Positions 1-46,057 of a stretch of DNA of 46,057 nt are shown one piece after another. The notes under the pieces were generated by a model that worked only from the letters and a program-made list of their open reading frames with translations, did no database searches and was not told the origin of the DNA. Both the position numbers and the translations under genes were made by a program. The DNA is from a virus: the IMG/VR virus record IMGVR_UViG_3300037311_000130. The stretch is one strand, 5' to 3'. Each line of letters opens with the position of its first letter. Within the stretch, counting starts at the first letter, position 1.

Positions 1-127
1 ACGCCGCCGCCTACGCCGACGCCGCCGCCGCCCGCGCCGCCGCCCGCGCCGCCGCCGCCGCCGACGCCGCCGCCGCCCGCGCCGCCGCCCGCGCCGGCGC
101 CCGCGCACAGCAAGCAGACATCGTGCG
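1..127. repeat. Terminal exact overlap: nt 1-127 are identical to nt 45931-46057 (circular closure or terminal redundancy)
   Basis: Direct comparison of both ends. All 127 nt match, including the unique tail gcgcacagcaagcagacatcgtgcg. An ORF continues in frame across the join. Confidence 0.95.
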
Positions 128-161
128 AAAGCACATGCCGACGCCACCGGAGTTGCCATGA
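1..161 (+). CDS. C-terminal part of the wrap-around gene that starts at 45537: Ala/Tyr/Asp-repeat protein
   Basis: The frame is set by TGA at 159-161 (codons start at nt 3). It reads ..AAAYADAAAARAAARAAAAADAAAARAAARAGARAQQADIVRKHMPTPPELP*. The stop overlaps the SNF2 ATG (ATGA at 158-161). It is missing from the ORF track only because it runs off the window end. Confidence 0.7.
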   Translation, partial: AAAYADAAAARAAARAAAAADAAAARAAARAGARAQQADIVRKHMPTPPELP

Positions 162-1996
162 CCTACTTGATCGGATGGCGCAGCGGGCGCTTTTGCATCG
201 ACGGCCCGCAAGCTGGCAAGCTACCGCACGTCGCCGACTGGTCGTGCTGGCAACGACAGCCGAGCGGCGCCTACGTCGCCGCCCCCTACGCCTCGAGCGT
301 CCTGCAGGTACGGCTCGACCTCCCCGGCCTCGACCTCCAATGGTCACCGCTGGCGGCGAGCAAGCGCGATGAGATCCTGCGCCACCTGCAGGACGCCAAG
401 CACGCGCTGGCCGGCGGCAGCCTGCCCCTTGAGTGGCCCACGCCGACCGACCGCAAGCCGCTGCCCCACCAGTGGCGCGCGATCCACGCCGCCAGGTCGA
501 TGGGCTGGCGAGTGCTCGTCGCCGACGACATGGGCTTGGGCAAGACCAGCGAGGCCCTGTGGATGGTCCACGACAGCGGCTCGAGGCGCCTGCTCGTCGT
601 GTGCCCGGTGAGCGTCAAGCTGAACTGGCAGGCCGAGATCGCCGTCACCCTCGGCCCGACGTGGCACACCGTGGTCGTCGACGGCACGCGCAAGCAGCGC
701 GCCGACCAGCTGGTCGACCTCGTGTCGCTCGACCAAGCCCTCGCCCTGGCCGACGCGAAGAACGCCAACAGCGGCGACCTGCGCGCCGCGTGCGTCATCA
801 ACTACGACCTGTTGCGGCACCTCGAGCCCGACCAGATGAAGGCGCTGCACACGTTCGCGACCAACGGGTTCGCCATCGGAGACGAGAGCCACTACTTGAA
901 GAGCCGGGACGCCGAGCGCACCGAGCTCGTGGCCGCGCTCTTCGGCAAGGCGAAGCACGTCGCCCTGCTGTCGGGAACGCCGGTGCGCGACACCGTCGAA
1001 GACCTGTTCAGCCAGCTCGACATCGCGCGGCCGGGCATGATCCGCAGCTACTCCGCGTTCGCCGATCGCTTCCTGGTCACCAAGGAAGTCGAGTTCGGCA
1101 AGCGCCGCGTGCGCAAGGTCGTCGGCTCCAAGAACGTCGACGAGCTCAACGCGCTCGTCAACACGGTGCAGATCCGCCGGCGCAAGGAAGAGGTGCTCGA
1201 CCTGCCGCCCAAGGTCCACACCTACCCGCTGCTGCAGCTGGACGACATGACCGGCCGCGTCTACGAGGCGATGAAGAAGTGGGCGAAGATCGAGCTCGAG
1301 AAGGTGCTGGCCCAGCCGGTCGATGAATCTGCCCCACCACTCACTATCTGGTCGCCGCGCGCCAAGTCTGCCGTCGAGGCAGCGATGCGCCTCGAGCAGA
1401 TCGCGCAGGGGTTCCTCGGCGGCATCCCCGAACCGCTGCTGGCGCAGATCACGCCGCTCTTGAAGCACGCCGAGCGCATCCCCGGCCGGCCCGGCGAGGT
1501 CATCTTCCCCACGGCGCCGAAGCTGCGATGGCTCGAGGAGACGGTCGAAAGCGTGCTGCTGCAGCAGGGCGCACCGATCATCTTCACGCGGTTCAACGCG
1601 CCGGCTGTGTGGCTGCAGCAACGCGGCTTCGACGGCGCACCGCCGGTCGGCTTCATGCACGGCGGCCTCACCGCGGAAGGCAAGAGCGACGTCGTCACCA
1701 AGTTCCAGAGCGGCCACCTGCGCGTGCTGCTGTGCCAGGTCAAGATCGCCGAGGGATGGAACGCAACGCGCTGCCAGGACGTGCTCTTCCTCGGTCGCGA
1801 CTGGTCACCAGCGATCAACCACCAAGCCGAGGACCGCGCACACCGCATGGGCCAACGCGGCACGGTCAACGTCCAGATCCCCGTCGTGCAAGGGACAATC
1901 GAAGAGATGGTCCACAAGCGCCTGCTCGCCAAGGATTGCGACGCGCAGAACGCTCTTGCCAGCCTGACGATCCTCGAGCTGATGGAGGCCCTGTGA
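158..1996 (+). CDS. SNF2-family (SF2) helicase/ATPase
   Basis: 612-aa ORF. Motifs read directly: I DDMGLGKT, II DESHYLKS, III LLSGTP, VI HRMGQRG. Third-position GC is high. Confidence 0.9.
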   Translation: MTYLIGWRSGRFCIDGPQAGKLPHVADWSCWQRQPSGAYVAAPYASSVLQVRLDLPGLDLQWSPLAASKRDEILRHLQDAKHALAGGSLPLEWPTPTDRKPLPHQWRAIHAARSMGWRVLVADDMGLGKTSEALWMVHDSGSRRLLVVCPVSVKLNWQAEIAVTLGPTWHTVVVDGTRKQRADQLVDLVSLDQALALADAKNANSGDLRAACVINYDLLRHLEPDQMKALHTFATNGFAIGDESHYLKSRDAERTELVAALFGKAKHVALLSGTPVRDTVEDLFSQLDIARPGMIRSYSAFADRFLVTKEVEFGKRRVRKVVGSKNVDELNALVNTVQIRRRKEEVLDLPPKVHTYPLLQLDDMTGRVYEAMKKWAKIELEKVLAQPVDESAPPLTIWSPRAKSAVEAAMRLEQIAQGFLGGIPEPLLAQITPLLKHAERIPGRPGEVIFPTAPKLRWLEETVESVLLQQGAPIIFTRFNAPAVWLQQRGFDGAPPVGFMHGGLTAEGKSDVVTKFQSGHLRVLLCQVKIAEGWNATRCQDVLFLGRDWSPAINHQAEDRAHRMGQRGTVNVQIPVVQGTIEEMVHKRLLAKDCDAQNALASLTILELMEAL

Positions 1997-2091
1997 TCGA
2001 GCTCTTCGTCGTCCTGGCGTGCCTTGCATTCGCCATCTACACGGTCGTCACCACGCTGTGCGACATCATCGAGAGTCGGAGGAAGCCATGA
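1993..2091 (+). CDS. Small single-pass membrane peptide (32 aa), hypothetical
   Basis: The GTG start overlaps the SNF2 stop (GTGA). Sequence VIELFVVLACLAFAIYTVVTTLCDIIESRRKP is one hydrophobic helix. Its TGA overlaps the next ATG. Confidence 0.5.
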   Translation: MIELFVVLACLAFAIYTVVTTLCDIIESRRKP

Positions 2092-2309
2092 GCAAGCGTC
2101 AGATCGTGATGGTCACCGTCGACTATCGCATCACCATCATCGACGGCCACTGGACCACCAGGGTCGAGAAGAAGGACGGCAAGGATGCAATGGGCGTGCT
2201 GCGGTGGAGCGAGGTGAAGCCAGAGGAATACCAATCCGTGTTCTTCGACTTCGCTGGCGACGTCGCTGTCAACCTGCTGCAGAGGAAGCGTCGGAGGAAC
2301 CGCAAGTGA
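2088..2309 (+). CDS. Hypothetical protein (73 aa)
   Basis: The ATG is preceded by GGAGGAAG. Protein starts MSKRQIVMVTVDYRITIIDGHW. It has coding-like GC3 and is stop/start-coupled on both sides. Confidence 0.75.
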   Translation: MSKRQIVMVTVDYRITIIDGHWTTRVEKKDGKDAMGVLRWSEVKPEEYQSVFFDFAGDVAVNLLQRKRRRNRK

Positions 2310-2629
2310 ACGAGCAACAGATCCAAGAGATCGGCGCCCTGGCGCGCATCCTCGCCCGTGACGTGAAGAACGGCATCGGCATGCAGGTGCTCAGTGGCGG
2401 CAACGACGCGACTGCGATCGTGCTGATCCACCTGAACCCGCCAGGCCCGGCGCGCGCCATGGCCAAGAGCGCCGTCGCACACCTGACCGAGCTCGCCCAG
2501 AAGGCGGCCAGCATGTGCGGCAAGGACACCATTGTCTTCGAGCTGCAGAAGAACAGCAAAGAGGTCTGCGGCCAAGTCGCCGAAGAGATGGCGCGAGACA
2601 GCCAGAAGCCGAAGCCCAGCACAAACTAA
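2306..2629 (+). CDS. Hypothetical protein (107 aa)
   Basis: The GTG start overlaps the upstream TGA (GTGA), with GGAGGA 8 nt upstream. Protein starts VNEQQIQEIGALARILARDVK. Confidence 0.7.
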   Translation: MNEQQIQEIGALARILARDVKNGIGMQVLSGGNDATAIVLIHLNPPGPARAMAKSAVAHLTELAQKAASMCGKDTIVFELQKNSKEVCGQVAEEMARDSQKPKPSTN

Positions 2630-2699
2630 CCGTGGGCCTCACCCTCCGACGGCACGTCGCCGACGGAGGAAGGGCCCGTCCTGTCAGTGGAGTAGTCCC

Positions 2700-3101
2700 A
2701 TGATCCGCAGCCTGATCGCAGCCCTGTTCCTCTGCGTCGCCCTGTTGGCGCAGAACCCCCTCGAGGCCGTGCAGAAGCACTACCCGGAGCTGTCGCTCCC
2801 GATCGTGTCGACCAGCGCGCTGCCGAATGGCTCGCTGTCGAACACCTACAGCAACGGCATGACTGCCGTGTTCTCGGTGGCGACCGATGGCTCGCCGGTG
2901 GTCACCTTCCTCGACCAGTCGCCGATGCCGCAAGACCCGGTGCAGATGCTGACCACGTCGTGGGTGGACGCGCAGGGCGTCACGCACACCGTGTCGACGC
3001 CGGTGATCTCGCAGACGCCAGCTGGCGTGACGCGCGCACGCGAGCAGCACGCTGACACCGTGAAGTGGCTGCAGGGCATCCACCCACCGAAGCCGGTCTG
3101 A
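2700..3101 (+). CDS. Secreted/periplasmic hypothetical protein (133 aa) with a signal-peptide-like N-terminus
   Basis: ATG at 2700 with GGAG upstream. The N-terminus MIRSLIAALFLCVALLAQNP is hydrophobic with an AQ-N cleavage-like site. Confidence 0.8.
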   Translation: MIRSLIAALFLCVALLAQNPLEAVQKHYPELSLPIVSTSALPNGSLSNTYSNGMTAVFSVATDGSPVVTFLDQSPMPQDPVQMLTTSWVDAQGVTHTVSTPVISQTPAGVTRAREQHADTVKWLQGIHPPKPV

Positions 3102-3118
3102 GCACACAGGGAGCCGGT

Positions 3119-3147
3119 GCGCGGCAACGCGCGGCAATAGCTTGACT
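3119..3147 (+). promoter_or_regulatory. Tandem 10-bp repeat (GCGCGGCAA at 3119 and 3129) followed by the -35-like hexamer TTGACT (3142-3147) and a CT-rich leader
   Basis: Read directly in the 90-bp gap before the 3192 ATG. I saw no clear -10 hexamer. Confidence 0.25.
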
Positions 3148-3191
3148 CTCCTTCTTCCCCTTTTCCCGAAGCTGCCGGCTCCCACTTTTCT

Positions 3192-3458
3192 ATGCCCATC
3201 GACAAAACCCCCTGGACCGACGACACCGTGATGCCGTGGGGTCCGCACAAGGGCACCAAGCTCGCGAAGCTGCCGGATGAACACGTCATCTGGCTGTCCG
3301 AACAACGCTGGATTCGCGACTGGCCAGGTCTGCTGACTTGGCTGCGCACCGCACCCGTTCAGCAGCGCATCTCCGCACATCGCGAGAAGCGCGCTGCTGA
3401 CCCCACTGTCCCTGACGCCTACCGCACGTTCGACGACTACTTGAAGGATTGGAGATGA
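3192..3458 (+). CDS. DUF3820-like protein (88 aa)
   Basis: MPWGPHKGTKLAKLPDEHVIWL resembles the remembered DUF3820 core (MPFGKYKG..L.dlP..Yl.W). This was not searched. Confidence 0.75.
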   Translation: MPIDKTPWTDDTVMPWGPHKGTKLAKLPDEHVIWLSEQRWIRDWPGLLTWLRTAPVQQRISAHREKRAADPTVPDAYRTFDDYLKDWR

Positions 3459-3727
3459 GCAACACACTGGACAACCTCTGCATTCACGTCAAGATCGAGG
3501 TCAAGCAGGAGAAGGGATGGCCGAGCGACCACCCTGTTCTCGCGCGCTCGATCATCGAAGACATGTGCTCGATCGGCGACGTGTCGCACGTCGAAACGCA
3601 TGTTCACAAGGCCGTCGTGGCTGCAACAGATCGCGTCCGCGCGCAGCTCGCGACGACGATCGCCGTCAAGCGCGCCGAAGAGCAGCAGCGCATCGCGCTG
3701 ACGACGCCGAAGGCCGTCGATGGCTGA
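3455..3727 (+). CDS. Hypothetical protein (90 aa)
   Basis: The ATG overlaps the upstream TGA (ATGA at 3455-3458). Protein starts MSNTLDNLCIHVKIEVKQEKGW. Confidence 0.7.
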   Translation: MSNTLDNLCIHVKIEVKQEKGWPSDHPVLARSIIEDMCSIGDVSHVETHVHKAVVAATDRVRAQLATTIAVKRAEEQQRIALTTPKAVDG

Positions 3728-3893
3728 CGTCCGCTGCGCGCTGTGCAAGTACACCGGCGTCGAGTGCCCGCTCGGCTACTTCGGCGGCCTCTGCACCTGC
3801 GACGTCTGTGGCCACCGATTCGCCTTGGCCGCGCCGCTGTGCGCGCCACCCGTCACCTGCCCGCAATGCAATGGCACCGTCACCTACGAATGA
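3720..3893 (+). CDS. Cys-rich zinc-ribbon-like mini-protein (57 aa)
   Basis: It is below the ORF-track length cut-off. Sequence MADVRCALCKYTGVECPLGYFGGLCTCDVCGHRFALAAPLCAPPVTCPQCNGTVTYE* has CxxC, CxC, CxxC and CxxC pairs. GC3 is high. Confidence 0.6.
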   Translation: MADVRCALCKYTGVECPLGYFGGLCTCDVCGHRFALAAPLCAPPVTCPQCNGTVTYE

Positions 3894-4053
3894 GCCAGGC
3901 CCTGCCGAAGCCGCCTTCCTGGCTTGGTGGCTAGAGGACATCGAGCGCGCGAAATGCACGCTCGCACAGGCACTCGGCGCCTACTGCTCGTCCTTCCCCG
4001 GCCGCGCCCTTCCCCTTCTGCATGAGCTGCTGAAACACAACGAACCGACATGA
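3871..4053 (+). CDS. Hypothetical protein (60 aa)
   Basis: ATG at 3871, MAPSPTNEPGPAEAAFLAWWLEDIERAKC. Its TGA overlaps the next ATG (ATGA at 4050-4053). It overlaps the previous gene by 23 nt. Confidence 0.5.
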   Translation: MAPSPTNEPGPAEAAFLAWWLEDIERAKCTLAQALGAYCSSFPGRALPLLHELLKHNEPT

Positions 4054-4493
4054 GCACCATCCTCAACAACCAAGTCACCAACTACTACCAAGCACGCCTC
4101 GAGTACGAGAAGGCGAAGCGCGAGAGCAATCGCCTCGAAGAGCTGTGGCGCGCGGAGGAGCAGAAGCTCATCGACGCCATGCTCGACGCCAACGTGAAGA
4201 GTGTCACGCTCGCCGATGGCAGCAAGCCGTCGCTGACGCGCAGCTGCAAGGTGAAGTGCACCAAGGACAACGCGACCGCCGTGCGCTCCTGGCTGTGCGA
4301 GACCGTCGGCAGCGACGACGACTTCATCGAGACGCTGCCGAACCGCTTCAAGGTCGCCGCCTACGTGAAGAAGCAGATCGAGAACGGCGCCGACGAAGCT
4401 ACTTTCCCACCCTTCCTCGAGGTCAGCACGCGACCGTCCATCCGGGTGTACGGGTGGAAGAACGCGGCTGGCGAGGTCCAAAACGACGAGTGA
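4050..4493 (+). CDS. Hypothetical protein (147 aa) with an N-terminal coiled-coil-like segment
   Basis: YYQARLEYEKAKRESNRLEELWRAEEQKLIDAML has a heptad-like charged pattern. No catalytic motif was recognised. Confidence 0.75.
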   Translation: MSTILNNQVTNYYQARLEYEKAKRESNRLEELWRAEEQKLIDAMLDANVKSVTLADGSKPSLTRSCKVKCTKDNATAVRSWLCETVGSDDDFIETLPNRFKVAAYVKKQIENGADEATFPPFLEVSTRPSIRVYGWKNAAGEVQNDE

Positions 4494-4498
4494 ACAAG

Positions 4499-5323
4499 AT
4501 GACCGAGAACCCTCCAGTGCCGGCGACGCCGGCAGTCCCCGCCCTGTGGCAACCAAAGCCATTCACCGGCAGCGACCTGCTGCCGCTCGACCTCGCCGGC
4601 CAGGGCGACCGCACCGGCCAGGAGAACATCAAGGCCGAGGACATCGTGCTGCCCACCCTGCAGTTGCTGCAGGGCATGAGCGACCCGTGCACCCGCGGAG
4701 AGGAAGGCGCCAAGCCTGGCGTCTTCTGGCACAACGGCGCCAACGTCGCGCTGCCGGGCCCGCTGCGCGTGCTGGCCGTCGCGCACACGCGCGGCCGTGC
4801 CCTGCTGCCGAAGGCGAACAACGCGCGCTTCTCCGGCCTCGAGATGTGCGTCTCTCGCGACATGATCGAAGGCAGCAAGTACGGCAGCTGCGACTCTTGC
4901 GCCCACAAGGAGTGGGGGGCGAACCGCGAGACACCGCTATGCACTGAGTCTCACGGCTTCGTCGTGATGACGAAGTTCGGCCCTGCGCTTCTGCGCATTG
5001 CACTGAGCAACAAGCAGAACCGCACGACGGCGCGCAACCTGCTGACCACCTGGAACTTCTCGAGGAAGACGCTGTGGTCGCACCCGCTGCAGATCGCGAG
5101 CCGCCAGGAGAGCAAGGACATGGGCCCCGGCCAGAAGCCGGCGATCTTCTACTCGCTCGACTTGAAGTGGCTGCAGGGCGAGGATGTTCCTCCCGCCGTG
5201 CAAGTCGCCGCGCGGGAGATCCACGACCAGATCAGCCGTGCCAACGAAGCGGGCAAGCTCGAAGCAGATGACGAGGTGGCCAACGGGCCCGCGCCTGCCG
5301 ACCTCGGCGACATGCCGTTCTGA
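4499..5323 (+). CDS. Hypothetical protein (274 aa) with a Cys cluster; a DNA-metabolism role is suggested by position only
   Basis: ATG at 4499. Contains GSCDSCAHKEWGANRETPLC (CxxC...C). It sits between the coiled-coil protein and the primase-helicase. Confidence 0.75.
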   Translation: MTENPPVPATPAVPALWQPKPFTGSDLLPLDLAGQGDRTGQENIKAEDIVLPTLQLLQGMSDPCTRGEEGAKPGVFWHNGANVALPGPLRVLAVAHTRGRALLPKANNARFSGLEMCVSRDMIEGSKYGSCDSCAHKEWGANRETPLCTESHGFVVMTKFGPALLRIALSNKQNRTTARNLLTTWNFSRKTLWSHPLQIASRQESKDMGPGQKPAIFYSLDLKWLQGEDVPPAVQVAAREIHDQISRANEAGKLEADDEVANGPAPADLGDMPF

Positions 5324-5345
5324 TCGGTCGCTCACCAAGAAAGAA

Positions 5346-5380
5346 GGGCCCGCCAGCGCGAACACGCTGACGGGCCCTTT
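5346..5380 (+). terminator. GC-rich hairpin (GGGCCCG..CAGCG-cgaaca-CGCTG..CGGGCCC) followed by TTT
   Basis: Complementary arms were read directly in the 72-bp gap between 5323 and 5396. The U-tract is short, so this may be an attenuator or a processing site. Confidence 0.45.
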
Positions 5381-5395
5381 GCATGAGCACACACG

Positions 5396-8300
5396 ATGGA
5401 CAACGTCTTCTCTCGGGTCAAAGAAGCCGTCGCGCCGAACGCGAAGGCTATCCTTGCACGCTACGGTATCAAGCACGCGCGCAGCGAGAAGGAGCTCACC
5501 GCGCAGTGGACAACAGGCTTCCTCTGCCCGTTCTGTGCTGACCAGGGCGGCTCGGCGTCACTGACGCCGCAGCTCTACCTCAAGTGCCACCAGTGCGACA
5601 CGAAGCTCGACGTGTTCGACTGGGTGGCCAAGGTCGCCCACGTCACGCCATGGGAAGCGTGCAAGCAGCTGGCCGACCTGTGCTCGGTGCCGTGGAACGA
5701 CCACAGCAAGACCTCGCGGAAGGTCGTCAGCGGCCGGCACATGCCGACCCGCATGATGGAGGACACGCTGCAGGTGGCTGTCCACGACCTGTGGGAGCAC
5801 GCTGACGCTGCGCCGGCGAGGAAGATCCTCGAGGACCGCGGCCTCGCCGATCCGCGCGTGCTGACCGCCGCCGGCGTCGGCTGGATCAAGGGCTGGATCG
5901 TCTTCGCACGCCGCGACGAGTCGGGCCGGCTCGACGAACGCTACCGTGGCTGGTCGCCCAACGACCCGAAGATCAAGTGGCGGTGGTTCGGCGAAGGCAC
6001 CGGCGGCCCCGGCATCTGGCCAGGCACGCCAGCGCCGGAGAACTACAAGATCCTGTTCTGCGAGGGCGAGAGCGACACGCTGACCGCCATCATCGGCATG
6101 CGCGCGGCCGAGCTCGGCTACCACGTCGCGACGTGGACCGCCGGCGCCACCAGCTGCCCACCAGCGTCGGCGATCCCGCGCAGCTGGCACGGCCGCGAAA
6201 TCCACATCGCCTACGACAACGACGTCTTCCAAGGGCCCAACTACAACGACTACGTCGTCGTCACGAAGCCTGGCAAGAACCCGTCGCAGGCGCGCGACGC
6301 AGCGCGGCAGCGCCTGCGCATGCTCCTCGAGAAGATCGCGCCCCTGTTCAGCACGCTCGGCTGCAAGGTCGTGATCCGCCAGTGCCCGGTGCCGCCAGGC
6401 GAGAACTACGGCGGCGACCTGCGCGACTGGTGGAAGGCGGGCGGCCGAGACTTCGAGGCCGACTGGAAGGCGTTCCCCTTCCACACGCTCCCGACGCTCG
6501 CCTCGACCATCACCGACGTCGCGTTCGACGACGTGTTCAGCACGCTCGGCGTCCCGATCCGCACCACCATGCAGGTCGACGCCATCGGCAGCGACGACGT
6601 CAACATCCCGCGCCTCGTGCGCATGGAGTGCGACCTCGGCCAGCACCAAGCGTGCGCCAGCTGCCCCGGCTACCGCCGCTTCCCCGACGGCATCATCGAC
6701 ATGGAGGAGTTCCAGCGCGAACGCGCTGTCGCCGTCCAGTCCGAGTTCCCCAACGAGTTCATCGCGCGCCACGTCGTGCAGCGTCCGCGCAGCTGCCCGC
6801 GCCTCGAGATCGTCACGATCAAGAACGACACCGGCAGCGAATGGGCCGGCGCGCGGCCGTCGAACACCGAAGGCACCGCGACCCGCACGATGCGCGTCGT
6901 CAGCGAAGTGCCGCCGTCGCTGTCCGGCGACGTGCAGGTGACCGGCACGGTCTACACCGACGTCAGCGGCAAGCGTTCGATCCTCTACGCGAACCACGTC
7001 GAGTCGCTCGACGCCGTCGACGTCGACCTGACCGCACACCACCACGACTTCATCCAGAACGCGGCGCCCTTCGCGAACACCGTGAAGGAGATCGACGACT
7101 ACCTCGACCGGCGCTGGCGCGACCTCGCCTACAACGTCACCCGCATCCACGGCCGCCGCGACGTGCAGGTGGCATCCGACCTGGTCGCGCACTCGGTGAT
7201 GCACTTCGTGATGGAGCGCAACAAGCACCGTGGCTGGCTCGACGTGTGCATCTACGGCGAGACGCGCAGCGGCAAGAGCCTCACCTTCCGTCGGATGTGG
7301 GCCCACCACCGGCTAGGGCAGGCGGTCACCGCGGTCAGCAACGTCAGCCGCCCCGGCCTCGTGATGGGTGGCTCGTCCGACGGCATGTGCAAGCCGGGCG
7401 CCTTCCCGCGCAACAACAGGAAGATGTTCCTGGTCGACGAGTTTCACTTCCTCGTGCAGAACGCATTGAAGGGCGGCGAGCACCCGATGACGTGGCTGCA
7501 GAGCGCGCGCGACGAAGGGAAGGTGTCGGGCGTGAAGATCTACGGCAGCCGCGAGCTGCCGGCCGCCGTGCGCTTCGTCACGATCGCGAACTGGATGCGC
7601 GGTCGCCGGCGCAGCTTCGAGTTCGCGTGCGAGCACGTCGGCGCGCTCTACGGGAGCCCGGAGACGCTCGCCCGCCTCGACTTCGCGGTCTGCGTCGGCC
7701 CGCACCCGACGCAGGACACGCTCGACAAGGCCGACCAGTTCTGGACCGCCGACCGCACGCGCTCGCTGATCCTGCGCGCGTGGGCCCAGGAGGAAGGGCA
7801 GGTCGAGATCGACGACGAAGCGCAGCGGTTCGCACGCGCGCAGTGCGATGCCTGGAAGGACGACTACGACAGCGAAACGCTGCCGCTCTACACGCCGCAA
7901 GAGAAGGCGATCAGCCTCATGCGCATCGCGGTCGCCGTGGCGAACATCTGCTACAGCCACCCGCCGGGCAAGCAGCACAGCGTGCATGTGCGCAAGGTCC
8001 ACGTCGAGTGGGCGGCGCAGTGGATGGTCCACCTGTGGAGCGAGTCGGGCTACGACCAGTACAGCCGCCGGCGCACGACGGCGCACGTCATCAGCGACCC
8101 GATCGCCGCCGAGGCCGCGATCCTGGTCGGCTCGTGCAGCGCGCAGGCCGACGTCGCCGAGGTCTTCCTGCAGTCGATCCTCGAGCCGTTCAGCATGTCC
8201 GACGTGCCGACAATGATCGGCTCGGATCAGCTGGGCGCTGCGAAGTGGGTCACCAGGCTGCTGCAGCACCGCATCATCGAGCGGCAGCGCGAAGGCATGA

Positions 8301-8518
8301 CCGCCTACGGCGTGCGCTACATCGTGACGCGAGGCGGTGCGCTGATGATCGGCAACATGCTGGCGCTGGCGCGCGAGAAGCCAGAGGAGTGGAAGGCCCG
8401 CTACAACGCGCTGGTCATCTCGCCAGGCGGTGGCCTGCCACGCCATCTCGTTCCAATGACCGCAGCACGATGGGAGATCCTCGATGACGACCACCCTGAC
8501 CGACAAGCGGTGTCGTAG
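5396..8518 (+). CDS. DNA primase-helicase: Zn-finger + Toprim primase fused to an MCM-like AAA+ helicase (1040 aa)
   Basis: CPFC..x..CHQC zinc-finger-like. Toprim FCEGESD (about 6056) and IAYDNDV. Walker A GETRSGKS (about 7255). Walker B FLVDEFH (about 7427). SARDEGKVSGVKIYGSRELPAAVRFVTIAN parallels the MCM sensor/finger block. Confidence 0.85.
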   Translation: MDNVFSRVKEAVAPNAKAILARYGIKHARSEKELTAQWTTGFLCPFCADQGGSASLTPQLYLKCHQCDTKLDVFDWVAKVAHVTPWEACKQLADLCSVPWNDHSKTSRKVVSGRHMPTRMMEDTLQVAVHDLWEHADAAPARKILEDRGLADPRVLTAAGVGWIKGWIVFARRDESGRLDERYRGWSPNDPKIKWRWFGEGTGGPGIWPGTPAPENYKILFCEGESDTLTAIIGMRAAELGYHVATWTAGATSCPPASAIPRSWHGREIHIAYDNDVFQGPNYNDYVVVTKPGKNPSQARDAARQRLRMLLEKIAPLFSTLGCKVVIRQCPVPPGENYGGDLRDWWKAGGRDFEADWKAFPFHTLPTLASTITDVAFDDVFSTLGVPIRTTMQVDAIGSDDVNIPRLVRMECDLGQHQACASCPGYRRFPDGIIDMEEFQRERAVAVQSEFPNEFIARHVVQRPRSCPRLEIVTIKNDTGSEWAGARPSNTEGTATRTMRVVSEVPPSLSGDVQVTGTVYTDVSGKRSILYANHVESLDAVDVDLTAHHHDFIQNAAPFANTVKEIDDYLDRRWRDLAYNVTRIHGRRDVQVASDLVAHSVMHFVMERNKHRGWLDVCIYGETRSGKSLTFRRMWAHHRLGQAVTAVSNVSRPGLVMGGSSDGMCKPGAFPRNNRKMFLVDEFHFLVQNALKGGEHPMTWLQSARDEGKVSGVKIYGSRELPAAVRFVTIANWMRGRRRSFEFACEHVGALYGSPETLARLDFAVCVGPHPTQDTLDKADQFWTADRTRSLILRAWAQEEGQVEIDDEAQRFARAQCDAWKDDYDSETLPLYTPQEKAISLMRIAVAVANICYSHPPGKQHSVHVRKVHVEWAAQWMVHLWSESGYDQYSRRRTTAHVISDPIAAEAAILVGSCSAQADVAEVFLQSILEPFSMSDVPTMIGSDQLGAAKWVTRLLQHRIIERQREGMTAYGVRYIVTRGGALMIGNMLALAREKPEEWKARYNALVISPGGGLPRHLVPMTAARWEILDDDHPDRQAVS

Positions 8519-8735
8519 CGCCTTCGGTCGCCTCAGCGACGAGATGTGCAAGACCTACGCGCGCGCGTTCCCACGGAAGGAAGCCCCGGATGCGTTCTGG
8601 TCGGAGCTGGCGGCCGTCGACGAAGCGGTCACGCGCAAGCTGGCGCAGCGGCCCATCACCGAGCTCGAGGTGCAGGCCGTCGTCGCCAACGCGATGACCA
8701 GGTTCCGCGAGCTCTGCAGCAAGCACCGGCGATGA
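8484..8735 (+). CDS. Hypothetical protein (83 aa)
   Basis: ATG at 8484. It overlaps the primase-helicase 3' end by 35 nt. Its TGA overlaps the next ATG. Confidence 0.6.
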   Translation: MTTTLTDKRCRSAFGRLSDEMCKTYARAFPRKEAPDAFWSELAAVDEAVTRKLAQRPITELEVQAVVANAMTRFRELCSKHRR

Positions 8736-9178
8736 GCAACCGACTCGAAACCCTGATGCGGAAGTGTGGCCGCATCCTCCAAGACCAGCAGATCGCGCGG
8801 CTCTTCAAGGTGCCGGAGGAGATGCAGCAGACGCCCTGCGACTTCTTCGGCTACACGCGCACCGGCCGCGCCATCCTGATCGAGTGCAAGATGGTGAAGC
8901 GAACGGCGCTACCGATCGGCGATTCACCAGGTCTGCAGCCGCACCAGTGGTGCGAGCTCGAAGACGCGCACCGTGCCGGCGCGCTGTCGCTGATCGCGTG
9001 GTCGCCGTCGCCGGAGGCCGTCGCCGTGTTCAGCTGGGCGCAGGCGGCGCAGTGGGCGGCCGGCCGCGCCTCGATCCCCTGGAAGGGGATCCCGACCGCC
9101 CTGCACCGCGATCTGACCGACATGGGGGCGGCCAGCCTTCTCAGCTGGTGGCTGCCGCCGATCAGCGCAGCGAAGTGA
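8732..9178 (+). CDS. RecU-like / PD-(D/E)xK Holliday-junction resolvase (148 aa)
   Basis: ATGA overlap at 8732-8735. DFFGYTRTGRAILIECKMVK fits the D...E.K nuclease core arrangement recalled for RecU-type resolvases. Confidence 0.7.
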   Translation: MSNRLETLMRKCGRILQDQQIARLFKVPEEMQQTPCDFFGYTRTGRAILIECKMVKRTALPIGDSPGLQPHQWCELEDAHRAGALSLIAWSPSPEAVAVFSWAQAAQWAAGRASIPWKGIPTALHRDLTDMGAASLLSWWLPPISAAK

Positions 9179-9179
9179 T

Positions 9180-9200
9180 GGGGCGGCGTCGCACCGCCCC
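9180..9200. terminator. GC hairpin GGGGCGG-cgtcgca-CCGCCCC at the convergence point of the two arms
   Basis: Perfect 7-bp stem 2 nt after the 9178 stop. There is no U-tract, so it may act bidirectionally or only as an RNA-stability element. Confidence 0.4.
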
Positions 9201-9369
9201 GGCTCCCACAGGTTAACTCGGCCCTCGGCACCCGGAGCTGGGGCCTTGGATATCACCCGCCGAGCTGGGGGCTGGATCGGCTACGTGGACGCCGCCAGCA
9301 GACGCCGCGGTGGGCAATCCAGCATAACTGCTGGGGTACCACCGGCCACGACCGCCTTATGCACGCACT

Positions 9370-11175
9370 CTATCGCAGCAGCAGCTCGGGCGGCAACCAC
9401 CTAGCGTTGCCTTCGGCGTCCTGCACGATCTGCTCCCACACCGCCTTCGCCTTCGGGTGGTCCGGCTGGTGCTTCAACACGGTGGCGACGGCGAGCGGCA
9501 TCCATTCGACGGCGAAGAAGCCGCTGCGCGTGCGCTGCGTGCCGTCGACGCTCTGGTGCTCGTACTCCACCCACCGGCCGCCTTCGAACGCCCAGCCGGC
9601 GTCGACGACCTTCAAGGCGGCGCGCAGCGCCATCTGCCGCCCCTCCGGGTGCCCGATCAGCTCGCTCGCCCAGTCGGCGCCGTAGGCGCCGAGCGCCTGC
9701 TGCCAGAGCTGCCACCAGCGGCCGGGGCCGAGCCGCGGATCGTTCTCGACCTCCACCCAGATGTCCTTGGCGGCCAGCTGGTTGATGAGCACCTGCTCGA
9801 GCCGGCGGCGCCAGTGGAGGCGAACCCTCTCCGCGAGCCGGCGGTCGCCCAGGGCCCGATCGAGCCCACGGACGAGGAAGCCCTCCCACCCGATCTCGCG
9901 GCTCGACCAGATCGCCGCCGCGGCCGTGCCGGGCGTGATGCCGGCCTGCAGCATGTAGTTTCGGGCGGCGTGCTCAAGCAGGCGCTGCGTCGCCGGCGAG
10001 CCGGTCGCCCTGGCGCCGGCGACCAAGCTGGCGACCGTCCAGTGCTGCGCGTCCGGCCCGTTCCACCCGGACGCCTCGGAAATCAGCAGCTCGCGCGGCT
10101 TGCCGAGCGTCTCGCTGCAGCTGCGGTGGGGCCTCGAGAAGTAGAAGCACAAGTGCGGGTGCAGGTCCGGGTCGACGATCGACCCCCACGTCTCGAGGTG
10201 GTGCGACGGGTGCTGCGCCGTCTTCAAGGCGACCAAGTAGCGCAGGAGCGCCGCCGGCGCACCGTCGGGCAGGTTCAGCTCCCTGGCGGCGAAACCCTGG
10301 TCCTCCTGGCCGCCAGTCTGTGCCGTGTTCGCCGCCGGGCCCAGCGACGGCGCTTCCCACGAGTGCAGCTGCCGCATCGCCGCCGGCAGGTTCGTGGCGA
10401 CGAACGAGCGCACGTTGTAGCTGGCCGGGAAGACCACCCGCTCGTTCAAGCCGCAGCCGACGACGCCGAGCTCGGCCGCAGCGCCGATCGAGGCCCAGTC
10501 CGAGGCGCCCTGCAGGTGGCGCGTCCAGATCAGGACGAACGGCACCGCGCGGCACTGACCGTCGCCGAACGACGTGCCTGGCGCCACCAGCGGCTTGCCG
10601 AAGCCGGCACCGGGCATCACCACCCACGCATCGCCGAAGCGCAGCAGGAAGTCGCCGGCCGTGTCGGTCATGTCCGGCACGTTGGCGTAGCTGGCGGTCA
10701 CGATCGCTTCGCCGGACGCCCACGCCTGCCCCGGCCACCAGCGCAGGTAGAGGTCGACGTCGAAGAGTCGCGGCGACCGGCCGCGCAGGCGCACGCGGTA
10801 GGCAGCAGCGTCCTCGCGCAGCTCCGTGATCGTGAGGCGGGTGTTGCCGACCTCGACGACGCCGCCGAAGTAGCCGATGGGGTCGGCCGGCAGCGGCGGC
10901 CGGGCCCACGTCGCCGGCGTCGGCGCCGACAGGTCGATCGTGCGGCGCTCGCCGGCCTGCAGGCTGACCTGCAAGTCGATCGTCCAGACGTCGCCGATGT
11001 TGTCGCCGACGACGAACAGCACGCCGCCGGCGTAGCCGGTGGTGCGGCTCGGAAGCTGGTCGACCGTCGCGCGCAGCCAGCCGGTGTAGGGCACCGACGA
11101 CAGGTTCTCGACGCGGACGGTCTGAGCGGGGAGTGCTGCCAGGAACAGCAGCAACGACAGGATGGCTCTCAGCAT
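9370..11175 (-). CDS. Secreted 601-aa protein of unknown function, last gene of the late arm (candidate lysis or glycan-degrading enzyme)
   Basis: The internal ATG at 11175 gives MLRAILSLLLFLAALPAQTV, which is signal-peptide-like. The upstream part of ORF 9370..11241 is Arg-rich junk. The protein is Trp-rich with no lysozyme, amidase or transglycosylase motif recognised. Confidence 0.8.
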   Translation of the reverse strand: MLRAILSLLLFLAALPAQTVRVENLSSVPYTGWLRATVDQLPSRTTGYAGGVLFVVGDNIGDVWTIDLQVSLQAGERRTIDLSAPTPATWARPPLPADPIGYFGGVVEVGNTRLTITELREDAAAYRVRLRGRSPRLFDVDLYLRWWPGQAWASGEAIVTASYANVPDMTDTAGDFLLRFGDAWVVMPGAGFGKPLVAPGTSFGDGQCRAVPFVLIWTRHLQGASDWASIGAAAELGVVGCGLNERVVFPASYNVRSFVATNLPAAMRQLHSWEAPSLGPAANTAQTGGQEDQGFAARELNLPDGAPAALLRYLVALKTAQHPSHHLETWGSIVDPDLHPHLCFYFSRPHRSCSETLGKPRELLISEASGWNGPDAQHWTVASLVAGARATGSPATQRLLEHAARNYMLQAGITPGTAAAAIWSSREIGWEGFLVRGLDRALGDRRLAERVRLHWRRRLEQVLINQLAAKDIWVEVENDPRLGPGRWWQLWQQALGAYGADWASELIGHPEGRQMALRAALKVVDAGWAFEGGRWVEYEHQSVDGTQRTRSGFFAVEWMPLAVATVLKHQPDHPKAKAVWEQIVQDAEGNARWLPPELLLR

Positions 11176-11306
11176 CAGTTCTTCGTGACGTACACGGCCA
11201 CAAGAGCCGTGAGCACGAAGAAGCATGCCGTTGCCAAGCAACCGAACAAGAAACCGCGGAAGAACCTCGTGCCATCGAGGTGCAGGTCTTCGTCTTCACG
11301 CTCCAC
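11175..11306 (-). CDS. Small membrane protein (43 aa), hypothetical
   Basis: A GTG at 11306 gives VEREDEDLHLDGTRFFRGFLFGCLATACFFVLTALVAVYVTKN*. Its TGA overlaps the next ATG by 1 nt. The start is uncertain (another GTG lies at 11324). Confidence 0.45.
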   Translation of the reverse strand: MEREDEDLHLDGTRFFRGFLFGCLATACFFVLTALVAVYVTKN

Positions 11307-11508
11307 GACGGTTTTCCATCTCACGGCGCAGCTCCTTGATCTCGTCCCGCAGGTCTTCGACGACCTTGGTGTTCGATGCGACGGTGGTGCTGAACGTGCT
11401 GAGGATCGCAAACAGCTGCGGCGCTCCGGTCTGCGTCACCCACCAGATCAGGTAGGAGAGCAAGCCAAGGGCGGCCGACTGCACGACCAGCTGAACGAAT
11501 GGCTCCAT
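11296..11508 (-). CDS. Membrane protein (70 aa): N-terminal TM helix plus a charged coiled C-terminus (holin- or i-spanin-like)
   Basis: MEPFVQLVVQSAALGLLSYLIWWVTQ followed by VEDLRDEIKELRREMENRRGA. The ATG overlaps the upstream stop by 1 nt. Confidence 0.7.
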   Translation of the reverse strand: MEPFVQLVVQSAALGLLSYLIWWVTQTGAPQLFAILSTFSTTVASNTKVVEDLRDEIKELRREMENRRGA

Positions 11509-11780
11509 CAGCCGATGAGCGCCTTCGTCAGCACGGCCGACAGGGAGGCAGCGATTCGCTCGGTGATGACGGCGCCGGCCTGCCGCCGCGCGACTTCGCC
11601 CAGGTTCGACGCCTGCGCGCGCAGGTGGAACTGCTCCTTCTCGACGTCCTCGCCGGCGAGCGCGCGCGCCGAGAGCTCGGTGCCGCGGACCGTGATCCTG
11701 GTGATCAGCTCGATCGACTTCGGGTCCGTGATGCCCGTGCGCTTCACGATCTCGTCGACGGTGCCCTTGACGTCGATCAT
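11508..11780 (-). CDS. Hypothetical protein (90 aa)
   Basis: ATGA overlap at 11777-11780. Protein starts MIDVKGTVDEIVKRTGITDPKSIELITRITVRG. Confidence 0.7.
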   Translation of the reverse strand: MIDVKGTVDEIVKRTGITDPKSIELITRITVRGTELSARALAGEDVEKEQFHLRAQASNLGEVARRQAGAVITERIAASLSAVLTKALIG

Positions 11781-11983
11781 CGCGCCACCGTCCCCGCGAA
11801 CGCGCGCATGCGCCACGTCTCGACCGTGTCACGGCGGCTGATCTTCTGCGCCTCCGTCAGAGCCGGGTCGCGCTCGACGTACTGCAGGTACTCTGGCGCG
11901 ACGGCGCTGTAGGTGTCCTGTTCGGCTTGGGAGGGACCGGCGCAGCTGCAGAGCAGGAGCGCCACGAGGATCAGCGTCTTCAT
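11777..11983 (-). CDS. Putative lipoprotein (68 aa), o-spanin-like by position
   Basis: MKTLILVALLLCSCAGPSQ is a signal peptide with a lipobox-like L-C-S-C. The ATG overlaps the stop of the 1943-aa gene (ATGA). Confidence 0.65.
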   Translation of the reverse strand: MKTLILVALLLCSCAGPSQAEQDTYSAVAPEYLQYVERDPALTEAQKISRRDTVETWRMRAFAGTVAR

Positions 11984-14900
11984 CTCGACCTCTCAACCAG
12001 GGGGCGCGCCAGCTCGTATGCCCGGCGCTCGGCGTCAGCGGCGCTGATCTTTCCAGCTTGGCGATCCTTCCGCAAGGCGCTGATCCGCTCCTTCACCGCC
12101 TCGACGCGCGACCGCAGGCCGCGCTCCTGGCCGGTCAGGCTGTCGCTGCGCTGCTCGAGGTCCAACGACAGCCGGTAGAGCTGGTCGACGAAGGCACTGT
12201 TGCCGTGCGGCGTCTGCGAGAAGAACCTGTCCCACGGCATCGGGGAGCCGAGCGGGTGCTTCTTCAAGCCCGTCATCTCGTCGACGAACCGCATCGCCCG
12301 CGTCGTGGCGCCGGCGGTGTAGCCGCCGAGCATGTGCTCCACCTCGATCGGCGTCAGCCACCCTCCGATCGCCTTGCTGAGAATGCGCGCCGAGGCCGTC
12401 GTGTAGGTGGTCATCTGCTCGTCGCGCGGCATCGACCTGGCGATCCACTCCGGCGTCAGCGGCCGGCCGCGGAAGAAGTCGTAGTTGGCCTGCGACTCCA
12501 AAAGCGGTCGGATAACCGCAGGGAGGAAAGCCCCGACGCCCTCCATGTAGCTCATGCCGACGACCTTGGCGATCTCCTTCATCTGCACCGGGTTCGCCTT
12601 CGGCAGCTGCTCGTCGAGCAGGCGCTCCGGCAGCGTGCCGAAGATCGCGCCGGCTTCAAAGGGCTTGGGGATCGAAACGATCTCGTCGCCCATCTTCACG
12701 TTCCAGTAGTTGATGCGGCGCCACTCCGGCAGATCCTGATACCAGTCCTCGTCCTTGTTCATCAGCCAGAGCATCACGGTCGGCATCGTGATCGAGGCGA
12801 GGCCGTTCAGCAGCGTCGCACGCTGTACGCGCGCCTTCGCTTCGTCGCCCTTCACGTCGCCGCCCCACAGCAGCTGGCCGAAGAACTTGCGCTTGCCGAC
12901 GAGCCCCGCGTTGAAGTAGGGGATCATCTGGTTCAGCACGCGCGACACGATGCCGGCGCGCGCGAAGTTCATCAGTTCCTTGCCGGCTTCGAGCGCCTCA
13001 AGCCGCGCCTGGATCTCCGGCTTCCCCGCGCTGCGCGCCGCTTGGTAGGCGTCCTTGAACGCCGCCATGCGCAGGTAGTTCTCCGGGTGCGAGAAGAACT
13101 CCTGGATGCGCCCGGTCAGCTCGAGGAACTTCGTGCGGAAGCCGCTGGTCTGGCCGGCGACCTCGCGCCGCACCCCTTCGTTGAAGAAGCTCGACGTCTT
13201 CACGCCGAGCTCTTCGTAGAGCTGCCGCATCTCGCCGCCCTTGTGGTACTCGATGGCACCGCGGATCACGTCGACGAAGCCGCCGAACGGCCTGAACTTG
13301 CCTTCGCGGTCGAAGAGCGGCTTCGACAGCGCGTCGCGGATCAGGTTCGCGGCAACGAAGCCAGGCGACGTGCCGGTGGCGAAGAAGCGCACCATGTCAC
13401 GCGGCGCCTGCACGATCGACATGATCGGCTGTGCCCACTCCGGCAGCTGCGGCATCTTGTCGATACCCATGAGCGACTCGTAGACCTTCGGGTCGACCTC
13501 AAGCCACTGCAGCTTGTTGTTCTGGTCCTCGAGGGTCTTCCGGTGCGCGCCTTGCTTCACCAGCGCGTCGACCTCGGCGGCGGTCAGCCGCGGCGTGAAG
13601 GCGATGACGCTGCGCTCGCCGGTCGGCGCCGTCTTCTGCGTGAACAGCGTGACGATGTCGAGGCCGGCCTGCTTGTCGAGCGCGCGCATCACGTCGAAGA
13701 AGTCGAGCCCGGTCGCCTGCTTGGCGATGTCGCGCAGCATCTCCGGCGTCGCCTTCTCGAGCGCGTCGATCACCTGCCGAGCCGGGTGGTTCTGCGGCAC
13801 CTTGGAGCGCGGGATGACCGTGGCGAGGCCGCCCGCCTCCTGGCCGAAGGCCATCTTGTAGAGCGCGCTCATCACCTGCGTCTGATGCGCTTTCGCGATC
13901 ATCGTCTGCGCCACCTCCTGCAGTGCCACAAGCGGGTCGCGGATCTCGAGCGTGCTGCCCTTGATCGACGTAATGCCACTGCCTCGCTCGGCGACGCCGC
14001 GGCCTTGGCCGTGCTGCTGCGGCCCGTCGACGGCGCGGAAGAACGGGATGTAGAGGCTGTAGGTGTTCTTGAGGTTCTGCGCCGTCTTGGCGTCGATCGC
14101 GCCTGCACCTTCGACGATGTCGACGAGAGCGTCGGTCCAACGCTTCAAGCCGGCCGCGGCCTCGGTGACGCGCGGGTCGCGCTCGGCGACGCGCTTCATC
14201 GTCTCCGCGTAGTCTCGCTCCGGCAGCTGGATCTTCTTTCCCTGCTTGGAGAGCTCGAGGTTGCGCACGCTGACCAGGTACTTCACGAGGTCTTTGGACT
14301 TTCCACGGAACGGCTCGAGCACCTCGCGCAGTCCGGGGACGTGGCCGGAAGGCGTGCGGATGCCCTGCATGATGTAGTGCTCGGCCTGCTTGCCGGCGGT
14401 CATGCGCAGCGTGTCGAACAGGCGCGCCGGGTCGTCGGTGATCTGCACGTCCTCCGGCTTCCTGCCGGCCGCCTCAAGGTAGCGATCCTGCGCGCGCTTC
14501 ATGTCGACCATGTCGTCGAAGAACGACTTGGTCACGACGTCGGAGATGCGCTGCACGAGCGGAGGCTTCTGAGCCTTCTCGCTCGGCGTTTCCGGGTCAG
14601 TATCGAGAACAGTGCTCCTTTCTACGCGCGCCTCGCTGCCCTGCGCGTTGTAGTCGTAGAGCATCTTCTGGATGCGCTGGTACTGCGGTCGCAGCGCAGC
14701 CTGCTCCGGTGCCGCGAGCCACGCGCGCATCCACTTCGATGCGTTCGGCGTGCGAATGTCGAGCTCGGGGTCGCCGAGCAGGTTGCGCGCGTGCCACTCG
14801 GCCCAGGCTTCTGCCCACTGCGTGGTCTTCGGCAGCCTGTCGAAGCCGGGGTAGCCCTCGGCCATCATCGGGATCTCGGCCACGACCTCCTTCGGCAGCG

Positions 14901-17811
14901 ACGCCAGCTGCGCCTTCTCGGCCTTGATGAGATCCATGCCGCCGCGGTCGGCGATCGAGTGCCGCTGCATGGCGTGCGACCACTCGTGCGCCGCCACGGC
15001 GAGGTCGCGCGCGTCCTTGTTGCGCACGACGTTCTCGAAGAGCCGGAACACGCCGAGCGCCTTGCGCGCGTCGAGGTGGCCAGATCGCATCGCCGGCCGC
15101 ACCGGGTCACCGGGAGTGCCGAAGACGCGCTTCGAGGTGAACGGGATGCGGAAGCCCGGCGAGCCAGGTCGCCCCTGCATCTCGAGGATGATGTCGCTCG
15201 CGCGAGTGGCCTCACCATCCGTCGGCTCCACCTGCCGCGTCGGCGGGAACTGCAAGCTGCGGCCACCGCCGCGCTCGCCGCCCTTGCCGGCTTCGTACTC
15301 GGTGGCGACTGGCTCTACCGCTTCGACCGCGCGCTCGCTGGCGACGGGGCCTTCGGAGGGTTGGGCCCTTTCGGTGGCGACTTCGGTTTCGGGGGAGTAG
15401 GGCTTGCCGGCGTCTTTGGCTGCATCTGCGATCAGCTCCTGCAGGGGCATGCCGACCTTCTTCGCCATCGCGGCGAGGCCGTCGTAGTCCTCCTGCGGCA
15501 TCCAGTCTGGTTTCGCGACGGTCGGCTCGCCGGCGGCTGTTGCCGCCGCGCTCTTCGGCTTCCCCTGCACGCGCTCGGTCAGCGCACGCGCTTCGGCCAC
15601 CGCCGCTTCTTCTCGGGCTGACGGGCTTTCCGGGTAGTTGCCACCCTTCTCGGCCATGCGCCGCCTAGTCTCAGCGCGCACGTCGGTAGCCGTCATCTTG
15701 CCGGGATGCATCGAGGTGCCGACCTCGCCAGCCTCGAGCATCTCGTAGCGCGTCGCCAGCTCCTGCTCGGTCGCCTTGCGCTGGTTCTCGGTGAACTGCG
15801 TGACCGAGCTCTGCATGCGCTTCCAGTTGCGCATGTTGTTCATGTCGGTCAGCACGTCGAACCGCGCGCGCTGCTCCTTCGTCCAGCGGCCCTGCGTGCG
15901 CACCGCCTCGCGCAGCTGCCGCATCTCGGCCTTGACCGACTCGTTCCACTCGGCGTCGGTCATCCCCGACGACGCCTTCTCGATCTCGGCGCGCGCTTGG
16001 TCGACGACCTCCTTCGCCGGCCCGCGGTCGGTCTTGTACTCCCGCTGGTCGATCTCGCTGGTCAGCCTCTTCGACAGCTCGGTGCCGCGCTCGCGCTCGG
16101 CCGGGTCGGCGGAACGCGCCGCCTTCTGCGCCTGGCCAAGCTGCTCGAGGTCGATCTCGTCGCTAGGCGCCTTCGCCAGCTCCTCCGGCGTCGCCTTGCC
16201 GTCGGCCACCTTCTCGGCGAACTTCGCGCGCTCCTGGCCGCGCTGCACCTGCTCGGTGACGGCGTCGTAGCCAGCGGCGCCAGGGGTCGCGCGGCGGCCA
16301 CGCATCGCCATCGACAGCATCATCATGCCAGCCGCGTTCTTCGTGTAGGTCTGCCACGTCTCCTCGTTCGGGTTCTTGATGAAGCCCCACGCCGACGGCA
16401 ACAGGTCGGGAGCGAGGTGCTCGAGCGCGCCGAAGCCGACGCCTTCCATCGCGGCGCCGACCGTCTTCGCCACCCCTTCCGGCATGTTGGCGCGGTGGTG
16501 CGCCAGCCACTCCGTGCGGCGCCCCATGGCACCGATCGCCGTCAGCACCGGCGCCATCATCATCCCGTGCGCGAAAGCGTTGCGGTAGCCGTCGAGGCGG
16601 CCGTAGGCGGCTGCCTCGTAGGCGCCGTTGCCCACCGCCGCGCCGACGCCGCGACCCATGAGCTGGATGATCTTCAACGCGCGCTCGGACTGCCCGAGCC
16701 CGCCGGCGAGGCGCAGTCCTCCGAGGGACGCAAGGCCCTTGGAGGTGAGGGCCCCGAACATGGTCGCGCCGCCCCGCATCGCTGCGCCAGCAGGCACACC
16801 CATGCCGAGGCCGACACCGGCGATGCGCGCCGCGGAGTTGACGACGTGCTCGAAGCCGTTGCGGCTGGCGATCTCGAGCTCGCGCGTGCGCCCCATCTCC
16901 GCGACCGCGCGCTCGACGTTGCGACCCGTCGCCGAAGCCCACACCATCGTCATGCCGTCGACCAGCGACGGCACCTTGGCGCCGTTGTCGTAGAGCTTGC
17001 CGTCGGGCCCCTCGATGTAGTTGGTCGGCACCAGCGAGCCGATGTCCGGGCCGCCTAGCGCCTGCACCGCCTGGCGCCCCATGTCCCACCCGCCGACCAG
17101 CAGATCGGCCACCGCGCCAGTGGCACCCTCCGCGAGCTCCACGACCGGCTGCGTCACGGCGCCGACGACGCCGGTTTCCAGCTTCTGCTCGCCGCTGGCG
17201 AGGTAGCCCACGCCGCCGCCGCCGGCCTCGCGGTTCAGCCAGTCGGCGATCTTCTTCGTGCGCGGGTCGGTCCAGAACGACGTGCGCGGATCGACCGCCT
17301 TCATCTGCTGGTCGAGCTTCACCGCCATCTGGCGGATGTTCGCGACCTCGGTGGGATCGACCTGGACGGGCTTGAGCTGCTCCATCTGCAGCATCGCCTC
17401 CTCCTGGTTGCGCGGTTTCTTGATGAGCGTCGACTCGTTCTGCGCCTTGTAGCGATCGAAGACGCCGCGCATGAACTGGTTGACCTCGTTCCACCCGCTC
17501 TGCGGGTTCAGGAACACGGCCTCGTTCATCTGGCGATTCCGCTGCGCTTCGAACATGAAGCGCCGCTCGTTCTCGAGCTGCCACGGGATCGGGCCGCCGA
17601 TGCGCGGCGTCGTCGTCAGCGGGTCGAGGCCGCGAGCGACGACGTCGAGCGTGCCGTGCGCCGCCTGCCGCCGCGCGACCTGCATGTCGACGTCGCCGTC
17701 GTCGCCGGCCGCCGGGGCGCCGCCGGCGATAGTGGGCTTGGGGGCAGAAGACGAAGAAGCCCCGCTCATCCGGTCCACACCGGGAGCGAGGCGCGTGGGC
17801 ATGTCCGTCAT
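11980..17811 (-). CDS. Giant internal-virion / ejection-type polyvalent protein (1943 aa) with Gly-rich membrane segments and an HExxH zincin motif
   Basis: AGGAG lies 4 nt before the ATG. Residues about 330-505 hold repeated G/A/M-rich hydrophobic stretches (GVGLGMGVPAGAAMRGGATMFGAL..). AAHEWSHAMQ sits at nt 14974-14988. It occupies the gp16-like position after two smaller internal proteins. Confidence 0.85.
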   Translation of the reverse strand: MTDMPTRLAPGVDRMSGASSSSAPKPTIAGGAPAAGDDGDVDMQVARRQAAHGTLDVVARGLDPLTTTPRIGGPIPWQLENERRFMFEAQRNRQMNEAVFLNPQSGWNEVNQFMRGVFDRYKAQNESTLIKKPRNQEEAMLQMEQLKPVQVDPTEVANIRQMAVKLDQQMKAVDPRTSFWTDPRTKKIADWLNREAGGGGVGYLASGEQKLETGVVGAVTQPVVELAEGATGAVADLLVGGWDMGRQAVQALGGPDIGSLVPTNYIEGPDGKLYDNGAKVPSLVDGMTMVWASATGRNVERAVAEMGRTRELEIASRNGFEHVVNSAARIAGVGLGMGVPAGAAMRGGATMFGALTSKGLASLGGLRLAGGLGQSERALKIIQLMGRGVGAAVGNGAYEAAAYGRLDGYRNAFAHGMMMAPVLTAIGAMGRRTEWLAHHRANMPEGVAKTVGAAMEGVGFGALEHLAPDLLPSAWGFIKNPNEETWQTYTKNAAGMMMLSMAMRGRRATPGAAGYDAVTEQVQRGQERAKFAEKVADGKATPEELAKAPSDEIDLEQLGQAQKAARSADPAERERGTELSKRLTSEIDQREYKTDRGPAKEVVDQARAEIEKASSGMTDAEWNESVKAEMRQLREAVRTQGRWTKEQRARFDVLTDMNNMRNWKRMQSSVTQFTENQRKATEQELATRYEMLEAGEVGTSMHPGKMTATDVRAETRRRMAEKGGNYPESPSAREEAAVAEARALTERVQGKPKSAAATAAGEPTVAKPDWMPQEDYDGLAAMAKKVGMPLQELIADAAKDAGKPYSPETEVATERAQPSEGPVASERAVEAVEPVATEYEAGKGGERGGGRSLQFPPTRQVEPTDGEATRASDIILEMQGRPGSPGFRIPFTSKRVFGTPGDPVRPAMRSGHLDARKALGVFRLFENVVRNKDARDLAVAAHEWSHAMQRHSIADRGGMDLIKAEKAQLASLPKEVVAEIPMMAEGYPGFDRLPKTTQWAEAWAEWHARNLLGDPELDIRTPNASKWMRAWLAAPEQAALRPQYQRIQKMLYDYNAQGSEARVERSTVLDTDPETPSEKAQKPPLVQRISDVVTKSFFDDMVDMKRAQDRYLEAAGRKPEDVQITDDPARLFDTLRMTAGKQAEHYIMQGIRTPSGHVPGLREVLEPFRGKSKDLVKYLVSVRNLELSKQGKKIQLPERDYAETMKRVAERDPRVTEAAAGLKRWTDALVDIVEGAGAIDAKTAQNLKNTYSLYIPFFRAVDGPQQHGQGRGVAERGSGITSIKGSTLEIRDPLVALQEVAQTMIAKAHQTQVMSALYKMAFGQEAGGLATVIPRSKVPQNHPARQVIDALEKATPEMLRDIAKQATGLDFFDVMRALDKQAGLDIVTLFTQKTAPTGERSVIAFTPRLTAAEVDALVKQGAHRKTLEDQNNKLQWLEVDPKVYESLMGIDKMPQLPEWAQPIMSIVQAPRDMVRFFATGTSPGFVAANLIRDALSKPLFDREGKFRPFGGFVDVIRGAIEYHKGGEMRQLYEELGVKTSSFFNEGVRREVAGQTSGFRTKFLELTGRIQEFFSHPENYLRMAAFKDAYQAARSAGKPEIQARLEALEAGKELMNFARAGIVSRVLNQMIPYFNAGLVGKRKFFGQLLWGGDVKGDEAKARVQRATLLNGLASITMPTVMLWLMNKDEDWYQDLPEWRRINYWNVKMGDEIVSIPKPFEAGAIFGTLPERLLDEQLPKANPVQMKEIAKVVGMSYMEGVGAFLPAVIRPLLESQANYDFFRGRPLTPEWIARSMPRDEQMTTYTTASARILSKAIGGWLTPIEVEHMLGGYTAGATTRAMRFVDEMTGLKKHPLGSPMPWDRFFSQTPHGNSAFVDQLYRLSLDLEQRSDSLTGQERGLRSRVEAVKERISALRKDRQAGKISAADAERRAYELARPLVERSR

Positions 17812-17820
17812 GGTGCTCCT

Positions 17821-19095
17821 CTACTTCGGACCGGGGCGGAAGCTCGGGTTGCGCTCCCGCGCGCCTTCGTCCCTGTTCTCGTCGGGGAAGCCGATCGGCG
17901 GCGGAGGGTTGCCAGCGCGGCGCGCAGCGCCCGCCTGGCGGCCCTGCTCGATGCGGCTGGCGGCGTCCGGCGTGTGCTGCAGCTGCGGTGCCTGCTGACC
18001 CTGCTGCATCTGCTGAGGACGCTGCATCCCCTGACCGCCGGCGGAAGGCGGCATGCCTCCCGTCGGGTCGCCGCCGGGCGCCATCCCCATGCCCATGTAG
18101 ACCGCCATCGCGGCCTGCTGGTTCAGGAAGGCCATCTTGTCTTCGATCGAGTTGATGCCGGCGAAGCGGCTGAACTCCGGGCCCATGGCCTTCGCCATGA
18201 GGTTCATCTGCTGCACCTGCTCGGTGAACTGGCGCATCATCGGCGCCGTCCAGTCGACCTTGAGGTTGCCCGTGTCGCCGGTGCGCGCGATGTACTTCAC
18301 GGCCTCGCGGCTGATCTGCGCGCGCGCGAACTGCTGAACGCGCGGCGTGAACTTGCGCGCCTGCAGGTCGGCCATCAGCGTCGGGTCGGCGTCGGGCCCG
18401 CCGGCGGCGGCGGCCTCGAGGTCCGTCCAGTCGCTGTCCTTCACGGCGCCCTCGCCCATCTCGGCGTTCAGCAGACGGTCGAACGACTCGACCGACTGGT
18501 TGACCGGCTGGGCCAGCGTCTTCGACAGCTTGGCGGCCGTCTCGCGCTCGCCCTTCAACGCAGCGCGCTGCACCTGCAGGCCGATCTGGTCGGCGTAGGA
18601 CTCGGCCTTGATGCGGTCGGTGTCGGCCTCGAAGTTCTTGCGCTGCGCGTCCTGCTTGCGCTCGTCGGTTGGCACCCACTTGCCGCCAGCGTCCTCGAGC
18701 GGCTTGGCCCCCTGCTGCTGCAGGCGCTGCTGCGACTCGGGGTCCAGCGCACCCACGCCGCCCTGCTGCGCGCCGCGCTCCATCTCCTCCTGCAGCCGTG
18801 CCGCGCGGTCGCCACCCTTCCGTTGGAAGCCGCTCTTCGCCGCGTCGAGGTCAGTCTCGTCCTCGCGCTGCTGCATCTGCCGGTTGAACTGGCCCTGCTG
18901 CTGCTGCCGGTCCTGGTGCTGCCCCATCAGGCCGCCGACGTCGGCCGCCATCCGGTTCGTCTGCTGCACCCCGAACTGCTGCTGCTGGTTCAGGCCAGCG
19001 CGCGCGTTGTCGACCGACTGCTGACCCTGCGCAGACGCGCGGACCATCTCGTCGGACTTGCCCTGGTTCAGCGTCGTCTTGCTGGTGCGTGCCAT
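17821..19095 (-). CDS. Internal virion protein-like (424 aa), Q-rich
   Basis: The ATG at 19095 overlaps the upstream TGA by 1 nt. Protein starts MARTSKTTLNQGKSDEM. The longer track ORF (to 19992) is an out-of-frame extension over the neighbouring gene. Confidence 0.8.
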   Translation of the reverse strand: MARTSKTTLNQGKSDEMVRASAQGQQSVDNARAGLNQQQQFGVQQTNRMAADVGGLMGQHQDRQQQQGQFNRQMQQREDETDLDAAKSGFQRKGGDRAARLQEEMERGAQQGGVGALDPESQQRLQQQGAKPLEDAGGKWVPTDERKQDAQRKNFEADTDRIKAESYADQIGLQVQRAALKGERETAAKLSKTLAQPVNQSVESFDRLLNAEMGEGAVKDSDWTDLEAAAAGGPDADPTLMADLQARKFTPRVQQFARAQISREAVKYIARTGDTGNLKVDWTAPMMRQFTEQVQQMNLMAKAMGPEFSRFAGINSIEDKMAFLNQQAAMAVYMGMGMAPGGDPTGGMPPSAGGQGMQRPQQMQQGQQAPQLQHTPDAASRIEQGRQAGAARRAGNPPPPIGFPDENRDEGARERNPSFRPGPK

Positions 19096-19916
19096 CAGAA
19101 GTACCCCGTGGAGCCGGCCGAGCCGCCGATCTGCGTCGCGCCGTAGCCGATGAGCGCGGCGTTGCCGGTCGCCAGACCGACGATGGTGGTGCCAATGCCC
19201 GTCCAGAACTGGCCTTGCGCCTGCTTCTTCGCGAGCCGTTCCTGGCGAGCCTGCAGCTGCATCGCGATCTCCTGCTGCTCCTTCTGGATGTAGAAGCTGT
19301 AGTCGGCAGCCTCGTACTCCTGGTTCGCGTAGAGGTCCGCGATCCCCTCGTAGTAGCCGGACATCATCGACGCCAGCGAGCCGCGGCCGCGACTCTGCAC
19401 CTGCGACATGCCCGCCTGCATCGAGGCAATGCCCTTCTGCTGCTGCTGCTCGTTCTTCCGCTGCGTCAGCGCCTGCGAGATGTAGTTCATCTGCGCGGCG
19501 GCTTCGCCCAGCGTCGTCCGGCCGCCCGAGGCGTCGGCGATCTGCTGCGGCGTGTACATGAAGTTGCCGCTCTCGTCGACGAGCCGCCCCTGTCCGATGG
19601 GCAGGCCGTATCGCTGCGCGAGCTGCCGCGCCATCGCGTCGAGCGACGTGGAGCCAGCACCGGCACCCGAGATGTCGCTCGGCGTCTGCTGCTCCAGCAT
19701 CGAGGCGCCGCTGCGCTGCGCCGTCTGAAACTGCTGGTTCCTGACGTTGTAGCCGATGTCGCCGGGCTTGCCTCCGCGCATGCCAGAACTGGCGTTCTGG
19801 ACGTTGTTGTAGAGGTTGTTCAGCGACGACATCTGCTGCTGCAGACCCGTCGGAGGAAGGCCCTGCGTCGGCTGCTGTACCGGCGCCGGCTGCTGTGGTG
19901 GAGGGATCGAGCTCAT
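19095..19916 (-). CDS. Internal virion protein-like (273 aa) with a C-terminal Gly-rich TM segment
   Basis: ATG at 19916 (ATGA overlap). Starts MSSIPPPQQPAPVQ and ends FWTGIGTTIVGLATGNAALIGYGATQIGGSAGSTGYF*. Confidence 0.8.
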   Translation of the reverse strand: MSSIPPPQQPAPVQQPTQGLPPTGLQQQMSSLNNLYNNVQNASSGMRGGKPGDIGYNVRNQQFQTAQRSGASMLEQQTPSDISGAGAGSTSLDAMARQLAQRYGLPIGQGRLVDESGNFMYTPQQIADASGGRTTLGEAAAQMNYISQALTQRKNEQQQQKGIASMQAGMSQVQSRGRGSLASMMSGYYEGIADLYANQEYEAADYSFYIQKEQQEIAMQLQARQERLAKKQAQGQFWTGIGTTIVGLATGNAALIGYGATQIGGSAGSTGYF

Positions 19917-20113
19917 TCGAGTGCTGTGACGCGCGCCTCGAGCGCGGTGATGCGGGACTGTAGCTCCTGCAGGTCCGCGCACACAGCCTCACGCAGACGG
20001 CTGAGGTAGTCCTCGAGGAACTGCTCGTTGATCTGGTTCGCGGACGCGCCCTGCTCGCCGATCGGCTGCGGCGTGGCTTGGTAGCGGAACGGCTCGAGGT
20101 CGCAGGTTCTCAC
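19913..20113 (-). CDS. Hypothetical coiled-coil protein (66 aa)
   Basis: The GTG start lies directly after the upstream TAG. The C-terminus is LQELQSRITALEARVTALE. Confidence 0.6.
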   Translation of the reverse strand: MRTCDLEPFRYQATPQPIGEQGASANQINEQFLEDYLSRLREAVCADLQELQSRITALEARVTALE

Positions 20114-20341
20114 CTACCCATTCTTCACGATCTGCAGCAGCTGCCGCAATAGCTGCAGCCTCCTCGCCTCGGTTGTTCTCGGGTCGCGGATCTCCGCTAG
20201 GCCGGAGATCAGCGCCGGATCGGTCAACGGCGGCGGAGTCGAAGACCGCAGGAACTGCTCCGCGAGCGCGCGCACGTCCGGCGGCAGCTGCCACTTGAGC
20301 CAGTCCCACAGCACCGAAGCCTGGATCTGTCGTGAGACCAT
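20114..20341 (-). CDS. Hypothetical protein (75 aa)
   Basis: The ATG at 20341 overlaps the upstream TGA by 1 nt. Protein starts MVSRQIQASVLWDWLKWQLPPDV. Confidence 0.65.
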   Translation of the reverse strand: MVSRQIQASVLWDWLKWQLPPDVRALAEQFLRSSTPPPLTDPALISGLAEIRDPRTTEARRLQLLRQLLQIVKNG

Positions 20342-20760
20342 CAGAGGATCTCCCACTCGAGCGTGAGGCGGATGATGACCGTGTTCTTCTCGGGACCGTC
20401 GGCTTGGACGTGGTAGGTGTCGCCGGCTTGGAAGAGAGCTTCGACGCTCGGCGACCCTGCGCTCTTCGTGAACACGCTGGTCAGCGTGAAGCTGAACGTG
20501 GCGACGTCGACGCCACCCTCGTTCTGCCGCACGCGCAGCGTCCAGTTGCCGGGGACGGTGTCGACGAAGCACAGCGCGTGCGTCGCGCATCCGACCAGGC
20601 GAGCCGCCTTCGGGAAGCAGACGTTCGCCGACGCGGCGCCGACGACGAAGTTGTCGGTCTGGAAGCCGACCGAGGTGGCAGTCGCGTTGCTGTCGAACAC
20701 GAAGTAGAGGTGGTGGACATACCTCGTGTCGCTGCGCTCGATGCGGCCCAGTTCACTCAC
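20341..20760 (-). CDS. Hypothetical beta-rich virion-associated protein (139 aa)
   Basis: The GTG at 20760 overlaps the fibre gene stop (GTGA). The composition is beta-strand-like. Confidence 0.7.
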   Translation of the reverse strand: MSELGRIERSDTRYVHHLYFVFDSNATATSVGFQTDNFVVGAASANVCFPKAARLVGCATHALCFVDTVPGNWTLRVRQNEGGVDVATFSFTLTSVFTKSAGSPSVEALFQAGDTYHVQADGPEKNTVIIRLTLEWEIL

Positions 20761-22013
20761 GACAGGCGCTCCACTCGGCCGGTGACGTTGATGACGTTCG
20801 CCGTGCTGGCGTAGGCGCGGACGGTGTCGGTCGCAGCGCCACCGATGACCGACCCGTCGACGGCGCGGACGGTGGCGTTCGCCGGCACGGTCACGTCGAT
20901 CTCGTTGCCGACGCCGGTGGTGCCGAACTCGATCGTCACGACGACGGCACTGCTGCTCGTGTTCGTGATGTCGAGGTAGAGCTTGTCGATCTGGCCTGCC
21001 GTCGTCGTTGCCGTGTGCAGCGTGACCGCTGTGCCGCTGGTCGTGCCGGTGAGCTGGATGGGGCGGCCACGAGTGCTGCCCGACAGTGCGATCGTGGTCA
21101 TGCCTGCGAGCCTGGTCCAGAGAGCGCCGACGGAGTCGACCGAGAACGTGGCGTAGTCGCCGTTGGCGGTCGTGCTGCTGATGAGCGTGTCGCGCCGGAC
21201 CGCCAGCACCTGCACGCCGGTGTCGCCGTTGGCGTGGACAGCGTCCTCGGCCTTGCCCAAGTTCGTGGCGCCGGTGCCAGGGATGATCGACGTGACCGCC
21301 ACCGATCCGGTGCCGACGTTGACGTGCAAGCGTCCGCTGCCGTCGACGATGAACGGGATGTAGTCGTTGTTCGCCGCAAGCGCAGTTGCCGTGTCCTGGC
21401 GCACCGCCAGCGCGAAGACACCGGTGTCACCGGTGGTGTGCGGCGCATCCTCAGCCTTGCCCAAGTTCGTGGCGCCGGTGCCGGGGATGACGGCGTTCAC
21501 CCGATCGACGTTGTCGACGGTCGAGACGTTGTCGATGACCTGACCGTCCCACGTCACCCACAGCCGTCCGGCGGCGTTGACGATGAGCGGCGCGTAGTCG
21601 CCGTCGTTCGTCATCACGAGAGCGCCTGCATCGTCTCGAATCGCGAGCGCCGCGACACCAACGTCGCCGGCCGGTGTCGATGCTTGGTCGATCGCCTTGC
21701 CCAAGTTTGCCGCAGCGGTGCCTGGCGTCAGCGAAAGCGTGCTGAGGATGATGACGCTGCTGCCGGTGACGTCGACGATGTTCTGCACGTTGACGTCGAC
21801 CGGCTGACCGATCGTCACCGTGCCGCCGATGCTGACCGTTCCGCTGACCGGAACGGTGGTCGTCACCGGGTTCCCGCCGACGCTGGCGATGTTCACGTCG
21901 CCGCCACCGCCGCCACCGCCGTCCGTGCTGACCAGGAGGCGGCCGTTGACGACGCGCGCGCTGCGGGAGTCACCGGGACGATCGGTGACCCAGACTTGCC
22001 CGCCGCCAGCCAC
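20757..22013 (-). CDS. Tail fibre / receptor-binding-like protein (418 aa) with three tandem internal repeats
   Basis: The GTG overlaps the upstream TAG by 1 nt. It has a Gly7 run and three copies of PGTGATNLGKAEDAxH..GDTGV..LAVR..(N)GDY...V...G.L. It sits directly after the nozzle-like gene. Confidence 0.75.
   Translation of the reverse strand: MAGGGQVWVTDRPGDSRSARVVNGRLLVSTDGGGGGGGDVNIASVGGNPVTTTVPVSGTVSIGGTVTIGQPVDVNVQNIVDVTGSSVIILSTLSLTPGTAAANLGKAIDQASTPAGDVGVAALAIRDDAGALVMTNDGDYAPLIVNAAGRLWVTWDGQVIDNVSTVDNVDRVNAVIPGTGATNLGKAEDAPHTTGDTGVFALAVRQDTATALAANNDYIPFIVDGSGRLHVNVGTGSVAVTSIIPGTGATNLGKAEDAVHANGDTGVQVLAVRRDTLISSTTANGDYATFSVDSVGALWTRLAGMTTIALSGSTRGRPIQLTGTTSGTAVTLHTATTTAGQIDKLYLDITNTSSSAVVVTIEFGTTGVGNEIDVTVPANATVRAVDGSVIGGAATDTVRAYASTANVINVTGRVERLS
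21108..21728 (-). repeat. Three in-frame tandem coding repeats (periods 240 and 204 nt) inside the fibre gene
   Basis: The DNA motif ccttgcccaagtt(c/t)g..gc(c/a)g(c)ggtgcc recurs at 21251, 21455 and 21695. The protein repeats cover aa 96-153, 176-233 and 244-302. Confidence 0.85.
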
Positions 22014-25000
22014 TACTTGCTTCCTCGCGGCTCTTCGCAGAGGACGTGGTTGATGACGCGGATCGGCTCTTCGGGAGCGAGGTTGCGCATGCGCACGGCC
22101 ATGTGGTTGTGAATCTGGCGGCCGACCGGCTTGATCTGTCGGCCCTTGGAGTAGTCCATGCGGAAAACGCGGCCCTCGCCCGTCTCGCCGGTGACCGGGT
22201 CGACGACCGTATCCGCCTCCGGGTCGACCATCGAGAAGTCAGGCAGCAGATCGACGCGCAACTGCGACGCGAACGACTCCACTTCGTGGACGACGATCTG
22301 CCGCCACGACCGCTTCTGCGTGTCGTCGATGCCGTAGTTCTGCGGCTTGAAGATCGCGTCCATGCCGATCGCGCCGAGCATGAACTCCCATTCGAACTGG
22401 CCGGTGGAGTCGAAGGGCGTGTCGGGGCCCCACTCGGGCGTGACGTAGAGCCTGGTCGTCGTCGCCGCGTAGACCGTGCGCGCCGTCCAGGGATCGTCGT
22501 AGGCGGCGTCCTTGCGCCGCGTCAGCACCACAGCGCCAGCGAGGCCCATGTTGGTGTTGTCGAACGATGGCGACAGGCCGGCGATGCCCGACAAGCCGGC
22601 GATCTCGGGCACGCCACCCTCGATGAACGAGGCCGTGTCGCAGTCGAGGTAGCTGGCGCCGGTGAGCTCCTCGATGCCAGCGCCGGTGACGTCGCCGCGC
22701 ACCGTGCCCGTCGCGTTGGGCACCCCGACTCCGTCGGTGTCGCCGACGTCGTAGATCCAGACGAAGCCGTTGGCATCGCCGATGTAGACGCGCTCGTTGC
22801 CTTGCGCGTCCTTGGCGACCACCATCGACAGGAACTCCTGGTAGAAGCGCAGAAGCGTGATGTTCCTGAGCTTCGTGTCCCACACGAGCATCAGGTTGCA
22901 CCCGCGCGTCGTCTGCACCGTAGGCAGCAGAAGCAGGTACTGCTCGCGCTTCGGGTAGAAGACGCCGACCGCCTCGATGACGCGGCCGTTGCGGTCACGG
23001 CGAACGTAGTCGGGGTCGTCGGGGTCGACGAAGAGCCGGTTCATCATCACCGACTCAGGGACGTGTTGAACGCTGCGGCCATCGAAGATGGCGAGGCCAC
23101 GCTCGGCCAGCCACACCGTGCCGCTCTCCACCTGCGCGAACGTGCGCGGCCCGATGCAGCCGATGTCGCTGCTGATGCGCGACGGCACGTAGACCTCGAT
23201 GCCTGGGTTCTCGCGGAAGGTGAGCACATAGCTCTTCTTCCTCTTGCAGATCACCAGCCGGTCGTAGTTCGACGCCGCGCCCATCAGGCGGTCGCCGTCG
23301 CCAGGCTCGATGTCGAGGAAGTTCGCCGCCGGCCAGTACTCCGGCTCGAGCGGCTCGGAGAAGTAGAGGCGGTTCGGACGGCCGGTCAGGACGTAGGTGA
23401 GGCCCGTGTCGGTCGTGCCGTCGTAGGGCGCCGTCAGCTGCAGGCGCGAGATCGCCGGCGACGTGCCAGCGTCCGGCGGCAGAACGCGCAGGATCTCGTA
23501 GATGCGGCAGTCGGCGCCGACGCGGATGAACTTTCCCTCGAGGCAGCGGTCCCACACGACGTCGCCGTCGCCGTAGACGATGTCCTCGCCGTTGACGACG
23601 CTGACCGTGCCGGCCGGAGCGAGGTTCGGGATGTCGCCCATCCCGAAGAGACGGTTGCGGAAGTCGACGACGATCGGGACGCACGGCATCGGCGCGTTCA
23701 GGATCGACAGCGGCTGCGTCGTGAAGTCGAGCGCGTCGTCGCTGACCATGTCGACGAAGCTGCTCGTGTCGTCGGGGTTGAAGCAGCCGACCTTCGCCAT
23801 GATCGGGAAGTCGCCACCCTCGACTGTGCGGTAGACGCAGATCTCGCAGATCTGCGCGTCAGCGGGGATGCGCACGCCGGCAAACGAGAGCGTCACCATC
23901 GCGGCCGGCGACCGGCCAGTAGTGTCCACATCGATGTCCTCGGGGTTTGGATCGCTCTCCTTCCCCGTGCAGCAGTTGCGGAACGTGTAGCGGTAGCGGT
24001 AGAGGCCGAGCCCAAGGCCGCCGGAGGGAGAGGCGGCCATGTCCGCGGTGACGGTGCTGACCACTTCGCCGGCGAACGGGGTCGGGATGCCGCAGTCTTC
24101 GATCTCTGCCGTCGTGCCCGCGGCGCTCGGGTTGAACTTCTTCGGGATCGACGCGCCGTTGGTGATGACGAGCACGCCAGGCTCGCCAAGACCGGCCGAC
24201 GTCGACGCGCACCCTTCGGGATTGAAGGCCCCGACGTCGAAGACCGGGCCGTTCGGCGCGACCTCCTCGTTCGGGACGTTGATGACGTAGGCGAGCGAAG
24301 CGACGCCAGGGTAGTCGAAGGTGGCTGCACCTCCGGTGGTCCACAGCGTGCCGCCGTATCGCGTGGTCAGCTTGCGCTGGCCGGCGACGTTCAACGGGTT
24401 GTTGCTCGCGATGTCCGAGTTGATGAGCTTGAAGCCGGTGGTGGCGTTCGGCGTCGAACTCAGCTCAGGGTCGACGAGCACGTTGAACAAGCTCGTCGAG
24501 ACGTCGTCCTCGAGGCGAGCGTTGGCCGAGATGATCTGCTCGCTCTGGTTGCTCGCGCTGAGGTGCAGCAGGCCGATCTGCACGTACTGCTCGAGGAACC
24601 GCTCGGTCTCGAAGTCTTCGAACCACAGCGGGTCGAAGAGACCGCTCGCCGTGTCGAATCGAGGCGTCGTGGTCGGCGCTCCACCGGGGATGATGCTCGG
24701 CGTCGACGCCAACATGCCCGTCGGGAAGAACGCGGTCATCACGTTGAAGTCGGTCAACGTGATCTCGTAGCAGCCGTACGGCCATCCGCGCGTGCCGGCG
24801 TCGGCTCGAGTCCTCGGCGAGATGATGTCGCCGTCGGTGAGCAGCGACATGAACTCCCGCGTGCGCGCGATGTAGCGGTTCGTCAGGCCCGTCGTCGCGG
24901 TGAAGGTGTCCTCGAAGAGCTGCGTTGTCGTGTTGCTCTGGTTCGCGATCCTGTTCAGCTGGACCAGGAAGGTGCCGCTGTTCGTTCCAGCAGTGGGGAA

Positions 25001-25834
25001 CTGCCGGAAGATCATGCGCATCTCCATGGTCCCCGACCATTCGGAGGCGTTGTAGAAGAATGGGCATGCCCGGCTGCCGTAGCTGGAGCTAATCGACACT
25101 GCCGTCATCGACGGAGCCGCCGTGCATGGCAGGTAGATGCGCGTCCTGTTCGTGGCGCTCGGCGCCTGCACGACGGCGAAGCCGCACGCGACGATCTGCG
25201 GCGCTCGGTCAGCGGTCGTGCCGCTCGTCGTCCACGGCGTTCCGTCGTTGCGCTGGATGCCAAGCGCGTAGGCGATGTGGCGGTCGTTGTTGTTCAGCGC
25301 CGCGATCGAGTCCCAATCGGAGAAGAACGCGGCGTCAGCGGCTTCGAAGCGATCGAACTCCTGGTAGACGACCTGCGATCCTTGGCTCGTCGCCGAGTTG
25401 AAGCGGACCGTGTCGATCTCGTTCTGGTTCTCGGGATTGGCGTCGTAGAGCGCAGCCTCTGCCGTTGGAGCGATCACCGTCCAGAGGCTGCCAGCGCCCT
25501 GCGGCGACGTGCGCGAGATCGTGTTGGTGCCGACGATCGCCGAAGTCGCCGACCTGGTCGTGGCACTGGTCGAGCTGGGCGCCACACGAAGGCGCACGCG
25601 ACGCGACGCCGCGGTGCCGGTGTAGCCGTGGCGGAAGACCGCCCAGAAGACCACCTTGCGAACCTCGCTGTAGCAGCTGGGCGCGATGTAAAGGCGGCTG
25701 TTCTCGTTCAAGTCGACAGCGATGCTGCCGGCGGCGCCGGCGATGACCGACTGGTTGTTGGCGCCGAACGCCGTGTTGGACACGTCGTACGGCGTCGACG
25801 AGTGCATGAACGCGGACGCGAACCTGCGTGCCAT
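22013..25834 (-). CDS. Large tail protein (1273 aa), nozzle / tail-tubular-B-like with a long N-terminal extension
   Basis: The ATG at 25834 overlaps the upstream TGA by 1 nt (MARRFASAFMHSSTPYDV). The upstream 142 codons of the track ORF are Arg-rich junk. The C-terminal half has propeller-like repeats. The call rests on size and synteny. Confidence 0.7.
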   Translation of the reverse strand: MARRFASAFMHSSTPYDVSNTAFGANNQSVIAGAAGSIAVDLNENSRLYIAPSCYSEVRKVVFWAVFRHGYTGTAASRRVRLRVAPSSTSATTRSATSAIVGTNTISRTSPQGAGSLWTVIAPTAEAALYDANPENQNEIDTVRFNSATSQGSQVVYQEFDRFEAADAAFFSDWDSIAALNNNDRHIAYALGIQRNDGTPWTTSGTTADRAPQIVACGFAVVQAPSATNRTRIYLPCTAAPSMTAVSISSSYGSRACPFFYNASEWSGTMEMRMIFRQFPTAGTNSGTFLVQLNRIANQSNTTTQLFEDTFTATTGLTNRYIARTREFMSLLTDGDIISPRTRADAGTRGWPYGCYEITLTDFNVMTAFFPTGMLASTPSIIPGGAPTTTPRFDTASGLFDPLWFEDFETERFLEQYVQIGLLHLSASNQSEQIISANARLEDDVSTSLFNVLVDPELSSTPNATTGFKLINSDIASNNPLNVAGQRKLTTRYGGTLWTTGGAATFDYPGVASLAYVINVPNEEVAPNGPVFDVGAFNPEGCASTSAGLGEPGVLVITNGASIPKKFNPSAAGTTAEIEDCGIPTPFAGEVVSTVTADMAASPSGGLGLGLYRYRYTFRNCCTGKESDPNPEDIDVDTTGRSPAAMVTLSFAGVRIPADAQICEICVYRTVEGGDFPIMAKVGCFNPDDTSSFVDMVSDDALDFTTQPLSILNAPMPCVPIVVDFRNRLFGMGDIPNLAPAGTVSVVNGEDIVYGDGDVVWDRCLEGKFIRVGADCRIYEILRVLPPDAGTSPAISRLQLTAPYDGTTDTGLTYVLTGRPNRLYFSEPLEPEYWPAANFLDIEPGDGDRLMGAASNYDRLVICKRKKSYVLTFRENPGIEVYVPSRISSDIGCIGPRTFAQVESGTVWLAERGLAIFDGRSVQHVPESVMMNRLFVDPDDPDYVRRDRNGRVIEAVGVFYPKREQYLLLLPTVQTTRGCNLMLVWDTKLRNITLLRFYQEFLSMVVAKDAQGNERVYIGDANGFVWIYDVGDTDGVGVPNATGTVRGDVTGAGIEELTGASYLDCDTASFIEGGVPEIAGLSGIAGLSPSFDNTNMGLAGAVVLTRRKDAAYDDPWTARTVYAATTTRLYVTPEWGPDTPFDSTGQFEWEFMLGAIGMDAIFKPQNYGIDDTQKRSWRQIVVHEVESFASQLRVDLLPDFSMVDPEADTVVDPVTGETGEGRVFRMDYSKGRQIKPVGRQIHNHMAVRMRNLAPEEPIRVINHVLCEEPRGSK

Positions 25835-26718
25835 CAGATCGACCCTCCGATCACGGTCCCGATCTGCACCTGCGACTCGTCGGCTCGGGAGATGCCGATG
25901 GCGCTGTTCTGGCCGAGCGATGCATCCTGCAGCTCGGTGATCGTGCCGCTGATCGAAGCCTGCGAGCCCCCGGAGGGGATGGCCCTGGCGGTGGCGGTAC
26001 GGGTCTCGGCGTTGTAGGAGAGCCGCAGGAACCCGTTGGCGAGAGCCGCGCCGCTCAGGTCGGCCGAGGCCAACGTCGTGCGCGAGACGCCGACCAGCTC
26101 GAGCGTCATGCGGTAGGTGGTGCCGCTGAGGAACACGTTGGCCTGCAGCCAGCTCGAGCCGCGCTTGATCGCCACCGACGTCACCTGCAGGGCCCCGCCA
26201 ACGACGAACAGGTACTCGATCTCGACCTGGTAGCTGGTGAGTACCGACGGCTTGAACCACTGCATCAGCCGAGTCGACTCGACGTACTCGAGCGAGGACA
26301 CGATCGACAGCAGGTTCAGCTGCAGGTCGCCGAGGAAGCTCTCGTAGTCCGTCGTCGGCGACCAGCGCGTCGTGTCGAGCGTCTCGAAGTCGTCGTTCGG
26401 CAGCGAGTCGCTGCCGAGGTAGCTCGGGATGTCGAACGGCGTGCGCGGCTTGATCCCCTCGTTGTCGGCGACGACGACGTACTCGATGCCGAACTCGTCC
26501 GTGTAGCGGAACAGGCCGCAGACGACGGTGCCAAACCGCTCGTCGAGACCGCGCACGAAGCCCTTCCGCTTCTCGAGGATGTCGGCCTCGTTGATGATGA
26601 CGCCGAAGCTACCTTCCTCGAGCTGCCCCTGGCCTGGGTCCAGCTTGCCGCCTCGGGTGTTGAGGCCCGGCCATGGCTGGCCTTGCGGCCGCAACGGGAA
26701 CTCTGCCCAGCGCGTCAC
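25834..26718 (-). CDS. Virion structural protein (294 aa), tail-tubular-A/adaptor-region protein by position
   Basis: The GTG at 26718 overlaps the upstream TGA (GTGA). Protein starts MTRWAEFPLRPQGQPWPGLNTRGGKLDPGQG. Confidence 0.65.
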   Translation of the reverse strand: MTRWAEFPLRPQGQPWPGLNTRGGKLDPGQGQLEEGSFGVIINEADILEKRKGFVRGLDERFGTVVCGLFRYTDEFGIEYVVVADNEGIKPRTPFDIPSYLGSDSLPNDDFETLDTTRWSPTTDYESFLGDLQLNLLSIVSSLEYVESTRLMQWFKPSVLTSYQVEIEYLFVVGGALQVTSVAIKRGSSWLQANVFLSGTTYRMTLELVGVSRTTLASADLSGAALANGFLRLSYNAETRTATARAIPSGGSQASISGTITELQDASLGQNSAIGISRADESQVQIGTVIGGSI

Positions 26719-28379
26719 AGGTAGAGCAGCGATCCAAGCGACGCTGCGCGCGTGAGGGGAACCTGCTGGTAGTCCTTCCAGACGTCAGCTGCACTGCGCA
26801 TGAGCTGCCTGTTGGTGAGGTTGCGGTTGTTCTTCCGGCGAAGCTCGCGCATCTTGATGCCGGCCATCTGCGCCATGCGCTGGCTGTTGGAGTCGTCGGT
26901 GTCGAGCGTCAGCGCGAGCGCCGCCGCGGTGTAGACCAGGACGTCGGCGTCCTCCTGCGGCACGAACGGCAGCTGGTTGTCCGGCTCCGTCGGGAAGAGC
27001 TGGCGAGCGTAGTACTCGATCACCAAGTAGGGGTCTTCCGTGTTGACCGTCTGCATCGCGACGAGCAGTGGCACCGGGAAGAACCGCAGGCGCATCCGGT
27101 TGTTCGGGCCGGGCCCGCGGCGGATGAACATGTACGGCTGGCCGCCGCTCTGCGTCGCACCCTGCGTGCGGTTGAAGAAGATGTCTTCCGTCAGCTCCTG
27201 CAGCGGACGCTTGTTCCAGTTGCCTGGACGCACGAGCAGGAGCTCCCCGATGTTCTCGGGCATCTCGTACTCGTCCTGGCCGTTGATGAGGTAGAGGCGC
27301 TGCTCGCGCTTCAACCACTGCCAGTAGCCCTCGGTCCTGATGATCGAAGCCTCGGCCTCCATCACGAACCTCAAGTAGGTCTGCAGCTTCATGCGGCCGG
27401 CGACGGTCGCGTTGTACTTGGCGTCGCCGTTCTTCTCGACCAGCTCGATGACGCGGTCGACGATCCGCCCGTAGGTCCACTGGCTGCCAGGCGCGACGAT
27501 CTGCGGCTGCGACGGGTCGTTGACCGTCGCCACCGAGAACAAGCCGCAGCGCATCAGCGAGAGCCCTTGGAGATCGAATGGGCTGACGCCCGCCGGCTGC
27601 GGCGTGACGGTGCCGCTGATGAACTCGAAGCCGGGCACGCCGACCTCGCCCCACAGCGGGTCGCGCCGATCGGTCCAGGTCAGCTTCGGCTGGTTCAGGT
27701 TCCGGTCGTTCAGGTAGACCTCGAGGATGACCTCGGTGTCCGCGCGCCGGATGCGAAGGCGCATGTCCTGCCAGAACCCCTTGTACGGCAGCAGATCGCC
27801 CTGCGCGTAGTTGGTGTCGTCCCACGCGGGATCGACGTTCAGATCGTCGTTGTCGAGCACGACGCTCGTGAGCACGACCATGCCGTCGACCTCGGTGCTC
27901 GCCGGCCGATCCATGTTCGGCAGCCGGCGGTCGGGCATGTACTTCACCAGCTTCAAGGTCGGCGCGCTGCCGTCGAGCGGGCAGGTGACGCGCGCGCCGT
28001 AGCCCTGGTCGTAGCAGTGCGGGTCTTCGTCGCTTCGCAGGTCCACCAGCAGCGGGTCTTTCGACATGCGCGCGAGGATGGTGAAGCTGTTCGGCGTCGT
28101 GATGTTCGCCGGGTCCAGCGCCGTCGCCGTCTGGCCGTCGTGCGCCCACGTCCCGCGCACGACGTAGTCCGCCAAGTCCATCGTGTCGGCGGTGTAGAGC
28201 ACCTGCGACTTCTGCGCGGTGACGCCGGGCAGCAGCGGCGAGAAGCCGCTGACGATCGCGCCGGTGTCGATCGGGATGACCGCTTCGTCGCTGATGACAA
28301 CGCCACCGCATGGGACCGTGTAGTTCGATCCGATGTCGCCATCCGAGCGCGTGAACTTGTCGGAGAACGTGTCGGTCAT
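26715..28379 (-). CDS. Virion structural protein (554 aa); putative head-tail adaptor with an extra N-terminal beta-rich domain
   Basis: ATG at 28379 (1-nt overlap). The C-terminal roughly 250 aa are helical (..YLRFVMEAEASIIRTEGYWQWLKREQRLYLINGQDEYEMP..), as recalled for podoviral adaptors. The assignment comes from synteny. Confidence 0.6.
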   Translation of the reverse strand: MTDTFSDKFTRSDGDIGSNYTVPCGGVVISDEAVIPIDTGAIVSGFSPLLPGVTAQKSQVLYTADTMDLADYVVRGTWAHDGQTATALDPANITTPNSFTILARMSKDPLLVDLRSDEDPHCYDQGYGARVTCPLDGSAPTLKLVKYMPDRRLPNMDRPASTEVDGMVVLTSVVLDNDDLNVDPAWDDTNYAQGDLLPYKGFWQDMRLRIRRADTEVILEVYLNDRNLNQPKLTWTDRRDPLWGEVGVPGFEFISGTVTPQPAGVSPFDLQGLSLMRCGLFSVATVNDPSQPQIVAPGSQWTYGRIVDRVIELVEKNGDAKYNATVAGRMKLQTYLRFVMEAEASIIRTEGYWQWLKREQRLYLINGQDEYEMPENIGELLLVRPGNWNKRPLQELTEDIFFNRTQGATQSGGQPYMFIRRGPGPNNRMRLRFFPVPLLVAMQTVNTEDPYLVIEYYARQLFPTEPDNQLPFVPQEDADVLVYTAAALALTLDTDDSNSQRMAQMAGIKMRELRRKNNRNLTNRQLMRSAADVWKDYQQVPLTRAASLGSLLYL

Positions 28380-28804
28380 CAGGTCACCTTGCAGCTCTTG
28401 TGGCGGTCCAGGTTCTTCCTGTCCTGCCAGTAGTTCTTGTCGCCCGTCTCGCGGATCTTGCCGTGGTAGAGCTCGGCCGGCACCGCGTGCGTCTGCTTGA
28501 TCGAGCCCTTGTTGCCGTCAGCCAGCTGCGATCGACGCTTCTGGATGTGCTGCTTGTAGGCGTCGACCTTCTTCGCGGCCTTCGCTTTGCCGATGCCGAA
28601 GCCGTCGTTGCTGGCCACGCGCATCTGCTCGGGGATGAAGTCGTGGTCGCGGCACGCGCTCGTGTCGATCATCGGCGCGTCGGCTTGCCAGTCGCGCGAT
28701 GCCTCGAGGCGGCACCAGCAGGTGACCGAGGACGGGGGGCCTTTGGAGATCGGGGCCTGGACCTCGTTCGCGTGGCCCTGCGGACAGGTGAAGGTGTAGA
28801 TCAT
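28379..28804 (-). CDS. Zinc-ribbon-like protein (141 aa), hypothetical
   Basis: ATG at 28804 with AGGAAGG upstream. Starts MIYTFTCPQGHANEVQAPISKGPPSSVTCWC, followed by a basic region. Confidence 0.7.
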   Translation of the reverse strand: MIYTFTCPQGHANEVQAPISKGPPSSVTCWCRLEASRDWQADAPMIDTSACRDHDFIPEQMRVASNDGFGIGKAKAAKKVDAYKQHIQKRRSQLADGNKGSIKQTHAVPAELYHGKIRETGDKNYWQDRKNLDRHKSCKVT

Positions 28805-28851
28805 GGCTGGACCTTCCTGACGCCGCGACCGCGGCATCCAGGTCGACCCCC

Positions 28852-28986
28852 TCAACCATACCCCTTCTGCACGATGTTCTTCACCGTCACGTTGCGACAG
28901 TGGGGATTGGTGCAGCGGAGCGTCAGCCTGGTGGCCGAACGCTCCGCCTTCACCTGCGCCCCGCACTTGGTGCAGAGGCGCTCCAC
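28852..28986 (-). CDS. Possible zinc-ribbon mini-protein (44 aa)
   Basis: The GTG lies 2 nt after the capsid TGA. Sequence VERLCTKCGAQVKAERSATRLTLRCTNPHCRNVTVKNIVQKGYG* has CxxC ... CxxxxC. It is short and the start is non-ATG. Confidence 0.4.
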   Translation of the reverse strand: MERLCTKCGAQVKAERSATRLTLRCTNPHCRNVTVKNIVQKGYG

Positions 28987-28988
28987 GA

Positions 28989-30008
28989 TCAGTTCAGGCC
29001 CGTGCAGAGCCCGTCGATGAAGCCGATCGCGTTCGGGGCGAGCACCTCGAGCGTGCCCTCCCATTCCACCATGCCCTTCGTGCTCGAGCCGACCTTCGCC
29101 AGCTCCACGGCCAGGACCGGGCGCAGCACGGCGATGCGGAGCTTGCTGGCCTCCGCCGTCGAGATGCGGTCCGTCCGCTGGTAGCGGTGCAGGAAGATGC
29201 GCTGCGTGCCGAAGTCGCTCTGGTAGAAGTCGACCGTGTTGATGACCGTCCGCTCGTTGACGGGGATGTTGTAGCGGACGTTGCTGTTCGGGTTCATCGT
29301 CAGCGACGAGAGAGCCCGCTTCTGCGCGGCGTTCACCCAGAAGGTGTCCGTCATGGCGCCCTTCTCCCACATCGCCTGCAGGTGACCGTTCAGGATCGCC
29401 TCGGTGATGCAGTCGGTCGGGCTGTTGCCCAGGACGTCGGTGACGGTGCCGATCTCGTTCGCGCCGAGGCCGAGCGTGGTCGCGCAGGTCGGGTCCGACG
29501 CCTCCGCGTACGCGTAGTAGCCGTCCATCTTGCGCGGCAGCACGCCACCGCTGTTGCCCTGCGCCGTCTGGCTCTGGCGCTCCGAGTGGACCAGCGCGAA
29601 CTCGATGAAGCGCGCGAGCTCCATCGTCGCCTTGCGCAGCTGGTAGACGTACTCGTCACGGATGCCAGCGGTGTTGATGTCGCGCTGGGTGTCCGAGACG
29701 TCGAACGTCCGACGGATGATGTGGGTGAGGTTGCACAAACGCTTGCGCGGCACCAGGGGATCGAACGTCGCGTCCGAGCCTTCCGGCGTCGCCTGCACGT
29801 CTGCGTTGCCCACATCCGGGTCGCCGAAGTCGGCGAGGATGTCGACCAGCCACTCGTGGCTGATGTTGTTCGCCGGAACCTTCTCGAACCCGCTCAGGTA
29901 GAGCGTGTCCATCGGCGAGATGTTGGTGATGATGTCGAGGAGGTCTTCGCGGTTGCCGCGACCGACATCGAACGAGTTGAGGACTCCGAGGGAGCCAACG
30001 AACGTCAT
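28989..30008 (-). CDS. Major capsid protein (339 aa), HK97-fold, SU10/DUF5309-like
   Basis: GNREDLLDIITNISPMDTLYLSGF..ISHEWLVD matches the remembered N-terminal signature of this capsid family. It lies directly after a scaffold-like gene. Confidence 0.85.
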   Translation of the reverse strand: MTFVGSLGVLNSFDVGRGNREDLLDIITNISPMDTLYLSGFEKVPANNISHEWLVDILADFGDPDVGNADVQATPEGSDATFDPLVPRKRLCNLTHIIRRTFDVSDTQRDINTAGIRDEYVYQLRKATMELARFIEFALVHSERQSQTAQGNSGGVLPRKMDGYYAYAEASDPTCATTLGLGANEIGTVTDVLGNSPTDCITEAILNGHLQAMWEKGAMTDTFWVNAAQKRALSSLTMNPNSNVRYNIPVNERTVINTVDFYQSDFGTQRIFLHRYQRTDRISTAEASKLRIAVLRPVLAVELAKVGSSTKGMVEWEGTLEVLAPNAIGFIDGLCTGLN

Positions 30009-30063
30009 GGGATCTGCCTCTACCGAACGTGGTGAGAGGCGACCCCGTCAGCAGCTGCGTCGG

Positions 30064-31074
30064 TCAGCGTCCCCCGAACACTCGCCGGCGCAGCATGTCG
30101 TCGACCGCGGCGAGCCCGGCCTTCTGCTCGCGTGGATCGCTCGAGGCGCGCAGCTTGGCCATGCGCTCGGCTTCCTCACGGGCTTCCTGGACGGGATCGG
30201 TTTGCGGCTCCGGCTGCGGCGCGAAACGCGTGTTGGCGAGGGTGGAGCTTCCCGGTGCGACCACCGGCGGAATCGCCACCGCACTCGCCGACTGCCTCGT
30301 CACCAGCTCCTCTTGGTCCGCGACGGCACGGTACGCCTGTTCGATCGAGCAGTGCGGGTTCTTGCCCCGGAACATGTCGATCAGCGGCCCGTGGATCTGC
30401 AGGTCGAACCTCGGGTACTTGTTCGCCAGGGCCTCCATCTCCCGCCGCGCGTCGCGCGACTGGATCTGTTGCAGCTGCGGCTGGACCCGCGACATGATGC
30501 GCTGCTCGAGCTGGTCGAAGTGCTCGCGGAGGCGAGCATCCTGCAGCACGCGCATGCGCGTCTCTGGGTCCAGGTGATCGAGGTTCGCCTGCAGCATCTC
30601 TTGGTGCTGCTGCTCGAGAGCCTGTAGGCGCTGCTGGGTTTGCGCCAGCGTCTCGCCGTACTTGCGGCCCTCATCTCGTGCGGCTGCGAGCTCTGCGTCG
30701 CGTGCCCGAAGCTGGTCCACCAGCTCCTGAATCCGTCGTTGTGCCCTTGGGGAGTCTTGTGCTTCGGCGGACGGAGCCTGACCGACTGGCGCAAGCGGTG
30801 GGGCCTGGCTCCCGTCCAACGTCTGGTTCGGGGTGCCCGCGGGTGGTTGGTCGCCGATCTGCCGAGCGTGCTCGGCCTGTTGGCGCTCCATGGCCATCCT
30901 CGCGTAGCTCCCCTCCGGTGGAGGAGGTGCCGGCGGCTTGCCGTCTGGTCCGACTTCCACAGGTGCCGCTTGCGGCATCTGTCGCCCCTGCGCGATCAGG
31001 TTTCCCCGAAGCGCTTGGGCCGCCCTGTCGGCGTGTGCATTGAAGTTGCTAGGACTTGCTCCTGGCTTGGTCAT
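30064..31074 (-). CDS. Scaffolding protein-like (336 aa)
   Basis: Low complexity, Q/A/E/R-rich and helical (QQRLQALEQQHQEMLQANLDHL..). It lies between the portal and the capsid. Confidence 0.7.
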   Translation of the reverse strand: MTKPGASPSNFNAHADRAAQALRGNLIAQGRQMPQAAPVEVGPDGKPPAPPPPEGSYARMAMERQQAEHARQIGDQPPAGTPNQTLDGSQAPPLAPVGQAPSAEAQDSPRAQRRIQELVDQLRARDAELAAARDEGRKYGETLAQTQQRLQALEQQHQEMLQANLDHLDPETRMRVLQDARLREHFDQLEQRIMSRVQPQLQQIQSRDARREMEALANKYPRFDLQIHGPLIDMFRGKNPHCSIEQAYRAVADQEELVTRQSASAVAIPPVVAPGSSTLANTRFAPQPEPQTDPVQEAREEAERMAKLRASSDPREQKAGLAAVDDMLRRRVFGGR

Positions 31075-31187
31075 CTGGTCTCAGCGTTGCACGACGACGC
31101 TACAAGCAGTGCCGGGGTTGCGGGCGCGAATCCGCGTGCGCGCAGTGGCTTGGCCGATACGAAGCCTCGGCCATCGGGCGCAGCTGC

Positions 31188-31394
31188 TCAGGTCTTGATG
31201 TTGTCGTCGCCGTAGCCGAGCGACGGCGCTTGGTAGTGGTTGTTCGTCGAGGTGGCCGGGTGGCCAGAACGGGTCTTGGAGCCCATCGCCTCGATCGTGG
31301 ACGACATGCCGCTCGAGCGCTCGAGCGCCTTGCGGTTGTCGCCGGTCTTGGCCTGGGCCCCACCGATCGCGTCGCAGTGGCAGGAGTTCTTCAT
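31188..31394 (-). CDS. Hypothetical protein (68 aa)
   Basis: ATGA overlap at 31391-31394. Third-position GC is very high across the ORF. Confidence 0.6.
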   Translation of the reverse strand: MKNSCHCDAIGGAQAKTGDNRKALERSSGMSSTIEAMGSKTRSGHPATSTNNHYQAPSLGYGDDNIKT

Positions 31395-31762
31395 GGTTTC
31401 TCTCGGGGCTTCGGGGTGCGTTTCAGCAGCTCTTCGCGGTCATTCTGCATCCGCTCGAGGTGCCGTGCAAGGGTCGACACGTTGTCGCCGGGGAAGAAGA
31501 GCGCGCGCACGCGCTGCAGGCCAACGACGATCCCGCGGTGTTCGCGCATCTCGTCGTTCGACACCTTGGCGCTGACGAGACGGTCCTTGGCCACGGCGAT
31601 GTTGTCGTCGAGCGCCTTGAGGAAGTCGGCGAAGCCAGCAGAGTCGCGAATGGCCGCGGTGCGCTTCGCCAAGTCGATCGCCGCAGAAACGGTGGCGATC
31701 TGCTGATCGAGGATGGCGAGCTGCTCCCGCTCGCGCTCACGAACGTCCCAGATGTCGCTCAC
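31391..31762 (-). CDS. Hypothetical helical protein (123 aa)
   Basis: The GTG at 31762 overlaps the portal TGA (GTGA). Protein starts MSDIWDVREREREQLAILDQQIATV. Confidence 0.7.
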   Translation of the reverse strand: MSDIWDVREREREQLAILDQQIATVSAAIDLAKRTAAIRDSAGFADFLKALDDNIAVAKDRLVSAKVSNDEMREHRGIVVGLQRVRALFFPGDNVSTLARHLERMQNDREELLKRTPKPREKP

Positions 31763-34155
31763 TGCGCCCCCGCGTTCGGAGCCTGCCGGCCGGCATTGCT
31801 CTTCGCCTCACTGCCTTCGCCGCGCTCACCCTCGCCGCGGCGGACCTTCGGCGACTCCGGGTCTTGCTCAGGCCCGGCCGCGCCGGCGATCGGAGAACCA
31901 CCGCCCTGGCCGCCGCCGGCGGCCTGCTGCATCGAGCCCTGCTGCGACGCTTGCATGAGCATCTGCTCCTGCATCATCTGCATCAGCTCGATCTTGCGCA
32001 TGTGCTCCGCGATGTGCGCGCGAGCGCGCGCGGCGGTGCCTGGCGAGGTCTTCTCGAGGAGCGCGAAGCGATCGCTGGCGAGCTCCTCCATGTGCGCCAA
32101 GTAGTGGCGCATGTCGTTGTCGTCCGGCTTGCGCGGCGGGATCTTGAGGTGGTACCAGAGCTCGTGCTCCTGGCTCGGCGTCATCAGCTTGCCTTCCATC
32201 GGAAGGCTGATGAAGTCGTCGACGTTGCGGATGTCGAAGCCCATCTCGAGGATGTGCGCGAGCAGCCGCGGCATGTTGACCGCCTGCGGCCCGTACATCT
32301 GGTTGATGATCGGCGCGCGGTCGAGGATGTTCGTCAGCTGCTGCACCTGTGTCTGCTTGGTCGTCAGCCGGTGGCTGGCCAGCGGCGTGACGATGAAGCG
32401 GCCGATGATGTCCTCGGGCCGGATGGTGTAGCGGTCCTGAAACCGCTGGCCCAGCTGACCGAGTTCGCGGATGACGCGCGGGTAGCTGAGGAACTGCTGG
32501 TTGTTCCACGCCATCTTCTCGAGGAGAGGCACGGCGACGTCGGCCTCGAATCCCTCGACCATGGAGACGATGCGCATGTTCGCTTCGTCGATCTCGGCCA
32601 TGTGCTGCGTCGCCGTCTTGCTGTCGCCGAACGGGTCGCGGCCACCCATGCTCGGCGACGTGGCGCCGCTGGTCTCGCGGATGTCCATGGTCAGCACGTT
32701 CTCGGCCTTTAACGCCGAGTCGCTGACCTGCGGAACGTGCAGCGGCGCGATGCTGTCTTCGAGCGACGGCACGCGCACAGCAAGGCCCGGCTCGAGCACG
32801 AGCTGTCCAGGCGGGATGTTCGCCGCGTCGCTGACGAGCCACATCGGGTTCGCTTCAAGCTGCGTCGCGGACATGAGCAGGTTGCGCTTCATGTCCTTCT
32901 CCATCGAGAGGCGGGCGATCATCTCGAGCGAGCCGATGCCGTAGAACTCGTCCTCGAGCATGATCGGGCGCCAAGCCTGGTAGGGCTTGCGCTGATGCCA
33001 GAACGGGTTGACGGTCACGCGCACGACGAGCTGCAGGCTCTTCGGCTCGACCATGACGACGTTGCAGATGCGCGTCTCGAGGTTGCCGCGGTCGTTCTTG
33101 ATGACCAGCGGGCCCCACCAATCGAGGATCTCGTAGTGCGGGACGTGCGGTGCCCAGCTGGCTTCGCGCGGGTCGAACACGCCGTAGGCATAGCTCTTCC
33201 GTTCCTTGAACTCGTCGCCGAACGACGTGTCGCCGCTGCCGGGATGGTCGCGCAGCTTCTCGAGGTTGATCCAGTGGCCGAGCTCGCCCATCTCCTTCAC
33301 CTTGAAGTCGGCCATCGCGCTGCGATCGGCGCACCACTCGGCGTCGTCGATCGTGCTCGCGTTCGGCGCGGTGAGGAAGTCGAAGATGGTGACGTTCTTG
33401 ACGAAGTTGCCGTCGAAGATGATCTCCTTCTGCTTTACCTCGGAGAGCTCGACCTTCGACGTGCCGGGCATCTTCTCGTCGGGAACGCGACGGCCGTTGC
33501 GGTAGGTCATCTCCCCGATATCCTGCCGCCAGTAGACCTTGTTGATCGCGGTGCCGTAGATCAGGCCGCTTCGGACGAAGCGGTTCATCTCGGATTGGAA
33601 GCGGCTCGCGCGCAGCTGGTCGCGGCAGAGCGTCTCTTGCGCCTGCGCGGCGCCTTCGTGCTCCTCGTGGACGCCGTCGAACTTGAACCAGCGCGACTGC
33701 GCGAAGAGCGCGCGCATGATCTTCGGGTGCAGCGTCTCGACGATCTTGTAGGGCTCAGGGCTGTGGAGGCGCGTGCGACCGTAGGTGTACTGATCGAGGC
33801 TCTCGCCGCGGTAGAGCCGGTAGAGCACCAGCCACTTGTTCCGCAGGAACTCCATGACGTTGAACACGTCCTTCACGCCGGAGAGCACGGCGCCCTTGGC
33901 TTGCTCGACGACGAAAGGATCGTTCGCGAGGTTCGGGAAGCCGACGCTCTCCTCGTAGAGCCGGGCCTTCTGCTCGATGTCGGTGCCATCCGTCGCCGCC
34001 GACTCCGTCAACTCATAGGGTGCGAGGACGGGCTCGGTGCCCTTGCGCCGGCGGAACCGGCCCATTCCGCGCGACGCGACGGCCTCCACTCCGGTTCGCG
34101 GGTTCGGCGGGCTGCCCGCGGTGAACGACTGTCCCTGGAATCCCTTGTCGGCCAT
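31759..34155 (-). CDS. Portal protein (798 aa)
   Basis: The call rests on size, its position between the terminase region and scaffold/capsid, and a G/Q-rich C-terminal tail. The first 48 codons are overlapped by the read-through tail of the upstream ORF. Confidence 0.8.
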   Translation of the reverse strand: MADKGFQGQSFTAGSPPNPRTGVEAVASRGMGRFRRRKGTEPVLAPYELTESAATDGTDIEQKARLYEESVGFPNLANDPFVVEQAKGAVLSGVKDVFNVMEFLRNKWLVLYRLYRGESLDQYTYGRTRLHSPEPYKIVETLHPKIMRALFAQSRWFKFDGVHEEHEGAAQAQETLCRDQLRASRFQSEMNRFVRSGLIYGTAINKVYWRQDIGEMTYRNGRRVPDEKMPGTSKVELSEVKQKEIIFDGNFVKNVTIFDFLTAPNASTIDDAEWCADRSAMADFKVKEMGELGHWINLEKLRDHPGSGDTSFGDEFKERKSYAYGVFDPREASWAPHVPHYEILDWWGPLVIKNDRGNLETRICNVVMVEPKSLQLVVRVTVNPFWHQRKPYQAWRPIMLEDEFYGIGSLEMIARLSMEKDMKRNLLMSATQLEANPMWLVSDAANIPPGQLVLEPGLAVRVPSLEDSIAPLHVPQVSDSALKAENVLTMDIRETSGATSPSMGGRDPFGDSKTATQHMAEIDEANMRIVSMVEGFEADVAVPLLEKMAWNNQQFLSYPRVIRELGQLGQRFQDRYTIRPEDIIGRFIVTPLASHRLTTKQTQVQQLTNILDRAPIINQMYGPQAVNMPRLLAHILEMGFDIRNVDDFISLPMEGKLMTPSQEHELWYHLKIPPRKPDDNDMRHYLAHMEELASDRFALLEKTSPGTAARARAHIAEHMRKIELMQMMQEQMLMQASQQGSMQQAAGGGQGGGSPIAGAAGPEQDPESPKVRRGEGERGEGSEAKSNAGRQAPNAGAQ

Positions 34156-35083
34156 CGGTCACTTGCCTCGCTTCACGTCGCTGGGTTCCTCGATCCGGTC
34201 GAGGTCGTCCGATCGGAGGGGCATCGGCAGCGTTCTGCTCTGCTGCACTTCCTCCTGAACCTGCTGCTTGTTCTGCGGGCCGATCGCATTCACCTGCTGC
34301 AGCAGATCGTCCGAGAGCTTGGGCTTGTTCCTCATCGAGAACCTCGAGCGCGTCGTAGATGGGGCCGGACCACCCTGGCCAGAGCAGGGCGCGACCAGGC
34401 CACTGCCGACGGTACCACGTCAGCCAGTCGATCGCACGACCGGGATCGGAGTAGAACGTCGATCGCTTGGTCACCGGGTTCTCGCGGCCGAAGAAGTAGC
34501 CACCACCGCTCTGCAGCGTGAAGCCGCAGAGGTAGATGGGCCAGCACCCCATCAGCGTCGCGGTCTGCAGCATGTAGCAGACGCTGTTGCCGCCAGGGTG
34601 GTAGGGGTCCGTGAACTTCTCTGGCATGAACGGCGGCACCCACGCAGCCTGCCACTTGCCGCCGTTGTCGCGACGGCCGCCCTTCGGCAGTGCGATGTCG
34701 AAGTCGCAGGTCGGCCACTTGCGGCGGCCGACGACGCGCATCTCGTGCGAGCCTGCGACGCTGTAGGGACCGCCGCCGAAGATGCGCGAGTGAACTACAA
34801 CAACCAGGGAGTCGGGGCATCCAGAGAGAGCTGATCGCTCGCTCTGCCAGACGTTCGCGTCTGCAACATGCCAAACGCTGGGGACCAACGCTCGGAGGGT
34901 CCAGTTGCTGCCGATGACGATGCGACCGCGAGCAGCTTCGATGCAGGAGGAGTCAACCAGTCCGGCGGCTCCCCCAAAGAGGAAGCAAGGGCGGCCGGTA
35001 GCGATGCCCACAAGCCAGTTCGGATCAGCACCTCGGCCGCTCGGTGGGTGTAGCTGTGCCGCTTGGAAATCAGGTAGGAGCAT
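34013..35083 (-). CDS. DUF115 / MptE-like (Maf-type) putative sugar transferase; both ends uncertain
   Basis: RPCFLFGGAAGL..IVIGSNW and GGNSVCYMLQTATLMGCWPIYLCGF resemble the two Rossmann-type blocks recalled for this family. The start may be the GTG at 35011. The last roughly 107 codons (34013-34335) look out-of-frame (R/A/G/P-rich, low GC3). Confidence 0.5.
   Translation of the reverse strand: MLLPDFQAAQLHPPSGRGADPNWLVGIATGRPCFLFGGAAGLVDSSCIEAARGRIVIGSNWTLRALVPSVWHVADANVWQSERSALSGCPDSLVVVVHSRIFGGGPYSVAGSHEMRVVGRRKWPTCDFDIALPKGGRRDNGGKWQAAWVPPFMPEKFTDPYHPGGNSVCYMLQTATLMGCWPIYLCGFTLQSGGGYFFGRENPVTKRSTFYSDPGRAIDWLTWYRRQWPGRALLWPGWSGPIYDALEVLDEEQAQALGRSAAAGECDRPAEQAAGSGGSAAEQNAADAPPIGRPRPDRGTQRREARQVTDGRQGIPGTVVHRGQPAEPANRSGGRRVARNGPVPPAQGHRARPRTL
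34159..34335 (-). CDS. Hidden small ORF (58 aa) immediately upstream of the portal
   Basis: It is below the track cut-off. Sequence MRNKPKLSDDLLQQVNAIGPQNKQQVQEEVQQSRTLPMPLRSDDLDRIEEPSDVKRGK*. GC3 is much higher than in the overlapping frame. The TGA lies 3 nt before the portal ATG. Confidence 0.6.
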   Translation of the reverse strand: MRNKPKLSDDLLQQVNAIGPQNKQQVQEEVQQSRTLPMPLRSDDLDRIEEPSDVKRGK

Positions 35084-36096
35084 GCGCGTCCGATGGCCTC
35101 GGCTTCGTCAGCGTTCTGCTGGTAGTAGAGCACCAGCTCGAGGAAGTGGTCTGGATCGCTCGCCGCCGGCGCCATGGGGAACATGCGCATCAGCTCCGAG
35201 CGATGGTTGTCGCTGACGACGAGCGTGCCGCACGCGGCCATCTCGAAGAAGCGCGGGTTGACGTGCGACGCCGGCAGGTTCGGCTCGTTGAAGAAGCCTG
35301 TGCCTTCGGAGGCAGGGGCCGTCGACGTCGGTACGATGCCCTTGGGGAACGGCATGTGGCGGCTCCTGCCGAGCACGCGCTTCTTGAAGCACTCCATCGT
35401 GATGCCTGGGTGCCGATGCACGTTCAGGCCGACGGCGCAGCTGCTGTAGAGCTTCGGGTGCTCGGCGTGCGACACCCAGCGCGGGTCGCGCTTGCCGACC
35501 GTGCCGAAGAACCGGATGTCGGCGCCGTCGACGAGCCGCTGCACCGGCTCAAGCCACGCCGGTCGCGGAACCAGCGTTGCGTTGCCGAGGAAGAACGCTC
35601 CCTTGCGGTCGCGGTAGTCGACCAGCGGGAACTTCTCGGTGTCAGCGCACGGCGGCAGGTAGAAGACGTTGGCGCGGTCCTCGCGCGAGAGCCGATGCGC
35701 CTCGACCGTGCAGGCGTCCATCGTGAACACGAACTTGAAGAGCGGCGACCACCTCGCCGTCTCGCCGATCTCGTAGGGTTCGTCGCAAAGGTAGACCGCC
35801 GTGACGATGCGGTGCTTGTGCAGCTCGGTAAGGAACTCGATGTTGCCGGCGGCGCGGCCGTGATGGCACCAGACGAGATCCGGCTTCCACTTCGCGATGT
35901 TGCGTGCCAGGTCGCGCGCAGTGCCCGGCATCGCCGTCGTCGAGTAGGGCGAGCGACCACCGAGCGCCAAGCGCCGAAGAGGCGAGATGTCGAACCGCTG
36001 CACCTCGCAGCCAGTGCGTTCGAACCCCTTGGTCCATCCCTCGCGGTAGTCGTCGCTGTAGATCAGCGAGGAGTCGTCTGCGATTGCGACGCGCAT
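34795..36096 (-). CDS. CgeB-like glycosyltransferase (433 aa)
   Basis: The ATG at 36096 is preceded by GAGGAG. VNPRFFEMAACGTLVVSDNHRSELMRMF and ..KRHSYTHRAAEVL match the recalled C-terminal signature of the CgeB / Glyco_trans_1_2 family. The last roughly 76 codons look like a read-through tail. Confidence 0.75.
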   Translation of the reverse strand: MRVAIADDSSLIYSDDYREGWTKGFERTGCEVQRFDISPLRRLALGGRSPYSTTAMPGTARDLARNIAKWKPDLVWCHHGRAAGNIEFLTELHKHRIVTAVYLCDEPYEIGETARWSPLFKFVFTMDACTVEAHRLSREDRANVFYLPPCADTEKFPLVDYRDRKGAFFLGNATLVPRPAWLEPVQRLVDGADIRFFGTVGKRDPRWVSHAEHPKLYSSCAVGLNVHRHPGITMECFKKRVLGRSRHMPFPKGIVPTSTAPASEGTGFFNEPNLPASHVNPRFFEMAACGTLVVSDNHRSELMRMFPMAPAASDPDHFLELVLYYQQNADEAEAIGRACSYLISKRHSYTHRAAEVLIRTGLWASLPAALASSLGEPPDWLTPPASKLLAVASSSAATGPSERWSPAFGMLQTRTSGRASDQLSLDAPTPWLL

Positions 36097-36692
36097 GGCT
36101 TGTGCTCCTCGTGGTCGGCGACATGGAACCGGACGCCGGGGTGATACCAGCAGGAGTGCCCGGTAGCGAAGGCGTGTTCGAACCACTGCTTCATCGCACT
36201 CTCTTCGCGGAGCATCAGCTCCTTCGTGGCGGCGAACCGCGTCTTGACGACGAAGAAGGTGCCGTCGAGCGGCGGCAGCTTGCGCGTGCGACGCACCGGC
36301 GCCGCGGCCGAGCTCTGCGCGTTCGGCGCCATGTCGACCAGGGCGAGGCCAGGGTCGCGATCGAAGAGCTGCCGAACCTTCGACACCCACTTCTTGTCGT
36401 CGAGGCGCACCTGCGCCGGCACGACGACGCTCATCGGGTGCTTGGGCGTCTTGATCGCGCGGTTCAGCAGTGCCAGCTGACCGACCGGCGTGCGTTCGTG
36501 GATGATCCTCCACTCGATGTGCTTGGGCACGGCGCTCATCGTGGCGCGAATCGGGTCGACAGCACGCTCGGTGCCGCCATCGACCATGACCTTGATCGTC
36601 ATGGGCGCGTCGGTGTGCTCCTCGATCGAGCGGATGCAGTCAGGAACCAGGAGCAGGTTTGCCGCTGGCGTCGTGATGATGATGTCGAGCAT
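36063..36692 (-). CDS. GT-A (family-2-like) glycosyltransferase, putative (209 aa)
   Basis: MLDIIITTPAANLLLVPDCIRSIEEHT..KVMVDGGT resembles a GT2 N-terminal Rossmann start plus an acidic motif. This is the weakest assignment in the cluster. Confidence 0.5.
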   Translation of the reverse strand: MLDIIITTPAANLLLVPDCIRSIEEHTDAPMTIKVMVDGGTERAVDPIRATMSAVPKHIEWRIIHERTPVGQLALLNRAIKTPKHPMSVVVPAQVRLDDKKWVSKVRQLFDRDPGLALVDMAPNAQSSAAAPVRRTRKLPPLDGTFFVVKTRFAATKELMLREESAMKQWFEHAFATGHSCWYHPGVRFHVADHEEHKPCASQSQTTPR

Positions 36693-36876
36693 TGTGCTGT
36701 TGCTGTCGAGCGCCCTCTCGGGCGATGTGCCGTCGCTGGCACCGCGCGCTGCAGAACGTGACCACCTTCTGTTGCTGGCGCAGCGCCGCCGCCACAGGGC
36801 CTTTCGGCAGGAAGACGTCCCTAGAGCACCCAGCGCACGGGACCAGGGCCGTTTCGCTGTTGGGTTCGGTCGCCAT
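36640..36876 (-). CDS. Small zinc-finger protein (78 aa), YacG-like Cys spacing
   Basis: MATEPNSETALVPCAGCSRDVFLP....VVTFCSARCQRRH (CxxC ... FCSxRC), with a His-rich C-terminus. Confidence 0.55.
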   Translation of the reverse strand: MATEPNSETALVPCAGCSRDVFLPKGPVAAALRQQQKVVTFCSARCQRRHIAREGARQQQHNARHHHHDASGKPAPGS

Positions 36877-37120
36877 GCTGTTCCTCGGCTGGATCGAGCT
36901 CTTGCTCGTCGTGTTGGATGGTGCGGGAGTCGGCGACTTCATGCTGCGACGCGATCAGCTCGTCTCGAGTGCGCGCCGGGTAGCGGTAGTTGTCGCCAGG
37001 TAGGTTGTTGCCGCTGACGCCGCCGGCGGCGCGCAGCTGCTCGTAGCCGTTCTGCACGGCGTTCTTCACGGCCTCGGCGACTTGGTCGATCCACGGCGCG
37101 GCGCCGTAGGCGTCCGTCAG
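36821..37120 (-). CDS. Possible small protein with a non-canonical or undetermined start
   Basis: The high-GC3 frame begins right at the TerL stop (..ATT CTG ACG GAC GCC TAC GGC..), and no ATG is available. Candidate starts are CTG 37120, GTG 37216, GTG 37069 and GTG 37057. Confidence 0.35.
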   Translation of the reverse strand: MTDAYGAAPWIDQVAEAVKNAVQNGYEQLRAAGGVSGNNLPGDNYRYPARTRDELIASQHEVADSRTIQHDEQELDPAEEQHGDRTQQRNGPGPVRWVL

Positions 37121-38868
37121 AATCTCCCGAACCGCCTCGGCTGAGGTGGCGGCTGCTTGAACAAACTGTCGCTGCTGGACGTTTCGGTTGCGGGTTGCGA
37201 ACCTCGGTTGCGCCACAGGCTGTCGCCCTGCTGGTTGCCCTTGGTGAACTCCCTGGCCGGGTATCCCCGGTCGGGGTTGTACTTGCCGTCGATCAGGTTC
37301 GGGAGCTGCCGGATCGCCGTGTTGGTGGCGAACCCGGAAGGTGGGGCGGGAGCGATCCATTGTCCTTCCTTGGTCTTCTTGTCGATGTCGCTGATGGCAT
37401 CGGGGATGTCGTCGTGCTGGCTGTAGGGCCACTCGGTCATCTCGTCGATGAGCGGCTTCCACTTCTTCCAGTTCTGCTTGAGGGAGCGCGCGAAGAAGAT
37501 GTTGCCAGCGCGGAAACGAGGCTCGGCGGCCTCAATGCGCATCTCCTTCACTTCCTGATTTCTGCCGGCGACCGCGATGATCTTCGGGCGCGTGAACGTC
37601 TGGCGCCTGATCTCTTCGAAGAGCGACGAGAGCAGTTCCTTGTGCGTCGTCTCCTCGACCACGAGCCCCTTCATGTTGAGGCTCTGGTAGCGATCCCACA
37701 GGTCGCACGCGATGCGAACGGTGTCGCTCGGCTTCCAACGTCCGACGATGAAGTCGCGCACGTAGGCGACGCGGTTCGCGTCGAGCGAGACGACCCAGAA
37801 GCACGTTCGGTCGGCCTTGCCCTTCTTCTTCTCCTCGGCGATGAACGCGAAGTCGCTGAGGATGTAGGTCCACACCGAAGCGGGGATGTCCTCGTCTTCG
37901 ATGACGCGGAAGTACTCGGCCTTGAAGATGCGCTCTTCGTCCGTCGTCGGCTTGTTCTCGTAGTAGCACGCGAACTGGCGTGGTGGCATCGTCGCCTTCT
38001 GCTGCGTGATGAACGCGCGCGTCAGGCGGCCAGGGAAGAAGAGCGTTCCGTCGGGGTTCAGCCAGGAATGGATCGACAGCTCGAAGAGCTGTCGCATCTC
38101 CGGCGTCTTCATGATGTGGCAGTAGAGGTCGGCGAAATGGTGCAGCGTGCCGATCATCAGGATGCGGCAGCCGGGGTCGAGCTGCGCCATGATCTCGCCG
38201 AACCAGTACTTCATCGCCTCGATCGACTCGGGCGTGCGCGTGTTCTCCTGGCTGACGACGTCGTCCATCAGCACGAGATCCCAGTGCGAGCCGGTCCACA
38301 CCTCGCCGGCGCCGGCGGCGAGCAGCGTGCTCTCCTTCGCGTGGGAGATGGTTCTCAGAGCAGACGTGAACTCGCCCGTACTCTCCTTCCACTCGACTTC
38401 CTTGCGGTGGACGCCGAAGCGATCTCGGTACCACTGCGAGTCGATGATCTTCATGGCCTGCTTCACGAACTTGCGGGCTTGCTTTCCCGTCTCGGAGCAG
38501 ACGCAGATGCGGATGTTCGGGTTGCGCGCGATCTCCCAACAGACGAGCGCCACGTCGAAGACCGCGCTCTTGAACGAGCCGCGCGGCCAGAGCTGCATCT
38601 TGTAGGTGTAGATGCCGCGCTTCGACTCGGGGTCTGGCTTCCACTTCCAGTTGAGGATCTCGAGCGCGCCGCGGCCGTGGGGCTGCTCCTGCGCGTCTGG
38701 CGCGGCGCCGCTATCGCGCGCGAAGTCGAGGAACCCTTCGACGGTCTTGTAGTAGTCCGCCTCTTGTCGGAGGCGGAACGCACGCAGATCCTCTGGCGAC
38801 ATCGAGCGCGCGAGGCGCTCGAGGTCAGAGCCTGGCGAAGACGTAGGTTCCGATCCCTTCGCGGCCAT
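37117..38868 (-). CDS. terL: Terminase large subunit (583 aa from ATG 38868)
   Basis: GAGGAG lies 4 nt upstream of ATG 38868. ATPase-like PRGSFKS and LVLMDDV(V)SQEN are followed by a C-terminal nuclease-like half. Alternative starts are 38880, 38904 and 38802. Confidence 0.85.
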   Translation of the reverse strand: MAAKGSEPTSSPGSDLERLARSMSPEDLRAFRLRQEADYYKTVEGFLDFARDSGAAPDAQEQPHGRGALEILNWKWKPDPESKRGIYTYKMQLWPRGSFKSAVFDVALVCWEIARNPNIRICVCSETGKQARKFVKQAMKIIDSQWYRDRFGVHRKEVEWKESTGEFTSALRTISHAKESTLLAAGAGEVWTGSHWDLVLMDDVVSQENTRTPESIEAMKYWFGEIMAQLDPGCRILMIGTLHHFADLYCHIMKTPEMRQLFELSIHSWLNPDGTLFFPGRLTRAFITQQKATMPPRQFACYYENKPTTDEERIFKAEYFRVIEDEDIPASVWTYILSDFAFIAEEKKKGKADRTCFWVVSLDANRVAYVRDFIVGRWKPSDTVRIACDLWDRYQSLNMKGLVVEETTHKELLSSLFEEIRRQTFTRPKIIAVAGRNQEVKEMRIEAAEPRFRAGNIFFARSLKQNWKKWKPLIDEMTEWPYSQHDDIPDAISDIDKKTKEGQWIAPAPPSGFATNTAIRQLPNLIDGKYNPDRGYPAREFTKGNQQGDSLWRNRGSQPATETSSSDSLFKQPPPQPRRFGRF

Positions 38869-39439
38869 AGCGCTCCTCATCGCGGTTGCGCTCGAGCAAG
38901 CCAAAGCCCTGATCCCGCATCCAACGGATGAGGCCGGCCTCGGTGAAGTACCAGATGTGCTCGCCGGGCTTGTAGTGCTTGCTGCGGATGACGTGCTCGG
39001 CGCTGTCGAAGATCGGCAGCGACATCAGCACCTTCTTCCGCACGTTCCTGAGCATCGCCTCCGGCGAGAGCATGTGCTCGAGGCTGTCCCAACAGGTGAC
39101 GTTGTCGACTGCCAGCTTCGTTGGATCGTCGAACAAGTCTCTGGACCTCAGTATCACCTCAGAGGAGCTATTGACGTCGTAGCCGTAGATCGGCATGCCG
39201 CACTTCTGCATGTAGTTGACGAAGCCGAGAGCCCCAACCCCAACGTCAACAGTTCGATGCTCTAGCCGAGAATGCCTGCAGAGGACTGCCCCGCGATGCT
39301 CGATCAGGCTCTTGCCGACCTCGGTGCCTTCGCGCACTCGGCACTTCTCGAAGTAGTCGTCGTCGTAGCGCACGACAGTCTTCTCGTCCGGCAGCTCGCG
39401 CCCGTAGCCCTTGTGCGGCCACCACACCAGTTCGCTCAT
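38825..39439 (-). CDS. Class I SAM-dependent methyltransferase (204 aa)
   Basis: Motif I-like VDVGVGALGF is followed by ..GYDVN.. and CWDSLEHM. I saw no DPPY/NPPY or PC DNA-methyltransferase motif. GC is visibly lower than in the neighbouring genes. Confidence 0.75.
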   Translation of the reverse strand: MSELVWWPHKGYGRELPDEKTVVRYDDDYFEKCRVREGTEVGKSLIEHRGAVLCRHSRLEHRTVDVGVGALGFVNYMQKCGMPIYGYDVNSSSEVILRSRDLFDDPTKLAVDNVTCWDSLEHMLSPEAMLRNVRKKVLMSLPIFDSAEHVIRSKHYKPGEHIWYFTEAGLIRWMRDQGFGLLERNRDEERYGREGIGTYVFARL

Positions 39440-40419
39440 CGCATCACCTCGAGGACGTGGTCGGCGACGACGTCAGGATGGTCCTTCGTGTGGACCGCGC
39501 GGTAGCGCCGCGCTTGGACCGCGTCGGGCCGGCACCAGTTGTAGCGCATGCCTTCACTGAACTGCCACCAGTCGCCCCAGATGCACACGACCGGCGTGCC
39601 CAGCTGCGTCGCGATCATGGGGCTACCCGACGGGTGGCCGAACATCGCCGAAGCGCGCCGTTTCAGGTGGATCAGCTGCGCCCACGTCGTCTTGCCGGTC
39701 ATGTCGACCACGCGCGGGTGCGCGCCGCGCAGCATCGCGCCGACCTTCTCGTCCCACTTCGCGCCGACGAGCAGGATCTTGTGCGGCAGCTTCGCGTCGT
39801 CGAGCCGATTGCCGACGGAGAGAAGGGCCTCGGTCGGCGGCGCCGCCTTCCACCACTCCTCGTAGAAGCTGGCCTTGTAGAAGTTCGCCAGCAGGAACTT
39901 CTCGGGCGCTTCGATCGACTGCTCCGCGTGCTCGATCGGGTAATCCCAATCGGTCGCGCCGGCCTGTGGCCAGATGCCGGCCATCGGCGTGCCGAGCTCG
40001 ACGAGCTTGTTCGCGGCGATGAACAGGTCGAAGCCCGGCATGTCGGTGAAGACCTTGCCGTGGAAGAAGCTCGCGGTGGTGAACGCCGTCCACCGCTTCG
40101 GGCGGATGTCGAGGTAGCCGCCGAAGTCGAGCCACGGCACGCAGCGCAGGAAGTCGCCGGCGCGATCGAACGACGGGTCGCCGCTGCAGACGGTGACCAC
40201 CGGCTTGTGCTTGTCGTTGCCGCTCTGCTTCAACAGGCCGCGCAGGCGCAGAAGCACCCAGTGGATGTCGCCGACGCCAGGCGGCATCAGGATGCGCAGC
40301 GGCCGGTCCTTCGCCTTCAACGCGATCTCGAGCGTCGGCTGCGGCTGCTTGGGAGCCTTCACCTGGTAGGTTCCGGCCTTCGTGACGACTCTGCGCACCT
40401 CAGTCCTCCTCGGGTTCAT
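39436..40419 (-). CDS. GT9-family (heptosyltransferase-like) glycosyltransferase (327 aa)
   Basis: ILMPPGVGDIHWVL plus VDMTGKTTWAQLIHLKRRASAMFGHPSGSPMIATQLGTPVVCIWG match the recalled GT9 C-terminal signature (..GkT.l.el..l...a...vg.DSG.mHlA.alG.P.v.lfG). Confidence 0.8.
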   Translation of the reverse strand: MNPRRTEVRRVVTKAGTYQVKAPKQPQPTLEIALKAKDRPLRILMPPGVGDIHWVLLRLRGLLKQSGNDKHKPVVTVCSGDPSFDRAGDFLRCVPWLDFGGYLDIRPKRWTAFTTASFFHGKVFTDMPGFDLFIAANKLVELGTPMAGIWPQAGATDWDYPIEHAEQSIEAPEKFLLANFYKASFYEEWWKAAPPTEALLSVGNRLDDAKLPHKILLVGAKWDEKVGAMLRGAHPRVVDMTGKTTWAQLIHLKRRASAMFGHPSGSPMIATQLGTPVVCIWGDWWQFSEGMRYNWCRPDAVQARRYRAVHTKDHPDVVADHVLEVMR

Positions 40420-41134
40420 CTTCGTCTCTGGTCTTCGGAACGGTGTCGAAGCTCGCGTCCTTGGCGTTCTCGACCAGCTTGGCCGCGGTGATCTTCTTCG
40501 CCTCGAGCTTCACGAGCGCGTCGATCTCCTGCTTCGTCACGTCGTCCACCTTGTGCGTGACTTCGACGCGATGGATCGCGCTGTCGACGATGCCGATGCT
40601 CTGTAGCGCCTTCAAGTAGTCGCGCTCGACCGCCCAGAACGCCTTGTGGTCGCCGGCCTCGATCGCTAGCTGCTTGGCGCGCTCGGCCGCCGCGTGCAGC
40701 TGGCCGGCGATGGTGTCGAGGCGGATGCCGACGACCTGCTGCCCGACCTCGCTCGCATACGCCTGGTAGGTGCGCATCACCGCCGACTCGGTGATGCCGA
40801 GCTCGGTGGCGATCACGGCGCTGGCGAAGCCGGTGTTGCGCAGCTTCACGATCAGGGCGCCGCGCTGCGGGTCGGTGAGGCCCTTGAACCACTCGGCGCG
40901 CTTGCTCCGCGGGTGCTGTTGGAGGGAAGTCCACAGCCGGGCGCCAAGATCCTCGAGCGTGTACTTCTGCGTCATCCCGCCGTCCGGCGGGATGGCGGTG
41001 ATGCCATGGTCGACGAGCAGGTTGCACAGCTCGGCGACCGTCAGGCCGACCGCCGCCGCGGCCTTCTCCGCCGTCGCCATGGCGTCGGTGTTGGCGATCG
41101 CCGGCAGGACGAAGGGCTCGCGCTTCTTGGCCAC
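40400..41134 (-). CDS. Terminase small subunit-like DNA-binding protein (244 aa)
   Basis: GTG start. Sigma-70 region-4/LuxR-like HTH LTDPQRGALIVKLRNTGFASAVIATELGITESAVMRTY is followed by a helical oligomerisation-like region and an acidic tail. It lies upstream of terL. Confidence 0.55.
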   Translation of the reverse strand: MAKKREPFVLPAIANTDAMATAEKAAAAVGLTVAELCNLLVDHGITAIPPDGGMTQKYTLEDLGARLWTSLQQHPRSKRAEWFKGLTDPQRGALIVKLRNTGFASAVIATELGITESAVMRTYQAYASEVGQQVVGIRLDTIAGQLHAAAERAKQLAIEAGDHKAFWAVERDYLKALQSIGIVDSAIHRVEVTHKVDDVTKQEIDALVKLEAKKITAAKLVENAKDASFDTVPKTRDEDEPEED

Positions 41135-41144
41135 GAGCTGGAGA

Positions 41145-41534
41145 CTACGCCTGGTCGTCGGTCTTCGGGTCGCTGATCGTGCGGCGCGGCTTCGCCTCGA
41201 TGACCACCTGCGTCGTCGTCTGCACCTGGATGTCGAGGATCTCCATGGCGCGGAAGATCATCACCTGCTTGCCGGCCAGCAGGTTGCCACCTTCCTTGCG
41301 AATCCACTTCGCCGCCTTGACCGTGTCCTCGAAGCGCGGGATGCCGGGGATCGGCAGCAGCGCACCGGCGGGGGTCTCGCGACCCGGCAGGACGACCTCG
41401 TAGATGCAGTAGTCGCCTTCGCCACCGCCAAGCAGGCGCTTGCGGTTGCCACGCTTCGGCGCCCGCTTCTTCTTCGGCGTCGGGTTCGCTTCGTCGGTTG
41501 GGGTGGTCGGAACTTCCTGGGTGGTGTCGGTCAT
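41145..41534 (-). CDS. Hypothetical protein (129 aa) with a basic N-terminus
   Basis: ATGA overlap at 41531-41534. Protein starts MTDTTQEVPTTPTDEANPTPKKKRAPKRGNRKR. Confidence 0.7.
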   Translation of the reverse strand: MTDTTQEVPTTPTDEANPTPKKKRAPKRGNRKRLLGGGEGDYCIYEVVLPGRETPAGALLPIPGIPRFEDTVKAAKWIRKEGGNLLAGKQVMIFRAMEILDIQVQTTTQVVIEAKPRRTISDPKTDDQA

Positions 41535-41731
41535 GCTTCTGGTGTAGCAACGGGCTTCTCGGTTTGCAAGTGCATGATGGCGAGCGCCATGTCGTGGATC
41601 ACGTTGCAAAGCAACTGACGCTGCGCCGCTGGCGTCGCATCGAACGGAACCCAGGCTTGTTGCCCTAGAGAATCACGCGTCTGCTCCTCAAGTGCCACCG
41701 TCGACCGGTCCACTATCACCGCTCGGACCAT
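41531..41731 (-). CDS. Hypothetical protein (66 aa)
   Basis: ATG at 41731, MVRAVIVDRSTVALEEQTRDSLGQQAWVPF. It overlaps the upstream gene by 44 nt. Confidence 0.55.
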   Translation of the reverse strand: MVRAVIVDRSTVALEEQTRDSLGQQAWVPFDATPAAQRQLLCNVIHDMALAIMHLQTEKPVATPEA

Positions 41732-42434
41732 GTTGCCCGTCTGGAGTTTTCCACTCCAAACGGGTGTCGGAGTTCTCAGCTTGTTGTCGCTGGAAGTGGA
41801 ATCCGACGAAGTCGTCGGGTTCTTGGGCGAACTTGCAGGGTCGGGTGTTGGGGTCTTCATCGTAGCTGTAGCGGCGATCGCCGCACTTGGTGCAGAAGTC
41901 CATGTAGGGCCAGTCGGTCTGCGACGCCATCCGAGCCAGCTTCCAGCGGTGACCGTAGCTGAACACCGCCCCGTTCGCATCCCTGACCAGCGCGATCGGC
42001 GCTCGAGGATCGCGCGAGGTGTGCGCCGGCAGCACGTTGGCCTCGCGGGTCGCCTTGCGGCCCCGGTAGGGGTAGGCGCGCGCCAGATCGAGGAACTCGT
42101 CTCGAGACAGCGCGCCACCGAGATCGGCGCCCAGAAGCTCAACCAGGTCGAGCAGGACGCAGATGGCCGCCCCGAAGCTGACCCCGTCCTCGCTGAACCG
42201 GACGCGCATGCCGAGCTTCGCGCGCCAACTGCGCAGCCGCTGGTAGGCCGCGATGTTCAGCACGAGGGTCGTCTGCCCACCCGACACGCTCTTCGCCCGC
42301 AGCTTGAACGAGTCGAGCAGCGCCTTGCGCTCGGCAACAGGATCACTCGCCGGCACAAGCGGCGCCGCGGCATCATCTTGCGTCGCCGCATCAGCCGGCG
42401 TCACGGGCGGAAGGCCATCGGAGGAAGGAGCCAT
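41688..42434 (-). CDS. Hypothetical protein (248 aa), first gene of the leftward arm
   Basis: ATG at 42434. Contains a ..DFCTKCGDRRYSYDEDPNTRPC.. Cys cluster and has normal amino-acid composition. The alternative ORF 41531..42142 is Arg/Thr-rich junk upstream of 41731. Confidence 0.75.
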   Translation of the reverse strand: MAPSSDGLPPVTPADAATQDDAAAPLVPASDPVAERKALLDSFKLRAKSVSGGQTTLVLNIAAYQRLRSWRAKLGMRVRFSEDGVSFGAAICVLLDLVELLGADLGGALSRDEFLDLARAYPYRGRKATREANVLPAHTSRDPRAPIALVRDANGAVFSYGHRWKLARMASQTDWPYMDFCTKCGDRRYSYDEDPNTRPCKFAQEPDDFVGFHFQRQQAENSDTRLEWKTPDGQHGPSGDSGPVDGGT

Positions 42435-42511
42435 CGGCGCGTTCTACCACCACCCCGAGGCGCCGTCAACAACCATGAAGAGAACCCATATACCCTTGCC
42501 TGTGAGAGAAA

Positions 42512-42720
42512 CCCCCCCCCCCCTACGCGTAAGAGTGAGTGCGCATGCCCCAACAACAACAACAACAACAACCACTCATCTTAGAGAGAGAGAGATAGGA
42601 GATAGGATATCTACAGGGAGGTTCAGGATTTTCTCCTGGTTTTTTTACGGTGAAGGGTGCTGACGCTGCCACTCCGTCGGGAATCTGAGGGGCCTGTCGT
42701 TTCGGCGTTCGGTTTTTTTT
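42512..42720. repeat. Cluster of low-complexity tracts in the control region: C12 (42512-42523), (CAA)7 (42551-42571), (AG)6A (42583-42595), T7 (42640-42646), T8 (42713-42720)
   Basis: Counted directly. The tracts stand out against the GC-rich, tract-free remainder of the genome. Confidence 0.9.
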
Positions 42721-42840
42721 GGGGGACGAGGGATGAGGGGATGCTTCATTCCGTAAATGAGGCGAGGTGGGCCCCGACGCGTCCGGGTCTCGCAAGTGCC
42801 GATGGCAACGGGAGTTACGCGCTCGAGGAACCTGGCGACC

Positions 42841-42888
42841 GTGTAATAATTACACACCTAACATCCCCCTAACGTGTAAAAGTTACAC
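42841..42888. promoter_or_regulatory. Two operator-like palindromes GTGTAA-N3-TTACAC (42841-42855 perfect 7+1+7; 42874-42888 with 6-bp arms), centres 33 bp apart
   Basis: GTGTAATAATTACAC and GTGTAAAAGTTACAC were read directly. They lie in the AT-richest patch of the divergent intergenic region, about 170-215 bp upstream of the first rightward gene. Confidence 0.6.
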
Positions 42889-43055
42889 GGTATACCTCAC
42901 TTCCACCACACAACATCTCCCGTCCCTCGACCGAACCGCCATCCACACAAGCACAAGCGCGCTTTCTCTCCCCTCTACTTGCTTCCGCTCGACTCTCGTG
43001 CTACGCTGCCCACGTTCGCGCTTCCCTTCTCTCTCCTTTCTCTACAGGAGCCCCC

Positions 43056-43406
43056 GTGAACCGTTCTCCTCTCGACCGCGCGCAGCGCATTATCGACAAA
43101 CTCGATACGTGCTGTGAAGCACAGACCTTCCTCCCCGGCTCTGACTATCCGTCGGCTGTGGCCATCGTCGCCTCGTTCACGCACGAACTGGCGCATGCCG
43201 AACGGCAGCTAGCACAGCTGCGCAACGGCCCGACCTTCTACATGCGAAACGGCAAGCGCCACGGCGTGGCGTTGCTGCCGATCCTCCGTCGCCTCATTCG
43301 CTCCCTCGCCGCTTCGCGTCGTCTACTGGCGCAGCACCGTGACGAATGCCGTGGCGTCGCCGATCCTGCAGAGGCACGCATTGCGCGTGCACAGGGGGGA
43401 CGATGA
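43056..43406 (+). CDS. Early hypothetical protein (116 aa)
   Basis: GTG at 43056 with AGGAG 5 nt upstream. It is preceded by an 85-bp CT-rich leader. Confidence 0.7.
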   Translation: MNRSPLDRAQRIIDKLDTCCEAQTFLPGSDYPSAVAIVASFTHELAHAERQLAQLRNGPTFYMRNGKRHGVALLPILRRLIRSLAASRRLLAQHRDECRGVADPAEARIARAQGGR

Positions 43407-43642
43407 CACACACCATCAACCTATCCAACGGCCACAGCTACGTCGCTCGCCTCGTTGTGCTTCGTGACCACACCACGGAAGGGCGCGGCCGCTGGCGTCT
43501 GTTCTGGAATGAGCCAGGAACGTCCCGTGGCGTCTACGAACAATCCACCGTCACAGGGCAACCGTTCTTCCGCACCATGCGCGATGCGGTTGCCTATGGC
43601 CAGAAACGCTACGGCGAGACTGCCGTGCGAGAGGATTGGTGA
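43403..43642 (+). CDS. Early hypothetical protein (79 aa)
   Basis: ATGA overlap at 43403-43406. Protein starts MTHTINLSNGHSYVARLVVLRDHTTEGRGRW. Confidence 0.7.
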   Translation: MTHTINLSNGHSYVARLVVLRDHTTEGRGRWRLFWNEPGTSRGVYEQSTVTGQPFFRTMRDAVAYGQKRYGETAVREDW

Positions 43643-43645
43643 ACC

Positions 43646-43972
43646 ATGCTCGGCCTCTCCCTTGACTTTTGGCGCCACCTGCGCATTGCCCTTCCAACGG
43701 AAGCGTGGCGCGAGTTCTTAGAGCAAGTGCGCGCATGGCACGGTTGCGGCGGGATCATCGCATCCGTCGATGAGGCGCGATGGTCGATTGCCACTGCGGT
43801 CTATTGGCTGGCCGAAGACTTTGGCGCATCGGAGTTCGATGCGCTGCGCTGCGCCGAGAACCTCACCGGCTACTCGCCATCGCCGTTGCACCGCCGCATT
43901 GAAGACGCGCGCGACGAACTGGCTACACTCCTTTACGATGCGTGCGCAGAGTATTTGAAGGGGGCACAGTGA
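43646..43972 (+). CDS. Early hypothetical protein (108 aa)
   Basis: The ATG lies 3 nt after the upstream TGA. Protein starts MLGLSLDFWRHLRIALPTEAWREFLEQVRAWHG. Confidence 0.7.
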   Translation: MLGLSLDFWRHLRIALPTEAWREFLEQVRAWHGCGGIIASVDEARWSIATAVYWLAEDFGASEFDALRCAENLTGYSPSPLHRRIEDARDELATLLYDACAEYLKGAQ

Positions 43973-44145
43973 ATCCCGTAGCCACCTACTGCGCCAGGTT
44001 CGCCGCTAGCGGCCTCGATCCGTTGGCGTTCGCCAGGCGCATGCTGGCCAGCGATCGCGCGCTGTGTCTTTCCGTCCTCGAGCATGTCGGGTGCTGGCCG
44101 AGTAGCGAGCCGGAGCTCGCCGCGCTTCAACGGTGCTTCCGATGA
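43969..44145 (+). CDS. Early hypothetical protein (58 aa)
   Basis: GTGA overlap at 43969-43972. Protein starts VNPVATYCARFAASGLDPLAFARRMLASD. Confidence 0.55.
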   Translation: MNPVATYCARFAASGLDPLAFARRMLASDRALCLSVLEHVGCWPSSEPELAALQRCFR

Positions 44146-44393
44146 AAACGATACGCACACCATTCCACAGCAATCCGCATTGCAACGGCATTCCAATCGG
44201 GCGCCTTGCGGAAGTGCTAGCCTCATTCTCGGTTGAGGAAAAGTCTCGCCTCGTGCTTCGCCAACGCAAAGCGAACGCATGCGGCGACGGATACGATATC
44301 CTTCGTGCAAAGACGCGCGAACTGGCCGTGGCGGCAGTCGAGCGCGAGCGAAGCAATCCGCCACCTTACTTCCTTTCCCTGGTCTCACCATGA
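44142..44393 (+). CDS. Early hypothetical protein (83 aa)
   Basis: ATGA overlap at 44142-44145. Protein starts MKTIRTPFHSNPHCNGIPIGRLAEVL. Confidence 0.65.
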   Translation: MKTIRTPFHSNPHCNGIPIGRLAEVLASFSVEEKSRLVLRQRKANACGDGYDILRAKTRELAVAAVERERSNPPPYFLSLVSP

Positions 44394-44896
44394 CCGAAAC
44401 GTCTCCCCTCTCCCCTTCCCCGTCTCCGGCCACCTGTGGACGCTGCGCCGTCGTCGGCACGTCCTCGGAGCCGCCGCCGCGCCATGCGCCAGGTTGCCCC
44501 GGCATCGTGCGCGAGGTGCGCGACTACATCTCACAGGCCAACGGCACGTTGCATTGGCACAAGTTCAACATGCTTTTCTATCGGCATCTGGCTAGCGATG
44601 GCGCGAAGATGATCGCCGACCAATGCGGCGCTTACTGGCTCCTTGAGTCAATCGCCAGCCACTACGTGCGCAAGGTGCTGGCGGTCGAACCGTTCGCCGT
44701 GTGGACCTTGGACGCCATCGACGGCGAGGGAGCCGTTGCGCTTGTCGCCGACGATGGCAACGGGCGCCAGCTGGTGCGCCAGGAAATCCCCTACAGCGAC
44801 TTCCCGCGCGATCTGTTGCCGCTGCGCCTCTACTGTGAAAACAGCGGCCTGCTGAACGGCCGCGCGCGCTGCATCATGCTGCCGGAGGAACGATGA
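44390..44896 (+). CDS. DUF6876-like protein (168 aa)
   Basis: ATGA overlap. LHWHKFNMLFYRHLASDGAKMIADQCGAYWLLESIASH resembles the remembered DUF6876 core (..yyrh....ytdGv..la....ayWLiD.i). This was not searched. Confidence 0.65.
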   Translation: MTETSPLSPSPSPATCGRCAVVGTSSEPPPRHAPGCPGIVREVRDYISQANGTLHWHKFNMLFYRHLASDGAKMIADQCGAYWLLESIASHYVRKVLAVEPFAVWTLDAIDGEGAVALVADDGNGRQLVRQEIPYSDFPRDLLPLRLYCENSGLLNGRARCIMLPEER

Positions 44897-45066
44897 GCAC
44901 GCGCCCCCTCACCGTCGGCACGCGGCACGTTCGCGCCATCATCGGTTGGTGGCTCGTCTGCTGCGCCACATGCGGCCTCGTGAAAGCCAAGTTTCGCACC
45001 GAGGACGCCGCGAAGTCTCACGCTATCAAGACCAGCGCCAAGCCGTGCAAGTGTGGTGCCAGATGA
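44893..45066 (+). CDS. Cys-rich mini-protein (57 aa)
   Basis: It is below the track cut-off. ATGA overlap at 44893-44896. Sequence MSTRPLTVGTRHVRAIIGWWLVCCATCGLVKAKFRTEDAAKSHAIKTSAKPCKCGAR*. Confidence 0.55.
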   Translation: MSTRPLTVGTRHVRAIIGWWLVCCATCGLVKAKFRTEDAAKSHAIKTSAKPCKCGAR

Positions 45067-45311
45067 ACCGCCAACCGCCACCATGCGGCCATTCCGCATG
45101 CCGACAGAACTACATCGACAACGGGGACGACGCTTGTGTCGTTGTCTCCGATGCGGTGGCTAACTTCGTGAACGGCAACCGTAGCGACGTCAAGGCCGCA
45201 CTAGCGGCACTGCCGCCGCTCGAGGCCGCGCGCGTCGCCGTGCGCGTCTACTGGCGACTGGACAAGGCCGACCAGGTCCACTTCCTTAGCTGGATCGAGG
45301 CGATCGCATAG
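45063..45311 (+). CDS. Early hypothetical protein (82 aa)
   Basis: ATGA overlap at 45063-45066. Protein starts MNRQPPPCGHSACRQNYIDNGDDACVVVSD. Confidence 0.65.
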   Translation: MNRQPPPCGHSACRQNYIDNGDDACVVVSDAVANFVNGNRSDVKAALAALPPLEAARVAVRVYWRLDKADQVHFLSWIEAIA

Positions 45312-45372
45312 AAGCGCATCCGTTGGGCGTGAGACCCCCGACGGTGTTTGCATGGTCAGAGAGACGAGGCGA

Positions 45373-45420
45373 AACCGCCGGAAGGCAATGGAATCGCGGC
45401 TGTGAGCCGCAACCGGCGGT
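45373..45420 (+). other. Nested stem-loop: outer AACCGCCGG / CCGGCGGTT enclosing GCGGC-tgtga-GCCGC, directly upstream of the terminator
   Basis: Complementarity was read directly. It may be a second terminator hairpin or a small structured RNA element. Confidence 0.4.
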
Positions 45421-45423
45421 TGT

Positions 45424-45461
45424 GGCCCGGCCAGCGTAGAGAACTGGCCGGGCCTTTTTTT
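45424..45461 (+). terminator. Rho-independent terminator ending the early operon
   Basis: Perfect 11-bp GC stem GGCCCGGCCAG / CTGGCCGGGCC, a 9-nt loop, then T7 (45455-45461). Confidence 0.9.
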
Positions 45462-45536
45462 CTTCGCCCACTTGCATGGCGCTTCGTGGCGTGGTAAGCG
45501 TTGCGACTGTCCCTCAACGGCGCTTCTTGCGCGCGA

Positions 45537-46057
<521 letters not shown>

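Follow-up and report, generated by a model that had tools for sequence, protein, structure and literature searches.

The window, by which we mean the whole 46-kb stretch of DNA analyzed, is the near-complete genome of an uncultured phage, and the five enzyme ORFs considered here all lie on its minus strand. The genes and features of this region are as follows.

40400..41134, minus strand: TerS-like helix-turn-helix (HTH) protein, 244 aa, with a GC3 coding frame and a weak HTH match; upstream border of the variable island
39436..40419, minus strand: GT9-like (GT-B) glycosyltransferase, 327 aa; opens the island cassette
38825..39439, minus strand: class I SAM methyltransferase of the Methyltransf_23 type, 204 aa; follows the GT9-like gene in the cassette
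37117..38802, minus strand: terL, large terminase (phrog_38, E=2.5e-72); probable ATG at 38802
36821..37150, minus strand: small conserved ORF, about 109 aa, start approximate, seen as a GC3 frame signal between terL and the transferases
36640..36876, minus strand: Cys-rich (CxxC...CxxxC) zinc-ribbon-like ORF, 78 aa, from its translation
36063..36692, minus strand: GT-A fold glycosyltransferase, 209 aa, from an AF2 model and Foldseek; core triad
34795..36096, minus strand: CgeB-like GT-B glycosyltransferase (PF13524), 433 aa; core triad
34795..35083, minus strand: stretch of 289 nt where the CgeB-like and MptE-like genes overlap out of frame, conserved across relatives
34313..35083 (ORF to 34013), minus strand: predicted sialyltransferase-fold/MptE-like (DUF115-like) protein, core of 257 aa, from an AF2 model and Foldseek; core triad
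34159..34335, minus strand: small ORF directly upstream of the portal gene, 58 aa, from a GC3 frame switch and translation
31759..34155, minus strand: portal protein, SU10 type (PF23899 SU10_portal, E=2.8e-29; phrog_1216, E=8e-31); downstream border of the core
28989..30008, minus strand: major capsid protein (MCP), SU10 type (PF17236 SU10_MCP, E=3.5e-63; phrog_1328)

The five enzyme ORFs are real and lie on the late strand where the initial annotation placed them: over each span the coding frame from GC3 frame analysis is the annotated frame, and homologs of all five in related contigs are under purifying selection. The tight packing it described is also borne out, with overlaps of 4 to 289 nt, including 20 nt between the TerS-like and GT9-like genes, 4 nt between the GT9-like and methyltransferase genes, and 34 nt between the GT-A and CgeB-like genes; the gap from the methyltransferase to terL is about 22 nt if the terL ATG is at 38802, a start inferred from translation. 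Terminator-like sites across 28–44 kb, on both strands, are not commoner than in shuffled sequence.

Profile and structure searches of the five proteins returned the enzyme classes first named for them, 2 through Pfam, 1 through its homologs, and 2 through predicted structure only. The CgeB-like GT-B class follows from a Pfam match to PF13524 (Glyco_trans_1_2, which is the domain of CgeB-type proteins; E=1.9e-21, score 77 bits, cut-off 25), which is also found on the syntenic gene of the contigs L037, L038, and L048. This protein is 52–67% identical in every relative spanning the region and has zero homologs among 50,697 cultured-phage records. The GT-A enzyme gave zero matches in the sequence-family search and is classified from its AF2 model (pLDDT 89, pTM 0.84), which matches 603 PDB chains at E<=1e-3; the best 50 are all GT-A glycosyltransferases, and the matches listed include 6p61, PcManGT (6yv7, TM 0.74), CvHAS, GnT-I, GalNAc-T2, and SpsA. 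Two of its aspartates, Asp38 (at least 90% conserved) and the invariant Asp99, fall within VDGG and xD motifs. This is the fast-evolving member of the triad, only 21–36% identical in relatives, and in L038 its slot is occupied by a PF00535 GT2.

The third member of the triad likewise gave zero matches in the sequence-family search, and its assignment comes from a predicted fold (AF2 pLDDT 80.8, pTM 0.83). The best PDB matches of this model, at TM of about 0.5 and 8–9% identity, are CstII (1ro7/2x62), a Pasteurella sialyltransferase (9c08), and human ST8SiaIII and ST6GalNAc2, with Foldseek probabilities of 0.96–0.99 for the bacterial enzymes and 0.57–0.80 for the human ones, and some of its 16 BFVD matches at E<=1e-3 are named MptE-like (DUF115). 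A specific kinship with Maf, as suggested earlier, is not supported at the sequence level, where MptE-like matches are sub-threshold: the sole Pfam family matched by any member of this protein family is PF01973, in 4 of 30 (best E=0.088). About 50 sequence homologs were found, all at least 46% identical to the query, and those with inspected neighborhoods all belong to this phage clade. Of the ORF annotated at 34013–35083, residues 1–257 (34313–35083) are conserved, while the remaining ~100 codons are variable and read through the small ORF and the start of the portal gene. In 16 of 17 relatives the overlap with the CgeB-like gene is 283–292 nt long, and both the ATG and a GAGG upstream of it are kept; inside the overlap, codon-position variability takes on the pattern of the MptE-like frame and third positions vary less. 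None of the enzymes contains a TM segment.

In the island, the methyltransferase matches Methyltransf_23 above the cut-off (E=3.6e-11), from which its Pfam class follows, as well as phrog_6564 “methyltransferase” (E=4.7e-48). The GT9-like protein alone stays below the cut-offs for PF01075 (E=1.6e-3) and TIGR02195 (E=2e-3), and its class is assigned because its homologs match GT9: it has 370 homologs in the representative library, and PF01075 was found in 27 of the 60 scanned (best E=5e-15). A specific relationship to the TibC/Aah protein heptosyltransferases is not supported either, with a TibC match at E=0.029 over 45 residues only. Fusion to Methyltransf_23/11 occurs in 29 of the same 60 homologs, and a domain homologous to the window’s methyltransferase in 75 of 150; P0210 shares the GT9-then-methyltransferase order (methyltransferase match E=5e-29). 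The closest GT9-like homologs, P0081 (54%) and P0082 (38%), occupy the same slot in related phages. The TerS-like protein shows 42–51% identity in relatives, is encoded upstream of terL in every case, and has weak matches to HTH_23 (E=1e-3) and phrog_3855; searches of the TerS family and the PDB returned none. Its earlier naming as TerS thus keeps its position and a weak HTH match, without the family or structural match, and we treat this identity as putative.

Comparison of about 40 related contigs divides the five genes into two units, a clade-conserved core triad and a variable cargo island, rather than the single interleaved set first described. All 31 IMG/VR relatives that span the region, with TerL identities as low as 50%, share the order terL, small ORF, zinc-ribbon-like ORF, GT-A, CgeB-like, MptE-like, portal, which is also present in L037, L038, and L048. 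Across the 31 IMG/VR loci terL is 50–79% identical; the small ORF is 39–52% identical at the same position in 26 relatives (tblastn), the zinc-ribbon-like ORF, which had no significant match in the family search, is 36–59% identical at its position, and the MCP is 78–90% identical. Small genes are called at the position of the 58-aa ORF in L037, L038, and L048. From the TerS-like gene to terL, in contrast, the gap holds anything from one small ORF of unassigned function to about six genes, and its contents in relatives are GT2-like, TOD1/MUCI70-like, Methyltransf_23/24, and FkbM enzymes, sulfotransferases, and a few unassigned ORFs. The junction between the TerS-like gene and terL, whose splitting was initially considered unusual, is a recurrent insertion hot-spot in this clade. 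Where the island is enzyme-free (L023, L024, and L026), the CgeB-like and MptE-like genes are present in all three and the GT-A gene in two. In these comparisons the core triad is conserved vertically with terL and the portal gene clade-wide and not swapped, and the island behaves like exchangeable cargo.

The GT9-like/methyltransferase pair is not confined to this clade. It recurs between head and tail genes in unrelated HK97-type siphovirus contigs (L053 carries an HK97-type MCP), with sulfotransferases or APS kinase on its flanks, and it is often a single polypeptide, which in two cases also includes an MptE-like domain. All 10 inspected contigs of GT9-like homologs are phage-like, 3 of them relatives of this phage with the gene in the same slot. 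Five of these 10 homologs are multidomain, 4 of the 5 with methyltransferase domains, and 3 of the 5 are encoded between the head genes and the tail genes in siphovirus-like contigs. The L041 protein carries MptE-like, methyltransferase, and GT9-like domains, and the L041 and L042 fusion genes sit just downstream of the MCP gene with flanking sulfotransferases. That of L043 follows sugar-metabolism-type genes and precedes APS kinase and tail genes, that of L044 is upstream of the terminase, and that of L045 is in unannotated surroundings. In IMG/VR a methyltransferase homolog is directly downstream in 29 of 31 GT9-like loci, many of them close kin that amount to only a few independent lineages, and a tail-tube gene follows 1.8–2.1 kb further on in 16 of 21. 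Fusions of MptE-like, methyltransferase, and GT9-like domains tie the enzyme types of the core and the island to one pathway, and recurrence in head-tail operons of unrelated phages adds real weight to a virion target.

Our best reading, which we hold with moderate confidence, is that virion proteins are glycosylated late and in the cytoplasm, with tailoring that varies between strains. The system would be phage-encoded, cytoplasmic, two-layered, and apparently co-expressed with the morphogenesis genes. In the first layer, the three soluble glycosyltransferases of the core would use nucleotide sugars of the host to make a short base glycan; in the second, an exchangeable cassette, here the GT9-like enzyme and the SAM methyltransferase, would add and cap further residues, with GT2-like or TOD1-like transferases, other methyltransferases, or sulfotransferases taking this part in relatives. 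Most tentative of all is the acceptor, which would most likely be a virion protein, or several of them, that is modified as particles assemble. The MCP could be one candidate and has no obvious Ser/Thr-rich tail; the Ser/Thr-rich stretch noted earlier in the 1273-aa tail protein is real (15 of 30 residues) and offers a weak hint. The late glycosylation system first proposed is partly supported: its five enzyme classes stand, and it is still the preferred reading. If this reading is correct, progeny particles bear a methylated glycan coat that varies between strains.

Several known systems resemble this scheme in part. In the chlorovirus PBCV-1, virion glycosylation by virus-encoded transferases is proven: A064R and its partners form the virus’s own cytoplasmic multi-enzyme capsid-glycan pathway, one transferase carries a methyltransferase domain, a GT-A transferase being fused to a sugar O-methyltransferase, and methylated sugars cap the glycan. 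PBCV-1 is, however, a giant virus of eukaryotes whose Vp54 carries N-linked glycans, and the likeness drawn here is one of enzyme types. The Maf/DUF115 flagellin, TibC/Aah autotransporter, and Bacillus subtilis spore-crust CgeB/CgeD systems glycosylate protein assemblies from the cytoplasm (or mother-cell cytoplasm) with nucleotide sugars; they share fold classes with the enzymes here but only remote similarity, and their acceptors differ. Nonulosonic-acid and heptose biosynthesis genes were not found in the window. Among phages, virion glycosylation has so far been demonstrated only in a few mycobacterial phages, where modification by phage-encoded transferases is proven (Freeman et al. 2023, Cell Host Microbe, via PMC11256854, PMC12619734). 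In Che8, Rita, and others, soluble transferases, sometimes with a methyltransferase, modify capsid and tail-tube subunits cytoplasmically to yield a glycan shield (as described in PMC11256854, PMC12619734, PMC13313380). Those phages have actinobacterial hosts, and in Cluster F1 the transferase genes are described near the right genome end rather than between terL and portal (PMC11256854). The host here may be diderm, judging by a candidate lipoprotein-like ORF, and the families of this putative glycosylation system differ as well (GT-A, CgeB-like, sialyltransferase-fold, and GT9-like, in a conserved core and a variable island).

The acceptor might instead belong to the host envelope, a reading we consider possible but rather unlikely, in which LPS core, O-antigen, capsule, or S-layer-glycan intermediates are altered at the cytoplasmic face, for example if residues added late and capped by methylation change chain extension or export. 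The receptor could thereby be masked or lost, fewer progeny might be wasted on cell debris, or superinfection could be blocked. Among the classic families that tailor LPS and polysaccharides are GT9, GT2, FkbM/RfbT-type methyltransferases, and sulfotransferases, and methyltransferase-glycosyltransferase fusions resemble the chain-terminating enzymes of ABC-transporter-dependent glycan pathways, such as WbdD and WsaE. GT9, GT2, and CgeB-type enzymes mostly use lipid-linked or polysaccharide acceptors, also as soluble or peripheral proteins; such proteins suffice to modify host LPS/CPS intermediates, so the missing TM segments are compatible with host acceptors, and the variable island fits adaptation to varying host glycans. 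Serotype conversion (GtrABC, P22/Sf6/epsilon15, D3 Iap/Wzy-beta) likewise involves phage enzymes that alter glycans, with content variable between related phages. Those systems, however, are temperate, are expressed in lysogeny near attachment or lysogeny modules, and include membrane proteins, whereas here soluble proteins are translationally packed into a late operon, and neither integrase nor repressor was found in the near-complete 46-kb genome. Pfam scans of the 46-kb window also found no flippase, polymerase, ligase, or initiating transferase. Made late in infection, new glycan would hardly get to the surface in time, and adaptation to host glycans alone hardly explains a cassette between the head and tail genes of unrelated phages.

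We regard as improbable a further possibility, that the enzymes act on some other cytoplasmic target (a host protein, such as a receptor, a pilin or flagellin precursor, or a defense protein, or else a small molecule) or are unrelated cargo in a permissive region. MptE-like/Maf and TibC-type GT9 enzymes do glycosylate specific proteins, the island is exchangeable in relatives, and several of its ORFs have no assigned function. Cargo genes also favor structural operons as insertion sites, so position alone is no proof of a virion role. Cargo would not account for a core triad conserved vertically with terL and portal throughout the clade, nor for the Rosetta-stone fusions that connect the enzyme types, and the island holds almost only glycan-type enzymes, which argues for one common pathway.

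DNA hypermodification, in which the transferases and methyltransferase would modify phage bases ahead of packaging and so shield the DNA from restriction, as in T4 and 5hmC-glycan phages, is very unlikely: a scan of every window ORF of at least 200 aa, apart from the 1415-aa extension of the tail gene that begins at a GTG, turned up no thymidylate-synthase-like hydroxymethylase, TET/JBP-type dioxygenase, C5-cytosine methyltransferase, or dNTP-modifying enzyme, the Methyltransf_23-type methyltransferase has no DNA-methylase match, a DNA-methylase domain occurs in only 1 of 60 GT9-like homologs, the partner genes in other phages include sulfotransferases and APS kinase, and we know of no sulfated DNA base. 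The genes here do flank terL, and the T4 alpha/beta-GT and 5mYOX/ThyS-linked enzymes are likewise GT-A/GT-B proteins that draw on host nucleotide sugars and come in diverse, exchangeable sets. Phage GT-A and GT-B enzymes are able to link various sugars to 5hmC in DNA, with bulkier sugars (Kdo, heptose) suggested as possible for some, and their genes sometimes occur near terminase genes (bioRxiv 10.1101/2023.12.21.572611). Phage DNA glycosylation, however, requires a nearby hydroxymethyl-pyrimidine pathway, of which none was found in this window, and the genes sit among morphogenesis genes here and beside sulfotransferases in other phages.

A related arrangement may exist in cultured Pseudomonas phages. 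The literature library searched reports no function for the head-tail-module genes of D3 and PMG1 (Detrevirus), which have neither a CgeB-like nor a GT-A partner. Their head-tail module encodes a methyltransferase 38–41% identical to that of the window, preceded by an overlapping 276-aa ORF whose match to the GT9-like family is motif-level and non-significant, and both lie between head-closure and tail genes. In the same phages an ORF annotated “alpha-2,3-sialyltransferase”, with a weak MptE-like match, follows the MCP gene.

The window (66% G+C) is the nearly complete genome of an uncultured tailed phage whose major capsid protein (MCP) and portal are both of the SU10 type and whose large terminase matches phrog_38. 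A JGI contig of 46,083 bp encodes a protein identical to one of the window. The window also encodes an SNF2-type helicase and a primase-like protein; no integrase was found in Pfam scans of its ORFs, and the genome looks lytic. Compared with 50,697 GenBank phage records, its closest TerL is only ~24% identical, megablast of positions 30,000-46,057 returned no match, and neither the CgeB-like nor the GT9-like protein had a tblastn match among these 50,697 cultured-phage records. The five sugar-modifying enzymes that the initial annotation had placed among the packaging and portal genes are all present on the minus strand, and each occupies the frame preferred by third-position G+C across its span, a measure used for frame calling because many spurious ORFs open in a genome this rich in G+C. 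The genes of this region are as follows.

40400-41134, minus strand: TerS-like gene
39436-40419, minus strand: GT9-like protein
38825-39439, minus strand: methyltransferase (MT)
37117-38802, minus strand: large terminase gene (terL)
36821-37150, minus strand: small conserved ORF between terL and GT-A
36640-36876, minus strand: Cys-rich small conserved ORF (Zn-ribbon) between terL and GT-A
36063-36692, minus strand: GT-A protein
34795-36096, minus strand: CgeB-like protein
34013-35083, minus strand: MptE-like (DUF115-like) protein
34159-34335, minus strand: small ORF just before the portal gene
31759-34155, minus strand: portal
28989-30008, minus strand: MCP

Comparison with relatives separates these five enzymes into two units. 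A TerL search of IMG/VR yielded 31 related loci (L001-L031, TerL identity 50-79%), against which all window proteins were compared by tblastn. The order terL, small ORF, Zn-ribbon ORF, GT-A, CgeB-like, MptE-like, portal is kept in every locus that covers the region, with identities of 78-90% for the MCP, 52-67% for the CgeB-like protein, and 44-65% for the MptE-like protein. The GT-A protein is only 21-36% identical in these same loci, which suggests that this slot holds a specificity-determining enzyme that has either diverged at an accelerated rate or been replaced by other alleles. The GT9-like protein and MT, on the other hand, have no homolog in any of the 31 loci by tblastn. The distance from the TerS-like gene to terL ranges from 0.3-0.5 kb (L023, L024, and L026) up to 3.6 kb, and the gap is filled in relatives by GT2-like and TOD1/MUCI70-like proteins, Methyltransf_23/24/11 and FkbM methyltransferases, and sulfotransferases, together with a few families lacking an assignment. 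One such family, A5 (241-256 aa), found no match in the PDB and aligned to the GT-A family with an hhalign probability of 3%. A protein search, which reached loci outside the TerL set, did recover the GT9-like and MT pair in the same TerS-like/terL slot in L037 (54% identity), L038/L039 (38%), L048, where extra island genes accompany it, and L049. Because the order of the core is kept in all covering loci while the content of the island varies, gene-order comparison describes the locus as two parts: a core of three predicted transferases passed on vertically and, where the TerS-like gene meets terL, a tailoring island open to exchange. The initial annotation had treated the five enzymes as one interleaved set; their position among packaging and portal genes stands, and the single set gives way to a conserved triad and a variable island. 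Its TerS assignment fared less well, since the TerS-like protein has only weak HTH matches and neither the PDB nor PHROGs gave a TerS match to a profile built from 12 homologs; relatives likewise carry the gene upstream of terL.

Within the core, the identities of the GT-A and MptE-like proteins rest on structure prediction because direct sequence searches gave nothing. The GT-A protein has no Pfam, NCBIfam, or PHROG match, and its AlphaFold model (pLDDT 89, pTM 0.84) retrieves 603 PDB chains with Foldseek at E<=1e-3 and TM scores up to 0.74, the best 50 of the 603 all being GT-A glycosyltransferases. The protein is thus predicted to have a GT-A Rossmann-type fold. A canonical DxD motif was not found in the family, in which the second Asp (D99) alone is invariant, the first position being variable. 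In L038, the syntenic slot holds a 295-aa protein that matches PF00535 (GT2) directly. The CgeB-like protein matches PF13524 (Glyco_trans_1_2) at E=1.9e-21 (77 bits against a cut-off of 25), and the same family is recorded on the syntenic genes of L037, L038, and L048. In Bacillus subtilis, CgeB has a role in maturing a protein surface layer.

The MptE-like protein matched no sequence family in Pfam, PHROGs, or NCBIfam, and its family profile found nothing in the PDB. Its AlphaFold model (pLDDT 81, pTM 0.83) has its best Foldseek matches to CstII, a Pasteurella sialyltransferase, and human GT29 enzymes (probability up to 0.99, TM ~0.5), and phage proteins annotated as MptE-like, DUF115, or GT29 are among its matches in a library of viral structures. 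The family conserves the motifs GGAGGL and GGNSxCYxIQTAHLMGCxPIYxLGF, which may correspond to CstII motifs. The model and the conserved motifs together predict a sialyltransferase-like fold, a variant of GT-A, in which a glycine-rich loop lies near the N-terminus and the motif S-x7-A-x3-G-x3-I-Y-x-x-G in the central part; sequence similarity to GT42/GT29 sialyltransferases is not significant (9c08 at E=2). The family appears narrowly distributed, with ~50 sequence homologs that are every one at least 46% identical to the window protein and, where the neighborhood was examined, all within the phage clade of the window.

The CgeB-like gene shares 289 nt (34795-35083, minus strand) with the MptE-like gene, which is read there in a different frame. 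The overlap measures 283-292 nt in 16 of 17 relatives, with the ATG and a GAGG motif conserved, and substitutions within it follow the MptE-like frame with reduced third-position variability. The MptE-like N-terminus encoded there folds confidently in the AlphaFold model, and the PF13524 match of the CgeB-like protein extends ~20 residues into the overlap. Together, the conserved ATG and GAGG, the substitution pattern, the confident fold, and the reach of PF13524 point to genuine dual coding. A programmed frameshift joining the 2 ORFs was considered and rejected, as a stop codon interrupts the MptE-like frame 8 codons before the conserved ATG with its GAGG motif. At the other end of the MptE-like ORF, only residues 1-257 are conserved; the frame meets no stop until 34013, and the resulting low-complexity tail of ~100 aa (34013-34312, minus strand) runs through the small ORF at 34159-34335 and on into the portal gene, covering its initial 143 nt. 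Because the length of this read-through tail varies among relatives, it is probably not functional.

The GT9-like protein of the island falls below the cut-off for PF01075 (E=1.6e-3, 18.2 bits against 22 bits). An exhaustive HMMER search found 370 homologs, and since 27 of the 60 scanned match PF01075 (best E=5e-15), the window protein can be placed by transitive homology in what would be a divergent GT9-like subfamily. GT9 enzymes use an ADP-heptose donor, and their acceptor is the LPS core or, in the TibC/Aah type, a protein Ser. The MT exceeds the cut-off for PF13489 (Methyltransf_23; 43.5 bits against 27), matches phrog_6564 at E=4.7e-48, and carries the glycine-rich SAM motif VDVGVGALG, a profile and motif combination that identifies it as a class I SAM-dependent methyltransferase. 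Overall, the five proposed enzyme classes were borne out at class level by Pfam and PHROG matches, homolog scans, and predicted structures. A closer kinship with TibC/Aah or Maf was not demonstrated: TibC matches the GT9-like protein only at E=0.029 (residues 238-282), and PF01973, the sole Pfam family matched among 30 members of the MptE-like family, was reached by 4 of them at sub-threshold scores (best E=0.088).

The GT9-like family also ties the 2 units of the locus together outside the clade. Methyltransf_23/11 domains occur in 29 of the 60 scanned homologs, a domain homologous to the window MT occurs in 75 of the 150 best, and the GT9-then-MT order of the window recurs in one of them (P0210). 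Two homologs contain an MptE-like domain, detected by the profile of the window's MptE-like family, which in a 150-sequence set matches the MptE-like region of P0213 (E=1.5e-4) and of P0140 (E=1.2e-3). The contigs of ten homologs were examined and all ten are phage-like: 3 come from relatives of the window phage, 5 encode multidomain proteins on unrelated contigs, of which 3 carry siphovirus-type tail genes, and 2 are phage-like contigs in which the homolog adjoins other methyltransferases. In L041, the MCP gene is followed, after one small ORF, by the gene for a 1020-aa protein that combines MptE-like, MT, and GT9-like domains, and downstream of this gene lie a sulfotransferase and then tail terminator, tail tube, and tape-measure genes. 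In L042, a 780-aa MT and GT9-like protein flanked by 2 sulfotransferases again follows the MCP gene. L043 (2530-13137) encodes a 1709-aa protein in which three GT9-like stretches are combined with two MT domains, with an APS kinase and then tail genes downstream; genes for a Zn-dehydrogenase, an SDR, a PfkB kinase, a transketolase/E1-like protein, and a CmcI-type methyltransferase precede it. The arrangement resembles a set for sugar synthesis and sulfation carried by the phage within the structural operon of a siphovirus-like contig. In L044, the terminase, portal, and capsid genes follow the homolog after a few intervening genes. The L045 homolog includes an MptE-like domain, and a distinct Methyltransf_23 gene is located close by.

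A pattern scan of IMG/VR for the GT9-like protein added 32 further loci, only one of which is an SU10-like relative. An MT homolog directly follows the GT9-like gene in 29 of the 31 with room downstream, a count that represents a few lineages rather than 29 independent events because many of these loci are closely related to each other, and a tail-tube gene lies 1.8-2.1 kb further on in 16 of the 21 that are long enough. The order in one of them (L053) is terL, portal, HK97-type MCP, GT9-like, MT, tail tube, chaperone, tape measure, its MCP being 45% identical to lambdoid major head proteins. Among cultured phages, Pseudomonas phages D3 and PMG1 encode homologs 38-41% identical to the window MT between head-closure and tail genes. 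Each is preceded by an overlapping 276-aa ORF of no assigned family, which was considered as a GT9-like member and set aside as its similarity is not significant, and an ORF annotated as an alpha-2,3-sialyltransferase, with a weak MptE-like match (E=0.017), lies right after the MCP gene. We found no functional study of these three genes in the literature searched.

PMG1 (L035, NC_016765), 3149-3745 and 5130-6528: head-tail module genes for the sialyltransferase-annotated ORF, the 276-aa ORF, and the methyltransferase

How might these enzymes be used? No membrane segments are predicted in the five enzymes or in the island proteins of relatives, and ORF family scans of the window found no flippase, polymerase, ligase, initiating phosphoglycosyltransferase, or nucleotide-sugar pathway. 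For these reasons, the five soluble enzymes would be expected to act in the cytoplasm on donors supplied by the host, the candidate acceptors being virion proteins under assembly, lipid-linked glycan intermediates of the host, DNA, or some other host molecule. The fast-evolving GT-A protein and the variable island would set glycan specificity, and methyl or sulfate groups would cap the glycan.

Of these acceptors we favor virion proteins, and would put the chances at about even. The core is fixed between two morphogenesis genes clade-wide, the cassette recurs between head and tail genes of unrelated phages, and there is precedent in mycobacteriophages and, further, in chloroviruses. The enzyme genes are also translationally packed with late genes, the TerS-like and GT9-like genes overlapping by 20 nt, GT9-like and MT by 4 nt, and GT-A and CgeB-like by 34 nt, with ~22 nt between the MT stop and the probable terL ATG at 38802. 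This order, the overlaps, and the shared strand indicate that the phage glycosyltransferases are apparently co-expressed with virion genes, a timing that we infer from the same features. Three reports describe virion protein glycosylation in mycobacteriophages (PMC11256854, PMC12619734, PMC13313380). The likeness to the Che8-type system lies in phage-encoded glycosyltransferases that are apparently co-expressed with virion genes. As for acceptor sites, the Ser/Thr-rich stretch that had been pointed out in the 1273-aa protein is real and is weak evidence for virion glycosylation; the window MCP has no Ser/Thr-rich tail.

If the enzymes instead remodel the host envelope, the enzyme families and their variability would fit well, but a lytic-looking genome and placement in a late operon fit less well, and we consider this rather unlikely. 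Less probable still is another cytoplasmic target, or that the five genes are unrelated cargo, since domain fusions and the uniformly glycan-type content of the island both speak against it. DNA hypermodification is the least credible. Phage transferases are able to link a range of glycans to 5hmC, and the authors of that work propose that bulkier sugars such as Kdo or heptose might fit some of them (bioRxiv 10.1101/2023.12.21.572611), but ORF family scans of the window found no hydroxymethylase, TET-like dioxygenase, or C5-methyltransferase, and the sulfotransferase and APS-kinase partners are ill-suited to DNA.

Virion glycosylation by phage enzymes is already known as a kind of system. To our knowledge, it has been established experimentally only for a handful of actinobacteriophages, in which it alters immune recognition. 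If virion glycosylation is what the window encodes, then the enzyme families, which differ from those of known systems, the conserved triad between terL and portal, the hypervariable tailoring island at the terminase junction, and a GT9-like/MT cassette shared with HK97-like siphoviruses would all be new; we found no description of this gene arrangement in the literature searched. The cassette is often fused with MptE-like domains and partnered by sulfotransferases or APS kinase. A broader proposal, which we hold tentatively and at somewhat less than even chances, is that glycan-coated virions are widespread among uncultured phages, possibly of diderm hosts, through two types of gene module lying within morphogenesis operons, a lineage-fixed transferase core and a mobile GT9-like/MT cassette that passes between SU10-like and HK97-like phages. 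The glycan, variable and methylated or sulfated, would then be a diversifying surface trait for adsorption, shielding, or stability. If this were true of the clade and of the cassette-bearing HK97-like phages, glycan coats with methyl and sulfate caps would be a common and evolvable property of phage surfaces, with a bearing on host range, environmental persistence, antibody and lectin recognition, and phage engineering. With its core and island, the layout lends itself to comparisons that separate the enzymes setting the base glycan from those diversifying it, and the homologous genes in cultured D3 and PMG1 make the virion-glycosylation idea directly testable.

Several further features of the window were observed. 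Terminator-like sites in a consensus scan of 28-44 kb are no commoner on either strand than in shuffled sequence. G+C falls to ~0.62 around 42.4-43.9 kb, in the stretch that separates the final large ORF of the minus strand (41688-42434) from the plus-strand ORFs that come next, and the sole sigma-70-like match of 28-44 kb lies at 43089-43118 (TTCACA-18-GATAAT, minus strand), upstream of the late genes, which is no more than chance expects. The extreme end of the window (45810-46031) is a 222-nt (GCC)n-like tract with a period of 9/12 and 76-84% matches, which yields Gly/Ala-rich pseudo-ORFs on both strands and may be a genome terminus or an assembly edge. A host call from GTDB was rejected, as only three MAG contigs matched ("Deltaproteobacteria bacterium," "bacterium," and "Bacterium BMS3Bbin02") and these look like binned phage contigs. 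Two small overlapping ORFs at 11508-11983 (minus strand), of which the one at 11777-11983 begins MKTLILVALLLCSCAG and resembles a lipoprotein signal, could be a putative spanin-like pair, implying a diderm host. At the distal end of the late strand, a 623-aa protein (9370-11241, minus strand) with a signal-peptide-like hydrophobic N-terminus gave no match in Pfam and PHROG searches. The 1943-aa protein at 11980-17811 (minus strand) has an LPD38 "large polyvalent protein" domain (E=9e-30) and a phrog_9854 match, and is likely an ejected or internal virion protein.
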